A DNA stretch of 64,000 bases, taken from Sedimentisphaerales bacterium. GTDB taxonomy: Bacteria > Planctomycetota > Phycisphaerae > Sedimentisphaerales > SM23-30. Below are positions 1 through 64,000 of this stretch, piece after piece; within the stretch, counting starts at the first letter, position 1, and each line of letters starts with the position of its first letter. The stretch spans positions 249,593-313,592 of the forward strand of contig CAXXFK010000010.1 of the NCBI GenBank assembly GCA_963663965.2, given 5' to 3'. Below the pieces are notes generated by a model. The model was given only the letters and a program-made list of their open reading frames with translations. It had not been told where the DNA came from and did no database searches. A program made the position numbers and the translations under genes.

Positions 1-1
1 G

Positions 2-1093
2 GCGTCGCCATTCGTGATCAACAAACATGCATTCCGGATCGACCTGTTTGGGCGGCAGTGCCGTCAGCATCGGATTCCGCTGGTTTATGTGAATCAGACG
101 GGTGGGAATGATGATCTGATCTTTGACGGGGCCAGTTGCGCCTTTGGCCGGAATGGTGAGTTGATCGCGCAGGCCAGGGATTTTGAGCCGGATCTACTGC
201 TGGTTGATATCGACCGGCCTGAGCAGAACAGCATTGCCTCGGTCAAGAGTGATATCGCGTCGGTGCATGACGCGCTGGTGCTGGGATTGCGTGATTATCT
301 GCGGAAATGCGGGTTTCGGTCGGTAGTACTGGGGCTTTCGGGCGGGATCGATTCGGCGGTAACGGCGGCGATCGCAGTGGAAGCACTGGGAGCGGATAAG
401 GTGACGGGGGTGGCTATGCCCAGCCGGTATTCCAGCGATCACAGTGTGAATGACGCACGGGATCTGGCGGGGAACCTGGGGATTCCATTTCATATCATTC
501 CTATTGAAACGGCGCATTGCGCCATGGAAGAGACGCTGACGGAAATTTTCACCGGGCTGGAATCGGATATTACCGAGGAAAATATTCAGGCAAGGTTGCG
601 GGGCAATATTCTGATGGCTATCAGTAACAAATTCGGGTCGCTGCTGTTAACCACCGGCAATAAAAGCGAACTGGCAGTGGGATACTGCACCATGTATGGT
701 GATATGGCCGGCGGGCTGGCGGTGATCAGCGATGTGCCCAAAATTATGGTCTATCGGCTGGCGAATTACATTAATCGTGAGCGTGAAGTGATCCCGATTT
801 CGACGATTTCCAAGCCGCCATCGGCGGAGTTGAAGCCCGGCCAGGTAGATCAGGATTCGCTGCCGCCATATGAAATCCTGGATGATATACTGGAGCGGTA
901 TGTCGAGCAGGAGCAGTCGTTTCAGCAGATTGTGGATGCGGGATTTGAAAGGGACGTTGTCGGCCGGATTATCCGGCTGGTAGATCGCAATGAATATAAA
1001 CGCAAACAGGCGGCGCCGGGGCTGAAGGTGACCAGTCGAGCTTTTGGGACCGGCCGGCGCATGCCTATCGCGCAGAACTATACCCAGAAATAA
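2..1093 (+). CDS. nadE: Glutamine-dependent NAD+ synthetase (5' end outside the window)
   Basis: Frame is open from the window edge (ASPF nitrilase-domain motif). Contains LGLSGGIDS, ENIQARLRG, TGNKSE, PPSAEL and EYKRKQAAPG synthetase motifs. Confidence 0.95.
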   Translation, partial: ASPFVINKHAFRIDLFGRQCRQHRIPLVYVNQTGGNDDLIFDGASCAFGRNGELIAQARDFEPDLLLVDIDRPEQNSIASVKSDIASVHDALVLGLRDYLRKCGFRSVVLGLSGGIDSAVTAAIAVEALGADKVTGVAMPSRYSSDHSVNDARDLAGNLGIPFHIIPIETAHCAMEETLTEIFTGLESDITEENIQARLRGNILMAISNKFGSLLLTTGNKSELAVGYCTMYGDMAGGLAVISDVPKIMVYRLANYINREREVIPISTISKPPSAELKPGQVDQDSLPPYEILDDILERYVEQEQSFQQIVDAGFERDVVGRIIRLVDRNEYKRKQAAPGLKVTSRAFGTGRRMPIAQNYTQK

Positions 1094-1100
1094 GCCGTTT

Positions 1101-1129
1101 TTGACTCAGTGGCAGGTCGTGCCTATAAT
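1101..1129 (+). promoter_or_regulatory. Sigma70-type promoter
   Basis: TTGACT-17 nt-TATAAT upstream of the thioredoxin-family gene. Confidence 0.7.
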
Positions 1130-1188
1130 CTAATGAATCAGGATGTGTAAAATTTAAACATTACCATTTGATAGAAAAGGATTTATAT

Positions 1189-1770
1189 ATGGTTATGACC
1201 GCTTCTACGATGCTGACTCTCGGTACTAAAGCGCCGGATTTCAGCTTACCGGATATCACAGGAAAGCATGTTTCGCCGGCCGACTTTAAAGACGCAGCCG
1301 GTCTACTGGTGATTTTCTCGTGTAATCACTGTCCATATGTCAAACATGTCATCGATCCGCTGGTTGCTTTGATCAAAGAGTATCAGGCGAAAGGACTGGC
1401 GGTGGTGATGATCAGCGCTAACGATGTTGCCAATTACCCGGAGGACAGTCCCAAGAATATGGCGCTGCTGGCCCGTGAAAAGGGATTTACTTTTCCCTAT
1501 CTTTATGATGAGACGCAGGAGACGGCCCAGGCATATCAGGCGTCGTGTACACCGGACTTTTTCCTGTTCGATAAAGACCAAAAACTGGTGTATCGAGGAC
1601 AACTGGATGATAGCCGACCGGGTAACCAGATCCCGGTGACGGGCAAGGATCTGCGTAGCGCGCTGGATGCTTTGCTGGCGGGCCAAACCGTTTCAGACGA
1701 TCAGCGTCCCAGCGCGGGTTGTAATATTAAATGGAAAAAAGGGAACGAACCGGATTATTTTCCGGCTTGA
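1189..1770 (+). CDS. Thioredoxin-fold AhpC/TSA family redoxin
   Basis: APDFSLP, CNHCPYV, FPYLYDETQ, YRGQLDDSRP and GCNIKW motifs. ATG at 1189 follows AAAAGG. Confidence 0.9.
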   Translation: MVMTASTMLTLGTKAPDFSLPDITGKHVSPADFKDAAGLLVIFSCNHCPYVKHVIDPLVALIKEYQAKGLAVVMISANDVANYPEDSPKNMALLAREKGFTFPYLYDETQETAQAYQASCTPDFFLFDKDQKLVYRGQLDDSRPGNQIPVTGKDLRSALDALLAGQTVSDDQRPSAGCNIKWKKGNEPDYFPA

Positions 1771-1791
1771 CGGGTCTTTAATTCTGCGCAA

Positions 1792-2178
1792 ATCGAGTAG
1801 GCATGGGCTTTGCAGCCCCAACCTCTCACACCACCCGGCGTGCCTGCTCGGTACCGGTCGATTTCCTATGGCATTCCATTCAAATCCCGCCATCTGCGAG
1901 ACAGACTGATCAATCCTCGTTCTTTAAAACCATGGCAAATTCATGGCTTGGTGCGATTGAGGCAGGGCGCTTTTCCGCCAGTAACCCACACCGCTCAATG
2001 CGCCGAGCCAGGCCTGGTATTCGGCGACACCGTGGCAAATAAAGAACTTGGCGGTCGTATAGTTCCGCTTGAGTTGTTTGAGTTTGATGACTCGCAACTT
2101 GCGGCGGATCCAGCCGTCCAGCTTCTTCAGATTCGCGGCGCGGCGGATATGTCGGTAATAATTGAGCCATCCGGTCAT
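1792..2178 (-). mobile_element. 3' remnant of a class C group II intron (maturase C-terminus plus domains V and VI)
   Basis: Minus-strand GWLNYY...LDGWIRRKLR maturase segment, then GACCGGTACCGAGCAGGCACGCCGGGTGGTGTGAGAGG (DV-like) and a DVI hairpin ending CCTACTCGAT, the typical IIC 3' end. Confidence 0.88.
1867..2178 (-). pseudogene. Truncated, frameshifted group II intron RT/maturase fragment
   Basis: Only the X/maturase domain is present. After NLPWF an extra T gives TAA; the shifted frame continues KERGLISLSRRWRDLNGMP*. Confidence 0.8.
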
Positions 2179-2204
2179 GATTCATCCGGTTAAACCGTGA
2201 TTAT

Positions 2205-3872
2205 TCACCATTTCATTACTGCGCCGGTATCTGCTGAAGTGGCCATTCTGGCATATTTACCCAGGGCGCCATGATTAATTCTGGGTTCCGGAGCAAACCA
2301 TTTTTCACGGCGTTTGGCCAGTTCCGCATCCGATAACTGAGCCCGGATTACACCGGCCGGGATATCGATTTCGACAATGTCACCCGGTTCCAGCAATCCG
2401 ATCGGACCGCCTTCCGCGGCTTCCGGACTGATATGCCCGACGCATGCCCCCCGCGTGCCTCCGCTGAAACGGCCATCCGTAATCAACGCCACACTGTCCC
2501 CCAATCCGGCGCCCATAATATAGCTTGTCGGACTAAGCATTTCCTGCATTCCGGGGCCACCCTTGGGGCCTTCATAGCGAATCACCACAACGTCTCCGGA
2601 CTTGACCTTGCCACCCAGAATACCGGCACAAGCCTCCTCCTGACTTTCAAAAATAACAGCCGGACCGCTATGACGAAGCATTTTTTCCGATACACCGGCG
2701 CTCTTGACAACACAACCTTTTGGCGCCAGGTTACCCTTTAAAATCGATAAGCCGCCCTTGGCCGAATAGGCATTGTCCAGAGGGCGTATACAAACCGGGT
2801 CCTTAATGTCAGCCTGAGCGATATTCTCTCCCAGGGTCTTAGTCGTGACGGTAATACAATCCGGTTTGATCAGTCCAGGCACTTTGCTGATCTCTTTCAA
2901 GATCGCACTGATCCCGCCGGCCTCATGGACATCTTCAATATGATAAGAACTGGAAGGCGAAACTTTGCAAATGGTCGGGGTCCGGCCGGCAATTTCCGCA
3001 ATCTGGTTCAAAGTATAATCGATCCCGGCTTCATGGGCCACCGCCAGCGTATGCAGAATGGTATTAGTAGACCCACCCATAGCCACATCCAGAGCGATGG
3101 CATTATCCAGTGCCGATTTAGTCAATATATCCCTGGGCTTAATATCTTTTGCAATCAATTCCATAATTTTTTCGGCAGCAGCACGATATAAACTCTCGCG
3201 CCGTGGATCCACTGCCGGAATCGTGCCATTGCCCGGCAATGCCAGCCCAATCGCTTCACACAGGCAGTTCATACTGTTGGCCGTAAACATACCGGAACAA
3301 CTGCCACAGGTCGGACACCCTTTGTCTTCCAGCTCTTTGAGCTGATTTTCATTAATTTTCCGGGCGTTGTAAGCCGCCACCCCTTCGAAAATGGAGATCA
3401 AATCCACCGCTTTGCCATCAGACGTCTTGCCGGCTTTCATCGGTCCGCCAGACACAAAAATCGTGGGAATATTGACCCGCATGGCAGCCATTAACATGCC
3501 GGGGACAATTTTGTCACAATTGGGAATGCAAATCATGCCGTCAAAACAATGCGCCCGAACCATCGTTTCAACGGAATCGGCGATAATTTCCCGGCTTGAC
3601 AATGAATATTTCATCCCGGTATGGCCCATTGCCACGCCGTCACAAACCCCTATGGTATTGAACACAAACGGCACTCCCCCAGCGACCCTTACCGCATTTT
3701 TAATAAACTGCCCCACTTCATTTAAATGAACATGACCAGGAATAATGTCGACATGGCTATTGCAAATGGCGATAAACGGCTTACCCATATCTTCATCTTT
3801 GATACCGCACGCCTTCAACAGCCCACGATGCGGGGCTCGCTCAAAACCTTTTTTGACCATATCCGAATTCAT
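2205..3872 (-). CDS. ilvD: Dihydroxy-acid dehydratase
   Basis: [50 protein letters not shown] and TDGRFSGGT motifs. GGAG precedes the ATG at 3872. Confidence 0.97.
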
Positions 3873-4112
3873 AACTGTCTCCATATTTATATAAATGGTA
3901 AATAATTATCAGTTTTTTGTGCAAAACCGATAGTATAATGGAAATGCCTTATTTGAACAGCTAAATTTCTTCTGAAATATAACCGATGGATTCTGGTTAC
4001 TATCTGAAACAGATTTACCGTTACATGCTATACACTAAATATAATTTTCGTTATTTTCTCACATTACAAACAGTTATAGCAATCTAAATCACTACGCTAA
4101 CCTGGAGATATC

Positions 4113-4616
4113 ATGATTCAAGCTACCATTAAAACCAACCGGGGTGATATTAAACTGAAACTATTTGCCGACAAAACCCCGGTTACGGTTGCCAATTTTG
4201 TTAATCTCGCCCAGCGAGGCTTTTACAATGGAATAAAATTTCACCGGGTGATCGCCAACTTTATGATCCAGGCCGGATGCCCCCACGGGATCGGCACCGG
4301 AGGCCCCGGTTATCAATTTCAGGATGAGTTTGATCCTTCTCTCAAACACGACAAACCGGGCATTCTTTCCATGGCTAATGCCGGACCTGGCACCAACGGC
4401 AGTCAGTTTTTTATTACCCATGTCGAAACACCCTGGCTTGACAGGAAACATTCTGTTTTTGGACAGATTATGGAGCCAGCAGACCAGAAAGTCGTCGACA
4501 GTATCCGCCAGGGCGATAAAATCGAGACGATTGAGATCCTTGGCGACATCTCGGAACTTATGGAAAGCAATAAAGAGTTTATCGAAGCGTGCAACCAGAT
4601 ATTAGAAAATAATTGA
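4113..4616 (+). CDS. Cyclophilin-type peptidyl-prolyl cis-trans isomerase
   Basis: [32 protein letters not shown] and [10 protein letters not shown] motifs. Confidence 0.95.
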
Positions 4617-4754
4617 GCGCTTGATTTCTGATGCATATCAAAAAACAAACTCTAACTTTTACAAAATAAATTTGTGGGATTCTCCTGGGCATTTCGCCTG
4701 GTCAATTCCATTTCTATTCCAACAGGCGATTCTATCAATTACCGTCTATTGACG

Positions 4755-5675
4755 CTATAATTCATTCTGTATACGAATAAGCCCATCATAAATCATTTCT
4801 AATTCAGGCGTATCCACCTGTCTGGCCTGAGCCCTCCGAAGCGGTTCGCCAAATATCGATTCGATCTCCATCGGGCGCCCCTGTAAACGATCCAGATGCA
4901 TCGAAGTATAATAAGGCGCCATTTTTATCGTATTTGTCATCATGGCATCAAGAAATTCATCACTGATCTCCAGTTGATAAGCACGCGCGATATTCTGTAT
5001 CTCCTTCATTAGCCGCATGCATCGTTCCTGTAACGCCTGATCGCGAACGATCACATCCACTGTTTTATCCAGCCATGTCGACAAACCATTAAACGGCACA
5101 TTCCAGACCAGTTTTTTCCAGCGCGACAAGGCCAGATTCTCAACCACCTGACAATCAATATCACTTTGAATCATAATATCCGCAAAATCTCTAATTCGCT
5201 GATCTGATTCTCGTAAATAATTGCCAATATGAATATGACCATAATCCAGATGTTCAATAACACCTGCTTCTGTTCGATTGGAACAGATAAAAGCCAATCC
5301 CCCGGCGATTTGTTCGACGCAGAACAAACTCGCCAGTATTTCTTCATTCCCCAAACCATTTTGAGCGGTCAATATCAGAGTATTCGGTCCAGTCAAAGGG
5401 TGTATCAGAGATTCATAATTATCTTTTGCGGTGGTTTTCAGTCCAATAAAAACTACGTCCGATATTCCTATTTCATTAACATCCGTATAACATTTTACCT
5501 CTTTAAGGTAAAAATCCCCGCGACAACTTTTTACCCGTAAGCCACACCTCTTGACTATCTCATAATCCCTTCGCATCAGGAAATGGACGTTAAATCCGGC
5601 ATATGCCATTTTTGCCCCATAATACCCCCCCAGCGCCCCGCTTCCAACGATTGTAATTTTTGCTGTTTTTTTCAT
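4755..5675 (-). CDS. panE: 2-dehydropantoate 2-reductase (ketopantoate reductase family)
   Basis: GSGALGGYYG Rossmann motif, QNGLGNEE, WKKLVWN, SMHLD and MEIESI. Start uncertain (5675 or 5699). Confidence 0.88.
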   Translation of the reverse strand: MKKTAKITIVGSGALGGYYGAKMAYAGFNVHFLMRRDYEIVKRCGLRVKSCRGDFYLKEVKCYTDVNEIGISDVVFIGLKTTAKDNYESLIHPLTGPNTLILTAQNGLGNEEILASLFCVEQIAGGLAFICSNRTEAGVIEHLDYGHIHIGNYLRESDQRIRDFADIMIQSDIDCQVVENLALSRWKKLVWNVPFNGLSTWLDKTVDVIVRDQALQERCMRLMKEIQNIARAYQLEISDEFLDAMMTNTIKMAPYYTSMHLDRLQGRPMEIESIFGEPLRRAQARQVDTPELEMIYDGLIRIQNEL

Positions 5676-5852
5676 ATTTTTAATTTTTTCTGATACCAAT
5701 TCAAAATTTATGACATGTTTATAATGTGGAGAAGTTGTTGCAGATATGTTAGTCCCTCCACCATCTATCTGGTACTACCATTCAGATTGCAATTACTTTT
5801 ATCAGTATTGATATTTACTATTAAATGCTTTGTATTAAAGGTATCGATTTTT

Positions 5853-5881
5853 TTGACAAGCATCATTTTATAGTATATACT
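5853..5881 (+). promoter_or_regulatory. Sigma70 promoter of dnaG-rpoD
   Basis: TTGACA-17 nt-TATACT. Confidence 0.75.
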
Positions 5882-5962
5882 TACTTGTTTATAAAAAAAC
5901 CAAGATTTTTTAGTGCTTAAACCAGACCCAAACTATAAATTTTAACCTGAAACTAGAGAAAG

Positions 5963-7786
5963 ATGTCGGGGAGTGCTGTGCCGGCATATTTTGAAGAAAC
6001 GCATGTGCGTCAAATATTGCAAGCTGTTGATATCGTTGGACTTATCAGCAGCTATCTCTCGTTGAAACCACAAGGCAAAGATTTTGTGGGGCTTTGTCCA
6101 TTTCATGACGATCATCGTCCCAGTATGCATGTAAGCCCTTCCAAACAAATTTTCAAATGTTTTTCCTGTGGCGCAGGAGGCAATATTTTCCAATTTATGA
6201 TGCTGCGTGAACGCTTAACCTTTCCTGAAGCTGTCAAACTGCTGGCTGAAAAGGCAGGAATTCAGTTACCCCAACGCCAGCAACCCACGGCAAAAGGACT
6301 GGACAGAACTGACCTGGAAAAGGTCAACCGCTGGGCAGCTGATTTTTTCCGTCAATTGTTAATAAATCCCGTTACCGGCAAACGGGCTCGCAATTATGTA
6401 AAACAACGCGGCATAAACGACGAATACAGTGAGTTTTTTCAACTGGGATGGGCTCCGGATAGCTGGGATAGCCTGCTCAATGCCGCCAAAGCGGATAATA
6501 TCCCCCTGGATCAGCTCAGCCACCTTGGATTGCTCGTTCAGCGGGAAACGGGTGGTTTTTACGACCGTTTTCGTGAACGGCTGATTTTCCCGGTACGGGA
6601 TAACCTGGGCCGATTTATCGCCTTTGGCGGCCGCACTTTAGGCGACGATCCGGCCAAGTACCTGAACAGTCCCGAGAGTTCTCTTTTTGATAAAAGCCGT
6701 GCGCTTTATGGGATTTTTGCCGCCAAAGACGCAATCCATAAACAAAAGTGCGTCATTGTCGTAGAAGGCTACACAGACTGCATTATGGCCCATCAAATGG
6801 GCATTTCTAATGTAGTTGCAACCTTGGGCACCGCTCTGACCGAAGAGCATGCCCGGATTTTATCACGATATACCGACAAGATCATCCTGATGTTCGATGG
6901 CGACACTGCCGGCCGCAAAGCCGCGGACCGCGCCACCGAAATCTTTTTTAAACAACGTATGGAAGTCAGTATCGCTACATTATCCGACAACCGCGATCCA
7001 TGTGATTTCCTGCTTCAGGAGGGACCCGAGTCATTCCTGAAGGAGATGGAAGCCGCGTCGGACGCACTCGAATTCAAATGGCGCCAGATGCTTGACAATC
7101 TTCAGGCCCAGGACGGCATCAAAGGCCGTGCGCGCGCGATCGAATTATTCCTGGAATTGATAGCCGATGCAACACTTTCCGGGCATATGGACCAGATCAG
7201 CCAGGGATTCCTGCTAAATCGGGTATCCAAACTGGTTGAGCGTCCGGTCAATTCAGTACACCAGACTGTTGCACGCATGCAGGCTCGCAAAAAAACGCCC
7301 GCAAAACAGGAGCATGCGATCAGTTCACCCCGGACAATCTCATTTGATGGCCTGACTAATGCCTGGCAGGAGATTATCGAAGTATTGCTGAACGAACCGG
7401 AAAGGTTTGAACAGATTGCCCAGGCGATAACGGAGCTGCCTGAACTGGCCGATCCGGAATTGAATCAGATTCTCAGGCTTGTCAGGCATAGTTGCAGCGT
7501 TAATCACGCCCGCAACTTGAGCGAAATTCTTGCCGGTTGTGAAAGTCCACTACTTTGCGCCCGGATAACCGACCTGGCTGATCGCGGCGGCAAGCGCGGC
7601 AATTTTGACCAGACACTCGACGGAGCGCTGGCTTATATCCAACGTTCCCAAGAGAAGCAAAACAGGCAGGATATTCGTCAACTGGTCAGCGCAAACGCTC
7701 AAGACCTGGGGCCAGAAGCGCAAACCGCCATGTTGCAGGAATTGCAAATGCGATTGCAGACAAACCATCGAATCAATCTGAATTAA
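5963..7786 (+). CDS. dnaG: DNA primase
   Basis: CPFHDD...CFSC zinc finger, FGGR, KYLNSPE, VEGYTD and TOPRIM FDGDTAG. Confidence 0.97.
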   Translation: MSGSAVPAYFEETHVRQILQAVDIVGLISSYLSLKPQGKDFVGLCPFHDDHRPSMHVSPSKQIFKCFSCGAGGNIFQFMMLRERLTFPEAVKLLAEKAGIQLPQRQQPTAKGLDRTDLEKVNRWAADFFRQLLINPVTGKRARNYVKQRGINDEYSEFFQLGWAPDSWDSLLNAAKADNIPLDQLSHLGLLVQRETGGFYDRFRERLIFPVRDNLGRFIAFGGRTLGDDPAKYLNSPESSLFDKSRALYGIFAAKDAIHKQKCVIVVEGYTDCIMAHQMGISNVVATLGTALTEEHARILSRYTDKIILMFDGDTAGRKAADRATEIFFKQRMEVSIATLSDNRDPCDFLLQEGPESFLKEMEAASDALEFKWRQMLDNLQAQDGIKGRARAIELFLELIADATLSGHMDQISQGFLLNRVSKLVERPVNSVHQTVARMQARKKTPAKQEHAISSPRTISFDGLTNAWQEIIEVLLNEPERFEQIAQAITELPELADPELNQILRLVRHSCSVNHARNLSEILAGCESPLLCARITDLADRGGKRGNFDQTLDGALAYIQRSQEKQNRQDIRQLVSANAQDLGPEAQTAMLQELQMRLQTNHRINLN

Positions 7787-7911
7787 ACACCATGCCTTTC
7801 ACGGAAAGGCATAATGACTGTTATTCTCGAATGGATCCGTTGATCCACTTGAGCAGAATAAACTTAACCTTACCGGTTTTTTGTTAACCGGCTTGAACGA
7901 ATGAGACAGAG

Positions 7912-9642
7912 TTGCAAACACTACCAGAAATTGATCACGGAGAGTCGAAGTTGGCTGAGAAAACGAACGAAAACATGAACCTTAACGAGAGCCTGAAAGG
8001 ATTGATCGAAAAAGGCAAGGAGCGCGGCTATATCACCTATGAGGAGATGAACGACGAGTTGCCTGAAGATAATATATCACCAGATCACCTGGACAATCTT
8101 TTAATGGCCCTGGATGATATGGGTGTCGACCTGATCGACGAAACCGAACTCGAAAAACGAATCGCCGAAGAAGACACGCCCCATTTTGAAGAATCAAGCC
8201 CTGATGAGGATTTCTTTGGCGGCGAGCAACGGATCGATGATCCGGTGCGAATGTACCTTACCCAGATGGGTGAAATCCCCCTGCTTACCCGGGATGAAGA
8301 AATTGCTCTGGCCCGACGGATTGAACTGGCTCGCATGGCGTTTCGTCGCCGGATCCTCGAAAACGATTACTGCATGGAACAGGCCATTGCCATACTTGAA
8401 CAGGTGGAACACAGCGACCTTCCCTTTGATCGGACTATGCGGATTTCCACCGCCGACCACCAAGCTAAAAATGCCGTTCTGAAACGGATTCCTAATAATA
8501 TCACCACGGTTCGAAAAATTATTGAACTTAATAAAAACGACTGGCTGGAGATGAACCGTTCTGAAGATCCGGCCGTCAAAATCAAATTGCGGGTCCAGAT
8601 CAAACAGCGTCGGCGCCGGGCGGCCGCACTACTGGAAGAGCTGGCCTTACGGACCAGCCGCATTCAACCCCTGCTAAACAAACTCGAGGGAATTCTCAGA
8701 AAACTGGAAACGCTTCAGGACCAGTTAGCCAATCCCAAAAAATACAACCTGAACCCAGAAGATATTCAGGTGATTGAGGATGAACTGGCCGGCATTAAAG
8801 AAATGGTGCTTGAAGACATCAACTCCCTGCGCAAATTCTATACTAAAACCCGCAGAGTTTTCAAGGAATATGAAAACGCCAAACGTAAACTCAGCGGCGC
8901 CAACCTGCGACTGGTCGTGTCTATCGCCAAGAAATATCGCAATCGTGGTCTCAGCTTCCTCGATATCATCCAGGAAGGCAACACCGGCCTGATGCGCGCC
9001 GTCGATAAATATGAGTATAAACGCGGTTATAAATTCAGCACTTACGCCACCTGGTGGATACGCCAGGCGATTACCCGTTCGATCGCCGATCATGCCCGTA
9101 CGATCCGTATCCCGGTTCACATGATCGAAACCATGAGCCGGATCCGTAACGCCAGTAAAAAGCTTCAACAGGAAATGGGCGTTGAACCCACCATTGAAGA
9201 AATTGCCGAAGCAGTCGATATGCCGGTATCCGAAGTTCGACGTGTTATGAAAATCTCCCGGCATCCCATCAGCCTGGATCGACCAGTGGGTGAAAGCGAA
9301 GACAGCTATTTTGGCGACTTTATCGAAGATGACGCCGCCGAATCCCCCATTGTGTCGGCGACCCATGAAATGCTTAAGGAACGTATCGACGCGGTATTAA
9401 AAACCTTGACTTACCGTGAACGCGAAATTATTAAACTTCGTTATGGCATCGGCGATGGATACACCTATACGCTAGAAGAAGTGGGCCGCATATTCAAGGT
9501 CACCCGTGAACGCGTTCGACAGGTTGAAGCCAAGGCGATCCGGAAATTACAACATCCGGTCCGATCGCGCAAACTGGAAGGCTTCATGGATAAAATCGAC
9601 CGTAAGGCCATGCAATTCGACGAATTTGAAACCGAAGAATAA
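7912..9642 (+). CDS. rpoD: RNA polymerase primary sigma factor
   Basis: Region 1.1, [37 protein letters not shown] and TLEEVG...TRERVRQ. Follows dnaG. True start may be 7951 or 7975. Confidence 0.97.
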
Positions 9643-9698
9643 TACTCACAAATTGACAGTACTAACCGCTGCTCTCCGCCGGTTTTTTATGCCCCGAT

Positions 9699-10592
9699 TT
9701 AACCGATATGCTCCACCAGCGCCGAGAGTTGCGTACTGATTAACATCAGATAATGCAGTTCATGATGACTGTAAGGATCCTGATCACAGCCGTTATCCAG
9801 ATAGATAACGCCATAAACCCCGGCCGGCGAGGTGATGGGTGTGGCAATCGCTGAACAGATTCTCTGAATGGCCGGATTCTGGCGAACGTCATCAGTAAAA
9901 AACTCACCAAAGTTAGTCAATAACATAAATGATTGTTCTTGGATTGAGTGACGGATCACATCTTTGCCCGCCAGTCCCTCGATACTGATATGCGAACCAT
10001 CGCGGATCAATCCCTTATGGCAAGTCAGCGGTCCATCAGAAGTTTCTCGCAAGCCGATCCAGATATGATACCCTTTCAGCTGTTTGATTAATATCGACGC
10101 CAGACTTTCCAGCAAAGCTTCTTCATCTGTCTGTCCAAACAGTTGCAGATTCAAATAATACAAATCCTGTAACTGTTTTGCATTCAAGTGAATCATAGGA
10201 ATCGATTTGCAGGAAACTTTATAAAAACCAGAAGCATCGATATGCTGTCCCACCATCGTGTCATCCATATCCACAGGGGTGCCGGCATGCTGGGCGCTGA
10301 TCGCCTGATCAAAATGTACTTCCATACAGAAATCGGCGATCCCGACGACATCCCCTTCATGCAATTCATCCCGTTGTATCATCCGTCCGTTTAATAAGGT
10401 GCAATTGGATGATTGCAAGTCCTGAACAAACCATTGTCCCGTTGCATTCGTAAACAGGACGGCATGTTGCCTGGATATGGTCCGGTCTGGCAGATAAATC
10501 TGACAAGATGCTTTCCGGCCGATATAAACTGGACCATCGGTAAACCGAAGTTCATTTATCAACGTACCACCTCGTCGTATCGTCAATCTCAT
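9699..10592 (-). CDS. FHA domain plus GAF domain signalling protein
   Basis: IGR...ISRQHA...DLQSSN FHA motifs and C-terminal SAIATPI...GVIYLDN GAF motif. Confidence 0.85.
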   Translation of the reverse strand: MRLTIRRGGTLINELRFTDGPVYIGRKASCQIYLPDRTISRQHAVLFTNATGQWFVQDLQSSNCTLLNGRMIQRDELHEGDVVGIADFCMEVHFDQAISAQHAGTPVDMDDTMVGQHIDASGFYKVSCKSIPMIHLNAKQLQDLYYLNLQLFGQTDEEALLESLASILIKQLKGYHIWIGLRETSDGPLTCHKGLIRDGSHISIEGLAGKDVIRHSIQEQSFMLLTNFGEFFTDDVRQNPAIQRICSAIATPITSPAGVYGVIYLDNGCDQDPYSHHELHYLMLISTQLSALVEHIG

Positions 10593-10885
10593 ACATAGAC
10601 CCTTTGTTATAGAACGGTTTATTTAAATTATATCTTGCGACTGCGTGCAAGTCAAACAATCGCCTGATAAAACCAATTTAATAACTTCAATTCAAATTAC
10701 AGGGAACAACTCTGCTGTTCCGGCTAGTACCGGAGGCATTTTATAAAAAGTAATTTATCAACCTGTATTTTTTACTTATTTAGACAAATCCTTTTCAGCC
10801 AGATTTAAGCCCTGTAAATTACCGGTTGTCACGCTATAATATCAGGTAAACCCAAAATTCATAACAATATTGCCAATTAAATGAT

Positions 10886-11986
10886 ATGAATCAAACCAAT
10901 CCATCCATATTAGTTGCCATGTCAGGCGGCGTGGATAGCAGTACTGCGGCCGCCCTGCTTAAGCAACAAGGCTTTCACGTTAAAGGTCTCTATATGGATA
11001 TGGGACTGGCTCATAAAAACCGCCTCGATTCCGAAGGACGGATTGTCAATGATAAAACCGATGCTCAAAGAATCGCCGATCAACTGGATATTGAACTGCA
11101 AATTGTCGATTTTCGCGATTCCATACGCCAAGTCATAGACTACTTCATAGCCGAATACCGTCATGCCCGCACTCCCAATCCCTGTATCATGTGTAACCGC
11201 AAACTCAAATTCGGCCGCATTCTTCAATTCGCAGAATCGATTGGAACTGATCAAATCGCAACCGGCCATTATGCCCGTATTCTTAATGAAAGTGGCCAGT
11301 TCCAACTTTGTCGCGCCAGCAACCACGCCAAGGACCAGTCTTATGCCCTGTTTGGCATTGGTTATCAAAACCTGCCCCGCATACGATTTCCGCTCGGTGA
11401 CTTTTCCAAAGATGCAATCCGCGAGATGGCTCAACAAATGGACTTGCCTGTCCATGATAAAGGAGATTCTCAGGAGATCTGTTTTGTGCCCGATGATGAT
11501 TATGTCCGCTTTCTGGAAGAACTGGCTCCCGATCTCAAACAATCCGGTAAAATTATCGATACCCGTGGTAATATTCTGGGTAACCATCAAGGCATCTATC
11601 GCTATACCATCGGGCAACGGCGCGGTCTGGGGATCGCCCTGGGCATACCGGCCTATGTCGTCGATATCGATGCCAGGAATCATACAGTCACGTTGGGAAA
11701 CAATGATGATCTGCTCCGCGAAACGCTTGTTGTCGAAAATACCTGCTGGATGCTATCAACCCCACCGGGTGAACCCTTTCATGCTACAGTACAAATCCGC
11801 TATAACCATCGTGGCTCTCCAGCTACTGTCATTCCTCATCCTGAAACCAATAGTGCTACAGTCCAGTTTAATGTCCCCGTCCGGGCCGTCACCCCCGGTC
11901 AGGCCGCCGTTTTTTACCAGAACACCCAAGTCCTCGGCGGCGGATGGATCGCCTCATCATCCGATTTTAAAAGTTTCCAGATGTGA
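10886..11986 (+). CDS. mnmA: tRNA 2-thiouridylase
   Basis: AMSGGVDSS, TPNPCIMCN, ATGHYA, KDQSY, DSQEICF, TIGQRRGLG and TPGQAAVFY. Confidence 0.97.
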   Translation: MNQTNPSILVAMSGGVDSSTAAALLKQQGFHVKGLYMDMGLAHKNRLDSEGRIVNDKTDAQRIADQLDIELQIVDFRDSIRQVIDYFIAEYRHARTPNPCIMCNRKLKFGRILQFAESIGTDQIATGHYARILNESGQFQLCRASNHAKDQSYALFGIGYQNLPRIRFPLGDFSKDAIREMAQQMDLPVHDKGDSQEICFVPDDDYVRFLEELAPDLKQSGKIIDTRGNILGNHQGIYRYTIGQRRGLGIALGIPAYVVDIDARNHTVTLGNNDDLLRETLVVENTCWMLSTPPGEPFHATVQIRYNHRGSPATVIPHPETNSATVQFNVPVRAVTPGQAAVFYQNTQVLGGGWIASSSDFKSFQM

Positions 11987-12095
11987 TAGATTTATCTTAG
12001 ATTCCTCCATAATTTAGTACCAATGTCGTTATACCGTCATCCTGGGATCCCCCCAAAATAAATCAAACCCGATTTTCGCGTTTTTTATTCTTTCG

Positions 12096-12124
12096 TTGAC
12101 TTTACCTCAATTTCCTGTTATCAT
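12096..12124 (+). promoter_or_regulatory. Sigma70 promoter upstream of PEPCK
   Basis: TTGACT-17 nt-TATCAT with an extended -10 TG. Confidence 0.65.
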
Positions 12125-12220
12125 CTTTAGGCTTTGGTGGTCGTCTACCAGGGCCCAAAGCAGTAACTTTTTGTTAATTAATTAGTTAAAATCACCCCAT
12201 AAACAATACAGGAGTTTTAC

Positions 12221-14023
12221 ATGCCTTTAACTGCGCACCAGAAACTGAACGAATGGATCGACGAAATGGCGGCAATGTGCCAGCCGGATAAAATCGTTTT
12301 GATAGACGGCAGCGAGGAACAAAAGCAGGCGCTTACCCGGAAAGCCTGTTCGACCGGCGAAATACTCGAACTGAATCAGGAAAAACTGCCTGGTTGTTAT
12401 TACCACCGTACTGCAGTCAACGATGTCGCTCGCGTGGAACATCTGACCTATATTTGTACATCCCTGAAGGAAGATGCCGGGCCTAACAATAACTGGATGA
12501 GCCCGGAAGAGGGTTACCGGCAGGCCAGCAATCATTTTATCGGCGCCATGAAAGGCCGGACGATGTATATCATTCCATTTTCCATGGGCCCGGTGGGTTC
12601 ACCTTTCAGCAAAATTGGAATTGAACTGACCGATAGTATTTATGTTGTTTTGAACATGATCATCATGACCCGTGTCGGATCGGATGTCCTGGAAGCGCTG
12701 GGCTCGGGCGGCGAATTTACCAAATGCCTGCATAGCAAAGCCGATCTGGATATTGCAAAACGACTGATACTCCATTTCCCTGAAGATAATACTATCTGGT
12801 CCGTCGGCAGTGGTTATGGCGGCAATGTATTGCTGGGTAAAAAATGTCTGGCCTTGCGGATCGCCAGTTATCTCGCCCGCAAAGAAATGTGGATGGCAGA
12901 ACATATGCTGATTCTGGGTATTGAAGATCCTACTGGTCGCATCGAATATCTAGCCGCCGCCTTCCCCAGCGCCTGTGGCAAAACCAACCTCGCCATGCTG
13001 ATCCCGCCAGAAGGCCTCAAGGTTAAAGGCTATCGGATCTGGACGGTCGGCGACGATATCGCCTGGATGCGTATCGACACGGATGGACGGCTCTGGGCCA
13101 TTAATCCGGAAAACGGTTTCTTTGGCGTGGCTCCCGGCACCAATACCAAAACCAATCCCAATGCGGTGAAGACCGTTCAGAAAAACACGATTTTTACCAA
13201 CGTAGTGCTCAATCCAGACGGCACGGTGTGGTGGGAAGATGGCGACGGCGAACCGGCGGCCGAAGGCGCGCTGGACTGGCAGGGACGTCCCTGGAAAAAA
13301 GGCATGACCGACGAAAATGGCAAACCGATCCCGGGCGCCCATCCCAACAGCCGCTTTACCGCTCCGATCAGTCAATGTCCCTCCCATTCGTTCCGTACCG
13401 AACATCATCATGGGGTTCCGATCTCCGCGATCGTCTTTGGCGGCCGCCGGGCCAAACTGGCGCCCCTGGTCTATCAATCGTTCGATTGGAAACACGGGGT
13501 TTACCTGGGCGCGACCATGGCCAGTGAACGTACTGCCGCCCAGGTGGGTAAAGTCGGCGAAATCCGGCGTGATCCAATGGCCATGCTGCCTTTCTGCGGC
13601 TATAACATGGCCGATTATTTCGAACACTGGCTCCGCATGGGGATTCGTATGCGATGGCAACCGAAAATTTTCCATGTCAACTGGTTCCGCCAGGATGACG
13701 AAGGGCAGTTCCTCTGGCCGGGTTATGGCGAAAATCTCCGGGTACTCGAATGGATCCTGGCTCGTTGCCGCAATGAAGTTGAAGGAGTAAAAACCGCCAT
13801 CGGTTTCATCCCCAAACCAGACGATCTCGATATGACCGGTCTGGATATGCCAGCGGCATCGATGAAAAAACTCTTTGAGATCGATCCGCAGGCATGGCGC
13901 GATGAAATGGGACGGATCGAAGAATACTTCAAAAAGTTCGGAGACCGTCTGCCCATCGAAATGTTGGCACAACATGAAGCCCTCAAACTCCGGCTTGAAG
14001 AACTGGGTGGCTCCCATATATAA
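12221..14023 (+). CDS. pckG: Phosphoenolpyruvate carboxykinase (GTP)
   Basis: GSGYGGNVLLGKKC, AFPSACGKTN, VGDDIAW, HPNSRF and DPMAMLPFCGYN. Confidence 0.97.
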   Translation: MPLTAHQKLNEWIDEMAAMCQPDKIVLIDGSEEQKQALTRKACSTGEILELNQEKLPGCYYHRTAVNDVARVEHLTYICTSLKEDAGPNNNWMSPEEGYRQASNHFIGAMKGRTMYIIPFSMGPVGSPFSKIGIELTDSIYVVLNMIIMTRVGSDVLEALGSGGEFTKCLHSKADLDIAKRLILHFPEDNTIWSVGSGYGGNVLLGKKCLALRIASYLARKEMWMAEHMLILGIEDPTGRIEYLAAAFPSACGKTNLAMLIPPEGLKVKGYRIWTVGDDIAWMRIDTDGRLWAINPENGFFGVAPGTNTKTNPNAVKTVQKNTIFTNVVLNPDGTVWWEDGDGEPAAEGALDWQGRPWKKGMTDENGKPIPGAHPNSRFTAPISQCPSHSFRTEHHHGVPISAIVFGGRRAKLAPLVYQSFDWKHGVYLGATMASERTAAQVGKVGEIRRDPMAMLPFCGYNMADYFEHWLRMGIRMRWQPKIFHVNWFRQDDEGQFLWPGYGENLRVLEWILARCRNEVEGVKTAIGFIPKPDDLDMTGLDMPAASMKKLFEIDPQAWRDEMGRIEEYFKKFGDRLPIEMLAQHEALKLRLEELGGSHI

Positions 14024-14088
14024 GTTAAAAACCAGAATGTCTTGGGGAATCCGATTTGGATTCCCCTTTTCATTTTCAGGAAATCCTG

Positions 14089-15867
14089 ATGTCCAGCAGA
14101 AAACGCAAATCCACAAAGAATGTCATTAAATTCCCCACAAATGAGCGAAATCGCTTGAAAAAATTTTTACTGGATTGTTTCCAACGCAACGATCACCCAA
14201 CCCTCATTTGCCGGGACATCTACGAGACCTTTGACGATCCCGGCAAAGAACTCGCCGAATGCATTCTCAATGAACCGGATCTTACCGTTATGAATATTGC
14301 AACCTCCACACTGATTCACGCCCTGACCAGTGATGAGATACCGGATTTCGCCTTTGAATTATATATCGATGGCGCCATTCCCATATTACAGGCGGCGTTA
14401 TCCGATCCCAAAGTGCCAGACAGCAAAAAAATTACCGCCGGGAGCATCTGTTCGCTGGCCCAACCGGAAAACAACATTCAGGACTTGATGCTATCAAACC
14501 TCAAAGATCCGGATGCCTTGAAAAACGCGGCCACGCAGCAATTGAGCGCGTTGCTTAAACCAGATCCATTCAGCCTGATGACCATTTTCAGCAGTATCCA
14601 TTTATTGGACGATGAGAATCCGTCGCGTCTCCAGATCATCGATAATTATAATGAAATCAAATTTTGCTATATGAGCATATGCCAGGTCGCACCTAATTGC
14701 CCGGAAGGAGCCGCAGCGGCACTCTGTTCAATAATCGCCTGTACGCTTCCACATCCGGATATCCCGGCCAGTGATGCCTTAGCCGCATTGGACACCCTTC
14801 GTGATTTGAATTCGTCTGTTGTAACCTGGTTTTTACGTGAATTAGCCGCATTACCGGCCGCCGGACAAATCGGATTCAAAGCCGGGGCTTACGCCGCCGC
14901 GATGGAACGCGAAGGGATTCTGCCACATTTTGATCCCGGTTTTACTTTTAAAAAAGGGCAAATCAGCCAGATTGACGGAGATGGATCATTCTCGATCAGC
15001 CTGGAAATTCATAAAAAGGGGAGCAAGAGAAAAACTGATTGCCTGGCTCTGCTGATCAATGATAAAATCGGATTGAAAGACATCTGGTTCGTTTCCGATG
15101 AAGGCTCCCAGCTGATGAAACAGTTTCATCAACAGCCGTCAAGTGCAGCATTCTACGATTGCTCGCTCGAGTTTGCGCTTCGTATGGTTGCCTGGGCCCT
15201 GGAAATCCATAAACAAGCCAATGCCCCAATCCTTGGCGAATTTCTGATCAGTCGTATTTACCTGGGGGGCGATCCTATTCAACCACAGTCATTTGAACCG
15301 GATTTGAGCGCCTATCATCTCAGAGAATCCACTTTCCAAATGGAACTGGTCGCCTTGTCAACTCTATTAATGGATGAACCCACTTATAATACTTTCCTGT
15401 TTTTTTCCAATCATTCTTATAATTTTATCAAAGAATACGCCCCTAAACGGGGCCGGGCCTGCCTCAGTAAGAAAAAATTGGATCTCTATTGTGAACAGGT
15501 ACTTCCCCACGAAATTGAGATTCTTTTGCCTCGTATGGCCCAGAATCTTCAGCTTGAAGCCATGGCAGGACGGGTTGACAAAAAAATCAACCAAATCGCT
15601 GCACACACCTGGTATGCTCTGAAAAACCAACTGATTCCATATACACAAATTCCATACATCATGGAAATGGTTCAGGATTCTATTCCCATGACGATAGAAA
15701 ATGTCCGGGATGGTTTTTCCAATCAAAACGAAGCCAATCAAGCCTACATGAACGATAATCATACCGGACTGCTGGATGACGTGGATATGCTGGATTTTAT
15801 CAAAGAGATGATGGATGATTGGGACAACAACGACAATGAATTTCCACCATTCTCACCCTTAAAATAA
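14089..15867 (+). CDS. Hypothetical protein (~590 aa)
   Basis: Long open frame with AGGA before the ATG at 14089. No family recognised. Confidence 0.7.
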   Translation: MSSRKRKSTKNVIKFPTNERNRLKKFLLDCFQRNDHPTLICRDIYETFDDPGKELAECILNEPDLTVMNIATSTLIHALTSDEIPDFAFELYIDGAIPILQAALSDPKVPDSKKITAGSICSLAQPENNIQDLMLSNLKDPDALKNAATQQLSALLKPDPFSLMTIFSSIHLLDDENPSRLQIIDNYNEIKFCYMSICQVAPNCPEGAAAALCSIIACTLPHPDIPASDALAALDTLRDLNSSVVTWFLRELAALPAAGQIGFKAGAYAAAMEREGILPHFDPGFTFKKGQISQIDGDGSFSISLEIHKKGSKRKTDCLALLINDKIGLKDIWFVSDEGSQLMKQFHQQPSSAAFYDCSLEFALRMVAWALEIHKQANAPILGEFLISRIYLGGDPIQPQSFEPDLSAYHLRESTFQMELVALSTLLMDEPTYNTFLFFSNHSYNFIKEYAPKRGRACLSKKKLDLYCEQVLPHEIEILLPRMAQNLQLEAMAGRVDKKINQIAAHTWYALKNQLIPYTQIPYIMEMVQDSIPMTIENVRDGFSNQNEANQAYMNDNHTGLLDDVDMLDFIKEMMDDWDNNDNEFPPFSPLK

Positions 15868-15893
15868 AGACAATCACCCCCAAAACATCCGAA

Positions 15894-15922
15894 TTGACTT
15901 TTCATGGCTTCCCTGGTATAAT
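15894..15922 (+). promoter_or_regulatory. Sigma70 promoter
   Basis: TTGACT-17 nt-TATAAT with an extended -10 TG. Confidence 0.75.
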
Positions 15923-15946
15923 ACTCCCATGCTTGGAGAATGTAAC

Positions 15947-16822
15947 ATGTTTGCTGAAAACAAGTTATTGACATCCCTACTCTTATCCGCCGCTATCTTG
16001 ATATTGGGATGCCGAAATAGTACTATTGAACAATTGCGTAAAGAAAATCCCTTTACGCATGACCGAGCCAACCAGCCCCGTGAAATTCTTTATGTCACCT
16101 GCCGATATACCAGCATCGAATACCCCGGCTCTTATGAATTGATTACATCGTCCTTCTGGCAAACATATGAGCTGACACAATCCAATGCCATCGGGCATGA
16201 GGGTGTGGTTTCCGGCTTTGAACCAGACAGTATCGCCCGGTTAAATCGTAATGGCCTGAAAATAGCCATTGCGCCATTGAATCAATGGGAACCCCTCCGC
16301 CAGCAATTGATCAGTATAGCTGCTGTCGAATATCCTACCCGTATGGCGATGGTTCGCAATCTCTCGGAAGCAATCGAAAGCAATGGCTACTGGATCGATC
16401 ATGAAAAGTCGCTATTTCTGAGATTAGACAAAACGCTTCGTGGCTACACCCTGCCTCCCGGCCAATGGCAATTTCGAACATCCTGCAACCCTGCTAATCC
16501 TGATGATCATCAGACTAAAGCTGTTAACTTGAGAATTATCCCAACATTTCTATCAGTAACGTCTCAGCCATGGAAGATCAATCCTTCTTTACCAAGAACC
16601 GGCGATTTTGAATTAACGGCGTTCCCGGATCTGGCTTTAACCGGTCAGTTAAAAAACGGTTATTTTCTGGCGGCAACAGTCGATACCACCGACTTGCAAA
16701 TCGACAATCTGGGAAACCTGATATTAAAACAGCCGACTCCAGGTTCCAACCGACTGCTGATGGCATGGGCACCGATTGCCGATACCGCCGTAGAATCCCA
16801 CCTCCAACCCAACACACCTTGA
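15947..16822 (+). CDS. Hypothetical lipoprotein
   Basis: Signal peptide with ILG-C lipobox. GGAG precedes the ATG at 15947. Confidence 0.7.
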   Translation: MFAENKLLTSLLLSAAILILGCRNSTIEQLRKENPFTHDRANQPREILYVTCRYTSIEYPGSYELITSSFWQTYELTQSNAIGHEGVVSGFEPDSIARLNRNGLKIAIAPLNQWEPLRQQLISIAAVEYPTRMAMVRNLSEAIESNGYWIDHEKSLFLRLDKTLRGYTLPPGQWQFRTSCNPANPDDHQTKAVNLRIIPTFLSVTSQPWKINPSLPRTGDFELTAFPDLALTGQLKNGYFLAATVDTTDLQIDNLGNLILKQPTPGSNRLLMAWAPIADTAVESHLQPNTP

Positions 16823-16824
16823 TT

Positions 16825-17916
16825 ATGTCCTCTGAGAAAGATCCACATCCCTCATTTTATCAATATGTTTGCGACTGTTCCATTATGGCGGTTATCGGCG
16901 CGGACCTTAACGGGATTATTACCAGTTGGAATGCCATGACAACCCGGCTGTTCGGTTATGAACCGGCGGCGATGGTCGGTCAGCCCCTTTTCAAAATCGT
17001 AACGACAGATCGGCAGAATTTTATGAAAGAGGCGATCCAGCGAGCCTTGGAACATCGCAAAAACAGTGAATTCGAAATCAGCCATCATGTACCGGCGACC
17101 GGCGACTCATTTACTTTGCTGCTGGCAATTACACCTGTCATCGATCATCAGAATACGGTCCAGGGCCTGGCAGTCTGGGGCCGTGACATCTCCAACCGAA
17201 AAAGGCTACAAGAACAACTGATCGAAGCGGAAAAAATGGCCTCACTGGGAACCCTCGCATCAGGCATCGCTCATCACTTTAATAATATTATTGGCGGCGT
17301 GGCGACCTTTGTCGATTACGCCTTGCAGTCCAGCAATCCGCAAGCCAGTCGACGCGCCCTGCAGATGACCGCAGAAGCCGCTGCCCGCGTAAGCCAGATC
17401 ACCTCCTCACTCTTAACGTTCGCTGAAGAAGATCGTCGTGATATGGATCTGGCCGACCTGACCGAAATTATCATGACTTTTTCTCATCTGGTTGAAGGGC
17501 CTCTCCGCGAAAAAAACATTACCCTGGAAATGCGGCTGCAACCGATACCGGTTTTTGAGGTTCCCGGTAATCGATTCCATAAACTCCTGGGCAATCTCCT
17601 TAGCAACGCCGAAGAAGCCATGAACCAGGGCGGATCTATCAAAATCGGGCTTGGCCGCAAAGACAATCTGGTCGTGATGACTTTTTCAGATACCGGCTGC
17701 GGCATCGCTCCTGAACATTTGCCCCACATATTCGAGCCGTTTTATACAACCCGTGGTGTCATGATGGGCGGCAACAATACCTCCAGCAGCGGCCTGGGGT
17801 TATCCGTTGTCCATGGCATTATTAAAGATCTGGGCGGCACTATTCAGGTCCAGAGTCACCTAAATCAGGGCACTTGTTTTACGATTTATTTCCCTTGCGA
17901 AAAATCCGGAACCTGA
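16825..17916 (+). CDS. PAS-domain sensor histidine kinase (cytoplasmic)
   Basis: PAS (WNAMTTRLFGY), H-box GIAHHFNN, N box NAEEA, DTGCG, FEPFYTT and GLGLS. Confidence 0.92.
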   Translation: MSSEKDPHPSFYQYVCDCSIMAVIGADLNGIITSWNAMTTRLFGYEPAAMVGQPLFKIVTTDRQNFMKEAIQRALEHRKNSEFEISHHVPATGDSFTLLLAITPVIDHQNTVQGLAVWGRDISNRKRLQEQLIEAEKMASLGTLASGIAHHFNNIIGGVATFVDYALQSSNPQASRRALQMTAEAAARVSQITSSLLTFAEEDRRDMDLADLTEIIMTFSHLVEGPLREKNITLEMRLQPIPVFEVPGNRFHKLLGNLLSNAEEAMNQGGSIKIGLGRKDNLVVMTFSDTGCGIAPEHLPHIFEPFYTTRGVMMGGNNTSSSGLGLSVVHGIIKDLGGTIQVQSHLNQGTCFTIYFPCEKSGT

Positions 17917-17923
17917 CCGCGCC

Positions 17924-18799
17924 ATGCCGCATACCAAAAAACAAATTATCGATTTGCTCCAGGAAAACGAACTCTCGCCCCGCCACCGGTTCGGCCAGAA
18001 TTTCCTGATCGACCTCAATCTGATGCGTTTGTTTGTCGACGCGGCCAATCTACAGGGCAATGAAGTCGTACTCGAAGTGGGCCACGGCACTGGATCCATG
18101 ACTGATTTGATCGCCGGTCGCTCCGGGGCAGTGATCGCCGTCGATATCGACGAAGGATTAAGCCGGGTCGCCCGTACGGCATTAGCATCGCATCGCAATA
18201 TCGAATTTTTCTGTTGCGACATCCTGGCGTCCAAAAGCCGCATTCAACCGGATATCATTGAGCGAATTATTTCATTACAATCCCGGTTTAACGGTCCTTT
18301 TTACCTGATCGCCAACCTGCCATATAGTATCTCCTCTCCGTTGCTGATTGATTTACTTTTGCTGAATCGACCACCTGACGCCATGTGGATAACGATTCAG
18401 GAAGAAGTAGCCCGACGGATACTGGCCACCCCGGATGATGGTAAGATATACGGCACACTGGGAATCATACTCCAGGTGGCCGGCACTCCCGAATTAATCC
18501 GTATCCTGCCGCCGCATGTTTTCTGGCCTCAACCACAGGTTCATTCTGCGATGGTTCAATGGCGTCGGGATATCGAATCTCCCTTGACCACCGAGGCGCT
18601 GCATTCGCTCAGGCAGACCATTGAAACTCTGTTCATTCACCGCCGCAAAACCATCGGCCACAATCTCGCCAGACATCCCAACAAAGAGACAATCCTGAAA
18701 CACCTGCGCACGATGAATATCCTTCCTGATCGGCGGGCCGAAACCCTTTCTCCCCAACAATTCGCGGAATTAGCCCACACCGGCTTATTCGAATCCTGA
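17924..18799 (+). CDS. rsmA: 16S rRNA adenine dimethyltransferase
   Basis: FGQNFL, LEVGHGTG, ANLPYSIS, FWPQPQVHS and RAETL. Confidence 0.95.
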   Translation: MPHTKKQIIDLLQENELSPRHRFGQNFLIDLNLMRLFVDAANLQGNEVVLEVGHGTGSMTDLIAGRSGAVIAVDIDEGLSRVARTALASHRNIEFFCCDILASKSRIQPDIIERIISLQSRFNGPFYLIANLPYSISSPLLIDLLLLNRPPDAMWITIQEEVARRILATPDDGKIYGTLGIILQVAGTPELIRILPPHVFWPQPQVHSAMVQWRRDIESPLTTEALHSLRQTIETLFIHRRKTIGHNLARHPNKETILKHLRTMNILPDRRAETLSPQQFAELAHTGLFES

Positions 18800-18804
18800 C
18801 ACGA

Positions 18805-19344
18805 CTACACCTCCAAATAACCTTTCCATATCAGATAAGTCCGTACACCTTCCCGGGTTGATGGAAACGCGATTGTTTTCAGATCGATTTGCTGCGGTTC
18901 ATACCACTCAAAACCCGCCACATCATCCCGGGCAGCGATACCGGATATATCCGTCAAATTACAATAAAAGATCACATCCAGAACCGGATATTCTATATTT
19001 TCATATTCATAAAGATTGGGTGCCGTTGTCAGAAATTCAGGGTTCTCAATTTTTAAATTCAATTCTTCCTGTACCTCCCGGATCAAACCCGTTTCGGCTG
19101 ATTCATGATAATCAATAAACCCACCCGGCAAATCCAACCCACCCTTACATGGCTCTTTTGCTCGCTTGGTTAACAGAATGTTATCCTGATATTCCAGAAT
19201 AACTGCGGCGGCCGCTGCAACATTATGATAATACACAAAACCGCAGTCCAGGCAATAAATTGCCTTGCCTTCCCTGACCTGCATGTTCATACTGGAACAT
19301 TTGGGGCAATATTTAAAATTTCTCTTGAACATATTCCACATCAT
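18805..19344 (-). CDS. NUDIX hydrolase with N-terminal zinc ribbon
   Basis: CPKC...CLDC and LPGGFIDYHESAETGLIREVQEE Nudix box. Confidence 0.92.
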   Translation of the reverse strand: MMWNMFKRNFKYCPKCSSMNMQVREGKAIYCLDCGFVYYHNVAAAAAVILEYQDNILLTKRAKEPCKGGLDLPGGFIDYHESAETGLIREVQEELNLKIENPEFLTTAPNLYEYENIEYPVLDVIFYCNLTDISGIAARDDVAGFEWYEPQQIDLKTIAFPSTREGVRTYLIWKGYLEV

Positions 19345-19347
19345 GGG

Positions 19348-22300
19348 TCACTTTCTATCATTCGATTTATCAGGGATCGGAATTGTAAATTTAATCGTAG
19401 ATCCATATCCCAATCCTTCCGATTCCGCCCATATCGTCCCGCCATGGGTTTCAATAATCCGCTTGACGATCGCCAGACCGATCCCTGATCCTTCAGTACT
19501 TCTATCCAGTTTCTCAAAGAGACCAAAGATTTTCGTCAGATAAGGCCCATCGATCCCGATGCCATTATCTCGTACCCAGAACAGGTAATGGGTTTCCCGA
19601 GTTTCATATCCAATTGCGATTGCGGGATGAGCCTGATCACCCATATATTTCATGGCGTTACTGATCACATTCTGCATCGCCTCAATTAATCGTTGACGAT
19701 CGACATAAACGACCGGCAAAGACGGGGCTATTTCGAACTCGATCTCATGTCGGCTCAACTCACCATGCAGCATCATTTTGACATCTTCGATAATTTCATT
19801 GAAATCGACCGATTCATAATCGTTCACCAAACGGCCAATCCGGGATAATTCCAGCAAATCATTTAAAACCGCGTACATCTGATCCACGGCTTTTTTGATT
19901 GTTTCATGAAATTCAACCAACTCTCCATAGCGACCCTTGTTGATACTTTCAAGCATCAATCCGGAAAATCCACTGATAGTAATTAACGGAGATTTCAAAT
20001 CATGCGACACAGAATAGACAAATTGTTCCAGTTCCCGGTTCTTGTCTTCCAACTGGGCAATCAGCGCTTCCCGTTCCCGGCGTTGATTTTTCCAATCGGT
20101 AATCTCCTGCAGCATACCGATCACAGAAACTGTTTTACCACGGCTATCGACCTCGGCGTCCGTCTGGCAATGCAGCCAGATTTCGCGACTGGATTGACCG
20201 ATATGCAATCGAAATTCCATCTCCCAGGATTTCGACTCGTCAATGGTCCATTGGATCAGGCGCTGTAATTCGGCCCGATCTTCATAATGAACCATATCCA
20301 GCCAACCAGCCAGACTGCTTATCTCGTGATCCAATCCCAACGCATAGCGAATGGTATCCGCCAGATAAAACTCCCCGGTTTCCGGGCGATAATAATAATT
20401 ACCCATGCGCGCGATCGATTGCGCTTTATATAACGCATCCTGACTATTTTTCAGAATACGCTCGGCTTCAATCTCTTCCGTAATATCTTCTACGATCGCA
20501 ATAACTTTGTCAACCTGCCCTCCCTCGCCCAGTATCGGTGCGGCATTAATCGATAACAATCGACGTTTACCCAAACTATCCTCTATCGCATGTCGGCCAT
20601 CAATCACCATCCGGCCGGTACGTTTCACGATATGAAATGGTAACTGTTCAACATCAATCGAACGACCGGTCTGATCCACGATCTTCCATTGGGGTGAATT
20701 GTATTTCAGTTGCGTAATATTATCCCGGGTCAAACCCAGTACCTCTTCGGCGCGTGCGTTGGCAAATTCAATATCGCCCTGACTATTAAGAATGGTGATT
20801 CCCGCCGGACTGGCTTCCATGATTCGCTCAAGAATATCACGTTCTGACCGTAATTCAGACTCAGCCTGTTTCAATTCAGTAATATCCGTGACAATCCCAT
20901 CAAGCGCGGTTGGACGGCCAGCATTATCTTTGACCAGCGTGTTACGCTGAAACAACCACTTGATCTGGCCTGATTTTGTGATAATTTGATATTCATACGT
21001 ATCCGGAATATCCCCTTGTAACAGTCGCGCCCATTGTATCGCGAAATAATCGCGCCAGTTGGGATGTATCAAATCCTGAACCTTTTTCGGGTTTTCATAC
21101 CACTCTTGAGGTTGATACCCGGTAATCTGTTCCACTGCCGGACTGACATAGATATAACTGCCATCCGGAATTGACATGCGATAAATGATATCACGGGCAT
21201 TTTCTGTCAAACGGCGAAAGCGCAACTCGCTCTCCCTCAGGGCAAACTGGGTTTCTTTTTGCCTGGTTAACAATCGAATGAGTACAACAATAAACATTAC
21301 CAATACTATCAGCACAATACTGGTAGCCCAGATCAACTCCCGATAAGATTCATACAAGGAAAAAGGTTTAAACTTAATGACCGTACCCGGTGGCAGTGAT
21401 TCGGGTGGGATTCCAAATCTTTTCATCTGGCGATAATCGATCATCGGGATATTTGGGCTTTCTTCAACGATGGGAATAGTATCCGGCGACTCCCCAGCCA
21501 GGATTCTTTTCGCCAGATCAGCCGCCATACGCCCATGCGCCTCGCCGCTGATCATAATCCCACCTACGATTCCAGTCCCCAAATAATGCTCCCAGAATGA
21601 AAATATAGGCGCTGAACTGTTCTCACTCAGCAATCGGATAAAATTCGAAGTGCTGTAATAATGCCCGTCCGCATCATGATGATAGGTAAAGACCAGAATA
21701 CCGGTATCAGATCCTAAACGGCTCAGACGCTGTTTCATCTCAATTAAGGGAATCTCACGAATGACCTCGAAATCAATCTGATCATGGTAATGCAGGGCTA
21801 CTGTTTCAAACCGCGCCTGATTGTTCAATCCGGTCGGTGTCTCATCGTTGACAACGACAAACCGTTTAATTTCCGGTTTGGCTGCCAACGCAAACTCTAT
21901 CGTACCGGCAATATCCAATTCTTCAATGACACCGGTAATTTGAGTCTGATTCCGTAATAAAGCGCGGCTGAAATTATTGATACCACAAAAAACTATTGGG
22001 ACACCGGAAAACAGCTTTTCACGTCTTGTCAATACGAAATCCAAGGCATTATTGTCGCAAACGACCAGCACATCAATGGGAGCCTGCTGATATTTTTTCT
22101 GATACAACTTTTCGAGCAAATCATAATAATCCGGCGGTGGAAACCGTTTGGTATCCATATATTCCACGGATAATTCGACATCACTCTGCTTCTCCAAACT
22201 GTCCAGAAAGCCTCTGGTTACTCCATCAGTCCACTCCAAACCTTCATGATAGGCCTGCAACAGCAAAATATGATAGACATCATGATCGACTTGCCCCTGT

Positions 22301-22422
22301 ACGAAATTTGCCCAATAAAGCAAATTAAGCCAGACAATTCCATAATTTATCAATATACGAATGGTTTTGTTTCTGGTCATCAGCGTATGATCCAGCAAAA
22401 AATAAACACAACAAAATCTCAT
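19348..22422 (-). CDS. Membrane sensor histidine kinase (ABC substrate-binding-like periplasmic domain, multiple PAS)
   Basis: Periplasmic domain, TM helix, three PAS/PAC repeats, SHDLKSPL, NAMKY, DNGIG and GSGIGL. Start uncertain. Confidence 0.92.
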   Translation of the reverse strand: MRFCCVYFLLDHTLMTRNKTIRILINYGIVWLNLLYWANFVQGQVDHDVYHILLLQAYHEGLEWTDGVTRGFLDSLEKQSDVELSVEYMDTKRFPPPDYYDLLEKLYQKKYQQAPIDVLVVCDNNALDFVLTRREKLFSGVPIVFCGINNFSRALLRNQTQITGVIEELDIAGTIEFALAAKPEIKRFVVVNDETPTGLNNQARFETVALHYHDQIDFEVIREIPLIEMKQRLSRLGSDTGILVFTYHHDADGHYYSTSNFIRLLSENSSAPIFSFWEHYLGTGIVGGIMISGEAHGRMAADLAKRILAGESPDTIPIVEESPNIPMIDYRQMKRFGIPPESLPPGTVIKFKPFSLYESYRELIWATSIVLIVLVMFIVVLIRLLTRQKETQFALRESELRFRRLTENARDIIYRMSIPDGSYIYVSPAVEQITGYQPQEWYENPKKVQDLIHPNWRDYFAIQWARLLQGDIPDTYEYQIITKSGQIKWLFQRNTLVKDNAGRPTALDGIVTDITELKQAESELRSERDILERIMEASPAGITILNSQGDIEFANARAEEVLGLTRDNITQLKYNSPQWKIVDQTGRSIDVEQLPFHIVKRTGRMVIDGRHAIEDSLGKRRLLSINAAPILGEGGQVDKVIAIVEDITEEIEAERILKNSQDALYKAQSIARMGNYYYRPETGEFYLADTIRYALGLDHEISSLAGWLDMVHYEDRAELQRLIQWTIDESKSWEMEFRLHIGQSSREIWLHCQTDAEVDSRGKTVSVIGMLQEITDWKNQRREREALIAQLEDKNRELEQFVYSVSHDLKSPLITISGFSGLMLESINKGRYGELVEFHETIKKAVDQMYAVLNDLLELSRIGRLVNDYESVDFNEIIEDVKMMLHGELSRHEIEFEIAPSLPVVYVDRQRLIEAMQNVISNAMKYMGDQAHPAIAIGYETRETHYLFWVRDNGIGIDGPYLTKIFGLFEKLDRSTEGSGIGLAIVKRIIETHGGTIWAESEGLGYGSTIKFTIPIPDKSNDRK

Positions 22423-22574
22423 TGATTTATCGACTTATTGTTAACCTGGCTTCATAATCATCCGGTTTTCATTAATCCACAAGCCGAAATTCCTGTAAAT
22501 CCGATATAATGGCAAACGGTCATCCTCTGGGAACGTCCATCGCTAAGACCTTATTGTCAATCATGATAACCTGA

Positions 22575-23531
22575 TTATCCCGGCTTAACCATTAAAAAAT
22601 TAATCGCCCAGATCGCCAGTGAAATCCCAATCAAACAGACTCCTTCTAACCGGGATACTTTCCAACCTGTACGCATAAATACGATTACCAGTAAAGTCAG
22701 TGGAGCCAGCAGAATAATACTGAGACGAGCTTCAGAATCAATTTGCATACCTCGAATCACCCCGGCCACTCCCAGTACACCCAGAGTATTAAAAATATTA
22801 CTGCCAATCAGATTGCCCGCAGAAATACCATGCTGTTTCTTAATGATCGCCACCAGCGATACCACCAGTTCAGGAATCGATGTCCCCGCTGCTACGACTG
22901 TCATGGCTATAACCCACTCTGCCATGCCAAAAAATCGTGCCAGTCCAACAGCGCCTTCCACCAGAAAATGCCCCCCACACACAATAAAAACTAATCCCAG
23001 CAAAAACAGAAACACATCTTTTATACCGGCCGGTTCATGGCTGACCTCTTCTTCAATTGCCATTTCCTTCTGGTATAACAAGTATCCCAGGTATACCACG
23101 AGCAGCACAACCAGCGCCAGACTCTCGACTCGAGTTAACTGCAAATCCCACAGGAAATAAAGAGCCAGTACTGTAATCGCCAGCAAACTTAAACCATCCC
23201 GCCAGACCAGACTGGCACGGGTCTTAACTGTACTGAAAATCGCACATACCCCCAATATCACCCCAATATTAAACAGATTCGATCCAATCACATTGCCAAC
23301 CGAGATATCCCCGGTCCCCTTAATCGCTCCCACGATGGTTACGGCAAATTCAGGCGCTGAAGTGCCAAAAGCCACTATGGTCAACCCAATGACCAGATCC
23401 GATATCCCAAAACGATGGGCAATCCGTGCCGCAGAATCGACCAGCCAGGCCGCGCCTTTTCCCAGGACAAAACAACTAAAAATAATAAAAACTATGTCGC
23501 GAATTGTACTCACTATGAACTTCACTTTCAA
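22575..23531 (-). CDS. Calcium/sodium antiporter (CaCA, YrbG-like)
   Basis: Duplicated GTSAPE/GTSIPE and GNVIGSN/GNLIGSN alpha repeats. Confidence 0.93.
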   Translation of the reverse strand: MKVKFIVSTIRDIVFIIFSCFVLGKGAAWLVDSAARIAHRFGISDLVIGLTIVAFGTSAPEFAVTIVGAIKGTGDISVGNVIGSNLFNIGVILGVCAIFSTVKTRASLVWRDGLSLLAITVLALYFLWDLQLTRVESLALVVLLVVYLGYLLYQKEMAIEEEVSHEPAGIKDVFLFLLGLVFIVCGGHFLVEGAVGLARFFGMAEWVIAMTVVAAGTSIPELVVSLVAIIKKQHGISAGNLIGSNIFNTLGVLGVAGVIRGMQIDSEARLSIILLAPLTLLVIVFMRTGWKVSRLEGVCLIGISLAIWAINFLMVKPG

Positions 23532-23753
23532 AAAACATCAGTATTATTTTGATCAAAATAGATATATTAGCCTGACAAATCCGTCAAACCAAATATAAAA
23601 CAGCCATCTATAAAGTCGTAGTTATAGAATGATAGTCTGTTTATCCTGATAAAATACTTCGTTAATTTATCCTAAATTTTTAGATTATCCGATATTGAAA
23701 TATAAGTATCGATAAATTGCGTAATGTATTTTAAATTAATCGATTAAGTTTTT

Positions 23754-24611
23754 ATGCACAATTATCTGCAACAATTTCAACAAGCCTGCCTCGAAGCATC
23801 AACCATGGCCTTGATACTTTCCGGAGTTGTGATAACCTTCTTCGGGTTATTTCTCTGGCTGGGAGGAGCACGCTATGCCGGATTCGTGGTGGGGTTGCTC
23901 GGCGCAGGGATTGGTACTTTGATTGGCGGGGCCGCCGCCTCATTTATGAATATCAATCCATTAGCGGCTATGGCTATATGCGCTGTCCTGTTCGCTATTA
24001 CTTCCATCCTGTTGAAAAAAATTATTATTGTTATTCTGGCAATTATTATTTTTTCAATATTAAGCCTAACTGGTTATCTGGGTTACGCTTTTGACTGGTC
24101 CGCCCAACACGCTAATACTGATTCACATCTTACTGAAACAGTAAACGAGGTTAATAATCGGATTCAATCTTTCCAGAATAGCGCTCCTGATGAGAAAATT
24201 GATCAGTTCCTGGATATGTCAACCGAAACCCAGCAAAAAGTCCAATCCTTCTGGGGAAAAATAAGAGAAATATTTTACAATATGAAGCCATCCCTGACAC
24301 AGAATACCCTGACATTGATTCTTATATGTCTGGCGGGTGCTCTGATTGGGTTTATACTGGCTAAATTACTTAAAACTCTGGTTATGTCCCTTTGCTGCAG
24401 TATTGTTGGATCCACCTCCATCATCCTGGGTGTACTACTGCTTGTATTCGCCAAGGGAATAGCTGCTATCGATGCCGTTAATAAACACCCAAAATTCATG
24501 CCCACTTTATTTGGCATCATGGTTATCATCGGGTGGTTGATCCAGATTATTATCACCGGTAGTAATAAGAAAAAAATCGTTAAATCCGCTGAAAATACGG
24601 AGGATCAATAA
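23754..24611 (+). CDS. Multi-pass membrane protein (DUF4203/TMEM198-like)
   Basis: Gly-rich TM helices with a soluble insert. Resembles the next ORF. Confidence 0.65.
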   Translation: MHNYLQQFQQACLEASTMALILSGVVITFFGLFLWLGGARYAGFVVGLLGAGIGTLIGGAAASFMNINPLAAMAICAVLFAITSILLKKIIIVILAIIIFSILSLTGYLGYAFDWSAQHANTDSHLTETVNEVNNRIQSFQNSAPDEKIDQFLDMSTETQQKVQSFWGKIREIFYNMKPSLTQNTLTLILICLAGALIGFILAKLLKTLVMSLCCSIVGSTSIILGVLLLVFAKGIAAIDAVNKHPKFMPTLFGIMVIIGWLIQIIITGSNKKKIVKSAENTEDQ

Positions 24612-25348
24612 TGAACCCATTCCTAATCCTGGCTCAAAATGCTGCAAATGCCAATAATGGCAGTACCGATACCATCAATTCGTTCATGATCAATCCTGAA
24701 TATCATCTGAACAACATCTGGAACACCATTTCAGCGTTGCCATGGAAACATGCTGTCATATGTGTCGCATTTGCAAGCATTTATCTGTTTTATGGCTGGC
24801 GAATATTCCGCCTGCTGGTCATCATCAATGTTTCGCTTTTTGGCCTGTGGGCAGGACAACTTGTTGGAACGAAACTTTCATTTGAAGGTTCTCACCTGAT
24901 CTTGGGCATACTGGGGGCCTTTCTAGGTGGTCTGGCGGCCTGGACTTTGATGAAATATATGGTTTCTGCCATGGGGGCAATGGCCGGTGCAGTACTGGGT
25001 GCGGCGGCCTGGCAGGCTGCCACTTTGCCGTCTGAATTGCTCTGGGTCGGTGGTCTGGTAGGACTGGTAGCCGGTGGGTTTCTAGCCTTTTCCTCGTATA
25101 AAATTTCAATTATGCTATTTTCCTCGCTCCAAGGTGCATTGCTATTTTCACTAGGTGCTCTTACTCTGGTAAAAAATTCACCCGGTATCGATCCTGAGCG
25201 GATGAAGACGATACTAGTTGACAATGTTTTTCTATTGCCCGCTATACTGATTATCCCTACAATGATAGGATTGTTTGTCCAGAACAAAATGTTTAAAGAG
25301 AATAAAAACTGGTCAATGCCAGATCAGGAAGGATTCAAACGAAATTAA
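24611..25348 (+). CDS. DUF4203/TMEM198-like membrane protein
   Basis: LFYGWRIFR motif, Gly-rich TMs and SSLQGA. TAATG stop/start overlap with the upstream gene. Confidence 0.7.
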   Translation: MNPFLILAQNAANANNGSTDTINSFMINPEYHLNNIWNTISALPWKHAVICVAFASIYLFYGWRIFRLLVIINVSLFGLWAGQLVGTKLSFEGSHLILGILGAFLGGLAAWTLMKYMVSAMGAMAGAVLGAAAWQAATLPSELLWVGGLVGLVAGGFLAFSSYKISIMLFSSLQGALLFSLGALTLVKNSPGIDPERMKTILVDNVFLLPAILIIPTMIGLFVQNKMFKENKNWSMPDQEGFKRN

Positions 25349-25439
25349 CCTCGTTCGACTCGATCAAGCCTTGGTTTGCCGACTACGGATTCTTGATCAC
25401 AGGATTGTTTAATCTATTTATAAATAAGGACTTAGATTA

Positions 25440-26423
25440 ATGCACACCCGTAACTACCTGTTGATTACAATCGTATTGTCGTTAATCTTTCTCAGCGGTT
25501 GCGGCAGGCAGTCCTATCGCAAAGCAGTTGAGCACTATGTGACTGCAGTCGCTCTTAACGACAGCGAATTTGGCATTGATGCCATTCTGGAACTTCAGGA
25601 AGCCGTCAAGCTTGATTCAACTTTTACCCAGGCTCATTCCCTCATGGGGGATATCTATTCGGGACAAGGTAACTATGACCAAGCGGCCGGCGCCTACGAG
25701 AAAGCCTGTCAATTGGACCCCTGGGGTTTTAACGATCACTTCAAGCTGGGTAATGTCTATAAAATCCTGAAAAAATTTGCCAAAGCAGTTGAAGTCCTGC
25801 AACGGGCCATCACGTTAAAACCAGATCACCCTCAAGCCAATCTATCGCTCGGTTTATGCTATTTTGAACTGGAAGACTATGATAACGCCCGCAAGTATTG
25901 TGAAAAAGCGGCAACCCTGGATCCTTCCAATATGGAAATTGCCATTGCACTGGGTGATATTCACAGTAAAACCGGCAATCATTACGAATCGATTAACTTT
26001 TACAAGCAGGCCCTTGAAGCGGATCCCAAGCGCGCCGATTTGATGATAAAACTTGGGATGGTCTATGTCGAGCAGGAACGTTTTGAACCGGCTGAACTGA
26101 TTCTTAATAAAGCGGTCGATCTGGAACCCAATAATCCCAAAACACATGCTGCTTTAGGTTATTGCTTCCTTAAAAATAAAGATCCCCAAAAAGCGCTTGA
26201 AAATTACCAGCTTGCCTACCAGGCGGACAAAACCAGTACCTTCGCCTTAAATGGTATCGGGGTATCTTATATGATGCTTTATCTTCGCAATGAAAAGGAT
26301 CTCTCCCTGGCTGAAAAGGCGATCGAATACTGGCATCTTTCCCTTGAAGTGGATTCTTCCCAGAGCAATATCCGTAGTTTGCTTGAAAAATATCTGCCGG
26401 TCGTCGAAGAAAAATCTCGCTAA
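25440..26423 (+). CDS. TPR-repeat lipoprotein
   Basis: LSG-C lipobox and about 7 TPR repeats. Confidence 0.9.
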   Translation: MHTRNYLLITIVLSLIFLSGCGRQSYRKAVEHYVTAVALNDSEFGIDAILELQEAVKLDSTFTQAHSLMGDIYSGQGNYDQAAGAYEKACQLDPWGFNDHFKLGNVYKILKKFAKAVEVLQRAITLKPDHPQANLSLGLCYFELEDYDNARKYCEKAATLDPSNMEIAIALGDIHSKTGNHYESINFYKQALEADPKRADLMIKLGMVYVEQERFEPAELILNKAVDLEPNNPKTHAALGYCFLKNKDPQKALENYQLAYQADKTSTFALNGIGVSYMMLYLRNEKDLSLAEKAIEYWHLSLEVDSSQSNIRSLLEKYLPVVEEKSR

Positions 26424-26432
26424 TCGATCACG

Positions 26433-28817
26433 ATGAAAACAACGCCATTTGTCAATCTGTCATTATCAACAGGGCTGTTTGGAGCTCTGTTTTTTTTCAT
26501 ATTTCTTTGGCCCTTGGTTCTGACTGGCGCCCAATCAAACTGGCCCAACTATGTCGGTTCTTCAAGTTGCCGAGACTGTCACGAAAGATTTTATTCACTT
26601 TGGTCCACCTCTCATCACGGCCTGGCAATGCAGCCCTTTACACCCGCCTTTGCCCAAAATGAGCTAAGCAAACAGGTTTCACCCTTAACGATAGGCGACA
26701 GCCAATACCAAGTGCTTCTTGGCGATCCCAATAGCTTCATTCGTCAGTCTGATTCACACGGCAGCCGCGATTATCCCATAATCCATGCCATGGGAGGTAA
26801 AAACTTCTATTTCTTCCTCACTCCCATGGAACGGGGCCGCCTTCAGGTCCTGCCCCTGGCCTTCGATGTGCACGAAAAAAAATGGTATGATACTACTGCC
26901 AGCATGGTAAGGCATTTTGTGGATCGCTCCGACCACGCCATCGACTGGCGCGATCCAGCGCTCACATTCAATACTTCCTGTTTCTCCTGTCACGTCAGTC
27001 AGCTGGCAACCAATTACCAGGCCCAAACTGACAGTTACCACACCACCTGGGCAGAGCCCGGCATCAATTGCGAAACCTGTCATGGCGCCGCTGAAGAACA
27101 CATTCAGATCTGTCAGGCACTCAAACCCGGGGAATCCCTCAAAGAAACGAAACTCATTACCGTTACCCAGAGCCGTGGATTCACAGCTCATCAGGTTGAT
27201 TCGGCCTGCTCAACCTGTCATGCTAAAATGTCGGCGATTACCGATTCTTTCAAACCCGGTGAAGACTATTTCAATCATTTCGATCTGATCACGCTTGAAG
27301 ACATCGATTATTACCCGGATGGCCGTGATCTTGGTGAAAATTATACCTACACACTTTGGCGAATGAATCCTTGCGCGAAATCCGGGCAACTCGACTGTAT
27401 GCATTGCCATACTTCCAGCGGCCGATATCGCTTTGCCGGAGACACAACGAACAACGCCTGCCTGCCTTGCCATGCCGGGCGCGTCAATAATCCCCAACCC
27501 CATACCCATCACGAACCCGGTAAAGAATCCCCGCATTGTGTCGATTGCCACATGCCCGCCACTATCTTTGCCAAGATGAAACGGTCCGACCATTCTTTCC
27601 GCCCCCCGATGCCCACGGCGACAATCCGGTTTCAATCTCCCAATGCCTGTAATCTCTGTCATAAAGACCAGGATCCCCAGTGGGCCGATAAAAATGTACG
27701 TCAATGGCACCGTAAAGATTTTCAACATGATCATCTGGAATTGTCTGCTTTGTTACTTGATGCCCGGAATGGCAAATGGAACCGCTTACCTGAAATACTG
27801 GCATATCTAACGCAAGACAACCATGATGAAATTTATTCCTCATCTTTCATTCGATTGATGCGTAATGTTCCCGGTCTTTCTAATGCAAGCCTGAAAGTTT
27901 TAACTCAATGTCTGCAAAAGGATTCATCACCACTGGTCCGTTCCGCGGCGGCGGAAATTCTCGGTTTAAATCTGAACACCGATATAGCTACCGTTCTAGC
28001 CAATGCCTGTTCCGATCCGATCCGGCTGGTCCGGGTGCGCGCGGCGACTGCCCTGGCGAATTTGCCGAAAAATACGCTACCGGCCAGTCATCTTGATTCG
28101 GTTCGTAAAGCGATCGATGAATATCTGGCCACCATGTATCTGCGCCAAGATGACTGGACCTCCCACTACAATCTGGGAAATTATCATCTTGATGGCGGTC
28201 GTATCGAACAGGCGGTCACTGCCTTTGAACACGCCATCAAATGCCGCCCGGACATTCTCCCTCCGCTGATCAACGCCTCGATTGCCTACAATCGGCTGGG
28301 ACGTAATGACCGTGCCGAATCGGTATTGCAGCAAGCGATCAAACTCGAGCCGGCCAATCCTGCCGCTCATCTCAACCTGGCCCTGCTTCTGGGCGAAATG
28401 GGCCAGACTGATCAAGCCAGAACATCGTTCCGGAACACCCTTAAATACGATCCGAATTCAGCGGTTGCGGCCTACAATCTGGCCGTCCTCTCGGCAGAAA
28501 GCAGCTTGGATGAAGCGCTGAAATGGAGTAAAAAGGCCTGTGAGCTTCAACCTCGCAACGATAAATATGCCTATACGTACGCCTGGTACCTTGTCGAAAT
28601 CAGAGACAACAACCGGGCCATCGAAATCCTGCGTCCGTTGATCAAGCGTCAGACCGATTATGCTCCAGCCTATTTTATGCTCGGTCATCTTTACGAACAG
28701 GATAAACAGTTTGGCCAGGCAATCGAGGTTTATCGACAGGCTGAGTCAAACCCAAAACTTAATGACCAGGACCGGATCCAGTTCACCTGGCGGATCCAGA
28801 TGCTTGAAAATCGTTGA
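26433..28817 (+). CDS. Secreted multiheme cytochrome c with HEAT and TPR repeats
   Basis: Eight CxxCH motifs (CRDCH, CFSCH, CETCH, CSTCH, CMHCH, CLPCH, CVDCH, CNLCH), HEAT repeats (SPLVRSAAA) and C-terminal TPRs. Confidence 0.92.
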   Translation: MKTTPFVNLSLSTGLFGALFFFIFLWPLVLTGAQSNWPNYVGSSSCRDCHERFYSLWSTSHHGLAMQPFTPAFAQNELSKQVSPLTIGDSQYQVLLGDPNSFIRQSDSHGSRDYPIIHAMGGKNFYFFLTPMERGRLQVLPLAFDVHEKKWYDTTASMVRHFVDRSDHAIDWRDPALTFNTSCFSCHVSQLATNYQAQTDSYHTTWAEPGINCETCHGAAEEHIQICQALKPGESLKETKLITVTQSRGFTAHQVDSACSTCHAKMSAITDSFKPGEDYFNHFDLITLEDIDYYPDGRDLGENYTYTLWRMNPCAKSGQLDCMHCHTSSGRYRFAGDTTNNACLPCHAGRVNNPQPHTHHEPGKESPHCVDCHMPATIFAKMKRSDHSFRPPMPTATIRFQSPNACNLCHKDQDPQWADKNVRQWHRKDFQHDHLELSALLLDARNGKWNRLPEILAYLTQDNHDEIYSSSFIRLMRNVPGLSNASLKVLTQCLQKDSSPLVRSAAAEILGLNLNTDIATVLANACSDPIRLVRVRAATALANLPKNTLPASHLDSVRKAIDEYLATMYLRQDDWTSHYNLGNYHLDGGRIEQAVTAFEHAIKCRPDILPPLINASIAYNRLGRNDRAESVLQQAIKLEPANPAAHLNLALLLGEMGQTDQARTSFRNTLKYDPNSAVAAYNLAVLSAESSLDEALKWSKKACELQPRNDKYAYTYAWYLVEIRDNNRAIEILRPLIKRQTDYAPAYFMLGHLYEQDKQFGQAIEVYRQAESNPKLNDQDRIQFTWRIQMLENR

Positions 28818-28935
28818 TCATTAAGCTATCATAGATATCAGGAATGGTTACATCTCTTTTACTGTAACCAGCCAGCCATAAACGTGTTACTTTCCTGCAT
28901 ACGTTTATTATTCGAACTGAACTTGGAGATTTCTT

Positions 28936-29175
28936 ATGCCAATTTATGAATATATCTGCCAAAAATGCGGCCATACCTTTGAAAAACTCGTCGGCTCCAT
29001 GTCCGCGAAACCCCCTGCCTGCCCGGAATGTCAGAGTAAAACCCAGAAAAAAGTCAGCGCTTTTGCCGCGCATACCGGCGCCAATCCAACTGCTTGCGGA
29101 CTATCTGAACCATCCTGCGGTCCCGGCCAGAGTATGGGCGGATGTTGCGGCGGTTCCTGTCCGCACGCTCATTAA
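28936..29175 (+). CDS. FmdB-family zinc-ribbon protein
   Basis: MPIYEYICQKCGHTFE...CPEC and Cys-rich tail. Confidence 0.92.
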   Translation: MPIYEYICQKCGHTFEKLVGSMSAKPPACPECQSKTQKKVSAFAAHTGANPTACGLSEPSCGPGQSMGGCCGGSCPHAH

Positions 29176-29185
29176 GCAAACAACC

Positions 29186-31054
29186 CTATTTCTCAATTGA
29201 AATATATTTGAGAGGATTGATCTCCCGTGGGTTGACTTCAAATCCTTTTATATAGGGTTTAACCGCCACCATATTCACATAATAAAACATCGGCAGAATC
29301 GGAAACTGTTCCTGGTTCAGCATCGTTTCGGCCCGTGCCAGTATTTCCAGACGTTTGGCGGCATCCAGAGTATTTGCGGCTTCCTGCATCAATCCATCAT
29401 ATTCCGGATTCGAAAAGCCGGTATTATTCTGCCCGTTGCCTGTGGTGTATAAATCCAGGAAGGTTGTAGGATCGGCATAATCGCCATACCAGCCATGCCG
29501 GGCAACCATAAAACGCCCCTGAACCAGATCTGCATCAAAGGTCTTCAATTCTTTACCCATGATAACAACATTGACACCCAGATTCTTCTCCCACATCTCA
29601 GCCACGGCCTCAGCTATAGGCCCATGATTAGAATCATTATTCAGTAAAATTTCGATGGTAGGCAATCCATCACCATTGGGATATCCGGCCTCTTCCAATA
29701 ACTGCCTGGCCCGAACTACATCCAGATCCGGCCCCGCCTCACAATGATAACCGGCAATTGTATTCGGGGGTATCAGCCGATGTGCCGGACCATTACCGGT
29801 CTTCTTCACTTTACCAGCCAGATCACTTTTATTGATGGCCAGGGTAAATGCCTGCCTTATGAGCGGGTCCCTGAAAGGATTAGGCGTTCCATCTGCCAGT
29901 GTATCTCGACAATTAAAATCGTAAAAGTAGGTGCCATAAGCGTTACACACATGGATATCGTCTCGCTTGCCCTCTGCCTGTAACTGCAATAAGGAAGGAG
30001 CATAATCCAGGGTATCCACATTGCGGATCCAGTCCAATTCCCCTTTTTCATAAGCCAGAAAAGCGCTTGCGGAATCCGGTATAATCCGTATCAATACCCT
30101 GTCAATACTGACATCCTGACGTTCATGATATTCTGGATTCGATTGCAAATGCAAAAATCGTTTAAACTGCCAATCGGCCAGACGATAAGCTCCATTACTG
30201 ATCAGTCCGGGATAACCGTTTCGATGCCAGTCCGGTTTGGTCCATTGGGGATCGAATGCCCACAAAGTCAGATCATGAACTACCTCATCCTGACTTTCCC
30301 GTAAAAGCTCAATCGAAACGCGATGAATCGGCATAAATGTAACAAATGCCAGCAAATCGGTAAAATAGGCAATCGGACGAACCAGCCTGACCTCTAAACG
30401 CGTCTCACTTAATGCCCGCAGGCCAACTTGTTCAAACCGTGTTTCAATCTGATCCAGGTGGTTTTTTCTAAAACGATAAAACTCCGATTTCCAATCAACT
30501 GGCTGCGGTTCGATGCCTTGATATACCTTCTCGATTAACAACGCCCGATCTTCATCAGCCACTGGCCGCTGTCTGCTTAAATCACGCAGAGCCTTTAATA
30601 ATCGGATTGCCTCATGTCGCCAGCTGCTATAGGCGCCGGCGCCGGCAATATTATCCGTAATCAAAAAGATATATTCGCCTGATGAGCCCGGCTCAATGGC
30701 CCGGCGCCAGCCATAAATAAAATCTTTCGCTGTAACGCGATCACCATTGGACCAGCGAGCGTCCGATTTAATATCGAATGTATATACCAAACCGTCAGGG
30801 CTGACTTCCGGTGGAAGCGATGCCGCTCCCTCAATAATGTGGCAATCAACCGGATCGTAGGCGGTCAAACCTTCCCATAACGACCAAACTATCCGAATAT
30901 CATCACTCCAGGCGGCTTTGGCCGGATCCAAGGTCCTGGGCGAACTGAAAATTGGATAACGCAATTCCGCTTGGGGTTCTGGCGAGATTTGAATAGAATA
31001 GTAAACAACCGCTACACAAACCAAAAAGACTGTTATGAGGGCCAGTTTTCGCAT
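29186..31054 (-). CDS. Peptide ABC transporter substrate-binding protein (OppA family)
   Basis: TLDPA, DARWSNGDRVTAKDF, SNGAYRL, GWYGDYADPTTFL and NNTGFSNPEYD. Confidence 0.92.
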   Translation of the reverse strand: MRKLALITVFLVCVAVVYYSIQISPEPQAELRYPIFSSPRTLDPAKAAWSDDIRIVWSLWEGLTAYDPVDCHIIEGAASLPPEVSPDGLVYTFDIKSDARWSNGDRVTAKDFIYGWRRAIEPGSSGEYIFLITDNIAGAGAYSSWRHEAIRLLKALRDLSRQRPVADEDRALLIEKVYQGIEPQPVDWKSEFYRFRKNHLDQIETRFEQVGLRALSETRLEVRLVRPIAYFTDLLAFVTFMPIHRVSIELLRESQDEVVHDLTLWAFDPQWTKPDWHRNGYPGLISNGAYRLADWQFKRFLHLQSNPEYHERQDVSIDRVLIRIIPDSASAFLAYEKGELDWIRNVDTLDYAPSLLQLQAEGKRDDIHVCNAYGTYFYDFNCRDTLADGTPNPFRDPLIRQAFTLAINKSDLAGKVKKTGNGPAHRLIPPNTIAGYHCEAGPDLDVVRARQLLEEAGYPNGDGLPTIEILLNNDSNHGPIAEAVAEMWEKNLGVNVVIMGKELKTFDADLVQGRFMVARHGWYGDYADPTTFLDLYTTGNGQNNTGFSNPEYDGLMQEAANTLDAAKRLEILARAETMLNQEQFPILPMFYYVNMVAVKPYIKGFEVNPREINPLKYISIEK

Positions 31055-31078
31055 GCCAGTGGTTTGGTATCGGCGTTA

Positions 31079-32308
31079 TTAGTTGTTCACTCCTGGCAGC
31101 AACAATTTATTGCGGATTTGCAGCCGGTTCATACCTGCGTTAATCACCTCCTGAGAGGGATCATCAATCTTCACCAGAGGGGTATTCTTGCTGATTTCAT
31201 CTGGAGTGTAAATCGAATAGACTTGCTGGATATCGCCGGTCGGTCCCGTTAATGTCGATACAATGGATGGGAAGGCCGTCCAGCGGGTTTTAGATATTTC
31301 ATTGGCGACTCGAGGCCCCCGGCGGTTTCCTGTCAAAATCAGCAGATTTTTTTCGCCTTCGATCAAAATCGTCATCAAGGAGGCTTCACTTTCGAGATCC
31401 AATAGAGAAATCGTCTGATTATCATTCACCGTATAACGTGCGCCCCGATTGAACCGTTCAAAAGCCGCCGTATACAATTCTGCGGCGCTTCGCATCACCG
31501 AGGTTTCGCGCTCCTTGAAATCCTGTAAACGCCGGCTGCGGACAACTTCGAATATGGTTTGCATCAGTTCCCAGTCACATTGTTCGTTATCCACGGTCCA
31601 GTTTTGATAGGCAGCCAGCCGCTTCTGGACACATTTCTTGAATAAATCATTCGCTTCGCCAATTTTAATGGAGTTGACGGCAAAAATTGCCATTCGGGTG
31701 AGAATCAGAGGCGAAGTTTCGTTTTCTGCTGCTTGAAGCATCCGGCCAGCCACCCGGCGTACGACCTCTTGGGCCTCTGTAGTAGTATTCCGGGTATAAT
31801 TCTGAATTCTTGGTTGCAGAAACGCAGAGACTGCCCAGTATCTGATTTCAGAATTCGGACTTGCCAGCTGTTCAAGCAAATCATCCGCCAACAGCACATT
31901 ATCTGATAAAGCCAGCGTAATGACGACTTGAATTTGAACGCGCGCCTTTGCCGAATCATCCGGCAATTGGGAAGTCTTATCCAGAATTTGTTTGTAACTG
32001 TCACGTAATGCTTCACAAAACGCATCACTGTAAGCATCACGAATGGCCGTATTGATACTTATACTGTTGGTAACCAGCCCCCGGGTAATATCATCCAGGT
32101 CATTACCGGCCTCAGTTGTCAACAACAAATTCAGTTGTTCGCCTACAAAGGCGCGAATCGTATCGATATCAGCCTGTGCTATAACGGATTTTCGCCGGAT
32201 GCCTTCGATCTGGACCGGGGAAACCTGAGCTGACAAGATCGACGATGCCATGCTTATGCATAACATCGCCAGAATCAATGTTCTCATAGTGTATAGCCGT
32301 TGCCTCAT
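31079..32308 (-). CDS. Hypothetical secreted protein with a HEAT-like repeat
   Basis: Signal peptide and helical LASPNSEIRYWAV segment. Confidence 0.65.
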   Translation of the reverse strand: MRQRLYTMRTLILAMLCISMASSILSAQVSPVQIEGIRRKSVIAQADIDTIRAFVGEQLNLLLTTEAGNDLDDITRGLVTNSISINTAIRDAYSDAFCEALRDSYKQILDKTSQLPDDSAKARVQIQVVITLALSDNVLLADDLLEQLASPNSEIRYWAVSAFLQPRIQNYTRNTTTEAQEVVRRVAGRMLQAAENETSPLILTRMAIFAVNSIKIGEANDLFKKCVQKRLAAYQNWTVDNEQCDWELMQTIFEVVRSRRLQDFKERETSVMRSAAELYTAAFERFNRGARYTVNDNQTISLLDLESEASLMTILIEGEKNLLILTGNRRGPRVANEISKTRWTAFPSIVSTLTGPTGDIQQVYSIYTPDEISKNTPLVKIDDPSQEVINAGMNRLQIRNKLLLPGVNN

Positions 32309-32449
32309 TGATGGTCTTCTCCAAAATCTGAAATTTTATATTGTATTCATGCGCCGGTCGGGTATGCTGATGGTCTTTTACCCACCGGCAATGTGGGATG
32401 GCATACCATAAAGTAATTTATACCGACTGGGCTGTCAAGCGTTTTCTTG

Positions 32450-32478
32450 TTGACCTAAGTTTTTATTAAATATAAAAT
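32450..32478 (+). promoter_or_regulatory. Sigma70 promoter directly upstream of prfB
   Basis: TTGACC-17 nt-TAAAAT, 8 nt before the ATG. Confidence 0.6.
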
Positions 32479-32486
32479 TAACCACT

Positions 32487-33615
32487 ATGATCGAACGTGA
32501 AAATCTATCTGAATCGCTACAGAATATGGAGGCCCGGCTATTAACCATTCGGGACTCCCTTTGACTTACCCGAAAAACAACAGGAATTGAGTGCCCTGGA
32601 TGCCCGAATGGCTGAACCGGGTTTCTGGAATGATCAGGAAAAAGCTCAGGCAGTTATCAGTCAGGCCAAAATTCTTCGCTCTCAGATTGAACCGATTATC
32701 GAGGTACTCGACGAAGTCATCAGTTGTAAAGAGTTATTGGAACTGGCTGAGCTGGAAAAAGATGAACAAACCGTATTAGAAGTGATTACCCTGGCAGAAG
32801 TCCTTATCAACCGGGTAGAAAAAATCGAGCTAACCTCTTTACTTAGCGGTAAAAACGATCAAAAAGACTGCTTTTTCAGTATCCATGCCGGCGCCGGTGG
32901 CACTGAAAGTTGTGACTGGGCCAGTATGCTACTACGAATGTATACACGCTATTTTGAACGAGTTGGTTACGATTTTGAAGAAATCGATATAACCCCGGGT
33001 GAAGAAGCGGGAATACGATCTATAACTCTCAGAGTCAAAGGGCCTTACGCTTTTGGTTATCTCTCTTGTGAAGCGGGTGTTCATCGTCTGGTCCGTATCA
33101 GTCCCTTTGATGCGAACAAAAGACGCCATACCAGTTTTGTGGCGATCGACGTCCTGCCGGATTACGGCGAGACAGCCGAAGTTGAACTGAATATGGATGA
33201 AATCGAGATGGTCCTGTACCGCCGGGCCAGCGGCGCCGGAGGTCAGAACGTAAACAAAGTTGCGTCAGCAGTCCGACTCAAACACCTCCCCACTGGAATT
33301 GTCGTTGATTGTGTAACCGAACGAAGCCAGCATATGAACCGGGCATTGGCAATGGCCATGCTCAAAGCAAAAATTGAACGGCTTGAACAACAAAAACGCG
33401 ATGAAGAAATGAATAAAATCTACGGTGAAAAAGGGGAAATCGCCTGGGGAAATCAAATCAGAAGCTATGTCATGCAACCTTACCAGATGGTAAAAGATCA
33501 CCGAACCGACTTTCAAGTTGGTAATCCACAAACAGTACTCGATGGAGATCTGGATGAATTCATCGAGGCTTACTTAAGGCATCGTATCGCCAATAAATCT
33601 AAAAAAAATAAATAA
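32487..33615 (+). CDS. prfB: Peptide chain release factor 2 with programmed +1 frameshift
   Basis: A 25-codon ORF MIERENL...RDSL ends at CTT TGA C (32559-32565). The +1 frame continues DLPEKQQEL and contains the SPF and GGQ motifs. Confidence 0.96.
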
Positions 33616-33748
33616 TCCCGTCTAAACTGTTAGTATTATTTGGACTATCTCCAAGTTGATAGATGTGTATCTTATTGATACCAAACACCTTAGATCGCGC
33701 CAACGGGAATTAGCTCCCAATCCTCTTAACATTTTCCTACCGTAACTA

Positions 33749-33777
33749 TTGACCTGAAAACTTATTTGAGGTATAGT
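33749..33777 (+). promoter_or_regulatory. Sigma70 promoter
   Basis: TTGACC-17 nt-TATAGT. Confidence 0.65.
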
Positions 33778-33829
33778 AACATTCAACGATACAATAAGAT
33801 GCATCAATTATTAATTAGGATAGCTAACT

Positions 33830-34048
33830 ATGTCTAACTTATTTACAAAAATGGCGTTAATAATGATAATTGGTCTGGTTCTCAGTAGCGTTGGCTGTAA
33901 AAGCAGTGTCAACAATTCCAGCCAGTCCATTCGGAAATATAATCGCGTTTCGAATATTAACCGTATGTTACTGGCCAACGATATTGAAAAACTTATGCTG
34001 CTGGATCGCCCAAGTCGATTAACCCGTTGGCATGTAGTGGCGGAATAA
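33830..34048 (+). CDS. Small hypothetical lipoprotein
   Basis: AGGA RBS, SVG-C lipobox, own promoter and terminator, C-terminal LLDRPSRLT. Confidence 0.75.
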   Translation: MSNLFTKMALIMIIGLVLSSVGCKSSVNNSSQSIRKYNRVSNINRMLLANDIEKLMLLDRPSRLTRWHVVAE

Positions 34049-34087
34049 TTGTTAATCACCTTATTTACAATATCTTATAATAAAATT

Positions 34088-34128
34088 AAACGGATGTTAT
34101 AAATTTTATAACATCCGTTTTTGCTTTT
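34088..34128 (+). terminator. Intrinsic terminator
   Basis: 15-bp stem AAACGGATGTTATAA/TTATAACATCCGTTT followed by a T-rich tract. Confidence 0.8.
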
Positions 34129-34229
34129 AGTCGGTTTTAATTTTATCTTTCATGGTAGAAATGCACATGTTTTCGGATTTAGTGCATAAACTATGCTCCC
34201 TGGCCCGGAATGTGGCTGAAAGGAAAACC

Positions 34230-34865
34230 ATGAAAAGAATATATCTATTTATTTTTTATATACTTACAATCACGAGTCTGGCGTGTGCCTCACCGACTCA
34301 GACAATGATATCATTTGCCAATCCTTCTAATAATGCCTCTGACCCTCTTATTACAGTTGATTTTACCAATAACTTAATATCAGGAGGGTGGGATGACAGT
34401 AAAACAGGATTGGATCTGGTGGCTCATTTCCTTGGCGGCACAACTTATCATAACACCTGGTTTGTGATTTCCCCAACTGTTTATACTGATGATACATTCA
34501 ATGGCCAGACAGACTCGGGCGGTTCGATTCAGTTTTATCAGGACAATACCCCTGCTGACCAGCCATTGATGATGATTGAATACGATTATGCTACTTTATC
34601 ACCGGGTGGTTTATTCGCAGATGAAGTTTTCACCCTGGGCGATATCGATGTCAGCGGTCCGATTACTGAAGGATTCAATTTTACCCAGGAATCGATCTCA
34701 TTTTCACTGGCAAACCAGCATTTTATCGATGACAATCCACAAAACGGATTTACCGCCACTGCCTCTTTTGACTCATCGGCCAAGATAGTCCCAGAGCCAT
34801 TGACCCTCACGCTACTGGGCCTCGGTGGTAGCGTGTTGATACTAAAACGTAAAAGACAGGCCTGA
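34230..34865 (+). CDS. PEP-CTERM sorting domain protein
   Basis: Signal peptide and C-terminal VPEPLTLTLLGLGGSVLILKRKR. Confidence 0.92.
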   Translation: MKRIYLFIFYILTITSLACASPTQTMISFANPSNNASDPLITVDFTNNLISGGWDDSKTGLDLVAHFLGGTTYHNTWFVISPTVYTDDTFNGQTDSGGSIQFYQDNTPADQPLMMIEYDYATLSPGGLFADEVFTLGDIDVSGPITEGFNFTQESISFSLANQHFIDDNPQNGFTATASFDSSAKIVPEPLTLTLLGLGGSVLILKRKRQA

Positions 34866-34895
34866 CAGTCTGTAGTATTTGGATTTAGTTGTTGT

Positions 34896-34930
34896 AACCT
34901 TGTCGCTCTACGCGCCAAGGTTTTTTTATT
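34896..34930 (+). terminator. Intrinsic terminator
   Basis: AACCTTG...CAAGGTT stem followed by a T run. Confidence 0.6.
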
Positions 34931-35285
34931 GAGGTTCATAACGAAAGTCGATTGTCAGTATAGCTTTGATGTGGTTTATCCTTCAAAAACCTATTATCAT
35001 GCCGTTTCCTGGCTATTGTCAACGGCATCTTAATAACAGACATAAACCACAACAAATAATAGCTTTACAGATCAAGATATCCTATTCCAAGTCCCTGATA
35101 TGAATAACACCACATAGGATTCCACTTTCTTCTGTTCCAAGGCATTAGAAATGAATCCGAAAATTTCCAATTTCCCAATCGGTTCAAGAAAATTTTCCCC
35201 ATTCTCACAACAAATTTGCTATAATTTTTGGATAGCTAATTGTGCAATAATTATCTTCAGGTCATCTGACCATTCCCAATTTTTC

Positions 35286-36203
35286 ATGAAAAATACAGCC
35301 AAAGGACTTATATTCAGTCTCAAAAAATATGCCATCCATGATGGTCCGGGTATCCGTACAACCATATTTTTCAAAGGGTGTCCGCTCCGATGCCTCTGGT
35401 GCCATAATCCAGAAAGCTATCTACCCCAACCAGAACTGATGGTAACTACTACCCGATGCAGCCAATGCGGCCAATGTATCAACTCATGCCCCAATACGGC
35501 CATCCATATGTCCAATGGCCTACTATTCACCGATCCCAATACCTGTACTCATTGCGGTCAATGCGTTCAGCATTGTCCAACCCGCGCGCGCGAACTAACC
35601 GGTCATTTTGTCTCCGCGGATGAAGTGGTTGAAGAAATCGAAAAAGATCTTATCTTTTACGACTCATCGGGAGGTGGAATGACCGCATCTGGTGGCGAAC
35701 CTCTCAGTCAGCCCGAATTCCTGCTGGCAGTCCTGAAAAAATGTAAAAATCGTTCGATCCACACCGTCGTCGACACTTGCTGCTTTGCTCAACGCGCCAT
35801 CCTCGAAAAAGTCTCGCCTTATACCGATCTGTTTCTATGCGATCTCAAACACCTCGATAACGAAACGCATCGCCAATTGACCGGAGTTCCCAATGACCTC
35901 ATTCTTAACAATATCCGCTGGCTCTCACAGCATCATGGCAGCATCATTATCCGGTTCCCTCTCATTCCCGGTTGTAATGACGCCAACGCCAATATCGAAG
36001 CAACCGCAAGTTTCACCCGCTCCCTGCCCAATTTGAAACGGGTAGATCTGTTACAATACAACCCCGGTGGCGCTGAAAAGCAGCAACGCTTAATACATAC
36101 TAATAACAGTATCAACTGTAACCAAACTCTTTCCAGTCAACGTCTCGATGAAATATCTCAGCAGTTTAAAATGAATGGAATACCCGTTACTATAGGTGGC
36201 TAA
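35286..36203 (+). CDS. Glycyl-radical enzyme activating protein (radical SAM with ferredoxin insert)
   Basis: HDGPGIRT, GCPLRCLWCHNPE, two CxxCxxCxxxC clusters and SGGEPL. Confidence 0.95.
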   Translation: MKNTAKGLIFSLKKYAIHDGPGIRTTIFFKGCPLRCLWCHNPESYLPQPELMVTTTRCSQCGQCINSCPNTAIHMSNGLLFTDPNTCTHCGQCVQHCPTRARELTGHFVSADEVVEEIEKDLIFYDSSGGGMTASGGEPLSQPEFLLAVLKKCKNRSIHTVVDTCCFAQRAILEKVSPYTDLFLCDLKHLDNETHRQLTGVPNDLILNNIRWLSQHHGSIIIRFPLIPGCNDANANIEATASFTRSLPNLKRVDLLQYNPGGAEKQQRLIHTNNSINCNQTLSSQRLDEISQQFKMNGIPVTIGG

Positions 36204-36208
36204 AAAGC

Positions 36209-38593
36209 ATGAATACCGCACCCTCCAACCTGTCAGATCGCGTTAACCAATTACGCCAGAAAACTCTGGATACGACCCCCTACATCTCCACGGAACGCGC
36301 CGAGTTGATCACCCGTTTCTATCAATCCGACGTCCCCATGCAGGTCTCTACCCCGGTCTGCCGGGCGCTCGCCTTCAAATACATCATGGAAAACAAAACG
36401 ATATTCATCGACGCAGGCGAACTGATTGTCGGTGAACGCGGTCCGGCTCCTAAAGCCACACCCACTTATCCTGAACTCTGCTGTCACGACCTCGAAGACC
36501 TCCGCATCATGAACAGCCGTGATCGCACCCGTTATCTGGTCTCTCAAGAAGTTATCAAAACCTATGAAGACCATATTATCCCATTCTGGAAAGGCAAAAC
36601 CATTCGCGAAAAGATCTTCGCTGATATGACACCCGAATGGCACAAGGCTTTCAACGCCGGTGTCTTCACTGAATTCATGGAACAACGCGCCCCCGGCCAT
36701 GCTATTCTCGATGACAAAATTTACATCAACGGTCTCCTGTTCTATCAAAACAAAATCGAAAAGGTCCGAGCAGCTCTCGATTTTCTCAACGATCCTCAAG
36801 CCTGGAACAAAGACCAGGAATTACAGGCCATGGCCATCACCATCGATGCCGTCCTTATTTTTGCCCAACGCTACAGCCAGCACGCTCGCGACCTGGCCCA
36901 TACCGAAGCTGATCCCGTTCGCAAACAGGAACTGCTCACTATCGCCGAGGTCTGCGCACGCGTACCGGCTCATCCCGCCGCAACATTTCATGAAGCTCTC
37001 CAATCCTATTGGTTTATCCACCTTGGTGTCATCACCGAACTCAACACCTGGGATTCCTTTAATCCCGGCCGCCTCGACCTTAACCTGTTCCCATATTACC
37101 AAAAGCAACTCAATGCCGGCCAGTTGACCCGTGAGCAGGCCCGCGAATTGCTGCAATGCTTCTGGATCAAATTTCACAATCATCCCGCTCCGCCCAAAGT
37201 TGGCATCACCGAAGAACAAAGCGGCACCTATACCGACTTCGCACTGATCAACGTCGGCGGTGTCATTCCCCAGTCCGGCGCCGATGCCGTGAATGATCTG
37301 TCATATCTGATTCTCGATGTCGTCGAAGAGATGCGCCTGGTCCAGCCCAGCGCCTGTGTCCAGATCAGCGCTAAAACCCCCGAACGCTTCCTGATGCGGG
37401 TCTGTGAAGTCATTCGTACCGGCTTCGGCCAGCCTTCTGTATTTAATACCGATACCATTATCGCCGAACTCCTGCGCGCCGGCAAATCTATCATTGACGC
37501 CCGTACTGGCGGCCCAAGTGGTTGCGTTGAAATCAGCGCTTTCGGCAATGAAAGCTGCACCCTTACCGGCTATTTCAACTGGGGCAAGATCTTTGAACTG
37601 GCCTGCTATGATGGCAAAGATCCGGTCTCTGGCGAGCAACTGGGCCCCCACACCGGCCATGCCACTGACTTCAAAACCTTTGGTAATTTCTTCAACGCGT
37701 ATCGTACCCAACTCGAATACTTCGTCGACATGAAAATCAAAGGCAATAACGTCATCGAACGAATTTATGCTAATCTGATGCCATCCCCCTGGATGTCTGT
37801 CTTGGTAAACGACTGCATCGATAAAGGGCTCGACTACCACAACGGCGGCCCTCGCTATAATGCCACCTATATCCAAGGTGTTGGACTTGGCACCATCACC
37901 AACGCCATCTCAGCCGTCAAACATCATGTCTACGACCGAAAAACCATAACCATGTCCGAATTGCTTCAGGCACTTGAATCCAACTTTGCAAACCATGAAA
38001 CCTTGCGCCAGATCCTGCTTAACGATACACCCTGCTATGGCAACGATGATGATAGCGCAGACCGGATCACCGAGCAACTCTTCGAAACCTATTTCAATGC
38101 CATCGACAATCGGCCCAACACCAAAGGCGGCCAGTATCGCATCAACCTGCTGCCCACCACGGTTCATGTTTACTTCGGTTCGGTTTGCGGCGCACTACCC
38201 AATGGCCGCCTCGCTGGCGAACCTCTTTCCGACGGTATTTCACCTCACCAGGGTTCCGACACCAAAGGCCCCACAGCCATTGTTAAATCGGCGGCTCGCA
38301 TCGATCACACCCGGACCGGCGGCACCCTGCTCAATATGAAATTCAATCCGCAGGTACTCGAAGGCGATAACCTCAGACACCTGGCCAGCCTGATCCGGGC
38401 CTATTTCAAGCTTGGCGGTCACCATATCCAGTTCAATGTCATCACCGCCGATACCCTCCGCAAAGCCCAAGCCAAACCAGAAAGCTATCGCAACCTGATC
38501 GTTCGGGTCGCCGGCTATTCCGATTGTTTTGTTGATCTAGGCCGTGATTTACAAAATGAAATCATCGCACGGACCGAACAAAAAAGCTTCTGA
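36209..38593 (+). CDS. hypD: Glycyl radical enzyme, trans-4-hydroxy-L-proline dehydratase-like
   Basis: FMEQRAPGH, NTWDSFNPGRLD, SGTYTDF, SGCVE, LTGY, LPTT and RVAGYS motifs match the HypD active-site pattern as I recall it. Confidence 0.8.
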   Translation: MNTAPSNLSDRVNQLRQKTLDTTPYISTERAELITRFYQSDVPMQVSTPVCRALAFKYIMENKTIFIDAGELIVGERGPAPKATPTYPELCCHDLEDLRIMNSRDRTRYLVSQEVIKTYEDHIIPFWKGKTIREKIFADMTPEWHKAFNAGVFTEFMEQRAPGHAILDDKIYINGLLFYQNKIEKVRAALDFLNDPQAWNKDQELQAMAITIDAVLIFAQRYSQHARDLAHTEADPVRKQELLTIAEVCARVPAHPAATFHEALQSYWFIHLGVITELNTWDSFNPGRLDLNLFPYYQKQLNAGQLTREQARELLQCFWIKFHNHPAPPKVGITEEQSGTYTDFALINVGGVIPQSGADAVNDLSYLILDVVEEMRLVQPSACVQISAKTPERFLMRVCEVIRTGFGQPSVFNTDTIIAELLRAGKSIIDARTGGPSGCVEISAFGNESCTLTGYFNWGKIFELACYDGKDPVSGEQLGPHTGHATDFKTFGNFFNAYRTQLEYFVDMKIKGNNVIERIYANLMPSPWMSVLVNDCIDKGLDYHNGGPRYNATYIQGVGLGTITNAISAVKHHVYDRKTITMSELLQALESNFANHETLRQILLNDTPCYGNDDDSADRITEQLFETYFNAIDNRPNTKGGQYRINLLPTTVHVYFGSVCGALPNGRLAGEPLSDGISPHQGSDTKGPTAIVKSAARIDHTRTGGTLLNMKFNPQVLEGDNLRHLASLIRAYFKLGGHHIQFNVITADTLRKAQAKPESYRNLIVRVAGYSDCFVDLGRDLQNEIIARTEQKSF

Positions 38594-38652
38594 AAAAGTA
38601 AACAAACACCGCCTTTTCTGTTCCATCCTATCCCGGCCAAACAGCAATTCCA

Positions 38653-39624
38653 TTAAACTCTGGTTGAGGCTGTCGATTTGTGGCCCAGGATCCATCCTGC
38701 CCCCAATTCCGGATCGTTATACACCAGGGTGCAATCGCTAAAGCCGGCCGATCGCATCACATCCAGCAATTCCTGTTCGCTGTAGGCCCCAACCATCACA
38801 TGAAATAATGCTGCCAATTGCGGGCCGGTCTTTTTGTTGTTCAATAGAAATTCCTGTACTGCCACCAGCCCACCCGGATTCAGCGCTTGATAAGCCTTGG
38901 CGAGCTTCATCTCAGCCTGGCTACCAGTGCCATGCAAGACATTGGATAGCAACGCCACATCATAGCCACACCCAAAATCATGTGTTTCCCAACTCCCTTC
39001 AATATAATCAATCCGATCCTCCAATCCTTCCCGACTCACTACTTCCCGGGCAATCTGAATCGTCTCCGATAAATCAAAAACTGTCGATCGCAAACGGGGA
39101 TAATGCCGGCACGCCAGAATAGAGTAGGTACCCGGCCCGCCTCCAATATCGATCATATGTTTTCTTCCTTTCAAATCGACATGGTCCAGAAATAGTTTGC
39201 CGCGCTCTCCCATGGTAATATTATGCATTCCCAAAATAAAATGGCGGTGATCAGCCTGACTCGCGCCCGGCTCGGGTTGGATCCGGATGGTTTCCGGCAG
39301 GCTATCCCAGAACCGCCATACGGTCATGGCATGTTTGATGATATCTCCCTGATACTGAGGGCGCCCTGCCACCAGATATTGCTCTGCCATCTCAGTATTA
39401 TAATATTGCCCTTCTTCCTGGCGCAACAACCCCAATGCACAACAGGCAATCAGCACCTTCTCCAGTAACAGGCGATCAGTCCTGCATACATTCGCCAATT
39501 CACCACAATCCATTCCTCCACTGCCCAATTGCGTAAAAAGCCCGAGGTCCGTTGCCACCTGTAAGATCCGTGAAGCGCGATAAGACCAGATCAAATCGTT
39601 TAAAAAACCAAAGTCCTTATCCAT
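38653..39624 (-). CDS. SAM-dependent O-methyltransferase (dimerisation domain plus Methyltransf_2)
   Basis: DLGLF winged-helix start, DIGGGPG, VFDL, LSNVLH and ALNPGG. Confidence 0.9.
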   Translation of the reverse strand: MDKDFGFLNDLIWSYRASRILQVATDLGLFTQLGSGGMDCGELANVCRTDRLLLEKVLIACCALGLLRQEEGQYYNTEMAEQYLVAGRPQYQGDIIKHAMTVWRFWDSLPETIRIQPEPGASQADHRHFILGMHNITMGERGKLFLDHVDLKGRKHMIDIGGGPGTYSILACRHYPRLRSTVFDLSETIQIAREVVSREGLEDRIDYIEGSWETHDFGCGYDVALLSNVLHGTGSQAEMKLAKAYQALNPGGLVAVQEFLLNNKKTGPQLAALFHVMVGAYSEQELLDVMRSAGFSDCTLVYNDPELGAGWILGHKSTASTRV

Positions 39625-39671
39625 TACGTCAGTCCTTGCTCACTGCCAAATTCGATTATGTAAACTGTCTG

Positions 39672-40472
39672 TCAACTAGTCGCGTAATTATGCAAACCGC
39701 CAAATTTTTTTGACAAATTCACCCACAATAGCGTAATAATAATGGCTATCAGGCCGAGTAACGCCAGGATGCCGTTAATCTGAGCATATTTTCGCCCAAA
39801 TATATATCGCCAGTGGAAATACAACAGGTACATCAGCCAACTCGCCAGCGACCATAATTCCTTTGGATCCCAACCCCAGTAATCTCCCCAGGCACGAGCC
39901 CCCCACCAACTCCCCAGGATCAAACCCAGTGTCAATAAAGGGAATCCTAACCGAACCATCCAATAAGCCTTCAATTCATATTCCAGTGCGTCTTTCTCTC
40001 TACCAGGTATCCAGGCATAATAAAGCTGTCCTATCGCCTGAAAAGCCGCCTTGGCCAGAATCACATAAGATAACATATAGACTGCCACGTGCGGCGCGAA
40101 CAAGGGACTCTGTAAAGCCGGCGGCAATGCCTGGGGCTCAGCCTCAAAAATAAAACCTGCCGGGAATAATAGTATTGTACCCAGCAACATATCCCCCGCT
40201 TCCAGACCAGCCCCCAGAAACCGCCGGCAAAACATGGTTAAGGGCCAGAGCGCCATACCCATTGTTAAAAACACCTCAAACATATTCTGCATTGGAATAT
40301 GGCCGACATGCACCCAGCGATAAATCCATGAAATAACCGAAATTAGAAATCCCAGTAGATAGAACCGCTCTGAGATTTTCAACTTTTTCAGGATCGCACA
40401 GAACATGGCTGTCAGGTAACACAGCATATTGGCATAGACCAGACCACCCTGGATTGTCATTTTAATTTCCAT
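39672..40472 (-). CDS. ccsA: Cytochrome c biogenesis protein CcsA (system II)
   Basis: WWD-domain WGARAWGDYWGWDPKELW, LQSP...HV and terminal GLHNY. GGAGG RBS. Confidence 0.93.
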   Translation of the reverse strand: MEIKMTIQGGLVYANMLCYLTAMFCAILKKLKISERFYLLGFLISVISWIYRWVHVGHIPMQNMFEVFLTMGMALWPLTMFCRRFLGAGLEAGDMLLGTILLFPAGFIFEAEPQALPPALQSPLFAPHVAVYMLSYVILAKAAFQAIGQLYYAWIPGREKDALEYELKAYWMVRLGFPLLTLGLILGSWWGARAWGDYWGWDPKELWSLASWLMYLLYFHWRYIFGRKYAQINGILALLGLIAIIITLLWVNLSKKFGGLHNYATS

Positions 40473-41517
40473 TCTGACCTCCTTCCGCAATAGAAGAATG
40501 CTTCTGTCGCTGGCTATACCATTTCCAGGCAGGGACACCCCAGCAATGCAGTAGCAGTCCACCACACAGTAGAAAATATCCAGTGAATACAATCCCAAAC
40601 CCATTATCGCTAGTCACCGATAAAATCGTATACGCGTGGCTCTGTGAATCGTATGAGTGCTGAAAAAAGTAATATCCCCCGTAATGCAGTGGATAATTAA
40701 CCTCTACGGCTTTGGATGCTACTACCTTATCGTTCTGCACAACCTTTATATCACTGATATAATCTTTGGGCATCAATACATAGACCAATTGGACCTTATC
40801 GGCAAACGGTTGAAAATCTTTGAACCTCTCAAAAACCAGCCCTTCCTTTTCGACAGAGTCGGTCGAATCTTTCCAGACCACTCGCAATGCCGGATTTGTT
40901 ACCCCTTCAGGCCCTTCACTTTCCTGTCCCTCCTGTCCCCGGCGGTAATTTTTGAAGACGGCCTTGACTTCGATCTGTCCGAATGATCCTATGTCATATG
41001 CCTCGCCGGCCACCGCAGAGCACTCACCCAGCGATTCTCCTTTGGGTGAATAAACATACAGTTTGCCACGCTCCCAATAATATTCGACCCGAAAGTCATT
41101 CAGATAAAGATCAAACGGCAAGGTAGCTAACTCTTTCTGCTCCTCATCGTACAATTTATTCTGGATCTCTTCTTTATATATATAAGTATAACTCTTCGCA
41201 ATTTTATCGCTGCCAAAATGTTCCCGATTGATACGATGCCCTGTTTCCGAAGCCCACATAGAACCCAGCAGGACCAGTATACAGCCCAAATGAACTGCCA
41301 GCATTCCCGGTTGATTCCGTACCCGAGGGAAAATAACTAGCGAAGCTAGCAATGCAACAGTCAAGAAGCCCCAGAAAGCTTGAAGTGGTAAAGTATTAAA
41401 AAAAAGCCTGGCTTTTTCTGCCCCCTGAAATGATCCGTTAACACTCAATATCAGCATAATCAGCAGTATAGCCAGTCCACTTAACATCGCAATTTTTCGT
41501 AACAGTTTCTTATTCAA
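40462..41517 (-). CDS. resB: Cytochrome c biogenesis protein ResB/CcsB
   Basis: HLGCILVLLG, EVNYPLHYGGY and SYD. Overlaps the start of ccsA. Confidence 0.88.
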   Translation of the reverse strand: MNKKLLRKIAMLSGLAILLIMLILSVNGSFQGAEKARLFFNTLPLQAFWGFLTVALLASLVIFPRVRNQPGMLAVHLGCILVLLGSMWASETGHRINREHFGSDKIAKSYTYIYKEEIQNKLYDEEQKELATLPFDLYLNDFRVEYYWERGKLYVYSPKGESLGECSAVAGEAYDIGSFGQIEVKAVFKNYRRGQEGQESEGPEGVTNPALRVVWKDSTDSVEKEGLVFERFKDFQPFADKVQLVYVLMPKDYISDIKVVQNDKVVASKAVEVNYPLHYGGYYFFQHSYDSQSHAYTILSVTSDNGFGIVFTGYFLLCGGLLLHCWGVPAWKWYSQRQKHSSIAEGGQNGN

Positions 41518-41792
41518 TTAACAGTCCTTAAAATCGTGAAATATTTTGTATAGCCTCAAAATGTATTGCTAAATTTACATAAGAGCGGTTCACCACTGCA
41601 AAACATGAAACAATAGGTGATTTGACCGTTAATATCCATGTTTTTCATTCAGAATCCATACTAAAATTATCCTCGTTAACAATCCGGCGCTTATACTCCT
41701 ATTCTTTTCAGATTTTCCCAATACCATTGTCTGTATTCGATTCTCAGACATTTATAACTTAACCTACTATATATTTTAGACTTAAGATTTAC

Positions 41793-41821
41793 TTGACGTG
41801 ATATTTTTCTTTAGAGATAAT
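41793..41821 (+). promoter_or_regulatory. Sigma70 promoter of the kdsD operon
   Basis: TTGACG-17 nt-GATAAT. Confidence 0.55.
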
Positions 41822-41901
41822 ATCCAATATTAAAAACGTGTCTATGCAAGACGCAATCTAACTTTAACTTATTACATAATTTACATTTGGCAATTGACCT
41901 T

Positions 41902-42894
41902 ATGACGCCAGTACAAATCGATATTCAGGATGCACGCCATATCATCCAGCAGGAAGCAGACGCCTTAAACAACATGGCCTTGTGCCAGGATGATAATTTT
42001 ATCCGGGCCTGTCAGGCTATTCACCAATGTACTGGCTCTGTTGTCTTATCCGGCATTGGCAAAGCTGGTATTATTGCACAGAAAATATCCGCCACCCTGG
42101 CCTCGACTGGTACGCCCAGCCATTTCCTCCATGCGGCCGAAGCCATTCACGGCGATCTCGGCCGGCTTCGATCCGATGATCTGGTCATCGTACTCAGTCA
42201 TAGCGGTTCGAGTGAAGAAATCGTTCGATTAATAGCACTCATCAAACAACAGGGCCTGCCCATGATCGCTATTACCGGAGATCGGCAATCGCCCCTGGCC
42301 CAATACAGCAACCTTACCCTCTGGCTGGGCAATATTGAGGAAGTCTGCCCGCTGGGAGTAGCGCCGAGCACCAGCACAACCTGCATGCTGGCTCTTGGCG
42401 ATGCACTCGCTCTGACCGTCATGAAAGCCAGAAATTTCAACGCCGAAGATTACGCCCGATATCATCCTGGCGGCGCTCTGGGACGAAAACTCGTCACGGT
42501 TGAGCAAGCATCCCTTTATTCCCATCAGGAGCGCCTTCCCGTGGCTTCGGATCGCTGCACCGTTCAGGAAGCCATTGTTCAGTCAGAAACTAACGCCACC
42601 ATGCGTCATGGCTGCATCATGCTTGTCGATGATAAAGGCAGACTATCCGGCCTGATTACAGACGGCGATTTACGTCGACGGATTAAAAACCAGTTTGATC
42701 AGCTTCATTCGTTACCCGTTGCTGAAATCATGACCCGACAACCCAAAGTGGTCAAACCAAAGACCCTGGCCAGTGAAGCCATGGCCATTATTCACAAACA
42801 TCGTATCGATGAACTCCCGGTGGTAGACGATAACAATATCCCTGTCGGCCTGATCGATGTTCAGGACCTGATCGCCCTTAAAGTCATACAATAA
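41902..42894 (+). CDS. kdsD: Arabinose-5-phosphate isomerase (KpsF/GutQ; SIS plus CBS)
   Basis: GIGKAG, STGTPS, EAIHGDLG, APSTST, HPGGALG and CBS pair. Confidence 0.95.
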   Translation: MTPVQIDIQDARHIIQQEADALNNMALCQDDNFIRACQAIHQCTGSVVLSGIGKAGIIAQKISATLASTGTPSHFLHAAEAIHGDLGRLRSDDLVIVLSHSGSSEEIVRLIALIKQQGLPMIAITGDRQSPLAQYSNLTLWLGNIEEVCPLGVAPSTSTTCMLALGDALALTVMKARNFNAEDYARYHPGGALGRKLVTVEQASLYSHQERLPVASDRCTVQEAIVQSETNATMRHGCIMLVDDKGRLSGLITDGDLRRRIKNQFDQLHSLPVAEIMTRQPKVVKPKTLASEAMAIIHKHRIDELPVVDDNNIPVGLIDVQDLIALKVIQ

Positions 42895-42956
42895 AAATGC
42901 TATCCGATTAATTCTTTTTTTAAACGATCCCCTTACTTACAAGAAAACAGTAACTC

Positions 42957-43472
42957 ATGAGCCTACAAACACTCAACATAAAAATGCTTGTCATGGATGT
43001 GGATGGCGTTCTGACCGATGGCGGCATCATTATCCACGAAGATGGCACGGAATCCAAGCGCTTCCATGTTCACGACGGCGCCTGGATCCGGATCTGGAAG
43101 CGTATGGGCTTACAAACTGCCATCATAACGGGTCGTACGTGTCAGGCCGTCGAACATCGTATGCGCTCACTGGAAGTGGATTATGTCTACCAGGGGGCCC
43201 TTAAAAAGCTCGACGTCCTTGACCAATTGATTCAGGATAGCGGGGTTCCTGCGGAGAAGATGGCCTATATCGGAGATGATATTTTTGACTTGCCCGTCAT
43301 GACCCGCGTTGGCTATGGCGCCGTGGTTCCTGAAGCGATCGACACACTGCGCGACGCGGCTGATTATGTCACCATGAAATCGGGTGGTTACGGCGCTGTG
43401 GGTGAATTGATTATCCACCTGCTCAAAAAAATGAATCTATGGGAACATGCCATGGAACGCTACCGGGTCTAA
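42957..43472 (+). CDS. kdsC: KDO 8-phosphate phosphatase
   Basis: DVDGVLTDG, IITGR, YIGDDIFD and GGYGAV. Confidence 0.93.
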   Translation: MSLQTLNIKMLVMDVDGVLTDGGIIIHEDGTESKRFHVHDGAWIRIWKRMGLQTAIITGRTCQAVEHRMRSLEVDYVYQGALKKLDVLDQLIQDSGVPAEKMAYIGDDIFDLPVMTRVGYGAVVPEAIDTLRDAADYVTMKSGGYGAVGELIIHLLKKMNLWEHAMERYRV

Positions 43473-43496
43473 TGTAGGCAGGCAAGAATCCTTAAT

Positions 43497-46400
43497 ATGA
43501 ATAAACGTTCTCTTATCATAGTTGTCGCGACAATCTGTTGCATTGGACTTGGGTCACTGATTTATTATACCGTCAATAATGATCTGTCCACGTTATCTAC
43601 TGACCTGAATCCGGATGGCCGTTTTAAAGACGATCCGATTCCGCAAGCCAATCAGGATATTAATGCCATTGGTAGCCCGGAAATGAGCGTCGGATCGGTC
43701 GAAAAATTTCATTTTATTAAACCGGGTGAACGGGAATTTGGTTTCGACAGCCGCATTCCCCAAGGTGACAACACCCTGACAATCAGTAAACCCTGGGTCA
43801 AAATCTTCTCCCGGACCGGCAAAACCATCGTCATCATGGCTGATAGCGGTAGTGTACCGGTCGATATCGAAGGCAGTGAACTGAAACTCCCCAGTAATGG
43901 ATCGCTCGATAGTCATGTTACCCTCCAAATTTATCCAACTATACTTCCCAATGGTAACCCTCAGGAGATTGATCCAGCAGAAAAATCGGATCCTGAATTT
44001 ACTGTTACTATGAATCATATCGATTTCGAACGCGAATTTTCACGGATTGTCAGCCGGGGCCCCATAGCATTCCATACCCGGGCCTTTCAAGCGTCAGGCC
44101 GCAACCTGTTCCTGCAATACGACCAGATCAACGAACGGCTTCAGGAACTTGAAATCGAGTTCATAGATGAAGTACTGATCGATTATGGCAGCGATATTTT
44201 CTCTTCGCTCAATCTGACAGACCAGCAATCCGGAGCATCCTCCGAAACTTCTGAAGAACCGATACCGGACGTTCCAGAAGGATTCGAATTTGTTCAGCCC
44301 GACACTCAACATATTCCTCCTGCGGTTTATCGCCTGTTGTTATCCCGTGAGGTAATCGTCGCCCAAGGCGAAAAACGCCTGACCGCTGATTCTATCGAAG
44401 TACTGGCGGGTTTGGATCTTAAAAAAAATCCTGTTACCAATTCCGCTAAAAAACAAGCGACTTCGGAAAGGTCCAATTCTGGCCAGTCAGACGACTCAAA
44501 CCAGACCAGCCAGGTTCAGTCACCCCTTGTCAGATTAACATGTGAGGGCCCATTACGTATTACCGGTATGGAAGACCCGATTCGTATTAAAGAACTGCAG
44601 GATAAGATATTTATATCCGCGTTCGGTACCCCGGCGGGACTCTGGATCGCTGATAAGCCCATCCTTCTGGCGGATTCCATCAGTTTTAGCCAAACCAACC
44701 AGCGGATGGTCCTGCTGGCCGGACCGGATCGCCCCATCACGCTACAATCTCCTGATAACCTTCTCTCTGTTACCGCAGGCCACTCGATTCAGATCAATCC
44801 ACAGGATGATCTGATTCTGGTCAACGGCCCTGGTTTGATCACTTTTTCCGATCCCAATCAGGCAACCCGGATTCAATATCGCAACTCACTTAAATTATCT
44901 GTCAGCGATCTAATCCATGCTACTGAACCGGATTTTGATATCACAGGCAACCTGCGAACCTTCGAATTTCTCGGTCCCTTTACTGTCGATGCCGATCCCT
45001 ATCTTATCGAAGCCGCCGGTGGCAGTTTTTATGTGGCGCCTCCACCTGACAACATCATCGCTACAGATCCGATTCTCGAGCGTTTTAACCTGATTAGAGC
45101 CAGTATCCGCAGTCCTTATGGCACTTTTTCCGGCGATTCAATCACTGGTCGTCTTGATTCGGACCCCAACTGGCCCAATTGCCTGATTCTGCGTGAATTG
45201 ACCGTCAATGGCAACGTCGCCATGACCAGTGATAAATACCAGTTCCAGACAGATGGTTCACTCTTCGTCCACTTTGACGCCAACCGCACCGATCCGAATG
45301 ATCTCTGGAATCGTCCCTTCGATCAGAAGCTGTCTGACAAACTCATCTTTATCGATAAACTCAATCCGACCTGGCTCCTGGCCCAATCAGAACAAGGTCA
45401 GGTTCACTTCATCAATAACCTGAAGCACTTTTCGCTCCAGGGTAATCGCCTGGAAGGCCGTACAACATCGGTAAGCGCTGATCTCGAGAATGGTTCCTGG
45501 GATATCCAGGGACGTGACGCGGTCATTGTCTATCAGGATAGTCAATCTCTTCAGGGCCGGCATATGACCTTAGATCCCACCGAGCAAATCTGCCATATGT
45601 TTGGTTCCGGCCAGATCGAAATGGCTGGTTCCTTTGATTTGCTTGGCCAGACGCCCGAAGTATCACAGACACCCGTGTTGCTGCATCTCACCTGGCAGGA
45701 CGGAGCCGATTATGACCTTCTCAATAATCGAGCCAGCTTTTATAATACGGTCATCCAGAACGAACAGACAGGCCTGACCAACTGGCGCCATACTACCCTG
45801 TCATGCCCCCGGTTGATCATCGATTATCAACCGGCGGCTAAAACCAGTTCAAAAAACCGTCAACCCAACGACATAACCGAAATTGTTAGCCTCCAACTCA
45901 ATGCAGATGGCCCGGTATATGTCGAAAGTCGCGATTTCCAGAACGACACCAACGATTTGATCAGTACCTCACGTATCTTCGGTAATCGTCTGTCTTTTGA
46001 TAACAGTTCCCGTCAATTATGTCTGACAGGTCCCGGTTGGATCGACCATATCAATTTCCAGAATCCCCAATCCAAACCGGCGACTTCTCAACCTGTCCAA
46101 CAAAATAATTTCAATACTTTGCTGGCAGACGCCCTGCCAGGCGATCGTTCCGATTACACCCTGGTAAGGTTCAGTGATACTCTCCGCTATGAAATACGAT
46201 CTGGATTTATCTCGATTGCGAATGGTGTTACTGTCATCCGCCTCCCCCTTGATCCCCAATCAAACGTCATTCCTGATCCTGAACAACCGGTTGCCGGTTC
46301 CATGCGGTTGTTCTGCCAGGATCTTACCATATCACCCGATGATCCGGCGGGAGAGAAAACTACTGTTCAGGCAAATAACTCCCTTTTGAAAGCGGTCAAT

Positions 46401-46664
46401 CGCCTTCAGGCCACCGGTAATGTTTATCTCGAATTCTGCCGCGATGATTTTATGCCCGACTTTTTCATCAGCAAAACCCTTACCTTTGATCGGATTTCGG
46501 GCGATATCTTCATCCAGGGCGCTCCCAACCGGCCTGCTCAGTATATCGGCAGAGACCTGCGTCAATCCGCTACCAGCCATATTCGCCAGACCAGATTCCA
46601 ATGGATACGCTATAATATCCAAACTAACCTATACGAAGGTGAAGAACTTGAGGGCAGTTTCTAA
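43497..46664 (+). CDS. Large membrane-anchored beta-rich protein, possibly LptC/OstA-like
   Basis: Single N-terminal TM, repeated LxAxGNV/V.GNV beta motifs, and position after kdsD-kdsC. Confidence 0.55.
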   Translation: MNKRSLIIVVATICCIGLGSLIYYTVNNDLSTLSTDLNPDGRFKDDPIPQANQDINAIGSPEMSVGSVEKFHFIKPGEREFGFDSRIPQGDNTLTISKPWVKIFSRTGKTIVIMADSGSVPVDIEGSELKLPSNGSLDSHVTLQIYPTILPNGNPQEIDPAEKSDPEFTVTMNHIDFEREFSRIVSRGPIAFHTRAFQASGRNLFLQYDQINERLQELEIEFIDEVLIDYGSDIFSSLNLTDQQSGASSETSEEPIPDVPEGFEFVQPDTQHIPPAVYRLLLSREVIVAQGEKRLTADSIEVLAGLDLKKNPVTNSAKKQATSERSNSGQSDDSNQTSQVQSPLVRLTCEGPLRITGMEDPIRIKELQDKIFISAFGTPAGLWIADKPILLADSISFSQTNQRMVLLAGPDRPITLQSPDNLLSVTAGHSIQINPQDDLILVNGPGLITFSDPNQATRIQYRNSLKLSVSDLIHATEPDFDITGNLRTFEFLGPFTVDADPYLIEAAGGSFYVAPPPDNIIATDPILERFNLIRASIRSPYGTFSGDSITGRLDSDPNWPNCLILRELTVNGNVAMTSDKYQFQTDGSLFVHFDANRTDPNDLWNRPFDQKLSDKLIFIDKLNPTWLLAQSEQGQVHFINNLKHFSLQGNRLEGRTTSVSADLENGSWDIQGRDAVIVYQDSQSLQGRHMTLDPTEQICHMFGSGQIEMAGSFDLLGQTPEVSQTPVLLHLTWQDGADYDLLNNRASFYNTVIQNEQTGLTNWRHTTLSCPRLIIDYQPAAKTSSKNRQPNDITEIVSLQLNADGPVYVESRDFQNDTNDLISTSRIFGNRLSFDNSSRQLCLTGPGWIDHINFQNPQSKPATSQPVQQNNFNTLLADALPGDRSDYTLVRFSDTLRYEIRSGFISIANGVTVIRLPLDPQSNVIPDPEQPVAGSMRLFCQDLTISPDDPAGEKTTVQANNSLLKAVNRLQATGNVYLEFCRDDFMPDFFISKTLTFDRISGDIFIQGAPNRPAQYIGRDLRQSATSHIRQTRFQWIRYNIQTNLYEGEELEGSF

Positions 46665-46777
46665 AATGATTGACATTAAACCTTTATTACGATAATTTAT
46701 TTTAATAGTTTAGAGAAGACCCCTAATCTCCTTAAGCGTATTGCCCATATAACAACCTGAAATTCAAGAACTTATAC

Positions 46778-48148
46778 ATGAGCGGCATCAAACATCTCAC
46801 TCCCACTGAAATCGTCAGTCAGCTTGATAAATACATTATCGGCCAGGACGACGCCAAACGGGCCGTTGCCATTGCCATCCGCAACCGCTGGCGCCGTCAA
46901 AATCTTTCCGACGATATACGTAACGAAGTGGCACCCAAAAATATCATCATGGCAGGTCCAACCGGAGTGGGAAAAACTGAAATTGCCCGACGACTGGCCT
47001 CGCTGGTGGGGGCTCCTTTTGTAAAGGTCGAAGCCACTAAATTTACCGAGGTCGGCTATGTCGGCCGCGATGTTGAAAGCATGGTCCGTGATCTGCTTGA
47101 ACGAGGAATCGCCATGGTCCGGGAAGAAATGGCCGCTGAATGCGAAAGTATCGCCGAACTGGCTACTGAGCAGCGTATCCTCGATTGCCTCATGCCTTCG
47201 CCATTCCCTCCGTCCGCCAGTCCTTCCGATCTTAATGAAGAACGTGAACGTCAGGAGCGTACCCGCAGCAAACTTCGCGAACAACTTCGTGAAGGCAAAC
47301 TTAACGAACGTGAAATCGAAATCACCGTCGAAGAAAAATCCGGCATGCCGGTTGGTATTCTTTCCAATGTCGGTTTCGATCAGATGGATCCAGGTATGCA
47401 GGATTTCATCGAAAAGCTCATGCCCAGCCGCAAAGCCCGCAAAAAAGCGCGTATCGAGGACGCCCGTAAAATCCTTTTTAAAGAAGAACTCGACAAATTA
47501 ATTGATCACGACAAAATGATCCGCACTGCCATTCAGCGGACCGAAGAAGGCGGCATCGTTTTCCTGGACGAAATTGATAAAATTTGCGGTTCCGACGGGC
47601 ATGGCCCGGATGTCTCGCGTGAAGGTGTCCAGCGCGATCTATTACCCCTGGTCGAAGGCTGCTCGGTCAATACCCGCCACGGCATGGTGAATACCGACCA
47701 TATTCTTTTTATTGCCGCCGGCGCTTTCAGTAAAAACAAGCCCTCCGATCTCATGCCCGAACTTCAGGGGCGGTTTCCAATTCGTGTCAAGCTCAAAGAT
47801 CTTGATAAAGACCAGTTCATTCGTATTCTGACCGAACCGCAAAACGCCCTCACCCGTCAACAGATTGAACTGCTTAAAACTGAAGAAGTTAACCTGGTTT
47901 TTACCGGCGACGGGATTGCCGCCATCGCCCAGAAAGCCTTCGATATCAACGAATCCCAGCAGAACATCGGCGCCCGGCGACTCTATGCCGTGATGGAAAA
48001 AGTTCTTGAACAGATCAGTTTCGATGCCCCGGACCATTGTCAGTCCGATTACCAGATTGACGCCGAGTTTGTCAATAAACGGATCAAAGAAAGCCCGCAG
48101 GATGAAGACCTCAATATTTTTGGCTTCGCCCGCGCCCGAACGAAATAA
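46778..48148 (+). CDS. hslU: ATP-dependent protease ATPase subunit HslU
   Basis: GPTGVGKTEIARR, KFTEVGYVG, FLDEIDK, GVQRDLLP and PELQGRFP. Confidence 0.97.
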   Translation: MSGIKHLTPTEIVSQLDKYIIGQDDAKRAVAIAIRNRWRRQNLSDDIRNEVAPKNIIMAGPTGVGKTEIARRLASLVGAPFVKVEATKFTEVGYVGRDVESMVRDLLERGIAMVREEMAAECESIAELATEQRILDCLMPSPFPPSASPSDLNEERERQERTRSKLREQLREGKLNEREIEITVEEKSGMPVGILSNVGFDQMDPGMQDFIEKLMPSRKARKKARIEDARKILFKEELDKLIDHDKMIRTAIQRTEEGGIVFLDEIDKICGSDGHGPDVSREGVQRDLLPLVEGCSVNTRHGMVNTDHILFIAAGAFSKNKPSDLMPELQGRFPIRVKLKDLDKDQFIRILTEPQNALTRQQIELLKTEEVNLVFTGDGIAAIAQKAFDINESQQNIGARRLYAVMEKVLEQISFDAPDHCQSDYQIDAEFVNKRIKESPQDEDLNIFGFARARTK

Positions 48149-48241
48149 ACGATACCCCGTATCGCAAGTTCAGTGAATTCCCGTTGTTTAAACGGAATAA
48201 CAATAATTGAAAACCAGACCCTTTTTATCAGGAGCTAAATA

Positions 48242-48478
48242 ATGTCAGAAAAAACCTTTGAAGAAAAAGTACAGGAATGTCTCGACGAAATCCGTCCCAT
48301 GTTACAAAACGACGGGGGCGACTGCGAACTGGTCGCTATCGAGGGCAAGAAAGTCAAACTCCGCCTGCAGGGCGCCTGTCGCGGCTGTCCCGGCGCCGCA
48401 ATGACCCTGAAAATGGGGATCGAACACCGCATGCGTACCCGTATACCCGATATTGACGAAGTCGTCGCTGTGGACTAA
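48242..48478 (+). CDS. NifU/NfuA C-terminal domain protein
   Basis: IRPMLQNDGGD and GACRGCP. Confidence 0.93.
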   Translation: MSEKTFEEKVQECLDEIRPMLQNDGGDCELVAIEGKKVKLRLQGACRGCPGAAMTLKMGIEHRMRTRIPDIDEVVAVD

Positions 48479-48542
48479 TCATTGACTATCCTTAGCCATA
48501 CACACCATTGTGTATGGCTTTTCACTAACCAGAGGTATCGCT

Positions 48543-50507
48543 ATGGCCCAACCACAAGCTGAACTCACCTTAAAAGCCCTTATTCTGGGTATCGTACTGT
48601 CCGTCATTCTGTCTGCCGCCAATACCTATCTAGGTCTTTTCGCCGGCATGACCGTTTCGGCCTCCATTCCGGCCGCCGTGATCTCCATGGGCATCTTCCG
48701 CATGTTCCGTAACAGCACGATTCTTGAAAATAACCTGGTCCAGACCGCCGCCTCCGCCGGTGAATCGGTCTCCGCAGGTATAATTTTCACCATCCCGGCG
48801 CTGGTTATCATGAACTACTGGGAGACATTCAACTACTGGTGGGTGACGATTATTGCCGCGCTGGGTGGTTTGCTTGGTGTGCTGTTTACAATCCCCCTGC
48901 GTCGCTCACTGATTGTTGAAAGCGATCTTAAATTCCCTGAAGGGGTGGCCACGGCCGAAGTCCTTACCACCGGTCAGCAGGGCGGCAAGGAAATCTGGTA
49001 CATCGTCCAGGCTTCTATCGTGGGCGCAGTCTTCAAACTGGGTCAGGCCGGACTCAATCTGATGACCGATGCCATTTTTTACACGAAGGCCGCAGGCTCG
49101 GCTGTCTTTAAAATCGGCACGAATCTCAGCCCGGCGTTGATTTCCGTTGGTTATATTGTCGGCCTCAATATCGCTGTGCTCATCTTCCTGGGCGGCGCGC
49201 TTAACTGGATGGTTGCGATTCCAATCTGTACTTCTCTTGATTCAGTGATAGACATGCTGCCAAAAGATCTGGATCTCACAGCATTAAGAACACCTGAGAA
49301 AGCTCCTGAGTTTGCGAAGTTAATCTGGGCAACATTCACCCGATACATCGGTGTGGGCGGCATGGTGGTAGGAGGTATCTGGACTATTTTCAAAATGCGT
49401 AACTCTCTACTGGGCGGTATTACCTCAGGCCTCAAAGCTTATCGTAAAGATGACTCCGGGCAGTCGCAATCCCAGGATATCCCCTCTGAGGAAAAAGACA
49501 TGCCCATGAACTGGGTTTTATTCCTGATCCTCGGTTCCATTGTTCCCATCTTTTTACTATATCAAAACGCGACCGGTCATCTAACCATCAGCCTGACGAT
49601 GTCTATCATCATGGTGATCGCCGGTTTTGTCTTTTCGGCCGTAGCCGGTTATATGGCCGGTCTGGTGGGTTCATCCAATAATCCCATTTCCGGTATCACC
49701 ATTGCGACGGTACTATTCTCCTCCCTGCTTTTGCTGCTTATGGGCCTCTCTACGGAAACGAACGGCCCGGTCGCCGCGATTATTATTGGCGCGGTGGTCT
49801 GTTGTGCCGCGGCTATCGCCGGCGATAATATGCAGGATCTCAAAGCCGGCCATATCCTCAAGGCCACCCCCTGGAAACAGCAGGTCATGCAGATGGTTGG
49901 TACGGTCAGCGCCGCTTTCTTTATCGCGCCCATTCTTAACCTGATGCTGAAAGCCTACGGCTTTGCCGGGCATTCCTCCGCCCAAGCCAATCCTCTGGCC
50001 GCCCCACAGGCTACCCTCATGCAATCGGTAGCGGACGGTGTTTTTGCCCGCAACCTGCCCTGGGCCTTTATCGCCATAGGCGCTATTATTGCCGTGCTGG
50101 TTATCATTCTCGATGAAATTCTCATTCTGCGAAAAAGCAGCTTCCGTACCCCGGTGCTGGCAGTCTCTATCGGAATCTATCTGCCCTTCGAACTTTCCGT
50201 ACCAATCCTGATCGGTGGTATTATTCAGTTTTTCGCGTCACGGTTCATTAAACGCAACAATTATTCTTCCACCGATGCCGAAGCGGCCAACCGACACGGG
50301 CTGCTCTTCGCTTCCGGTCTGATTACCGGTGAAGCCCTGATGGGGATTCTGCTGGCGATTCCAATTGTTATCATGAATAAAGACAAACCGCTTAAGATTA
50401 TGGATAATCCCAAAGAATGGCCCGGTTTGATCCTGCTGGCCATTGTGCTGGTCTGGCTTTATGTCACGGCGATTCGCAAGGCGCATAATAACAATAAAGC
50501 CGGATAA
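48543..50507 (+). CDS. Oligopeptide transporter, OPT family
   Basis: YLGLFAGMTVSASIP, ENNLVQT, FPEG, SSNNPISG, QDLKAG and APQATLM. Confidence 0.95.
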   Translation: MAQPQAELTLKALILGIVLSVILSAANTYLGLFAGMTVSASIPAAVISMGIFRMFRNSTILENNLVQTAASAGESVSAGIIFTIPALVIMNYWETFNYWWVTIIAALGGLLGVLFTIPLRRSLIVESDLKFPEGVATAEVLTTGQQGGKEIWYIVQASIVGAVFKLGQAGLNLMTDAIFYTKAAGSAVFKIGTNLSPALISVGYIVGLNIAVLIFLGGALNWMVAIPICTSLDSVIDMLPKDLDLTALRTPEKAPEFAKLIWATFTRYIGVGGMVVGGIWTIFKMRNSLLGGITSGLKAYRKDDSGQSQSQDIPSEEKDMPMNWVLFLILGSIVPIFLLYQNATGHLTISLTMSIIMVIAGFVFSAVAGYMAGLVGSSNNPISGITIATVLFSSLLLLLMGLSTETNGPVAAIIIGAVVCCAAAIAGDNMQDLKAGHILKATPWKQQVMQMVGTVSAAFFIAPILNLMLKAYGFAGHSSAQANPLAAPQATLMQSVADGVFARNLPWAFIAIGAIIAVLVIILDEILILRKSSFRTPVLAVSIGIYLPFELSVPILIGGIIQFFASRFIKRNNYSSTDAEAANRHGLLFASGLITGEALMGILLAIPIVIMNKDKPLKIMDNPKEWPGLILLAIVLVWLYVTAIRKAHNNNKAG

Positions 50508-50535
50508 GTTTCTTATTTATATGAACTAAACATTC

Positions 50536-50570
50536 AGCATGGGCAGGCCGATTCTGCCCATGCTTTTTTT
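50536..50570 (+). terminator. Intrinsic terminator
   Basis: AGCATGGGCAG/CTGCCCATGCT stem followed by a T run. Confidence 0.85.
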
Positions 50571-50587
50571 CTTAAGATCATCCCCCT

Positions 50588-51211
50588 ATGTCAACAGAAA
50601 CCAAAGCCATTATTTTCGACCTGGGCCGTGTCATTGTCAACATTCACATCGAACGCGGCATCTTCGGCCAACTCACCAGTCGGCACAACGGCGAGCAGGT
50701 CGAACAGCTTCTTCTGCGGCTGATGTCTGAAGAACTGATCTGGCTGGAATGCTGCGGCAAAATCCAGCCTGAAGAATTCCATCGCCAGCTTTGTGACAAG
50801 TACCAGCTCGATTTCGATTATCATCAGTTTGTTGAACTCTGGGTTAACATTTTCACACCCATCGAGGGTATTCCCCAACTGATCGATGAACTTCGCAGCC
50901 ACTATCCACTCGGTCTGCTCTCCGATACGGATATCCTCCACTGGGAGCATATCCTGCAATTATGCCCGTTTCTGACCCGATTCGAAAACCCCACCCTCAG
51001 CTACCAGGTCGGCGTTACTAAACCCGATCCGCTGATTTACCAGCGTGCCGCCGAAAACGTTGGCTTTCCACTGGAACAATGCCTTTTCATCGATGATATG
51101 CCCCGTAACGTCGAAGGGGCCCGGGCCTGCGGGATGCAGGCTATCCAGTTTACCGGCCTTGAAGCCCTAAAAGCCGAACTGGCCCGGCACGGCCTCTATC
51201 GTATCGCTTGA
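50588..51211 (+). CDS. HAD-family phosphatase (YihX-like)
   Basis: FDLGRV, LLSDT, KPDPLIY and FIDDMPRNVEGA. Confidence 0.9.
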   Translation: MSTETKAIIFDLGRVIVNIHIERGIFGQLTSRHNGEQVEQLLLRLMSEELIWLECCGKIQPEEFHRQLCDKYQLDFDYHQFVELWVNIFTPIEGIPQLIDELRSHYPLGLLSDTDILHWEHILQLCPFLTRFENPTLSYQVGVTKPDPLIYQRAAENVGFPLEQCLFIDDMPRNVEGARACGMQAIQFTGLEALKAELARHGLYRIA

Positions 51212-51270
51212 CGCAGAACGGTACCAGCCTCGTCTTACTCGCGTCTCAGCGGTTTATTTTTCTATGCTCT

Positions 51271-53070
51271 TCATTTCATATCGGGGAACTGGTTCCGATA
51301 TGGCAACTGCACTCCCACCATGGTCTTAATCATCGCCTGCAATCTCGGATCAATCTCCGGTTCGCCAAAGCTGTTGGTGCGCCAGGTATGCCACTCCTTT
51401 TTATTTTGATTAAACCGGATCGGATGGCCGCTGGTTTGATTGATCACATTGTCTTCAACCAGAAATCCCATACTGCCTTCATCAAAGAAGATTCCGTTAT
51501 TGGGCGCCCCGCCATGGGCGTAGGCGGACCGATATACATTATAAATCCAATTGCCCCGGAGCGTGGTTCCGGGTTGGAGCCCCAGGGTGTAAATCCCCCC
51601 GCCATCGGCCAGTTTGGTCATGACATCATGAATCTGATTGTATGCCACCAGGCAATGTTGCTGGCTGGTGGGCGTCGAGTTCCAGCGATAACCGATAGAA
51701 ATCCCGGTATAGGGCATTTCGCAGACATGATTATGATGGATTCGGGTATTGGCCGAAAAGGCCGCGAAGATCCCTACGCAACCATAATTTTCCGCGGCGC
51801 AATGATGCACATAACACTGGCAGATTTCATTATCAACTGGAACATCGGCGGGATTCTCCCAGTCCTGATCCAGGACAGCAATCGGTTCATCCGGCCACCC
51901 GACATGTATCCCATTGCCACCGACATCGCCAATCTCACACCCCACCAGTCGATTCCGCCTGGAGCCCGCAGAGAAACCCACGGCTGATGGGCCGATATGG
52001 ACAAACCGGCAGTTCTCGAACAGGCAATCCTCAGCATATTTCAGCTTGACCGCCACTGGCATGGCCTTTTCGGGCAGTTCATCTGGAATGCAGGCGATAT
52101 TATTATAGCCCGCCTGGATGCCGCCATAGCCATCCGCCGGCAGTTGCCAGGCCGCATGCTCAAACACCAATCCTTCGAACTTGATATTACGTACCGGGGT
52201 TTCCGGGGTTCCAGCCACGATCAGCAGTGTTTCCAGCAGCGGTGCAACAATCTTTTTCTGATCGGGTTTCTCACCCGGAGCCATCTTTAGAATCAAGCGG
52301 CCGTCCTTGCGATTCAGATACCATTGCTCCGGTTGGGTGATGAATTGCGGATGATTTTCGAGATAAGCCGGTTTCCCTTTGGAGGCGGTTGTCGCTGAAT
52401 GGCCTACCCAACCGAGCGGGGTCGCACAGGTGACTTCATGGTCAGTTGCGGAGAGAATCAACGCCCGCGCAATCGACCAGTTCTGAATCACGATCAGTTC
52501 CACATCGCCTATCTCAATATCGTCCGGCAACGGCTGTTCGAAAGCCAGGGTCTTTACATCGTCGGAGACTCCGGCAATTGTCAGCAAGCCATCGGTGGGA
52601 TACCGGCCCCGGTCCAATCGCTTTTGATCGGCGTATAATTGTCGAAAAGACCATTGACCGGCTGCTACCGCCGGTATGGACGCCTCCCAGAGATCGTTAT
52701 TTTTCTTTTGCCATCCGGTGATGATGCGCCCGCCGGACAGTCGGGGCACTTCGCCGGGATAAGCCGCGTAGGTCACGCCGGCCAGTGTCGTTCCTGAATC
52801 CTCCGCAGCAAAAACCAGCGGACTGGTCAGTTGATATCGGCCGCCGCGTAAAACCACCCGCACCGGCTCGGTGGGATCGGACTGGATCTGTTCACGCACC
52901 AGCTGCTGTGCCCGTACCAAAGTGGCCACTGGTTTGTCGATCGATCCCGGATTGGTATCCGCCCCGTCCGGTGCAATATAAAATACCCCGGCCTCCGCCA
53001 TAATACTGGAACCGTAGAAACACAGATTATAAACTGCCAGAATCATTATACACCAAATCATTCGAGTCAT
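51271..53070 (-). CDS. Secreted right-handed parallel beta-helix protein (GH141-like)
   Basis: FYIAPDGADTNPGS, LRGGRY, PYTGISIG and DGGGIYTLG beta-helix repeats. Confidence 0.85.
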   Translation of the reverse strand: MTRMIWCIMILAVYNLCFYGSSIMAEAGVFYIAPDGADTNPGSIDKPVATLVRAQQLVREQIQSDPTEPVRVVLRGGRYQLTSPLVFAAEDSGTTLAGVTYAAYPGEVPRLSGGRIITGWQKKNNDLWEASIPAVAAGQWSFRQLYADQKRLDRGRYPTDGLLTIAGVSDDVKTLAFEQPLPDDIEIGDVELIVIQNWSIARALILSATDHEVTCATPLGWVGHSATTASKGKPAYLENHPQFITQPEQWYLNRKDGRLILKMAPGEKPDQKKIVAPLLETLLIVAGTPETPVRNIKFEGLVFEHAAWQLPADGYGGIQAGYNNIACIPDELPEKAMPVAVKLKYAEDCLFENCRFVHIGPSAVGFSAGSRRNRLVGCEIGDVGGNGIHVGWPDEPIAVLDQDWENPADVPVDNEICQCYVHHCAAENYGCVGIFAAFSANTRIHHNHVCEMPYTGISIGYRWNSTPTSQQHCLVAYNQIHDVMTKLADGGGIYTLGLQPGTTLRGNWIYNVYRSAYAHGGAPNNGIFFDEGSMGFLVEDNVINQTSGHPIRFNQNKKEWHTWRTNSFGEPEIDPRLQAMIKTMVGVQLPYRNQFPDMK

Positions 53071-53327
53071 TATAGAATCTCCGATGAGTCTGAGTTATCG
53101 TTAAGTATTTGTTCAGTATACATAAATAATCAGTGTTACAATTATTGCACTGTCAGACAGGCTATTCCTGGTTAACCCGATCCGCGCTAAAAAATGAGGT
53201 CAATCAATAAGGATTTCGAGGAGACCGATTACAAAGCGGTGGCCGGAATGCGCAGCGGGTCTGGGTGGATTGAGTTTTTTGATCAATCCATGGGTGTTAT
53301 GCTTTAGTTGTGGTGGCTGATGTTATC

Positions 53328-54167
53328 TTATTTTTTATCCTCCTGAATGGGGATATCGGCCGGGGGTTTGGTGGGGATGCCGAGGGCGTGGAGGGCTTCT
53401 TCGCCGTTCTGGTTGGCGAAATCGGTGAGGGCTTCGTAGCGGTTGCAGGCGTAACTGAAGACCTGATCGTCAGTTACGCTGTGGTCTTTCATCAATTCGG
53501 GCAGGCGGTCTTTGATGTATTCGGGGGCGAGTTTGGCTTCGCTGGGGTGCGTGGGGATTTTTGGGGGATCGGGGATGTGGACGCGGGGTAAGTCGGGAAA
53601 TGGGTACGGTGGGGGATAGGCATTGGGTTCGTTTGGAACGGGTTGTAACTGGAGTTGCTGAAGGAGTTTGAGTTTGGCCTGGAAGGTACGGTTGAGGTGG
53701 GTTTCGTAGCGGGCCAGGCAGTTGAAGGCGGGGACTTCGAGGGTGAAAGCCGTGCCGACTTCGTTGTGGCGTGGGAGATAGATGCTGGAGTGGGCGAAGG
53801 GCTGGTCGATGACGGTGTCTTTGCGGATTTCTTCGTTGGTGAGGCGGAGTTTATAGACGCGGGCGTCGACCATTTCGGCTTCGATGCGGCCGAGACGTTC
53901 CAGTCGCCAGGCGGCCGAGACGATCTGGTCGGCGATATGGCGCTGGAGGTAAGTTGTTGGTTTGAGGTCTTGTAACAAAGCGGCGCGGAACTCGAGGTAG
54001 GTGAGTTCGGATTCGCCGGGGACGATGAGGTGGGCGGGGTCCTGGCCGCTGAGGCCGTGTTTGATGGCATTTTTCGATGAGATGGCCTTGCCTTCGGGGG
54101 TTTTGGGGCCGGTGGATTTCTGGGCGTTGCGACGGTTGGCGCGTAGTCTTCTGAGTGACGATGACAT
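53328..54167 (-). CDS. Hypothetical protein of the NRRNAQKSTGP...KHG family
   Basis: GGAGG RBS at 54176-54180, basic N-terminus, helical core (AAWRLERL...EA; LARYETHLNR) and Pro-rich tail with NEPN. Confidence 0.85.
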   Translation of the reverse strand: MSSSLRRLRANRRNAQKSTGPKTPEGKAISSKNAIKHGLSGQDPAHLIVPGESELTYLEFRAALLQDLKPTTYLQRHIADQIVSAAWRLERLGRIEAEMVDARVYKLRLTNEEIRKDTVIDQPFAHSSIYLPRHNEVGTAFTLEVPAFNCLARYETHLNRTFQAKLKLLQQLQLQPVPNEPNAYPPPYPFPDLPRVHIPDPPKIPTHPSEAKLAPEYIKDRLPELMKDHSVTDDQVFSYACNRYEALTDFANQNGEEALHALGIPTKPPADIPIQEDKK

Positions 54168-54303
54168 GGTTGGTACCTCCTGTTTAGAAATTTAAAGTTT
54201 AAAATTTAAAATGCAAAATTGTGGTATCCGCCATTCGGCGGATGTTGGTTTTATTTTAGTTAAGTTTGGTTCGTTGTTCAGGTTAGAGTGATAATTTTTC
54301 ATG

Positions 54304-54618
54304 TTGGCTTCGTTTCGTTTTATGTTGGTATTCGCTGCGCTCATGGCTGGTTTTATCTTTCGCCTCCGGTGCGAAATCCTGTCGGTACGCCTCTACGAGG
54401 CGTGGGTTAAAATTTTAATTTTACGTTTGTTACCCAGGGTGGCGCTCATCCCGTTTTACGGGACTCGCTCTACCCTGGGCTATTTTATGCCGGCCCGTTG
54501 GGCTGCTTTTGGTATCCGCCGGAGGCGGATGATGTTTTTATCTTTCGTTATGTCAATTCAAATTTGAGACTCACAAGGCGATAAATCCACCCACAAGCTG
54601 CGCTTGAAGGTGGCACCC
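54304..54618. repeat. Multi-hairpin repeat unit 1
   Basis: Shares GTTGGTATTCGCTGCGCTCATGG, ACGCCTCTACGAGGCG, ATCCGC..GCGGAT and CAAG.TGC.CTTG blocks with units 2 and 3. Confidence 0.9.
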
Positions 54619-54670
54619 ATAACGGTATAAACATTTGATATTGATAAGGTTATGGTGATGTTTTTTGTCA

Positions 54671-54986
54671 TTGGGTTTGTTTCGTTTTGTGTTGGTATTC
54701 GCTGCGCTCATGGTTATTTTATCTTTCGCCTCCGGTGCGAAATCCTGCAGGTACGCCTCTACGAGGCGTGGGTTAAAAAATATACGTTTCGGGTTCGGGT
54801 ATTCCCGCCAATGAATTGGCGGGCTATGCGCTTTTGATCTCCTCCTGAGGCGGACCTGCGGTCTTCGAGATATTATTTGAATCCGCCTTGAGGCGGATGT
54901 TGTTTTTATTGTTGATAAGCTCAGTTCACATTGGAGTTCACAAGGCGACGAATCCACCCACAAGCTGCGCTTGAAGGGTGCCACCC
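54671..54986. repeat. Multi-hairpin repeat unit 2 (tandem, 367-bp period)
   Basis: Direct repeat of unit 1 with a different central hairpin module. Confidence 0.9.
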
Positions 54987-55009
54987 GGCACACAGCTTAA
55001 CCCCCAAAA

Positions 55010-55303
55010 ATGCGCAGAGAGGTTCTGCGGGCGTGGGCGATTGGGGCGGGGCACGCCGTGGTTGGTCGGGTGGTTCGGGGGCTTTTTAGTCGACTTTGGG
55101 ATTATAGACCGAGTTGCAATTAAAATCAAATTAAATATTATGTTTTTATTTTATTTAACATAATATTTATGGGTTTATGTTTATGTGACAGATTAGTATT
55201 AGAAGGAAAATTCGTCTGACAGATTCTTAATAGTCTATTTTTTAATGATTTATGTTGATTTCAGGAGTTGTCAACAAAATAATATACACTGTGTTTAATA
55301 AAG
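55010..55303. repeat. Non-coding control block, copy 1
   Basis: Colinear similarity to 59760-60051. Confidence 0.88.
55101..55129 (-). promoter_or_regulatory. Sigma70-like promoter pointing into the repeat units
   Basis: Minus-strand TTGATT-17 nt-TATAAT. The TATAAT is conserved in copy 2 (59851-59856). Confidence 0.6.
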
Positions 55304-55376
55304 CCAAAACGAGATTGAACCTGCGTATAAAATTGGACGATCTAAAGACTGCCTCTGATTCGCAGTATTCGACGAG

Positions 55377-55673
55377 GTGAATATGGAAGAGACGGGTCCG
55401 TCTTCGCAAAAAAAGACGATCGAGCAAAGTATTCTCGACGCACGCCAACACATGGTTAGTGTAGCTGAAGCGGAACAGGAACTCGGGAATGGTATCAGTA
55501 AGGATACAGATTGGCTCGATCTCAAACGACAGATCCTTGCTACGGACGAGTTATGGTATTTCAATACGCCCGAAGCAACCTGGACCCGGGCTATACCCCG
55601 ATGCGGCATGGAGGGATACGCTCTCGTTCGAGGCGGATGTGTGGTCGCTGAGTATTTTTTGTCGATGAGTTAG
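55377..55673 (+). CDS. Small hypothetical protein
   Basis: GAGGTG RBS before the ATG at 55383 and DELWYF...W...G.EGYALVRGG motif. Confidence 0.7.
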   Translation: MNMEETGPSSQKKTIEQSILDARQHMVSVAEAEQELGNGISKDTDWLDLKRQILATDELWYFNTPEATWTRAIPRCGMEGYALVRGGCVVAEYFLSMS

Positions 55674-56162
55674 TCCGCGTGGGCAGTGCCCCCACACAAA
55701 TTGTATTACTGGTTAATACTTAGATATTTATTATGATTATCGGATGTATCAACAAAATAATATACACTGTGTTTTGAAATGACACCTGTTTTTATAAGGA
55801 TAGCAAAGTAGCCGCCGTGCTGATAAGAGGGGAAAAGGGGACATTCTGTTTTCTTTCCTGCCATCGCCTTTTTCAGGATTAAACTTACAGTCATTATGCC
55901 AAGGAAAGCCCGGGCCAATCGCATAGCGTGAGTACCGTTAGGATGAGGCATGTAGTATTCAACAGATTTAAACTAATAAAATATTTCATGGTGACAGTTG
56001 ATGAGATACAAGATCATAAAATTTGTGATTCTATTTATTATTCTTGCCATTATCATACCACCATTTATAGGCCTGGTATTAAATAGTCATCATTCTATTC
56101 GAAAAAACAAATATCTTGCTACATTTAATGTATCACAAATTGATAATGGAGTTGATTTTAAA

Positions 56163-57487
56163 GGTTCTTCCGAAAAATGAGTAGTTAATGTTGCAAAAAG
56201 AGAGACATGACTTTACTGTTTGAGGAAAAAAATAAAACCTCATATTAGGAGCTAAAGTCATGTCCACAAGTATGTTGTATCATACTTTTGGTGTTCGAGG
56301 TGTTCAATACCAAAAGACAGAATATTTTTGCGGGCAAGAGCGTGATTCACGGCATCTTGCCGGCGGATAGTCTGCGTTGCCCTTGTTGTAACTCCCGTAA
56401 TTTCATTTACTTCGGTCACAAGGCCCGGAGGTTTGCCATGGTACCCGCCGGTCTGCGTCAAATGGAGTTGCTTGTCACTATTCCCCGATTGAAATGTCTG
56501 GCGTGCGGGGCCATTCGTCAGCCTCATCTGCCATTTGCCGACCCCAAGAAGCATTACACCCATGCGTTGGAACGGTATGTCATCGATTTATGTCAGGCGG
56601 CTTCCCTGCAAGAGGTGGCCCGACGGACCGGCTTAAGCTGGGATACCATCAAATCGATTCATAAGTCCTGGCTAGGTCGACGGTACCGAAAGATTTCCCT
56701 GAAAAAGGTTCGTTATCTGGGGATTGACGAATTGTATCTGGGCAGGAAAAGCAAATACATCTCGCTGGTAACCGACCTGGAAAGCGGACAAATCTTGCAT
56801 ATCGGCCAGGGCAAAGGCCAAGAGGCCCTGGTGGGATTCTGGGGGCGTGTCCGACGCAGCCGGGCGGTGATTGCCGCGGTGGCTACCGATATGGCCAGTG
56901 GTTTTATGACCAGTGTCCTGAAAGAACTGCCGCAAGCCAAACTGGTGCTGGACCATTTTCATCTGGTCAAATGGTTTAACGACAAACTGACCAGTTTACG
57001 CCGGGATTTGTACCGGGAGGCCGATACCATGGGCAAAGCGGTACTTAAAGGCAGCCGCTGGCTGCTGCTCAAAGCGCCGGAGAACCTTAAATCCCATGCC
57101 GATAGCGCCAAAGATGAACGGCACCGGTTGCAGGAGGCTCTGCAACTCAACCAGCCGCTGGCCACCGCCTATTACATGAAAGAACGGCTCCGTCTCCTTT
57201 TTGATGCGATCACGGCTCCGCTGGCTGAACAGGAACTTAAACGCTGGATCAGCCAGGCGCAAACCAGCGGGATTCGGATCCTGCTGGATGCCGCCAAACA
57301 ACTGCAACTCTGGAAACCCTTCCTGCTCAATTGGTATGACCATCCCATCAGCACCAGCAAAGTCGAAGTCAATAACCGTAAAATCGGCCTCCTGCAACGA
57401 ATGGCTCATGGCTACCGCGATCAGGAATACTTCTATCTCCGGATCCATCATATCCATAACCAAAACTACTCATTAACCGGATGAGCC
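56163..57487 (+). mobile_element. ISL3-family insertion sequence (1325 bp)
   Basis: Imperfect terminal IRs GGTTCTTCCGAAAAATGAGTAGTT / GGCTCATCCGGTTAATGAGTAGTT. 8-bp TSD ATTTTAAA at 56155-56162 and 57488-57495. Confidence 0.95.
56260..57484 (+). CDS. ISL3 transposase (apparent frameshift near 56325-56329)
   Basis: CPCC...CLAC zinc finger, LGIDE, ATDM, DHFHLV, VEVNNRKI and AHGYRD. The RBS-led start MSTSMLYHTFG is out of frame by one base. Confidence 0.9.
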
Positions 57488-58417
57488 ATTTTAAATTCAA
57501 ATTAAACGCTATAGCATCTCGCATCCTGCATGACAGGGCGCCTCACATCTTAATAGTATTTCCTGAAGATGAGACAAAATATAACTATATGGAATTTCGA
57601 CAGGATTGGCCTTTAGTAATCAATATGGAAATCTGTGAATCTGATACTGGAAATGTCGTATTTAATTCTGATTTAGATAAAAATCATATGGTTGTAACGA
57701 ATTGGCATGAACCTCATTTCTCTGTTATGTTAGAATGGCGGGAGCTATCTCCAAATTTCATATTCAAACCCGAAAAGCAATATACGGTTATAATGAAAGT
57801 TGTTCAACCCTATGTTGAGATGGGAAAAGCTGATATTTATCTCCATTGGTTGGAGTGAAAAATTTGAGGTTTGCCGATACGGAAAAGATCACTGCAAGGG
57901 ATTTTGATGGATTGAAGCTTGATCCATTTCCATGCCCATAATTAATAAAGCGGTGTTATTGCTCTGATATTTACTATTTATAATCATAAACACCAAACTC
58001 ACGTGATTTGTAAAGTCCGGGTAAGATTGGTTTTATTTCACCGGTCGAGTAGACGAACATTTTTGTTTGTTGGCTATTTTACGCGGATTTTCAAACGGGG
58101 GTGTTTGTATTACTATTATCCATCATAATATTACTATTAGCCATTTTCATTTAATCGTATTTTGATATGATAAAATATTGATATTAGCAGATTGAGGGAT
58201 TTTCGAAATCAACCAACCTCGACAATCCATTGAAAGGGTTGGCTGCGGCGAGGTGGATCTTTGGCCTTGCGGCCAGTTCGCGTGGGCAGCGATCGTCCTA
58301 CTTTGCTGCTTACATTTTCGCTCGGTTTCGTCATGAAAATTATTTTGTCAGGCGCTCTTGAAAAAGCGCTTATTAACGAAGTCAAACAATCATCGCATCC
58401 TGTCAAAAAGGAAAAAA

Positions 58418-59287
58418 ATGTCATTTTCCAGAAAAGCATTTACGTTGATCGAGTTGCTGGTTGTGATATCGATTATCGCGTTGCTGGTCGCGATTCTGCT
58501 GCCGGCGTTGAACAAGGCTCGCGAACAGGCGAAAATAACCGTGTGCGCCAGTAATCAGCATCAGTTGATAATCGGGGTCATTACCTATAGCGCGGACAAC
58601 GATGGTAAACTGCCGCCGCCGTCGTCTAATGTGGCCCGACCCTGTCTGCTGGCGAGAAACAAGGCGGCGACCGACGATTATCAGTATCGGTACCTGGGTA
58701 AATATTTGCAGGATGTCAGTATCTTCATGTGTCCGGTCTCAGGCTTTTCTTCTGACATGACAAAAGTGGTTGGCGGTGTGGCATACACGTATCAGCAATT
58801 GTACGAGAATATCGATGACTGGTTCAGCAAATACAGCGATGATTTCTATTGTTCCTACAACCTGTTCTGGAATTACAGCCGATTTGCCGACCCGGCTCTG
58901 GCGGCTTATAACACAGACAATAATCCGGATACTCGTATTCCATCGCGTGCTTTCAAAGGTCCCAGTAAGGAGTCCAAAAATCAATTGCTGGTTTGTGACG
59001 CCTTTAACTTTTCCGGGCAGCTTTCTCCGGGGAATACCTGGTACAGTACGCATAACTTCAAGGGCGGCAGTAAGCAGACAATCGATGGGTTTCCATACTA
59101 TGCCGGCGCGAGCGGGGTCGGCAGTCCAACAGATCTGGATACTGACGGTAACCTGCAGAAAGTCAAACTGAATGCCGGGTATCTGGATGCCAGTGTGAGG
59201 CCATATATATCGGGCGATACTGTCGGCCAGTATGCCGTCAGCGGCTGGGCGTTGACATTCATTCCTCCTATACAAGAATGGAAATAG
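58418..59287 (+). CDS. Prepilin-type N-terminal cleavage/methylation protein (DUF1559-like)
   Basis: KAFTLIELLVVISIIALLVAILLPALNKAREQA, CASNQHQ and terminal NAGYLDASV. Confidence 0.92.
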   Translation: MSFSRKAFTLIELLVVISIIALLVAILLPALNKAREQAKITVCASNQHQLIIGVITYSADNDGKLPPPSSNVARPCLLARNKAATDDYQYRYLGKYLQDVSIFMCPVSGFSSDMTKVVGGVAYTYQQLYENIDDWFSKYSDDFYCSYNLFWNYSRFADPALAAYNTDNNPDTRIPSRAFKGPSKESKNQLLVCDAFNFSGQLSPGNTWYSTHNFKGGSKQTIDGFPYYAGASGVGSPTDLDTDGNLQKVKLNAGYLDASVRPYISGDTVGQYAVSGWALTFIPPIQEWK

Positions 59288-59438
59288 CGACAAAGAGTAT
59301 CTGTTTTGATTGGTTTTTCTCAATGACTGGGAATTTATCAATGCATGTTGACGACGAAAACGGTTGTTATTACCATCAGGGGACATGAGAGGTTGATGGA
59401 ATTTTAATTTCATAGTGAAAAGAAGTTCCTACTTTGAA

Positions 59439-59748
59439 ATCGTTTTGTATTGGTATTCGCTGCGCTCATGGTTGGTTTTATCTATCTCTTTTGCGAGATA
59501 TCCTGTCGGTACGCCTCTACGAGGCGCGGGTAAAAAAATTTAATTTCATATTCGTTACCCAGGGTGGCGCTCATCCCGATTCATCGGGACTCGCTCTGCC
59601 CTCATAGGCTGTTTTATGCCGGCCCGTTGGGCCGCTTTGGGTATCCGCCTGCCAGCGGATGTTGTTTCGATATTTTGTTAAGCTCGATTCAAATTGTTGG
59701 AATCCACAAGGTAAGGTAATAAATCCACCCCCAAGTTGCACTTGAAGG
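59439..59748. repeat. Multi-hairpin repeat unit 3
   Basis: Diverged copy of unit 1 with compensatory stem changes. Confidence 0.88.
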
Positions 59749-59759
59749 CGCTACGGACT

Positions 59760-60051
59760 ATGCGCAGAGGGGCTCTGCGGGCGTGGCCGGTTGGGACGGG
59801 ACACGCCGGGGGTTGGCGGGTGGTTCTGAGGCTATTCAGTCGACTTTGGGATTATAGGCCGGGTTGCAATTAAAAGAAAATTAAATATTATGTTTATATA
59901 TTTTATAACAAAATATTTGTAGTTTTATTTTTTTCGGCAGATTATATTAGAAGGAAAAATCGTCTGTCTTGTTCTTAATGTTTTATCGGTTAAAGAATTA
60001 TGTTGATTTTGGATGATGTCAACAAAATAAAGGTCACTGTGTTTTATAAAG
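59760..60051. repeat. Non-coding control block, copy 2
   Basis: Colinear similarity to 55010-55303. Confidence 0.88.
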
Positions 60052-60280
60052 ACCCGGACGAATACCGTTCACCTGGATACCAGTCCAGTCTCACTCAAGG
60101 GAATTGGTTTTCTCTTCAATTCTATCTGAACCGCTCTATGACCTGAAAAAAGCACTCATCCACATCTGGTTATCTGACAAGCCATTATATCATAATATAA
60201 AATTTATTTTGAAAGCGAGTTTTGCCTGGATATATTTATGATATAGTATGTCATTTATATATCCAATACTGGAGGAAAAT

Positions 60281-61105
60281 ATGAGAACCAAAAGTCTGAT
60301 CGTCTGTTCATGCCTATTGATGGTTGCCACCTATACTTTTGCCATGCAGGCCGGTCCCCAGGTAGTCTGGCAGGAGAATTTTGATAATGAGCCCTGTGCC
60401 GGGTGCGGCAATGAGCGGGGAAACTGGATCTCTTCGGGTGGATTTTATTACAGCCTGAGTCCCAATAACTGGCCCCCCACCTATACTTCATTTCCACCGA
60501 ATCTGCGCGATTTTACCATGGAATGCGATATCAAAGGGACATCGGACGGCGGCATCTGGCTGCGAAGTCATTACGACAATAACACCGTTACCGGCGTTTT
60601 GCTGGTCACCGGAGGCGATGGACGCACATTTGACGGTTTTTACTGGCATACCCTGTCCGGCGATGCGTATTTTCCGCAGGTCAACCGCGCGGAATATTAC
60701 CCGGTGCAGGGCGCGGATATTCATCTGCGAATTGTCGTACAGGGCAATCATTATGAAGCCTATGTCAATGGTTCGGAAACCCCCATCACCACGCTGGATG
60801 TTGAAGGGTACCCCTGCGGCAAGGTTGGTCTGTACAGTTATTCCGGCCAGACATTTGATAATATCGTTATTTACGCCGAGCAGGGATCCTGTGATCTTAC
60901 CGGTGATTGTATGACCGATCTGGAAGATGTGGCCATCCTATCGAGCCAATGGCTCTTGCAAGAATGCCAGGGCCGTCTCTGGTGTCATCAGGCAGACATT
61001 AACCTGAACGGACTGGTTGAGATGGATGACTTGCTGTTGCTGATCGATCACTGGCTGGTGAGCGAACCGGATATTCGCTATTCGCAGACTTTAAAAATAC
61101 CTTGA
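60281..61105 (+). CDS. Secreted beta-sandwich (DUF1080/LamG-like) protein with dockerin-like C-terminus
   Basis: GGAGG RBS, signal peptide, GKVGLY...FDNIVI and duplicated DLTGD..DLED / ADINLNG.V..DDL. Confidence 0.75.
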   Translation: MRTKSLIVCSCLLMVATYTFAMQAGPQVVWQENFDNEPCAGCGNERGNWISSGGFYYSLSPNNWPPTYTSFPPNLRDFTMECDIKGTSDGGIWLRSHYDNNTVTGVLLVTGGDGRTFDGFYWHTLSGDAYFPQVNRAEYYPVQGADIHLRIVVQGNHYEAYVNGSETPITTLDVEGYPCGKVGLYSYSGQTFDNIVIYAEQGSCDLTGDCMTDLEDVAILSSQWLLQECQGRLWCHQADINLNGLVEMDDLLLLIDHWLVSEPDIRYSQTLKIP

Positions 61106-61333
61106 ATTCAGGCTGGCATGGATGTGCGCCGGCTGGATTGGTGGCCGGAGATCATGGTTATGACATGCCCCGGTTTGAATGATCCGCAATCCAAGATAGA
61201 ATAAACACGCAAAATCAGTTGGCCTTGAAACACGTTTTTTAGCCCGGATATCTGGATACCCGGCGTGCAATGGGCCAAGATTCTCGTTTATAACGCTTCG
61301 GTCTCCCAATCCATATTGAGAAGAAGCGCGATA

Positions 61334-63178
61334 TCATTGAGCCCCTTCCAGCCAATTCTCTGAAAGACTGGCATAATCAATCAGGTCAACCGTACCGGAG
61401 AGGTTGAGGTCTGCATTTCCACAGTTTAGCGCCGATAGATCATCCTGAGCCATCCAATGATCAACAAAATAATATAGATCTTCCAAGCCAACCCCATCCG
61501 GACATAACCAATCCCCCGCCAGAGTCCGGCCGGAGAGACGGGGATAATTTTCCGCTTCGCAGATTGCCCAGATATCTTCGCTTCCATTGTAAGCTTCGTT
61601 AGTAAAATCCCAACCAGCAGCCGTGTAAGTGATCATGGATTTCATCTCCAACGTCGTTTTATCGAACAACGTCGAGAGTTCGCCATTGTTCTGCCCGGCA
61701 CCCGTGGTTTGTTGGCTGGTCTGATTGTCCCAGAAACTGTTTATGATATTCGCATAAGACAGGACGCTGACAGTTTTATAATTAAAGCCGACAAACCCTC
61801 CGACATATTGCGTGCCAGTTACGGCACCGGCGCAGTAGCAATGTTGAACCAGGGCGGTATCGCCCGCCCCCCAATTGCTCCCCAGCAAGCCGCCGATATA
61901 TTTTTGGCCCAGGGCTTTTCCTGTGGCACAGGAATTGAGGATAGTCCCCATATAGTTGAAGCCACAAAGGCCGCCTACGTAATCGAGCGTGGTCGATTGA
62001 GCATCGCCGGAGGCGGCACACTGGCTGATCAAGCCGCGGTTGTTATAACCGACAGCGCCGCCGACGTAATTACTCACACCCTCGACTGAGCCAAACGCGG
62101 AGGTATGGAGGCACTGTCCGGTATTTAAATGCCCGATGACCCCCCCCACCTTTGATTTGCCCACCACCTTGCCGAACGCCTGACAGTGCGAGACCGAGGA
62201 ACCGACGATCATACCGGCGATCCCCCCGATATTATCGGCGTTAATACCACTGATGACCATTTTAGAGATACCATGGGAGATATACCCGGTATTTTTATTG
62301 CTGCTGCCCACGATGCCCCCCTGGTTGGCTCCGCCGCCATTGGCGCTGACGGCGCCCGAAGAGACGCAGTTGACAATACCACAATAATCATCGATCGCGC
62401 CTACGATACCTCCCAGGGCATTTCTACCCAACACGGTGCCCGTAAAAGAACAGTTTGTGATGGTTCCTTTGATCATGGACCCGGCAATGCCACCGGCGAA
62501 ATTGCCGGTAGCAATATTGACGGAGCCCCGGGCGTGGCAGTCTTTCAGGGTGGTCCCCAGATGATAACCAACAATACCTCCAGCCACTCCGCTGGAAGCC
62601 TGCACCGCAACGTTGGCCCGACAATTTTCGATATTGCCATCCCCGGTCATTTCGGTATCATCATTGCCATCCAGTCCGGCAATGCCCCCCACATTGGTCC
62701 GGCCTTTGATGATTCCGCTGACGAAACAACCGGTAATGGAGCCGTTGAAGTTGTTTCCGGCGATCGCCCCTACATTTTTCCAGCCAGTAATATCCACATC
62801 CGTCATATTCAGGTCAAAAACTTTGCCGCCATTACCAATGCAGCCAAACAATCCGACAAAATCGGCATCTATTTGCCCATCCGTGTAATGAAATCCCGTT
62901 ATAGTACGATGATTTCCATCAAAATTTCCACTGAAGCATTCGGCTTGGCTGATTCCGATACGATGGAAAGCCGTGTCAGTATAAGAAGATAAATCCATAT
63001 TTTCCATGAGCTTAAACGATTTGTCCCAATCACCCGGCGATGTCCCCAATTCATCCAGCTGGGCGGCGCTGCAGATTAAAAAAGGATCGTCCGTGCTCCC
63101 GCTACCGCCGCCATAATTTCCTGAATAGACCCGCGTCGCCGACAGAAATAGCATAAAAATCCAAACTGACCTTTTCAT
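61334..63178 (-). CDS. Secreted GLUG-motif repeat protein with dockerin-like C-terminus
   Basis: GGSGSTDDPFLI, FSGNFDGN, many VGGIxG repeats, AGWDF...W...YPRL and ADLNLSGTVDLID. Confidence 0.88.
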   Translation of the reverse strand: MKRSVWIFMLFLSATRVYSGNYGGGSGSTDDPFLICSAAQLDELGTSPGDWDKSFKLMENMDLSSYTDTAFHRIGISQAECFSGNFDGNHRTITGFHYTDGQIDADFVGLFGCIGNGGKVFDLNMTDVDITGWKNVGAIAGNNFNGSITGCFVSGIIKGRTNVGGIAGLDGNDDTEMTGDGNIENCRANVAVQASSGVAGGIVGYHLGTTLKDCHARGSVNIATGNFAGGIAGSMIKGTITNCSFTGTVLGRNALGGIVGAIDDYCGIVNCVSSGAVSANGGGANQGGIVGSSNKNTGYISHGISKMVISGINADNIGGIAGMIVGSSVSHCQAFGKVVGKSKVGGVIGHLNTGQCLHTSAFGSVEGVSNYVGGAVGYNNRGLISQCAASGDAQSTTLDYVGGLCGFNYMGTILNSCATGKALGQKYIGGLLGSNWGAGDTALVQHCYCAGAVTGTQYVGGFVGFNYKTVSVLSYANIINSFWDNQTSQQTTGAGQNNGELSTLFDKTTLEMKSMITYTAAGWDFTNEAYNGSEDIWAICEAENYPRLSGRTLAGDWLCPDGVGLEDLYYFVDHWMAQDDLSALNCGNADLNLSGTVDLIDYASLSENWLEGAQ

Positions 63179-63532
63179 AACAAATTCCTCATACTTTTGA
63201 AAAAATATCAAATTACACTAATTTAATATACTGTGGGTCCAGAAACGAATTCCACCTAATTCGCCAAAATAAAGCCGGTCTTTTCAATTGTTCATTGGAT
63301 GATGGGCACTATGGGGATTATGGCACTAAGGGGCCGTAAATAAATAACACCTTCATTTCTCATCCCAGCTTGCCGGCATCCTCAATCTCCCGGTATATAT
63401 AATTTTTTATTTCGCCATACTCAAGGATATTTACATAGGAATAATTATATCTTTCGATTTATTATGCCGATTTTAAAGTATATGTCGATGCGACATTGCA
63501 GCATAGCAAAACCATTAACCAACAAAACCATT

Positions 63533-64000
63533 ATGACCCTGACAGCAATCCACTTATTCATCATGCGGGGATTCCAGACGCTCCGGCCAGACACCCATCG
63601 CCAGTTGAGATGGCGCCTGGTGCCAAGCCTGATTGCCGGCTGGCTGTTCTGTCTATCCCCGGTTTTTGCCCATGAATCGACGGAAATTAACCGATCTGGC
63701 GCCGGTTTACAAGCAGAGCAAGACAAAACGTCGTTTCTGGATCAACTGACACATGAAGAAAGGCTCTGGCTGGAAGAACATCCGGTGATCCGGGTGGGTG
63801 TGGACCAAAGCTGGCCGCCACTGGAATTTGTTGATAGTGAGGGTGAACACCAGGGGATGTCCAATGACTATCTGACCATTCTGGAAGGGAAACTGGGCGT
63901 CACTTTCGAACGTTATTCCAATCCGACCTGGCAGGCGACCATCGATCTTTTTCGCGACTGGAAGCTGGATATGACCGCCTGCCTGGCGGCAACGGAATCG
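63533..64000 (+). CDS. Probable BvgS/EvgS-type sensor with periplasmic solute-binding domain (3' end outside the window)
   Basis: Hand translation gives LTHEERLWLEEHPVIRVGVDQSWPPLEFVDSEGEHQG. Not in the ORF track because there is no stop in the window. Confidence 0.8.
   Translation, partial: MTLTAIHLFIMRGFQTLRPDTHRQLRWRLVPSLIAGWLFCLSPVFAHESTEINRSGAGLQAEQDKTSFLDQLTHEERLWLEEHPVIRVGVDQSWPPLEFVDSEGEHQGMSNDYLTILEGKLGVTFERYSNPTWQATIDLFRDWKLDMTACLAATES

Follow-up and report, generated by a model that had tools for sequence, protein, structure and literature searches.

The window, which is the whole 64,000-nt stretch of Sedimentisphaerales bacterium DNA that was analysed, carries on its minus strand a repeated cassette with one gene (Table 1). 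The parts that an earlier note had described on this strand, namely a promoter, leader hairpins, two tandem units, an extra hairpin, GGAGG and a gene of 279 aa, were all present. Similarity between the cassette copies of this genome started at about GGYCTTTATAAAACACAGTG (copy comparison), and the 5'-edge motif occurred at 46 genome sites, 33 of these outside arrays. In the promoter scan the region had 10 promoter-like sites, compared with 2.2 ± 1.5 for shuffled sequence. The two tandem units shared 72% identity over about 345 nt; their length had been put at about 315 bp, but the period was 366-367 nt (repeat families D2, D3, and D6), and Tandem Repeats Finder missed the 367-nt period. Module B (ATCCGCC-loop-GGCGGAT) was present in three copies, and B+U-like motifs were dispersed in related genomes.

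Table 1. Features of the cassette and of its gene-less second copy in the window.
Feature	Position	Strand	Description
Cassette extent	about 55303 to 53249	-	Two sigma-70-type promoters, long leader, 279-aa gene, 3' stem-loop ending TGCGCA
5' edge of repeated cassette	55245..55303	-	Motif ACACAGTGTATATTATTTTGTTGACA and promoter-like site TTGACA-18-AATCAT (55274-55245; promoter scan)
Promoter-like site P2	55101..55129	-	TTGATT-17-TATAAT, 10/12 consensus positions; conserved in other copies as module P2
Leader L1	55005..55094	-	Terminator-like hairpin CGCAGAACCTCTCTGCG, then T-run at 55029-55013; recurs in other cassettes
Array unit 1	54627..54993	-	Order A (a REP), B (about 54881-54898), C1, D1, E, F, Gm, signature-like core AAACAAACCCAAT; exact signature match G000:C10:304262-304274
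Unit 1 module sequences	within 54627..54993	-	B, ATCCGCC hairpin; D1, GCCCGCCAATTCATTGGCGGG; E, ACGCCTCGTAGAGGCGT; F, TTCGCACCGGAGGCGAA; Gm, CCATGAGCGCAGCGAATACC
Array unit 2	54260..54626	-	Order A, B (about 54514-54530), C2, D2 (nested hairpin), E, F, Gm, degenerate signature
Third B hairpin and 5'UTR module U (A/T-rich)	54168..54250	-	Hairpin about 54226-54243; GGAGG 54180-54176
279-aa gene	53328..54167	-	ATG at 54167; residues 1-175 conserved all-helical domain, 176-279 variable tail
Family signature AAACGAACCCAAT	53622..53634	-	Within the ORF, at codons N-E-P-N, where the conserved domain ends; G000:C10:303214-303226
3' tail	53249..53327	-	Stem-loop GGATTGA...TCAATCC (53289-53267); end TGCGCA (53254-53249), where copy similarity stops
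Gene-less second copy	59399..60053	-	Leader and one array unit, ending within signature-like core ACAAAACGA

The A/C-rich linkers noted earlier between the hairpins are real, and the same composition spans the whole cassette: across the gene the plus-strand GC skew was +0.3 to +0.5 and the AT skew -0.2 to -0.39, and the third codon positions held 61% C and 11% G. Compared with its own shuffles, the minus strand folded at z -6.55 and the plus strand at z -3.89; since both strands fold better than shuffles, folding alone picks no strand. At gathering thresholds, Rfam gave no match in the window or in 20 homolog loci. Module C2 had weak plus-strand matches to the Acido-Lenti-1 RNA (RF01687) at 54473-54505 and 59600-59634, which are copies of one module and not independent; with 17.5 and 25.1 bits, below the gathering score of 37, this assignment was rejected. 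The claim that no transposase explains the array calls for one correction: an ISL3 transposase gene lies about 1 kb from the cassette (56288-57484). The ISL3 element is an independent insertion sequence outside it.

The N-terminus of the 279-aa protein is basic and helical, and the conserved domain has the N-terminal motif ANRRNAQKSTGPKTPEGK..S.NA.KHG. A likeness to HGGxSTG domains and terminase small subunits had been proposed from this motif and found no support, as the protein had no match in Pfam, NCBIfam and PHROGs (0 families at E ≤ 1 in each). PADLOC gave no match either. The AlphaFold2 model was all-helical (pLDDT 76.9), and the AlphaFold/Foldseek comparison suggested in the earlier note returned no PDB match at E ≤ 0.001. 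The wide VIA-align search gave generic helical hairpins alone (Z ≤ 7.6), the sole match of a PDB sequence-profile search was a designed helical protein (E 0.47), and the ESM Atlas search gave unnamed Acidobacteriota clusters only. Pfam, Foldseek and VIA-align revealed neither a fold nor a motif typical of transposases, recombinases or nucleases in the protein, which speaks against a mobile nature of the cassette. Among the 15 longest of the top 150 relatives, 14 were without a Pfam domain, and the remaining one had a glucosaminidase match that is probably read-through into the adjoining gene.

The family comprised 52,054 representatives (clusters at 50% identity; E ≤ 0.001). Most of the best matches were on contigs of about 1-2 kb, and family members in many phyla sit alone between housekeeping or unrelated genes. 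The gene was detected in 9 of 41 related genomes and in 10 of 150 further genomes of the phylum (11/151 including this one). The hairpin units had been expected to accompany the gene throughout its family, and this expectation failed: hairpin modules lay upstream of the gene at 0 of 10 homolog loci in order-level relatives, and among 21 more distant loci 12 had less than 200 nt upstream and none had 0.9 kb. What homologs elsewhere had in common was a strong promoter, a sense strand rich in A and C, and signature arrays on the 3' side. Thus the units are not family-wide, and the 3' signature array is instead the feature common to the family.

The family signature, AAACRAACCCAAT, bounds units of about 90-100 nt that are arrayed 3' of the gene. 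At 32 of 64 evaluable metagenome loci it followed the domain directly on the 3' side, in sense orientation. The remainder of each locus served as the control: there were 69 matches in 49.5 kb 3' of the domain versus 4 in the 163 kb of remaining sequence; the reversed pattern was an unclean control in low-complexity arrays (17 matches). The signature was also present at 6 diverse GTDB loci and in 5 of 10 order relatives, and a recombinase was nearby at 0 of 24 metagenome loci. A full-text literature search with the signature letters as sole query gave, among the matches listed, unrelated hits that were apparently primer coincidences. In the related genome G030, 2 gene copies were accompanied by 128 signature sites in about 45 clusters. 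All of the 6 gene-less clusters examined (of about 45) kept the same 3' unit arrays; 4 of them had a promoter and a short ORF, and in the other 2 the stretch shown starts inside the promoter.

Comparison of the 41 related genomes, which are non-independent samples, showed the gene in 4 of 5 genomes with at least 10 signatures and in 5 of 36 with at most 2. The exception was G009, with 10 signatures and no gene detected. Phylum-wide, at least 3 exact signatures were found in 0 of 10 gene-bearing and 0 of 140 other genomes, so the gene often lives without signature amplification. Both G009 and the lack of support in the phylum-wide test count against a mobile reading.

Within this genome, 26 intact full-length gene copies (93-100% aa identity), 2 fragments and about 16 gene-less arrays were found, and a leader and array preceded every one of the 26 gene copies. 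The arrays followed a single grammar, [A]-(B-C1-D1 or B-C2-D2)-E-F-Gm-signature, in which all modules were co-oriented with the gene and the number of units was variable. Most module copies lay inside arrays (A, 23/27; B, 71/72; E, 80/80; D2, 30/31; Gm, 85/98). The hairpin modules were near-invariant in sequence within this genome, loops included; covariation is therefore uninformative on their predicted base pairing.

The 26 copies were dispersed and flanked by unrelated host genes, and this, together with the absence of the protein from every family library, agrees with the earlier view of an undescribed system resembling a mobile element. No recombinase family was common to all 26 loci; a transposase or transposase-type domain occurred among the two nearest ORFs per side at 5 of the 26, from four different families. 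The gene copies differed by about 7% in nucleotides, and over 325 pairs dN/dS was 0.095 and dS 0.28, showing purifying selection on the protein. Among the relatives compared, expansion to 26 copies was seen in this genome alone.

The copies had a discrete 3' edge ending at TGCGCA. A stem-loop, retained via compensatory changes in several copies, lay about 13 nt before the terminal TGCGCA and about 18 nt before the cassette end. The stem changes, counted by hand, comprised G-U (8) versus A-C (13), favouring neither strand, and RNAalifold on the gapped 3'-tail alignment returned no structure. No movement was observed, and no empty site, target duplication or terminal inverted repeat was found among the copies, which tells against mobility; there was also no empty site to fix the exact ends. 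Contigs with the locus from two DNA runs showed nothing beyond differences between copies and joints of array length, and yielded no usable evidence on junctions.

Taken together, these data favour, at a probability of roughly one half, an undescribed family of selfish or mobile single-gene cassettes comparable to a RAYT with its REPs or to an IS with its MITEs. The cassette would have spread to 26 places in the genome; the element would encode, in the family protein, a factor of its own for handling nucleic acids, and its amplifiable non-coding part would consist of the signature and hairpin units. In signature-rich genomes, gene-less copies with the same cassette ends are scattered over the chromosome. 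The 0.9-kb leader array is a lineage-specific elaboration, a co-oriented BIME-like mosaic of invariant hairpins and signature cores, which tandem duplication has extended to 1-4 or more units. If transcription starts at P2, the hairpin mosaic probably rides in the 5'UTR, where its hairpins might act as RNA. More tentatively, and on balance doubtfully, the protein could be a new class of mobilisation enzyme or nucleoprotein, unrelated to the DDE, HUH, serine and tyrosine recombinases, that would recognise AAACRAACCCAAT and the hairpins on one strand (ssDNA or RNA) and copy cassettes and gene-less derivatives across phyla. This, if true, would explain why one strand is poor in G throughout, why signature arrays stand 3' of the gene and why unannotated homologs number in the tens of thousands.

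A multigene family maintained by the host is a rather unlikely explanation that draws on the same selection data. In such a family the protein would regulate by binding RNA or DNA, for instance as an antiterminator-like factor with an arginine-rich N-terminus, and the leader would be its own regulatory 5'UTR: the terminator at 55029-55013 would need read-through, mRNA stability would depend on the hairpins, and transcription entering the locus would be stopped by the B hairpins, which are oriented antisense. With their age (dS 0.28), their intactness in 26 of 26 cases and their strong constraint (dN/dS 0.095), the copies fit a gene family kept by the host no less well than they fit a parasite. 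The sense-strand terminator-like hairpin of the leader, the terminator-like form of the three B hairpins on the plus strand and the invariance of the modules, loops included, point the same way, as does the basic and helical N-terminus, which may resemble the arginine-rich motifs of antiterminators. However, the distribution is patchy (9/41 relatives and 10/150 further phylum genomes), homologs lie across phyla on short contigs and between unrelated genes, gene-less derivatives exist, and the 26-copy expansion is confined to one genome.

A type III toxin-antitoxin-like or defence RNP, in which upstream structured RNA units would, after processing, either neutralise the downstream protein or act as its partner, appears improbable. 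The RNA repeats of type III systems are short, whereas the cassette units are about ten times longer (270-370 nt) and the array is absent from homologs elsewhere. The protein had no match to the ToxN, CptN or TenpN families or to any other family in PADLOC, Pfam and NCBIfam, its predicted fold is all-helical with no RNase-like fold match, and 26 copies per genome are unlike toxin-antitoxin or defence loci. The likeness lies in the order of parts, since the cassette has the same succession of promoter, tandem structured RNA repeats, hairpin and protein gene that PMC3401426 and PMC8860590 give for type III loci (ToxIN, CptIN and TenpIN).

It is highly improbable that the array consists of plus-strand small RNA genes antisense to the protein gene and each ended by a B hairpin as intrinsic terminator: three B hairpins and one C2 hairpin do score as plus-strand terminators with T-runs, the weak Acido-Lenti-1 matches lie on that strand, and the composition of the strands would be compatible with transcription mainly on the plus strand, but plus-strand promoter-like sites do not occur once per unit, every module has the orientation of the gene and of the strong minus-strand promoter, the Rfam matches are below threshold, and in folding it is the minus strand that departs more from its shuffles.

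An unannotated protein family of more than 50,000 clusters travels in a recognisable cassette that brings its own promoter, is biased to A/C on one strand, carries a short signature and has gene-less derivatives. The signature provides a name and a search key for a sizeable part of genomic dark matter, and the arrays are a natural system of modular, sequence-invariant hairpins on linkers unable to base-pair. If the protein mobilises or maintains the repeats, this would be a second partnership of the REP/RAYT kind, built on an unrelated protein, and could be a new transposition chemistry; even if not, the cassette accounts for a common cause of broken metagenome assemblies.

Among known systems, insertion sequences of the IS200/IS605 type carry TnpA (Y1) and/or TnpB and have hairpins inside their ends, without inverted ends or target duplication. 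The cassette may be similar: no terminal inverted repeats or target duplication were seen, a conserved hairpin stands shortly before the 3' end and the strand asymmetry is strong; however, it has no TnpA, TnpB or other known transposase ORF, and the signature was absent from 9 of 9 Y1 loci checked (of 11 in the genome), whose transposases were considered as helpers. As in an IS with its MITEs, gene-bearing and gene-less copies share both ends, but the cassette copies are about 7% apart in nucleotides and all intact.

Mosaics of REPs and BIMEs with RAYT (Y1) transposases are known as 'REPtrons' (PMC2817692, PMC3116915 and PMC3733652). Inverted A-like REPs flank a 191-aa Y1 ORF at L069 in this genome and a 190-aa Y1 ORF in the relative G029; the RAYT of this genome thus has module A as its REP, and A alone among the modules was found as inverted copies flanking a RAYT. 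The genome's true RAYTs are encoded at other loci, apart from the cassette gene. The 279-aa protein differs from them in not being Y1/HUH (no Pfam match at E ≤ 1, Y1_Tnp included), and the cassette gene is multicopy here and has its own promoters. The cassette modules are all co-oriented, whereas those of BIMEs alternate, and with 27-98 copies per module, 85-100% of them inside cassette arrays, they are not singly scattered as REPs are. The likeness to REP/BIME-RAYT systems lies in the short palindromic modules in mosaic clusters of variable unit number, in one gene standing beside its repeats, and in gene presence that tracks repeat abundance among relatives.

The promoter, leader hairpins, tandem units, extra hairpin, GGAGG and 279-aa gene described in the earlier note were all found on the minus strand; the unit length claimed there, about 315 bp, was shorter than the actual tandem period. 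The features are listed in the table. Each array unit in the window was terminated by a degenerate copy of the signature, a short family sequence at the 3' side of the conserved domain of the gene. The sense strand was A/C-rich over the entire stretch, the GC skew on the plus strand reached +0.5 over the gene, and the third codon positions of the gene had 61% C and 11% G. Transcription of the cassette would presumably start from the second of the two promoter-like sites.

Features of the cassette in the window
Feature	Position	Strand	Basis
Motif ACACAGTGTATATTATTTTGTTGACA with promoter-like TTGACA-18-AATCAT	55274-55245 (promoter-like site)	minus	sequence reading
Second, better promoter-like site TTGATT-17-TATAAT	55129-55101	minus	10/12 in promoter scan
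90-nt leader; second hairpin with T-run scores as intrinsic terminator	55029-55013	minus	terminator scan
Two tandem array units, 366-367 nt, mutual identity 72%		minus	repeat analysis
Third ATCCGCC-loop-GGCGGAT hairpin	54226-54243	minus	
A/T-rich 5'UTR with GGAGG	54180-54176	minus	
ORF, 279 aa	54167-53328	minus	
Signature inside the ORF, exactly at the end of the conserved domain	53622-53634	minus	

The motif ACACAGTGTATATTATTTTGTTGACA ended in a -35 hexamer and occurred in the window at 55245-55303, 55720-55783 and 59990-60053. Of its 46 sites in the genome, 33 lay outside cassettes, preceding unrelated sequences and two or more further multicopy elements. The motif thus resembles a promoter or upstream element used throughout the genome, or the site of a regulator.

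The tblastn search revealed 26 full-length gene copies (93-100% amino acid identity) distributed over 19 contigs of the assembly (7.24 Mb), together with one 3' fragment and one 22-residue 5' stub. The leader query gave 325 blastn HSPs; leader and array lay upstream of every gene copy (26/26), and about 16 more clusters were arrays or array pieces without the gene, one of them at window 59399-60053. The 26 copies were flanked by unrelated host genes (sulfatases, glycoside hydrolases, RecA, SRP54, alanyl-tRNA synthetase and others) in a genome whose N_methyl proteins and numerous sulfatases suggest a PVC-like phylum. In 5 of 26 copies, the two nearest ORFs on either side included a transposase or transposase-type domain (ISL3 twice, DDE_Tnp_1, IS66 and an HTH_32 ORF), representing four different families. 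The sequence shared among copies opened at about GGYCTTTATAAAACACAGTG and closed at TGCGCA, just past the stem-loop GGATTGA...TCAATCC, whose stem several copies had kept by way of compensatory changes. The copies showed neither visible target duplications nor terminal inverted repeats, and no empty site was found for the cassette.

Identical 398-aa ISL3 transposase genes adjoined the cassette (window 56288-57484) and lay within a split array on contig C28 (L178:2272-3465). A 475-aa ORF without a Pfam match adjoined arrays on contigs C3 (L160:5024-6451) and C36 (L182:5022-6449). Insertions thus seem to be drawn to the arrays.

The best-supported account of the cassettes, with a probability of about 0.5, is that they form a family, so far undescribed, of single-gene elements that are selfish or mobile and have given rise to non-autonomous derivatives; the 0.9-kb leader in this genome would be a lineage-specific 5'UTR mosaic. 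Such cassettes would have moved, with a putative role for their protein. The gene was under purifying selection: dN/dS of the 26 copies was 0.095 overall, 0.064 in the N-terminal domain and 0.159 in the tail. That all 26 copies were old, intact and constrained is the strongest objection to the selfish-cassette reading and is also compatible with a gene family kept by the host with a regulatory leader, an alternative which we consider unlikely.

The window array was divided into 13 modules, and mapping these onto the genome gave 417 matches. Arrays consisted of 1 to 4 repeats of the order [A]-(B-C1-D1 or B-C2-D2)-E-F-Gm-linker and were longer where insertions had split them; every array module had the orientation of the gene. 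Most module copies lay within arrays (A 23/27, B 71/72, D1 40/43, D2 30/31, E 80/80, F 41/46, Gm 85/98). Module stems and loops were near-invariant while linkers drifted; since the gene copies, unlike the modules, diverged (dS 0.28), the modules are conserved as sequences, and their base pairing is beyond the reach of a covariation test. Both strands folded better than shuffled sequences, with z -6.55 on the minus and z -3.89 on the plus strand. The hairpins may have some function as RNA. A ribonucleoprotein resembling type III toxin-antitoxin systems is a weaker explanation, which we regard as improbable, and small RNAs from the plus strand are weaker still and hardly to be expected.

In several units (arrays on C12, C32, C36 and C42), a hairpin of about 33 nt, TTGAGCACAGCGAAATCCCGATCTATCGGGAAA, sat exactly within the signature, between AAAACG and CCCAAT, which gives the impression that this mini-module uses the signature as a target for insertion.

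The 279-aa protein had no match at E<=1 in Pfam, NCBIfam, PHROG or PADLOC families. The indexed search with the protein gave 955 matches; of the 120 relatives listed among them, none had a Pfam domain and most lay on 1-2 kb contigs. An exhaustive profile search put the family at 52,054 representatives (E<=0.001), of which 10,535 remained at E<=1e-30. The conserved span covered residues 1-175, with invariant N11, R12, N14, A15, S18, G20, P21, N33, G38, P70, W87 and R91, and the C-terminal tails were variable and of low complexity. Family-wide, the sense strand of the domain had C>G and A>T (median skews -0.20 and +0.20). The predicted structure consisted of helices only, among them a long hairpin formed by residues 73-118 and 145-174, and the structural comparison proposed in the earlier note gave no informative neighbour. 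Nor did the hairpin units prove to be the upstream partner of the gene in its homologs, being carried by 0/10 loci of order-level relatives; a leader of about 0.9 kb was never reached among 21 GTDB loci, where the upstream gap was <200 nt in 12, 300-400 nt in 4, 570-780 nt in 4 and not judgeable in one.

The gene had another recurrent companion. In six loci, each from a different part of the family's range of phyla, a k-mer count showed the signature AAACGAACCCA immediately 3' of the conserved domain. Of the 64 evaluable metagenome loci (80 in all), 32 carried the signature in the sense strand between +420 and +1300, with 69 matches in 49.5 kb versus 4 in 163 kb of the remainder of the loci, taken as background. 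It often formed tandem 10-11-nt copies bounding units of about 90-100 nt. Metagenome cassettes had a consensus promoter, preceded by G/T-rich repeats, and short-period repeats in the 5'UTR. ORFs of the homolog loci were called mechanically. No recombinase was found near the gene in 24 metagenome loci, its neighbours being housekeeping genes; 5 of 16 more distant GTDB loci adjoined recombinase, integrase or primase genes (L002, L015, L016, L017, L034), and a sixth, L031, adjoined RecT/YqaJ recombination genes. A single full-text search for the letters of the signature did not find it in print among the papers listed.

The exact 13-mer AAACRAACCCAAT was present 112 times in the genome under study: 21 copies lay in genes, 21 more in arrays or in the flanks of cassettes, and the remaining 70 formed 47 clusters elsewhere. 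Relatives had 128 (G030), 65 (G021), 23 (G035) and 10 (G009) copies, the other 36 genomes 0 to 2 each, and the reversed-pattern control 0-2 per genome. The gene was present in 4/5 genomes with >=10 signatures (the exception being G009) versus 5/36 with <=2, a co-occurrence that is not a clean statistical test because the genomes are interrelated. G030 had only 2 gene copies and about 45 signature clusters. Six of these, selected for having four signature sites each, all contained the 3' unit arrays of the gene cassette; in four, the full cassette promoter was followed by a remnant ORF, about 35 codons long, replacing the gene, and the sequence retrieved for the remaining two started within the promoter. 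Among 150 further genomes sampled from the phylum, 10 had the gene and none had >=3 exact signatures; amplification of the signature is thus confined to some lineages.

At two of eight G030 elements viewed (L153 and L046), the 3' end abutted the 3' end of a tRNA gene in the opposite direction. The short signature elements outside cassettes in the genome under study (the 47 clusters; e.g. C1:206415-206616 and C20:16033-16792) had a common layout: a TTGACA-type promoter, GGGCCGCCCA, about 80 nt of A/C-rich sequence, CC-AAACGAACCCAAT and ...CATAAC...ATAA, often followed by G/T-rich CTTCGTG hairpin blocks. These clusters may constitute a family of gene-less elements particular to this genome.

Module A, GGTGCCACCTTCAAGCGCAGCTTGTGGGTGG, is a REP. 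Inverted copies of it flanked a 190-aa ORF matching Pfam Y1_Tnp in the relative G029, and inverted A-like copies flanked an intact 191-aa RAYT-like Y1 ORF on contig C30 of the genome under study (L069:1324-2064). Modules A, Gm and B+U were found singly or inside other repeats in related genomes.

In the related complete genome G019, which lacks the gene, the 20-nt Gm core CCATGAGCGCAGCGAATACC was 100% identical inside a 528-nt tandem non-coding repeat (L055, G019:C1:2512000-2517500, about 2376-2923) and occurred at several further sites. The B hairpin followed by ACCACAATTTTGCATTTT lay between genes in the relatives G022, G030 and G039 (L059, L060, L061), with one copy immediately preceding a ribF-like gene; this combination may represent a terminator/promoter module common to the order.

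Since module A is a REP and A, Gm and B+U recur elsewhere, the leader array is a BIME-type mosaic of repeat modules. The 0.9-kb leader would be a mosaic in which REP-like modules and signature cores have been expanded in tandem, located in the 5'UTR. Compared with BIMEs themselves (PMC2817692, PMC3116915, PMC3733652), the leader array differs in being co-oriented and bound to one cassette.

Follow-up and report, generated by a model that had tools for sequence, protein, structure and literature searches.

The three repeat units in the window (the whole 64,000-nt stretch of DNA analysed here) belong to a family that numbers 94 units, grouped into 44 arrays, in the 7.24-Mb genome, and we consider it about an even call that these are lineage-restricted, BIME-like mosaic repeats, in which interchangeable hairpin modules stand in tandem in intergenic DNA. 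With unit 1 as the query, 139 BLAST matches were obtained in the genome; the H2 context is present at 94 of the 120 anchor matches, and the unit spacing is 256–379 nt. The units are non-coding and intergenic, 0.26–0.38 kb in length, contain at least six modules, always in the same order, and occur in tandem runs of up to seven. The H1 allele, the B type and the T loop combine freely among the units, giving mosaics of interchangeable modules. Copies of the unit (module A) were not found in 150 other genomes of the same order, and module A, including H1 and H2, matches nothing known in Rfam or in those genomes. Neither target-site duplications nor empty sites nor copy-number polymorphism were seen. 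All coordinates and letters given for the three units in the original prediction were found to be correct when re-read in the sequence, and the units and their stems are as follows.

54274..54640, + strand: unit 1, with modules A 54300-54416, B1 54417-54505, T 54506-54556 and C 54557-54625
54641..55009, + strand: unit 2, with module A, B2 54779-54875, T hairpin 54881-54898 and C core 54961-54973
59399..59759, + strand: unit 3, a solo array without adjoining orf279, with H1 59483-59500, B1, T hairpin 59643-59661 and C 59732-59744
54327..54346, + strand: anchor 20-mer, the best-conserved stretch of module A
54358..54376, + strand: H1 hairpin TTTCGC-N7-GCGAAA of unit 1; the identical allele lies in unit 2 at 54724-54742
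59483-59500, + strand: H1 hairpin TATCTC-N6-GAGATA of unit 3
54387..54403, + strand: H2 hairpin ACGCCTC-TAC-GAGGCGT of unit 1; also at 54753-54769 and 59511-59527
56288..57484, + strand: ISL3-family transposase, an unrelated insertion separating two arrays

The change of the H1 stem from TTTCGC/GCGAAA in units 1 and 2 to TATCTC/GAGATA in unit 3, which alters two pairs on both sides, was confirmed, as were the change from CAAGC/GCTTG to CAAGT/ACTTG in the C core of unit 3 and the presence of the ATCCGC(C) stem at four window sites with four different loops, the site at 59643-59661 being shortened. Genome-wide, a strict H1 pattern fits 78 of the 94 units, every one of them completely paired (43 TATCTC/GAGATA and 35 TTTCGC/GCGAAA), while at least one of the 16 units outside this pattern has a third paired form, TTTCTC/GAGAAA. 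In the alignment of 66 distinct module-A sequences, 95.9% of the cells are pairing versus 89.7% in shuffles, none of the 500 shuffles reaching the observed value, and pairing falls to 27–66% when the partner is slid by 1–3 columns. Since every pattern-fitting unit pairs and both comparisons agree, the paired changes in H1 exceed chance. The independent covariation events are few, however: a both-sided change occurs in 2 of the 12 pairs of H1 and H2, both from one allele split, with two to three H1 alleles behind them, and RNAalifold on 22 whole units gave a compensatory change in 2 of 42 pairs. Compensated variants were found in one unit for H2 (TGCCTC/GAGGCA) and in two units for T (ATCCACC/GGTGGAT), and the T stem ATCCGCC is constant under about a dozen different loops. 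Thus, covariation is present in the larger alignment but thin, and since one genome supplies all the copies, the claim for it is weak.

The evolutionary rates bear on what is maintained. The protein gene orf279, which adjoins many of the arrays, is under purifying selection (dS 0.28, dN 0.026 and dN/dS 0.09 in 325 pairs). Compared with this dS, the anchor/H1/H2 block has a K of 0.086–0.113 and the linkers one of 0.33–0.43, that is, the block changes about three times more slowly than synonymous sites, whereas the adjoining linkers change at or above the synonymous rate. One could regard the family as neutral repeated DNA, with paired changes due to chance or to the copying of whole alleles and no structural constraint; the small number of H1 alleles and of doubly changed pairs, and the relatedness of all sequences within one genome, fit this. 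The complete pairing of the 78 pattern-fitting units in either allele, the slow hairpin block between fast linkers and the T stems kept under many loops speak against it, and we regard it as very improbable. The proposal that structure rather than sequence is under selection therefore survives in part: the stems are maintained (H1 in two to three paired alleles, the constant T stem, the single compensated variants of H2 and T), but ‘rather than sequence’ is unsupported, because the anchor-H1-H2 sequence is itself conserved and the covariation rests on very few events.

Among the 44 arrays, 26 are linked to orf279, which they adjoin in divergent orientation, and 18 are solo. The locus is laid out as orf279 (− strand), the units, then C, P and Q, and finally unique genes. 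On one side the 26 linked arrays thus meet a conserved cassette of one gene, orf279, and on the other a conserved block. The features outside the units are the following.

53249..53327, strand not assigned: left end of the multicopy element, with TGCGCAG (53249-53255), a hairpin GGATTGA/TCAATCC (53267-53289) and a degenerate AACAAA[GC]CCAA signature
53328..54167, − strand: orf279, gene for a 279-aa protein, with 26 full-length copies in the genome
54168..54225, − strand: 5′ region of orf279, strongly conserved (K 0.025 across the copies that have it)
55010..55135, + strand: block P, starting with ATGCGCAG and a hairpin CGCAGA/TCTGCG, then a second GC-rich hairpin; second copy at 59760-59885
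55136..55303, + strand: block Q, AT-rich, whose last 36 nt (55268-55303) are a promoter-like motif
55746-55781 and 60016-60051: further copies of the 36-nt Q motif

Similarity among the 26 orf279 loci begins at the left-end region, and between-locus similarity stops at the end of the Q motif. At 21 of 25 Q ends, the first downstream ORF that reaches 100 aa runs in the same direction, and the arrays look as if they are closed by a promoter-like block directed at whichever gene follows at that locus. The orf279 family is unnamed and widespread, with hundreds of members across many phyla; its protein has no match in Pfam, NCBIfam or PDB and is modelled as a helical hairpin. Across phyla, the signature AACAAA[GC]CCAA is strand-locked to the genes of this family: in 74 loci it occurs 61 times on the strand of the gene and never antisense. 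The TGCGCAG-type motif occurs at both the left end and the start of block P, and the next ~20 nt are alike at the two places, as would be expected if the hairpins were site-specific recombination sites of an integron attC-like cassette system and TGCGCAG the crossover core bounding a cassette of orf279 plus array; the ORFs flanking the 26 loci, different at every locus, could be taken in the same way. Integron attC sites bound cassettes next to the tyrosine recombinase IntI, and no such arrangement was found when orf279 was compared with Pfam and NCBIfam and the flanking ORFs were compared between loci, where they proved locus-specific. Moreover, the 135 ORFs beside orf279 homologues elsewhere belong to diverse Pfam families with no recombinase family among them, and only about half of the 26 loci have the left-end motif in its exact form, which makes such a cassette system extremely unlikely.

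The T hairpins consist of a GC-rich stem followed directly by a T-run, as in intrinsic terminators. In the window they are located as follows.

54226..54243, + strand: T hairpin ATCCGCC-ATTC-GGCGGAT, then a T-rich tail, terminator-like
54514..54530, + strand: T hairpin ATCCGCC-GGA-GGCGGAT with a T-run
54881-54898, + strand: T stem ATCCGCC/GGCGGAT of unit 2
59643-59661, + strand: shortened T stem ATCCGC/GCGGAT of unit 3

At least seven T within 14 nt after the stem were found for 50 of 60 T hairpins on the + strand and for 0 of 60 equivalents on the − strand, and a consensus scan lists terminator-like hairpins at 54222-54247, 54513-54531 and 54881-54898 on the + strand. The T hairpins are therefore predicted to be one-directional, terminator-like sites of the + strand. 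The functional strand had been called ambiguous; these one-sided tails narrow it in favour of the + strand, while the G-U-type variants remain uninformative (three fit the + strand and two the − strand). The folding z-scores (+ strand −3.8, − strand −5.9) favour neither model. On the − strand, a mini-ORF with an ATG start, beginning MSAANTN, opens in the anchor of most units, and a promoter-like site lies just upstream of the first T hairpin. Together with the lower z-score of that strand and the position of the arrays upstream of orf279 on its strand, where the family signature also lies, this could mean that the arrays serve orf279 as an extended, repetitive 5′ leader or promoter region that includes a regulatory upstream ORF. 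However, mini-ORF length varies between 7 and about 150 aa, with 17 of these ORFs ending at 10 aa, the nucleotides being kept while the frame changes between copies, 18 of the 44 arrays have no adjoining orf279, and the T-run asymmetry indicates the + strand; we hold the leader function to be very unlikely.

Modules C and B1 have relatives outside the family, and their positions in the window are these.

54587..54613, strand not assigned: module C, REP-type palindrome (CCACC...CAAGC-TGC-GCTTG...GGTGG)
54594-54606 (unit 1) and 54961-54973 (unit 2): C core CAAGC-TGC-GCTTG
59732-59744 (unit 3): C core CAAGT-TGC-ACTTG
54473..54505, + strand: Acido-Lenti-1-like piece of B1, 17.5 bits; second piece at 59600-59634, 25.1 bits (gathering score 37)

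The 33-nt C core is matched at 91–97% identity in 14 places in the related genome G048 and in 9 in G029, and in G048 a RAYT-like ORF (locus L051) has a 30-nt C hairpin on either side, the two in inverted orientation. Module C is classed as a REP-type palindrome. REP palindromes carry the tetranucleotide GTAG or CGTC at the stem foot; among three G048 copies inspected by eye, one is followed by CGTC. In the genome studied here, none of the 30 C-core copies lies within 3 kb of the 11 Y1_Tnp (PF01797) matches, and the motifs of module A, H1, H2 and T are absent from the 10 loci around such matches, no transposase being tied to any of them. The B1 copies score 17.5, 25.1 and 26.3 bits against RF01687, the Acido-Lenti-1 RNA motif (Weinberg et al. 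2010, PMC2864571), all under the gathering score. An alignment of four true copies with B1 of units 1 and 3 shows the same order of a first hairpin, a GGCTA linker and a second hairpin GGCCC-GTT-GGGCC, the first hairpin of B1 being enlarged by a nested hairpin; B1 is accordingly graded as a degenerate, sub-threshold look-alike of an Acido-Lenti-1-type palindrome. A match to a known Rfam or REP family had been named as what would speak against the original prediction, and half of this turned up: no Rfam family matches at threshold, yet C belongs to a REP family, B1 resembles the REP-like Acido-Lenti-1, and module A is unmatched. Thus, two of the modules appear to be selfish palindromes of kinds already known, and module A with H1 and H2 is not.

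Multicopy or tandem small-RNA genes ending in intrinsic terminators are a general class, and the repeated structured units here, each ending in a hairpin and T-run on one strand, resemble them. Each unit might give a ~250-nt structured RNA (with H1, H2 and B hairpins) by + strand transcription that starts at a promoter of its own and stops at T, and this RNA would be bound by the orf279 protein or act together with it. Besides the one-sided terminators, the conserved anchor-H1-H2 block between fast-evolving linkers, the double changes that preserve stems and the strand-locked signature agree with this. In addition, nothing obvious is transcribed into the 26 orf279-linked arrays on the + strand, and therefore one terminator per unit fits separate small transcription units better than an insulator. 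On the other side, the spacer from T to the anchor, with a K of 0.43, showed no conserved + strand promoter; the signature lies on the orf279 strand (− here), opposite to the terminators; two modules are REP-type DNA palindromes; and module A is confined to this genome among those of the order compared. We consider small-RNA genes possible but on the unlikely side.

The BIME-like repeats that we prefer have a described counterpart. REP, BIME and REPIN elements with RAYT (TnpA-REP) genes form REPtrons, and terminator-like behaviour is among their described roles (PMC3733652, PMC6006769). As in REP/BIME elements, short imperfect palindromes are found here in high copy, intergenic and clustered with other motifs into mosaics (94 units, 44 arrays and 30 C-core copies), with stems kept and loops variable, and in a related genome module C borders a RAYT-like gene. 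The differences are that the units are 260–380 nt long with their fixed modular order and tandem repetition, that the best-conserved block (anchor, H1 and H2) has no link to any Y1 transposase, and that the arrays are tied to a 26-copy gene of an unnamed family and to a promoter-like block. Large mosaic intergenic regions of Neisseria, with CGTC-1 REPs interleaved with other repeat families, are similar, in another organism and with other sequences, and the account of them mentions no associated multicopy protein gene or regular tandem period (PMC3733652).

For BIME-like repeats, we assume that the stems are kept since they must form in single-stranded nucleic acid: the REP-type modules might do so as single-stranded DNA, as a substrate of Y1/HUH enzymes, and T might fold in nascent RNA. 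Unequal crossing-over and gene conversion would enlarge and reshuffle the arrays, and the compensatory changes would reflect a small number of old alleles that recombination has distributed, with no covariation still going on. In cis, a terminator stack followed by a portable promoter may insulate and drive the neighbour gene. As a counterpoint, the sequence conservation of anchor-H1-H2 exceeds the needs of a palindrome. For another possibility, the orf279-family protein, the strand-locked signature and the units could constitute an undescribed nucleic-acid–protein module in 26 paralogous ‘plug-in’ cassettes, the units serving as small RNAs or single-stranded DNA sites bound by the invariant basic N-terminus of the protein, and each cassette giving an insulated, regulated promoter to a different neighbour gene, some of them secreted- or surface-exposed-looking; we think this rather unlikely.

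Together the arrays and cassettes account for ~100 kb of a single genome, and the gene family with which they are associated has neither a name nor a domain or fold match. A portable terminator-plus-promoter, if that is what the composite is, would illustrate how a bacterium can rewire the expression of many genes with one repeated part. For annotation, compensatory changes in a hairpin repeat need not indicate an RNA gene, since the repeat can be a REP-type DNA element. Furthermore, the true RF01687 copies in this genome (42–47 bits) flank a 148-aa Y1 transposase gene, a homologue of which lies within 1.5 kb in 4 of 30 loci around the top RF01687 matches in other genomes; true Acido-Lenti-1 thus behaves here as a DNA palindrome of a Y1 transposase and not as a free-standing RNA gene.

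The best-supported picture of the three hairpin-rich repeat units of the window (units 1, 2 and 3; 54274..54640, 54641..55009 and 59399..59759) is that of a BIME-like mosaic repeat which would have joined, or grown round, a multicopy single-gene cassette, the composite bearing a stack of + strand terminators together with a promoter that points outward, and we give this reading about an even chance. BLAST of unit 1 (367 nt) against its own 7.24-Mb genome gave 139 matches, and the 20-nt anchor of module A occurs 120 times genome-wide at no more than 4 mismatches; the 94 anchors that are followed by the context of the second hairpin (H2) are counted here as units. They form 44 arrays of 1–7 units each, with an anchor-to-anchor spacing of 256–379 nt, the exception being seven 29-nt local duplications. 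In the window, a repeat finder resolved the three units into families of 40–80 nt with 60–97% identity, and found an additional 173-nt pair directly after units 2 and 3. When eight sub-segments of the window were mapped onto 26 loci, a recurring order was seen, in which an opposite-strand ORF of 279 amino acids (orf279) is followed by the units and then by module C and the blocks P and Q. Within the arrays the unit types are T-spacer-A-B1 or T-spacer-A-B2 (T, a terminator-like hairpin), with C present in some. The similarity between loci sets in 0–90 nt past the orf279 stop codon and ends with the 36-nt motif closing Q, while the outer-side ORFs on both flanks are different at every locus. Moreover, the allele of the first hairpin (H1), the H1–H2 dinucleotide, the B type and the T loop are found in all combinations, and thus the units are mosaics. 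An antiterminator, in which the H1 loop is able to pair with the T hairpin, was also considered and rejected, since H1 allele and T loop are unlinked.

In two DNA runs (contigs only), depth is about 77–129 over orf279 and unit 1 and about 3 in the flanks, showing that they are multicopy, and the runs yielded neither usable joints nor empty sites or ends. The motif TGCGCAG with about 20 similar bases marks the left boundary of the orf279 element (53249-53255) and the start of block P (55011-55017 and 59761-59767), which places orf279 and the array between direct repeats; of the 26 left ends, only about half have the exact motif. Insertions were also observed. Some A modules (G000:C33:43921-44073 and C42, L021:2146-2289, both in the genome of the window) carry 36 nt between anchor and H1, a perfect GC-rich hairpin (CATGGGCAACC...GGTTGCCCATG) that is probably another small palindromic element. 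Another lies between the two arrays of the window:
56288-57484: ISL3-family transposase gene (DDE_Tnp_ISL3, E 9e-58)
A 100% identical copy of this gene is inside another array locus (C28), and its summed contig depth, about 12–15x that of the flanks, indicates many copies.

orf279 behaves as a stand-alone single-gene cassette. Its neighbours are unrelated housekeeping genes; in 135 ORFs beside its homologues, scanned with Pfam, the most recurrent family is PrmC_N with 3. Among plasmids and phages only one weak plasmid record and no phage record was found. The protein has no match in Pfam or NCBIfam, no sequence match in a PDB profile search (best E 0.19) and only unnamed clusters in a protein atlas. 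It is modelled as a long helical hairpin (pLDDT 75), for which Foldseek gave nothing at E ≤ 0.001 and VIA-align gave generic helical hairpins alone (best Z 8.1). There are 955 related proteins at E ≤ 0.001, and 537 of 559 candidate stretches were confirmed in the genome collection; by record titles the relatives belong to Acidobacteriota, Planctomycetota, Proteobacteria, Chloroflexota, Actinomycetota and Verrucomicrobiota, and 12 of the 60 nearest genomes searched have 1–5 copies each. The 26 copies in the genome of the window are old and individually constrained (325 pairs: median dS 0.28, dN 0.026, dN/dS 0.09). In several genera, short tandem repeats stand directly before the ribosome-binding sites of orf279 homologues, and at five loci (L032, L033, L037, L040 and L048) triplets of short direct repeats (CTCTGTG, AATCCGTG, CTTCGTG; all ending GTGG) are found upstream of them. 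At another locus (L036, G057:C15), a DUF3800-VII RNA motif (2082-2170, 87.9 bits) separates a gene of DUF3800 type from an orf279 homologue; the elements of this locus share one direction, with the annotated strand of the motif as the exception.

The gene and the units are also linked by a signature, AACAAA[GC]CCAA (12-mer), which occurs 61 times on the gene strand and never on the other among 74 loci of orf279 homologues, mostly within 450 nt past the stop codon, and which close relatives carry at 9 of 17 loci. In the genome of the window there are 93 copies against about 7 expected, and the signature opens module A on the gene strand in 36 (strict) or 62 (relaxed) of the 94 units. The signature of module A is tied to the gene strand (-), the terminators are tied to the + strand, and for module A either strand may be the one that acts. 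The G-U-compatible changes, which the original prediction had read on both strands, carry no information on this point, because the count of 3 versus 2 does not discriminate the strands and the genome-wide version is swamped by chance matches. A mini-ORF on the - strand was rejected as a conserved protein, and a sigma-54-like C/P junction, noticed by eye, was dropped because GG is missing from most copies.

The pairing described from the window agrees with the sequence, both in coordinates and in letters. In units 1 and 2 H1 reads TTTCGC-N7-GCGAAA, as against TATCTC-N6-GAGATA in unit 3, the distal hairpin has CAAGC/GCTTG as its inner stem in the first two units and CAAGT/ACTTG in the third, and the ATCCGCC/GGCGGAT stem stands at four window sites with four different loops. 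In the whole family, the strict H1 pattern fits 78 of the 94 units and all 78 are paired (43 TATCTC/GAGATA and 35 TTTCGC/GCGAAA), while at least one of the 16 unmatched units has TTTCTC/GAGAAA, a paired intermediate. H2 is consensus in 81 units, has a U-G pair in 2, is compensated in 1 and is unmatched in 10; for T there are 40 consensus stems, 2 compensated ones (ATCCACC/GGTGGAT) and several with single mismatches. Aligning 66 distinct sequences to the model gave 95.9% paired cells, compared with 89.7% in shuffles, and only 2 of 12 pairs have both-side changes, one such pair being under-counted since the model treats the additional base in one of the alleles as inserted. For 22 complete units RNAalifold gave a covariation term of -0.63 kcal/mol, with compensatory change in 2 of 42 pairs. 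The stems are clearly maintained; the independent events are few, and a single genome supplied every sequence. In the unit nearest the gene in orf279-linked arrays, each block has its own rate (median K):
40 nt adjoining the start codon: 0.025
T hairpin block: 0.19
spacer: 0.43
anchor and H1: 0.086
H1–H2: 0.113
after H2: 0.33
The hairpin block therefore keeps its sequence and not only its structure, which argues against neutrality and also against the proposal that structure rather than sequence is under selection.

In Rfam, searched at a permissive threshold over 50000-64000 of the window and over 20 array loci, no family reaches its gathering score, and none applies to module A. An alignment of further genomic and metagenomic copies, which had been proposed, found no material: the covariance model of module A has no match in 150 other genomes of the order, and the 26 stretches with its 22-base pattern in a metagenome collection have no module context. 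The anchor also occurs, as 22–23 nt at 100% identity encoding ...SAMSAANTS..., inside RHS/YD-repeat-type ORFs in other genera of the family:
L056 (G019:C1), about 1500-1530: anchor-identical stretch in an RHS/YD-type ORF; 10 more places in the same genome, G019, and also in G024, G013 and G012

Modules C and B1 point to REP-type elements. The 33-nt core of module C is found in other genera of the order at 91–97% identity, e.g. at 14 places in one genome (G048) and 9 in another (G029), and in G048 two inverted C copies flank an ORF with Y1-transposase-like sequence, which we take to be a REP-associated Y1 transposase from hallmarks judged by eye. From this distribution and arrangement, C is a REP-type palindrome. 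Module B1 scores 17.5–26.3 bits against the Rfam family Acido-Lenti-1, below the gathering score of 37, and shares with it the second hairpin, the linker and their order. Of 151 genomes of the order, 68 have true Acido-Lenti-1 (53 of them above the cut-off), many with dozens of copies. In the genome of the window, inverted copies (42–47 bits) surround a 148-aa PF01797 gene (IS200/RAYT-type Y1 transposase) in a REPtron-like layout:
L070 (G000:C32:101200-104544), Acido-Lenti-1/Y1 locus: 1314-1359 (-), 1405-1851 (-), 1904-1949 (+), 2221-2266 (-), 2387-2432 (+); also L069, 2063-2108
In other genomes, 4 of the 30 loci (up to 3 kb) taken round top Acido-Lenti-1 matches contain a homologue of this gene. 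Here the sequence catalogued as a "small RNA" acts like the DNA palindrome of a Y1 transposase. The biology of REP, BIME and REPtron elements is already published (PMC3733652, PMC6006769), and the Acido-Lenti-1 motif is catalogued with a function called unknown (PMC2864571; bioRxiv 10.64898/2026.10.21.760802); the passages cited make no mention of the orf279 family or of these composite units.

The T hairpins, judged by their letters, are terminator-like on the + strand only, with at least 7 T within the next 14 nt in 50 of 60 and the mirror feature in none of the 60. Upstream genes of the arrays without orf279 beside them show no orientation bias (7 co-oriented and 9 opposed). That each unit would be a small-RNA gene is the main rival; it accounts for a terminator after every unit even at places where no + strand transcription would arrive from upstream, but no conserved + strand promoter was found between T and the anchor, and we regard it as unlikely. 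In the BIME-like composite, the outward promoter would lie in the final 36 nt of Q, which hold a TTGTCA-type hexamer and a TATAAA or TATAAT-type hexamer:
55268-55303, 55746-55781 and 60016-60051: promoter-like motif (TTGTCAAC...CACTGTGT...TATAA), with about 30 sites elsewhere in the genome
The motif has 57 copies genome-wide at no more than 8 mismatches, many outside arrays, and of 25 Q ends, 21 have a co-oriented ORF as the first one of 100 aa or more downstream. Since the hexamers are about 20 nt apart, more than the classical spacing of 17, the promoter is a putative one. Seven copies of the motif have the same 40-nt sequence before them, a sign of another repeat family or of a regulatory site common to these copies. 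In addition, a weak L20-leader match at 50491-50575 (28.9 bits, threshold 58.7), mostly a strong terminator hairpin, is probably just a terminator.
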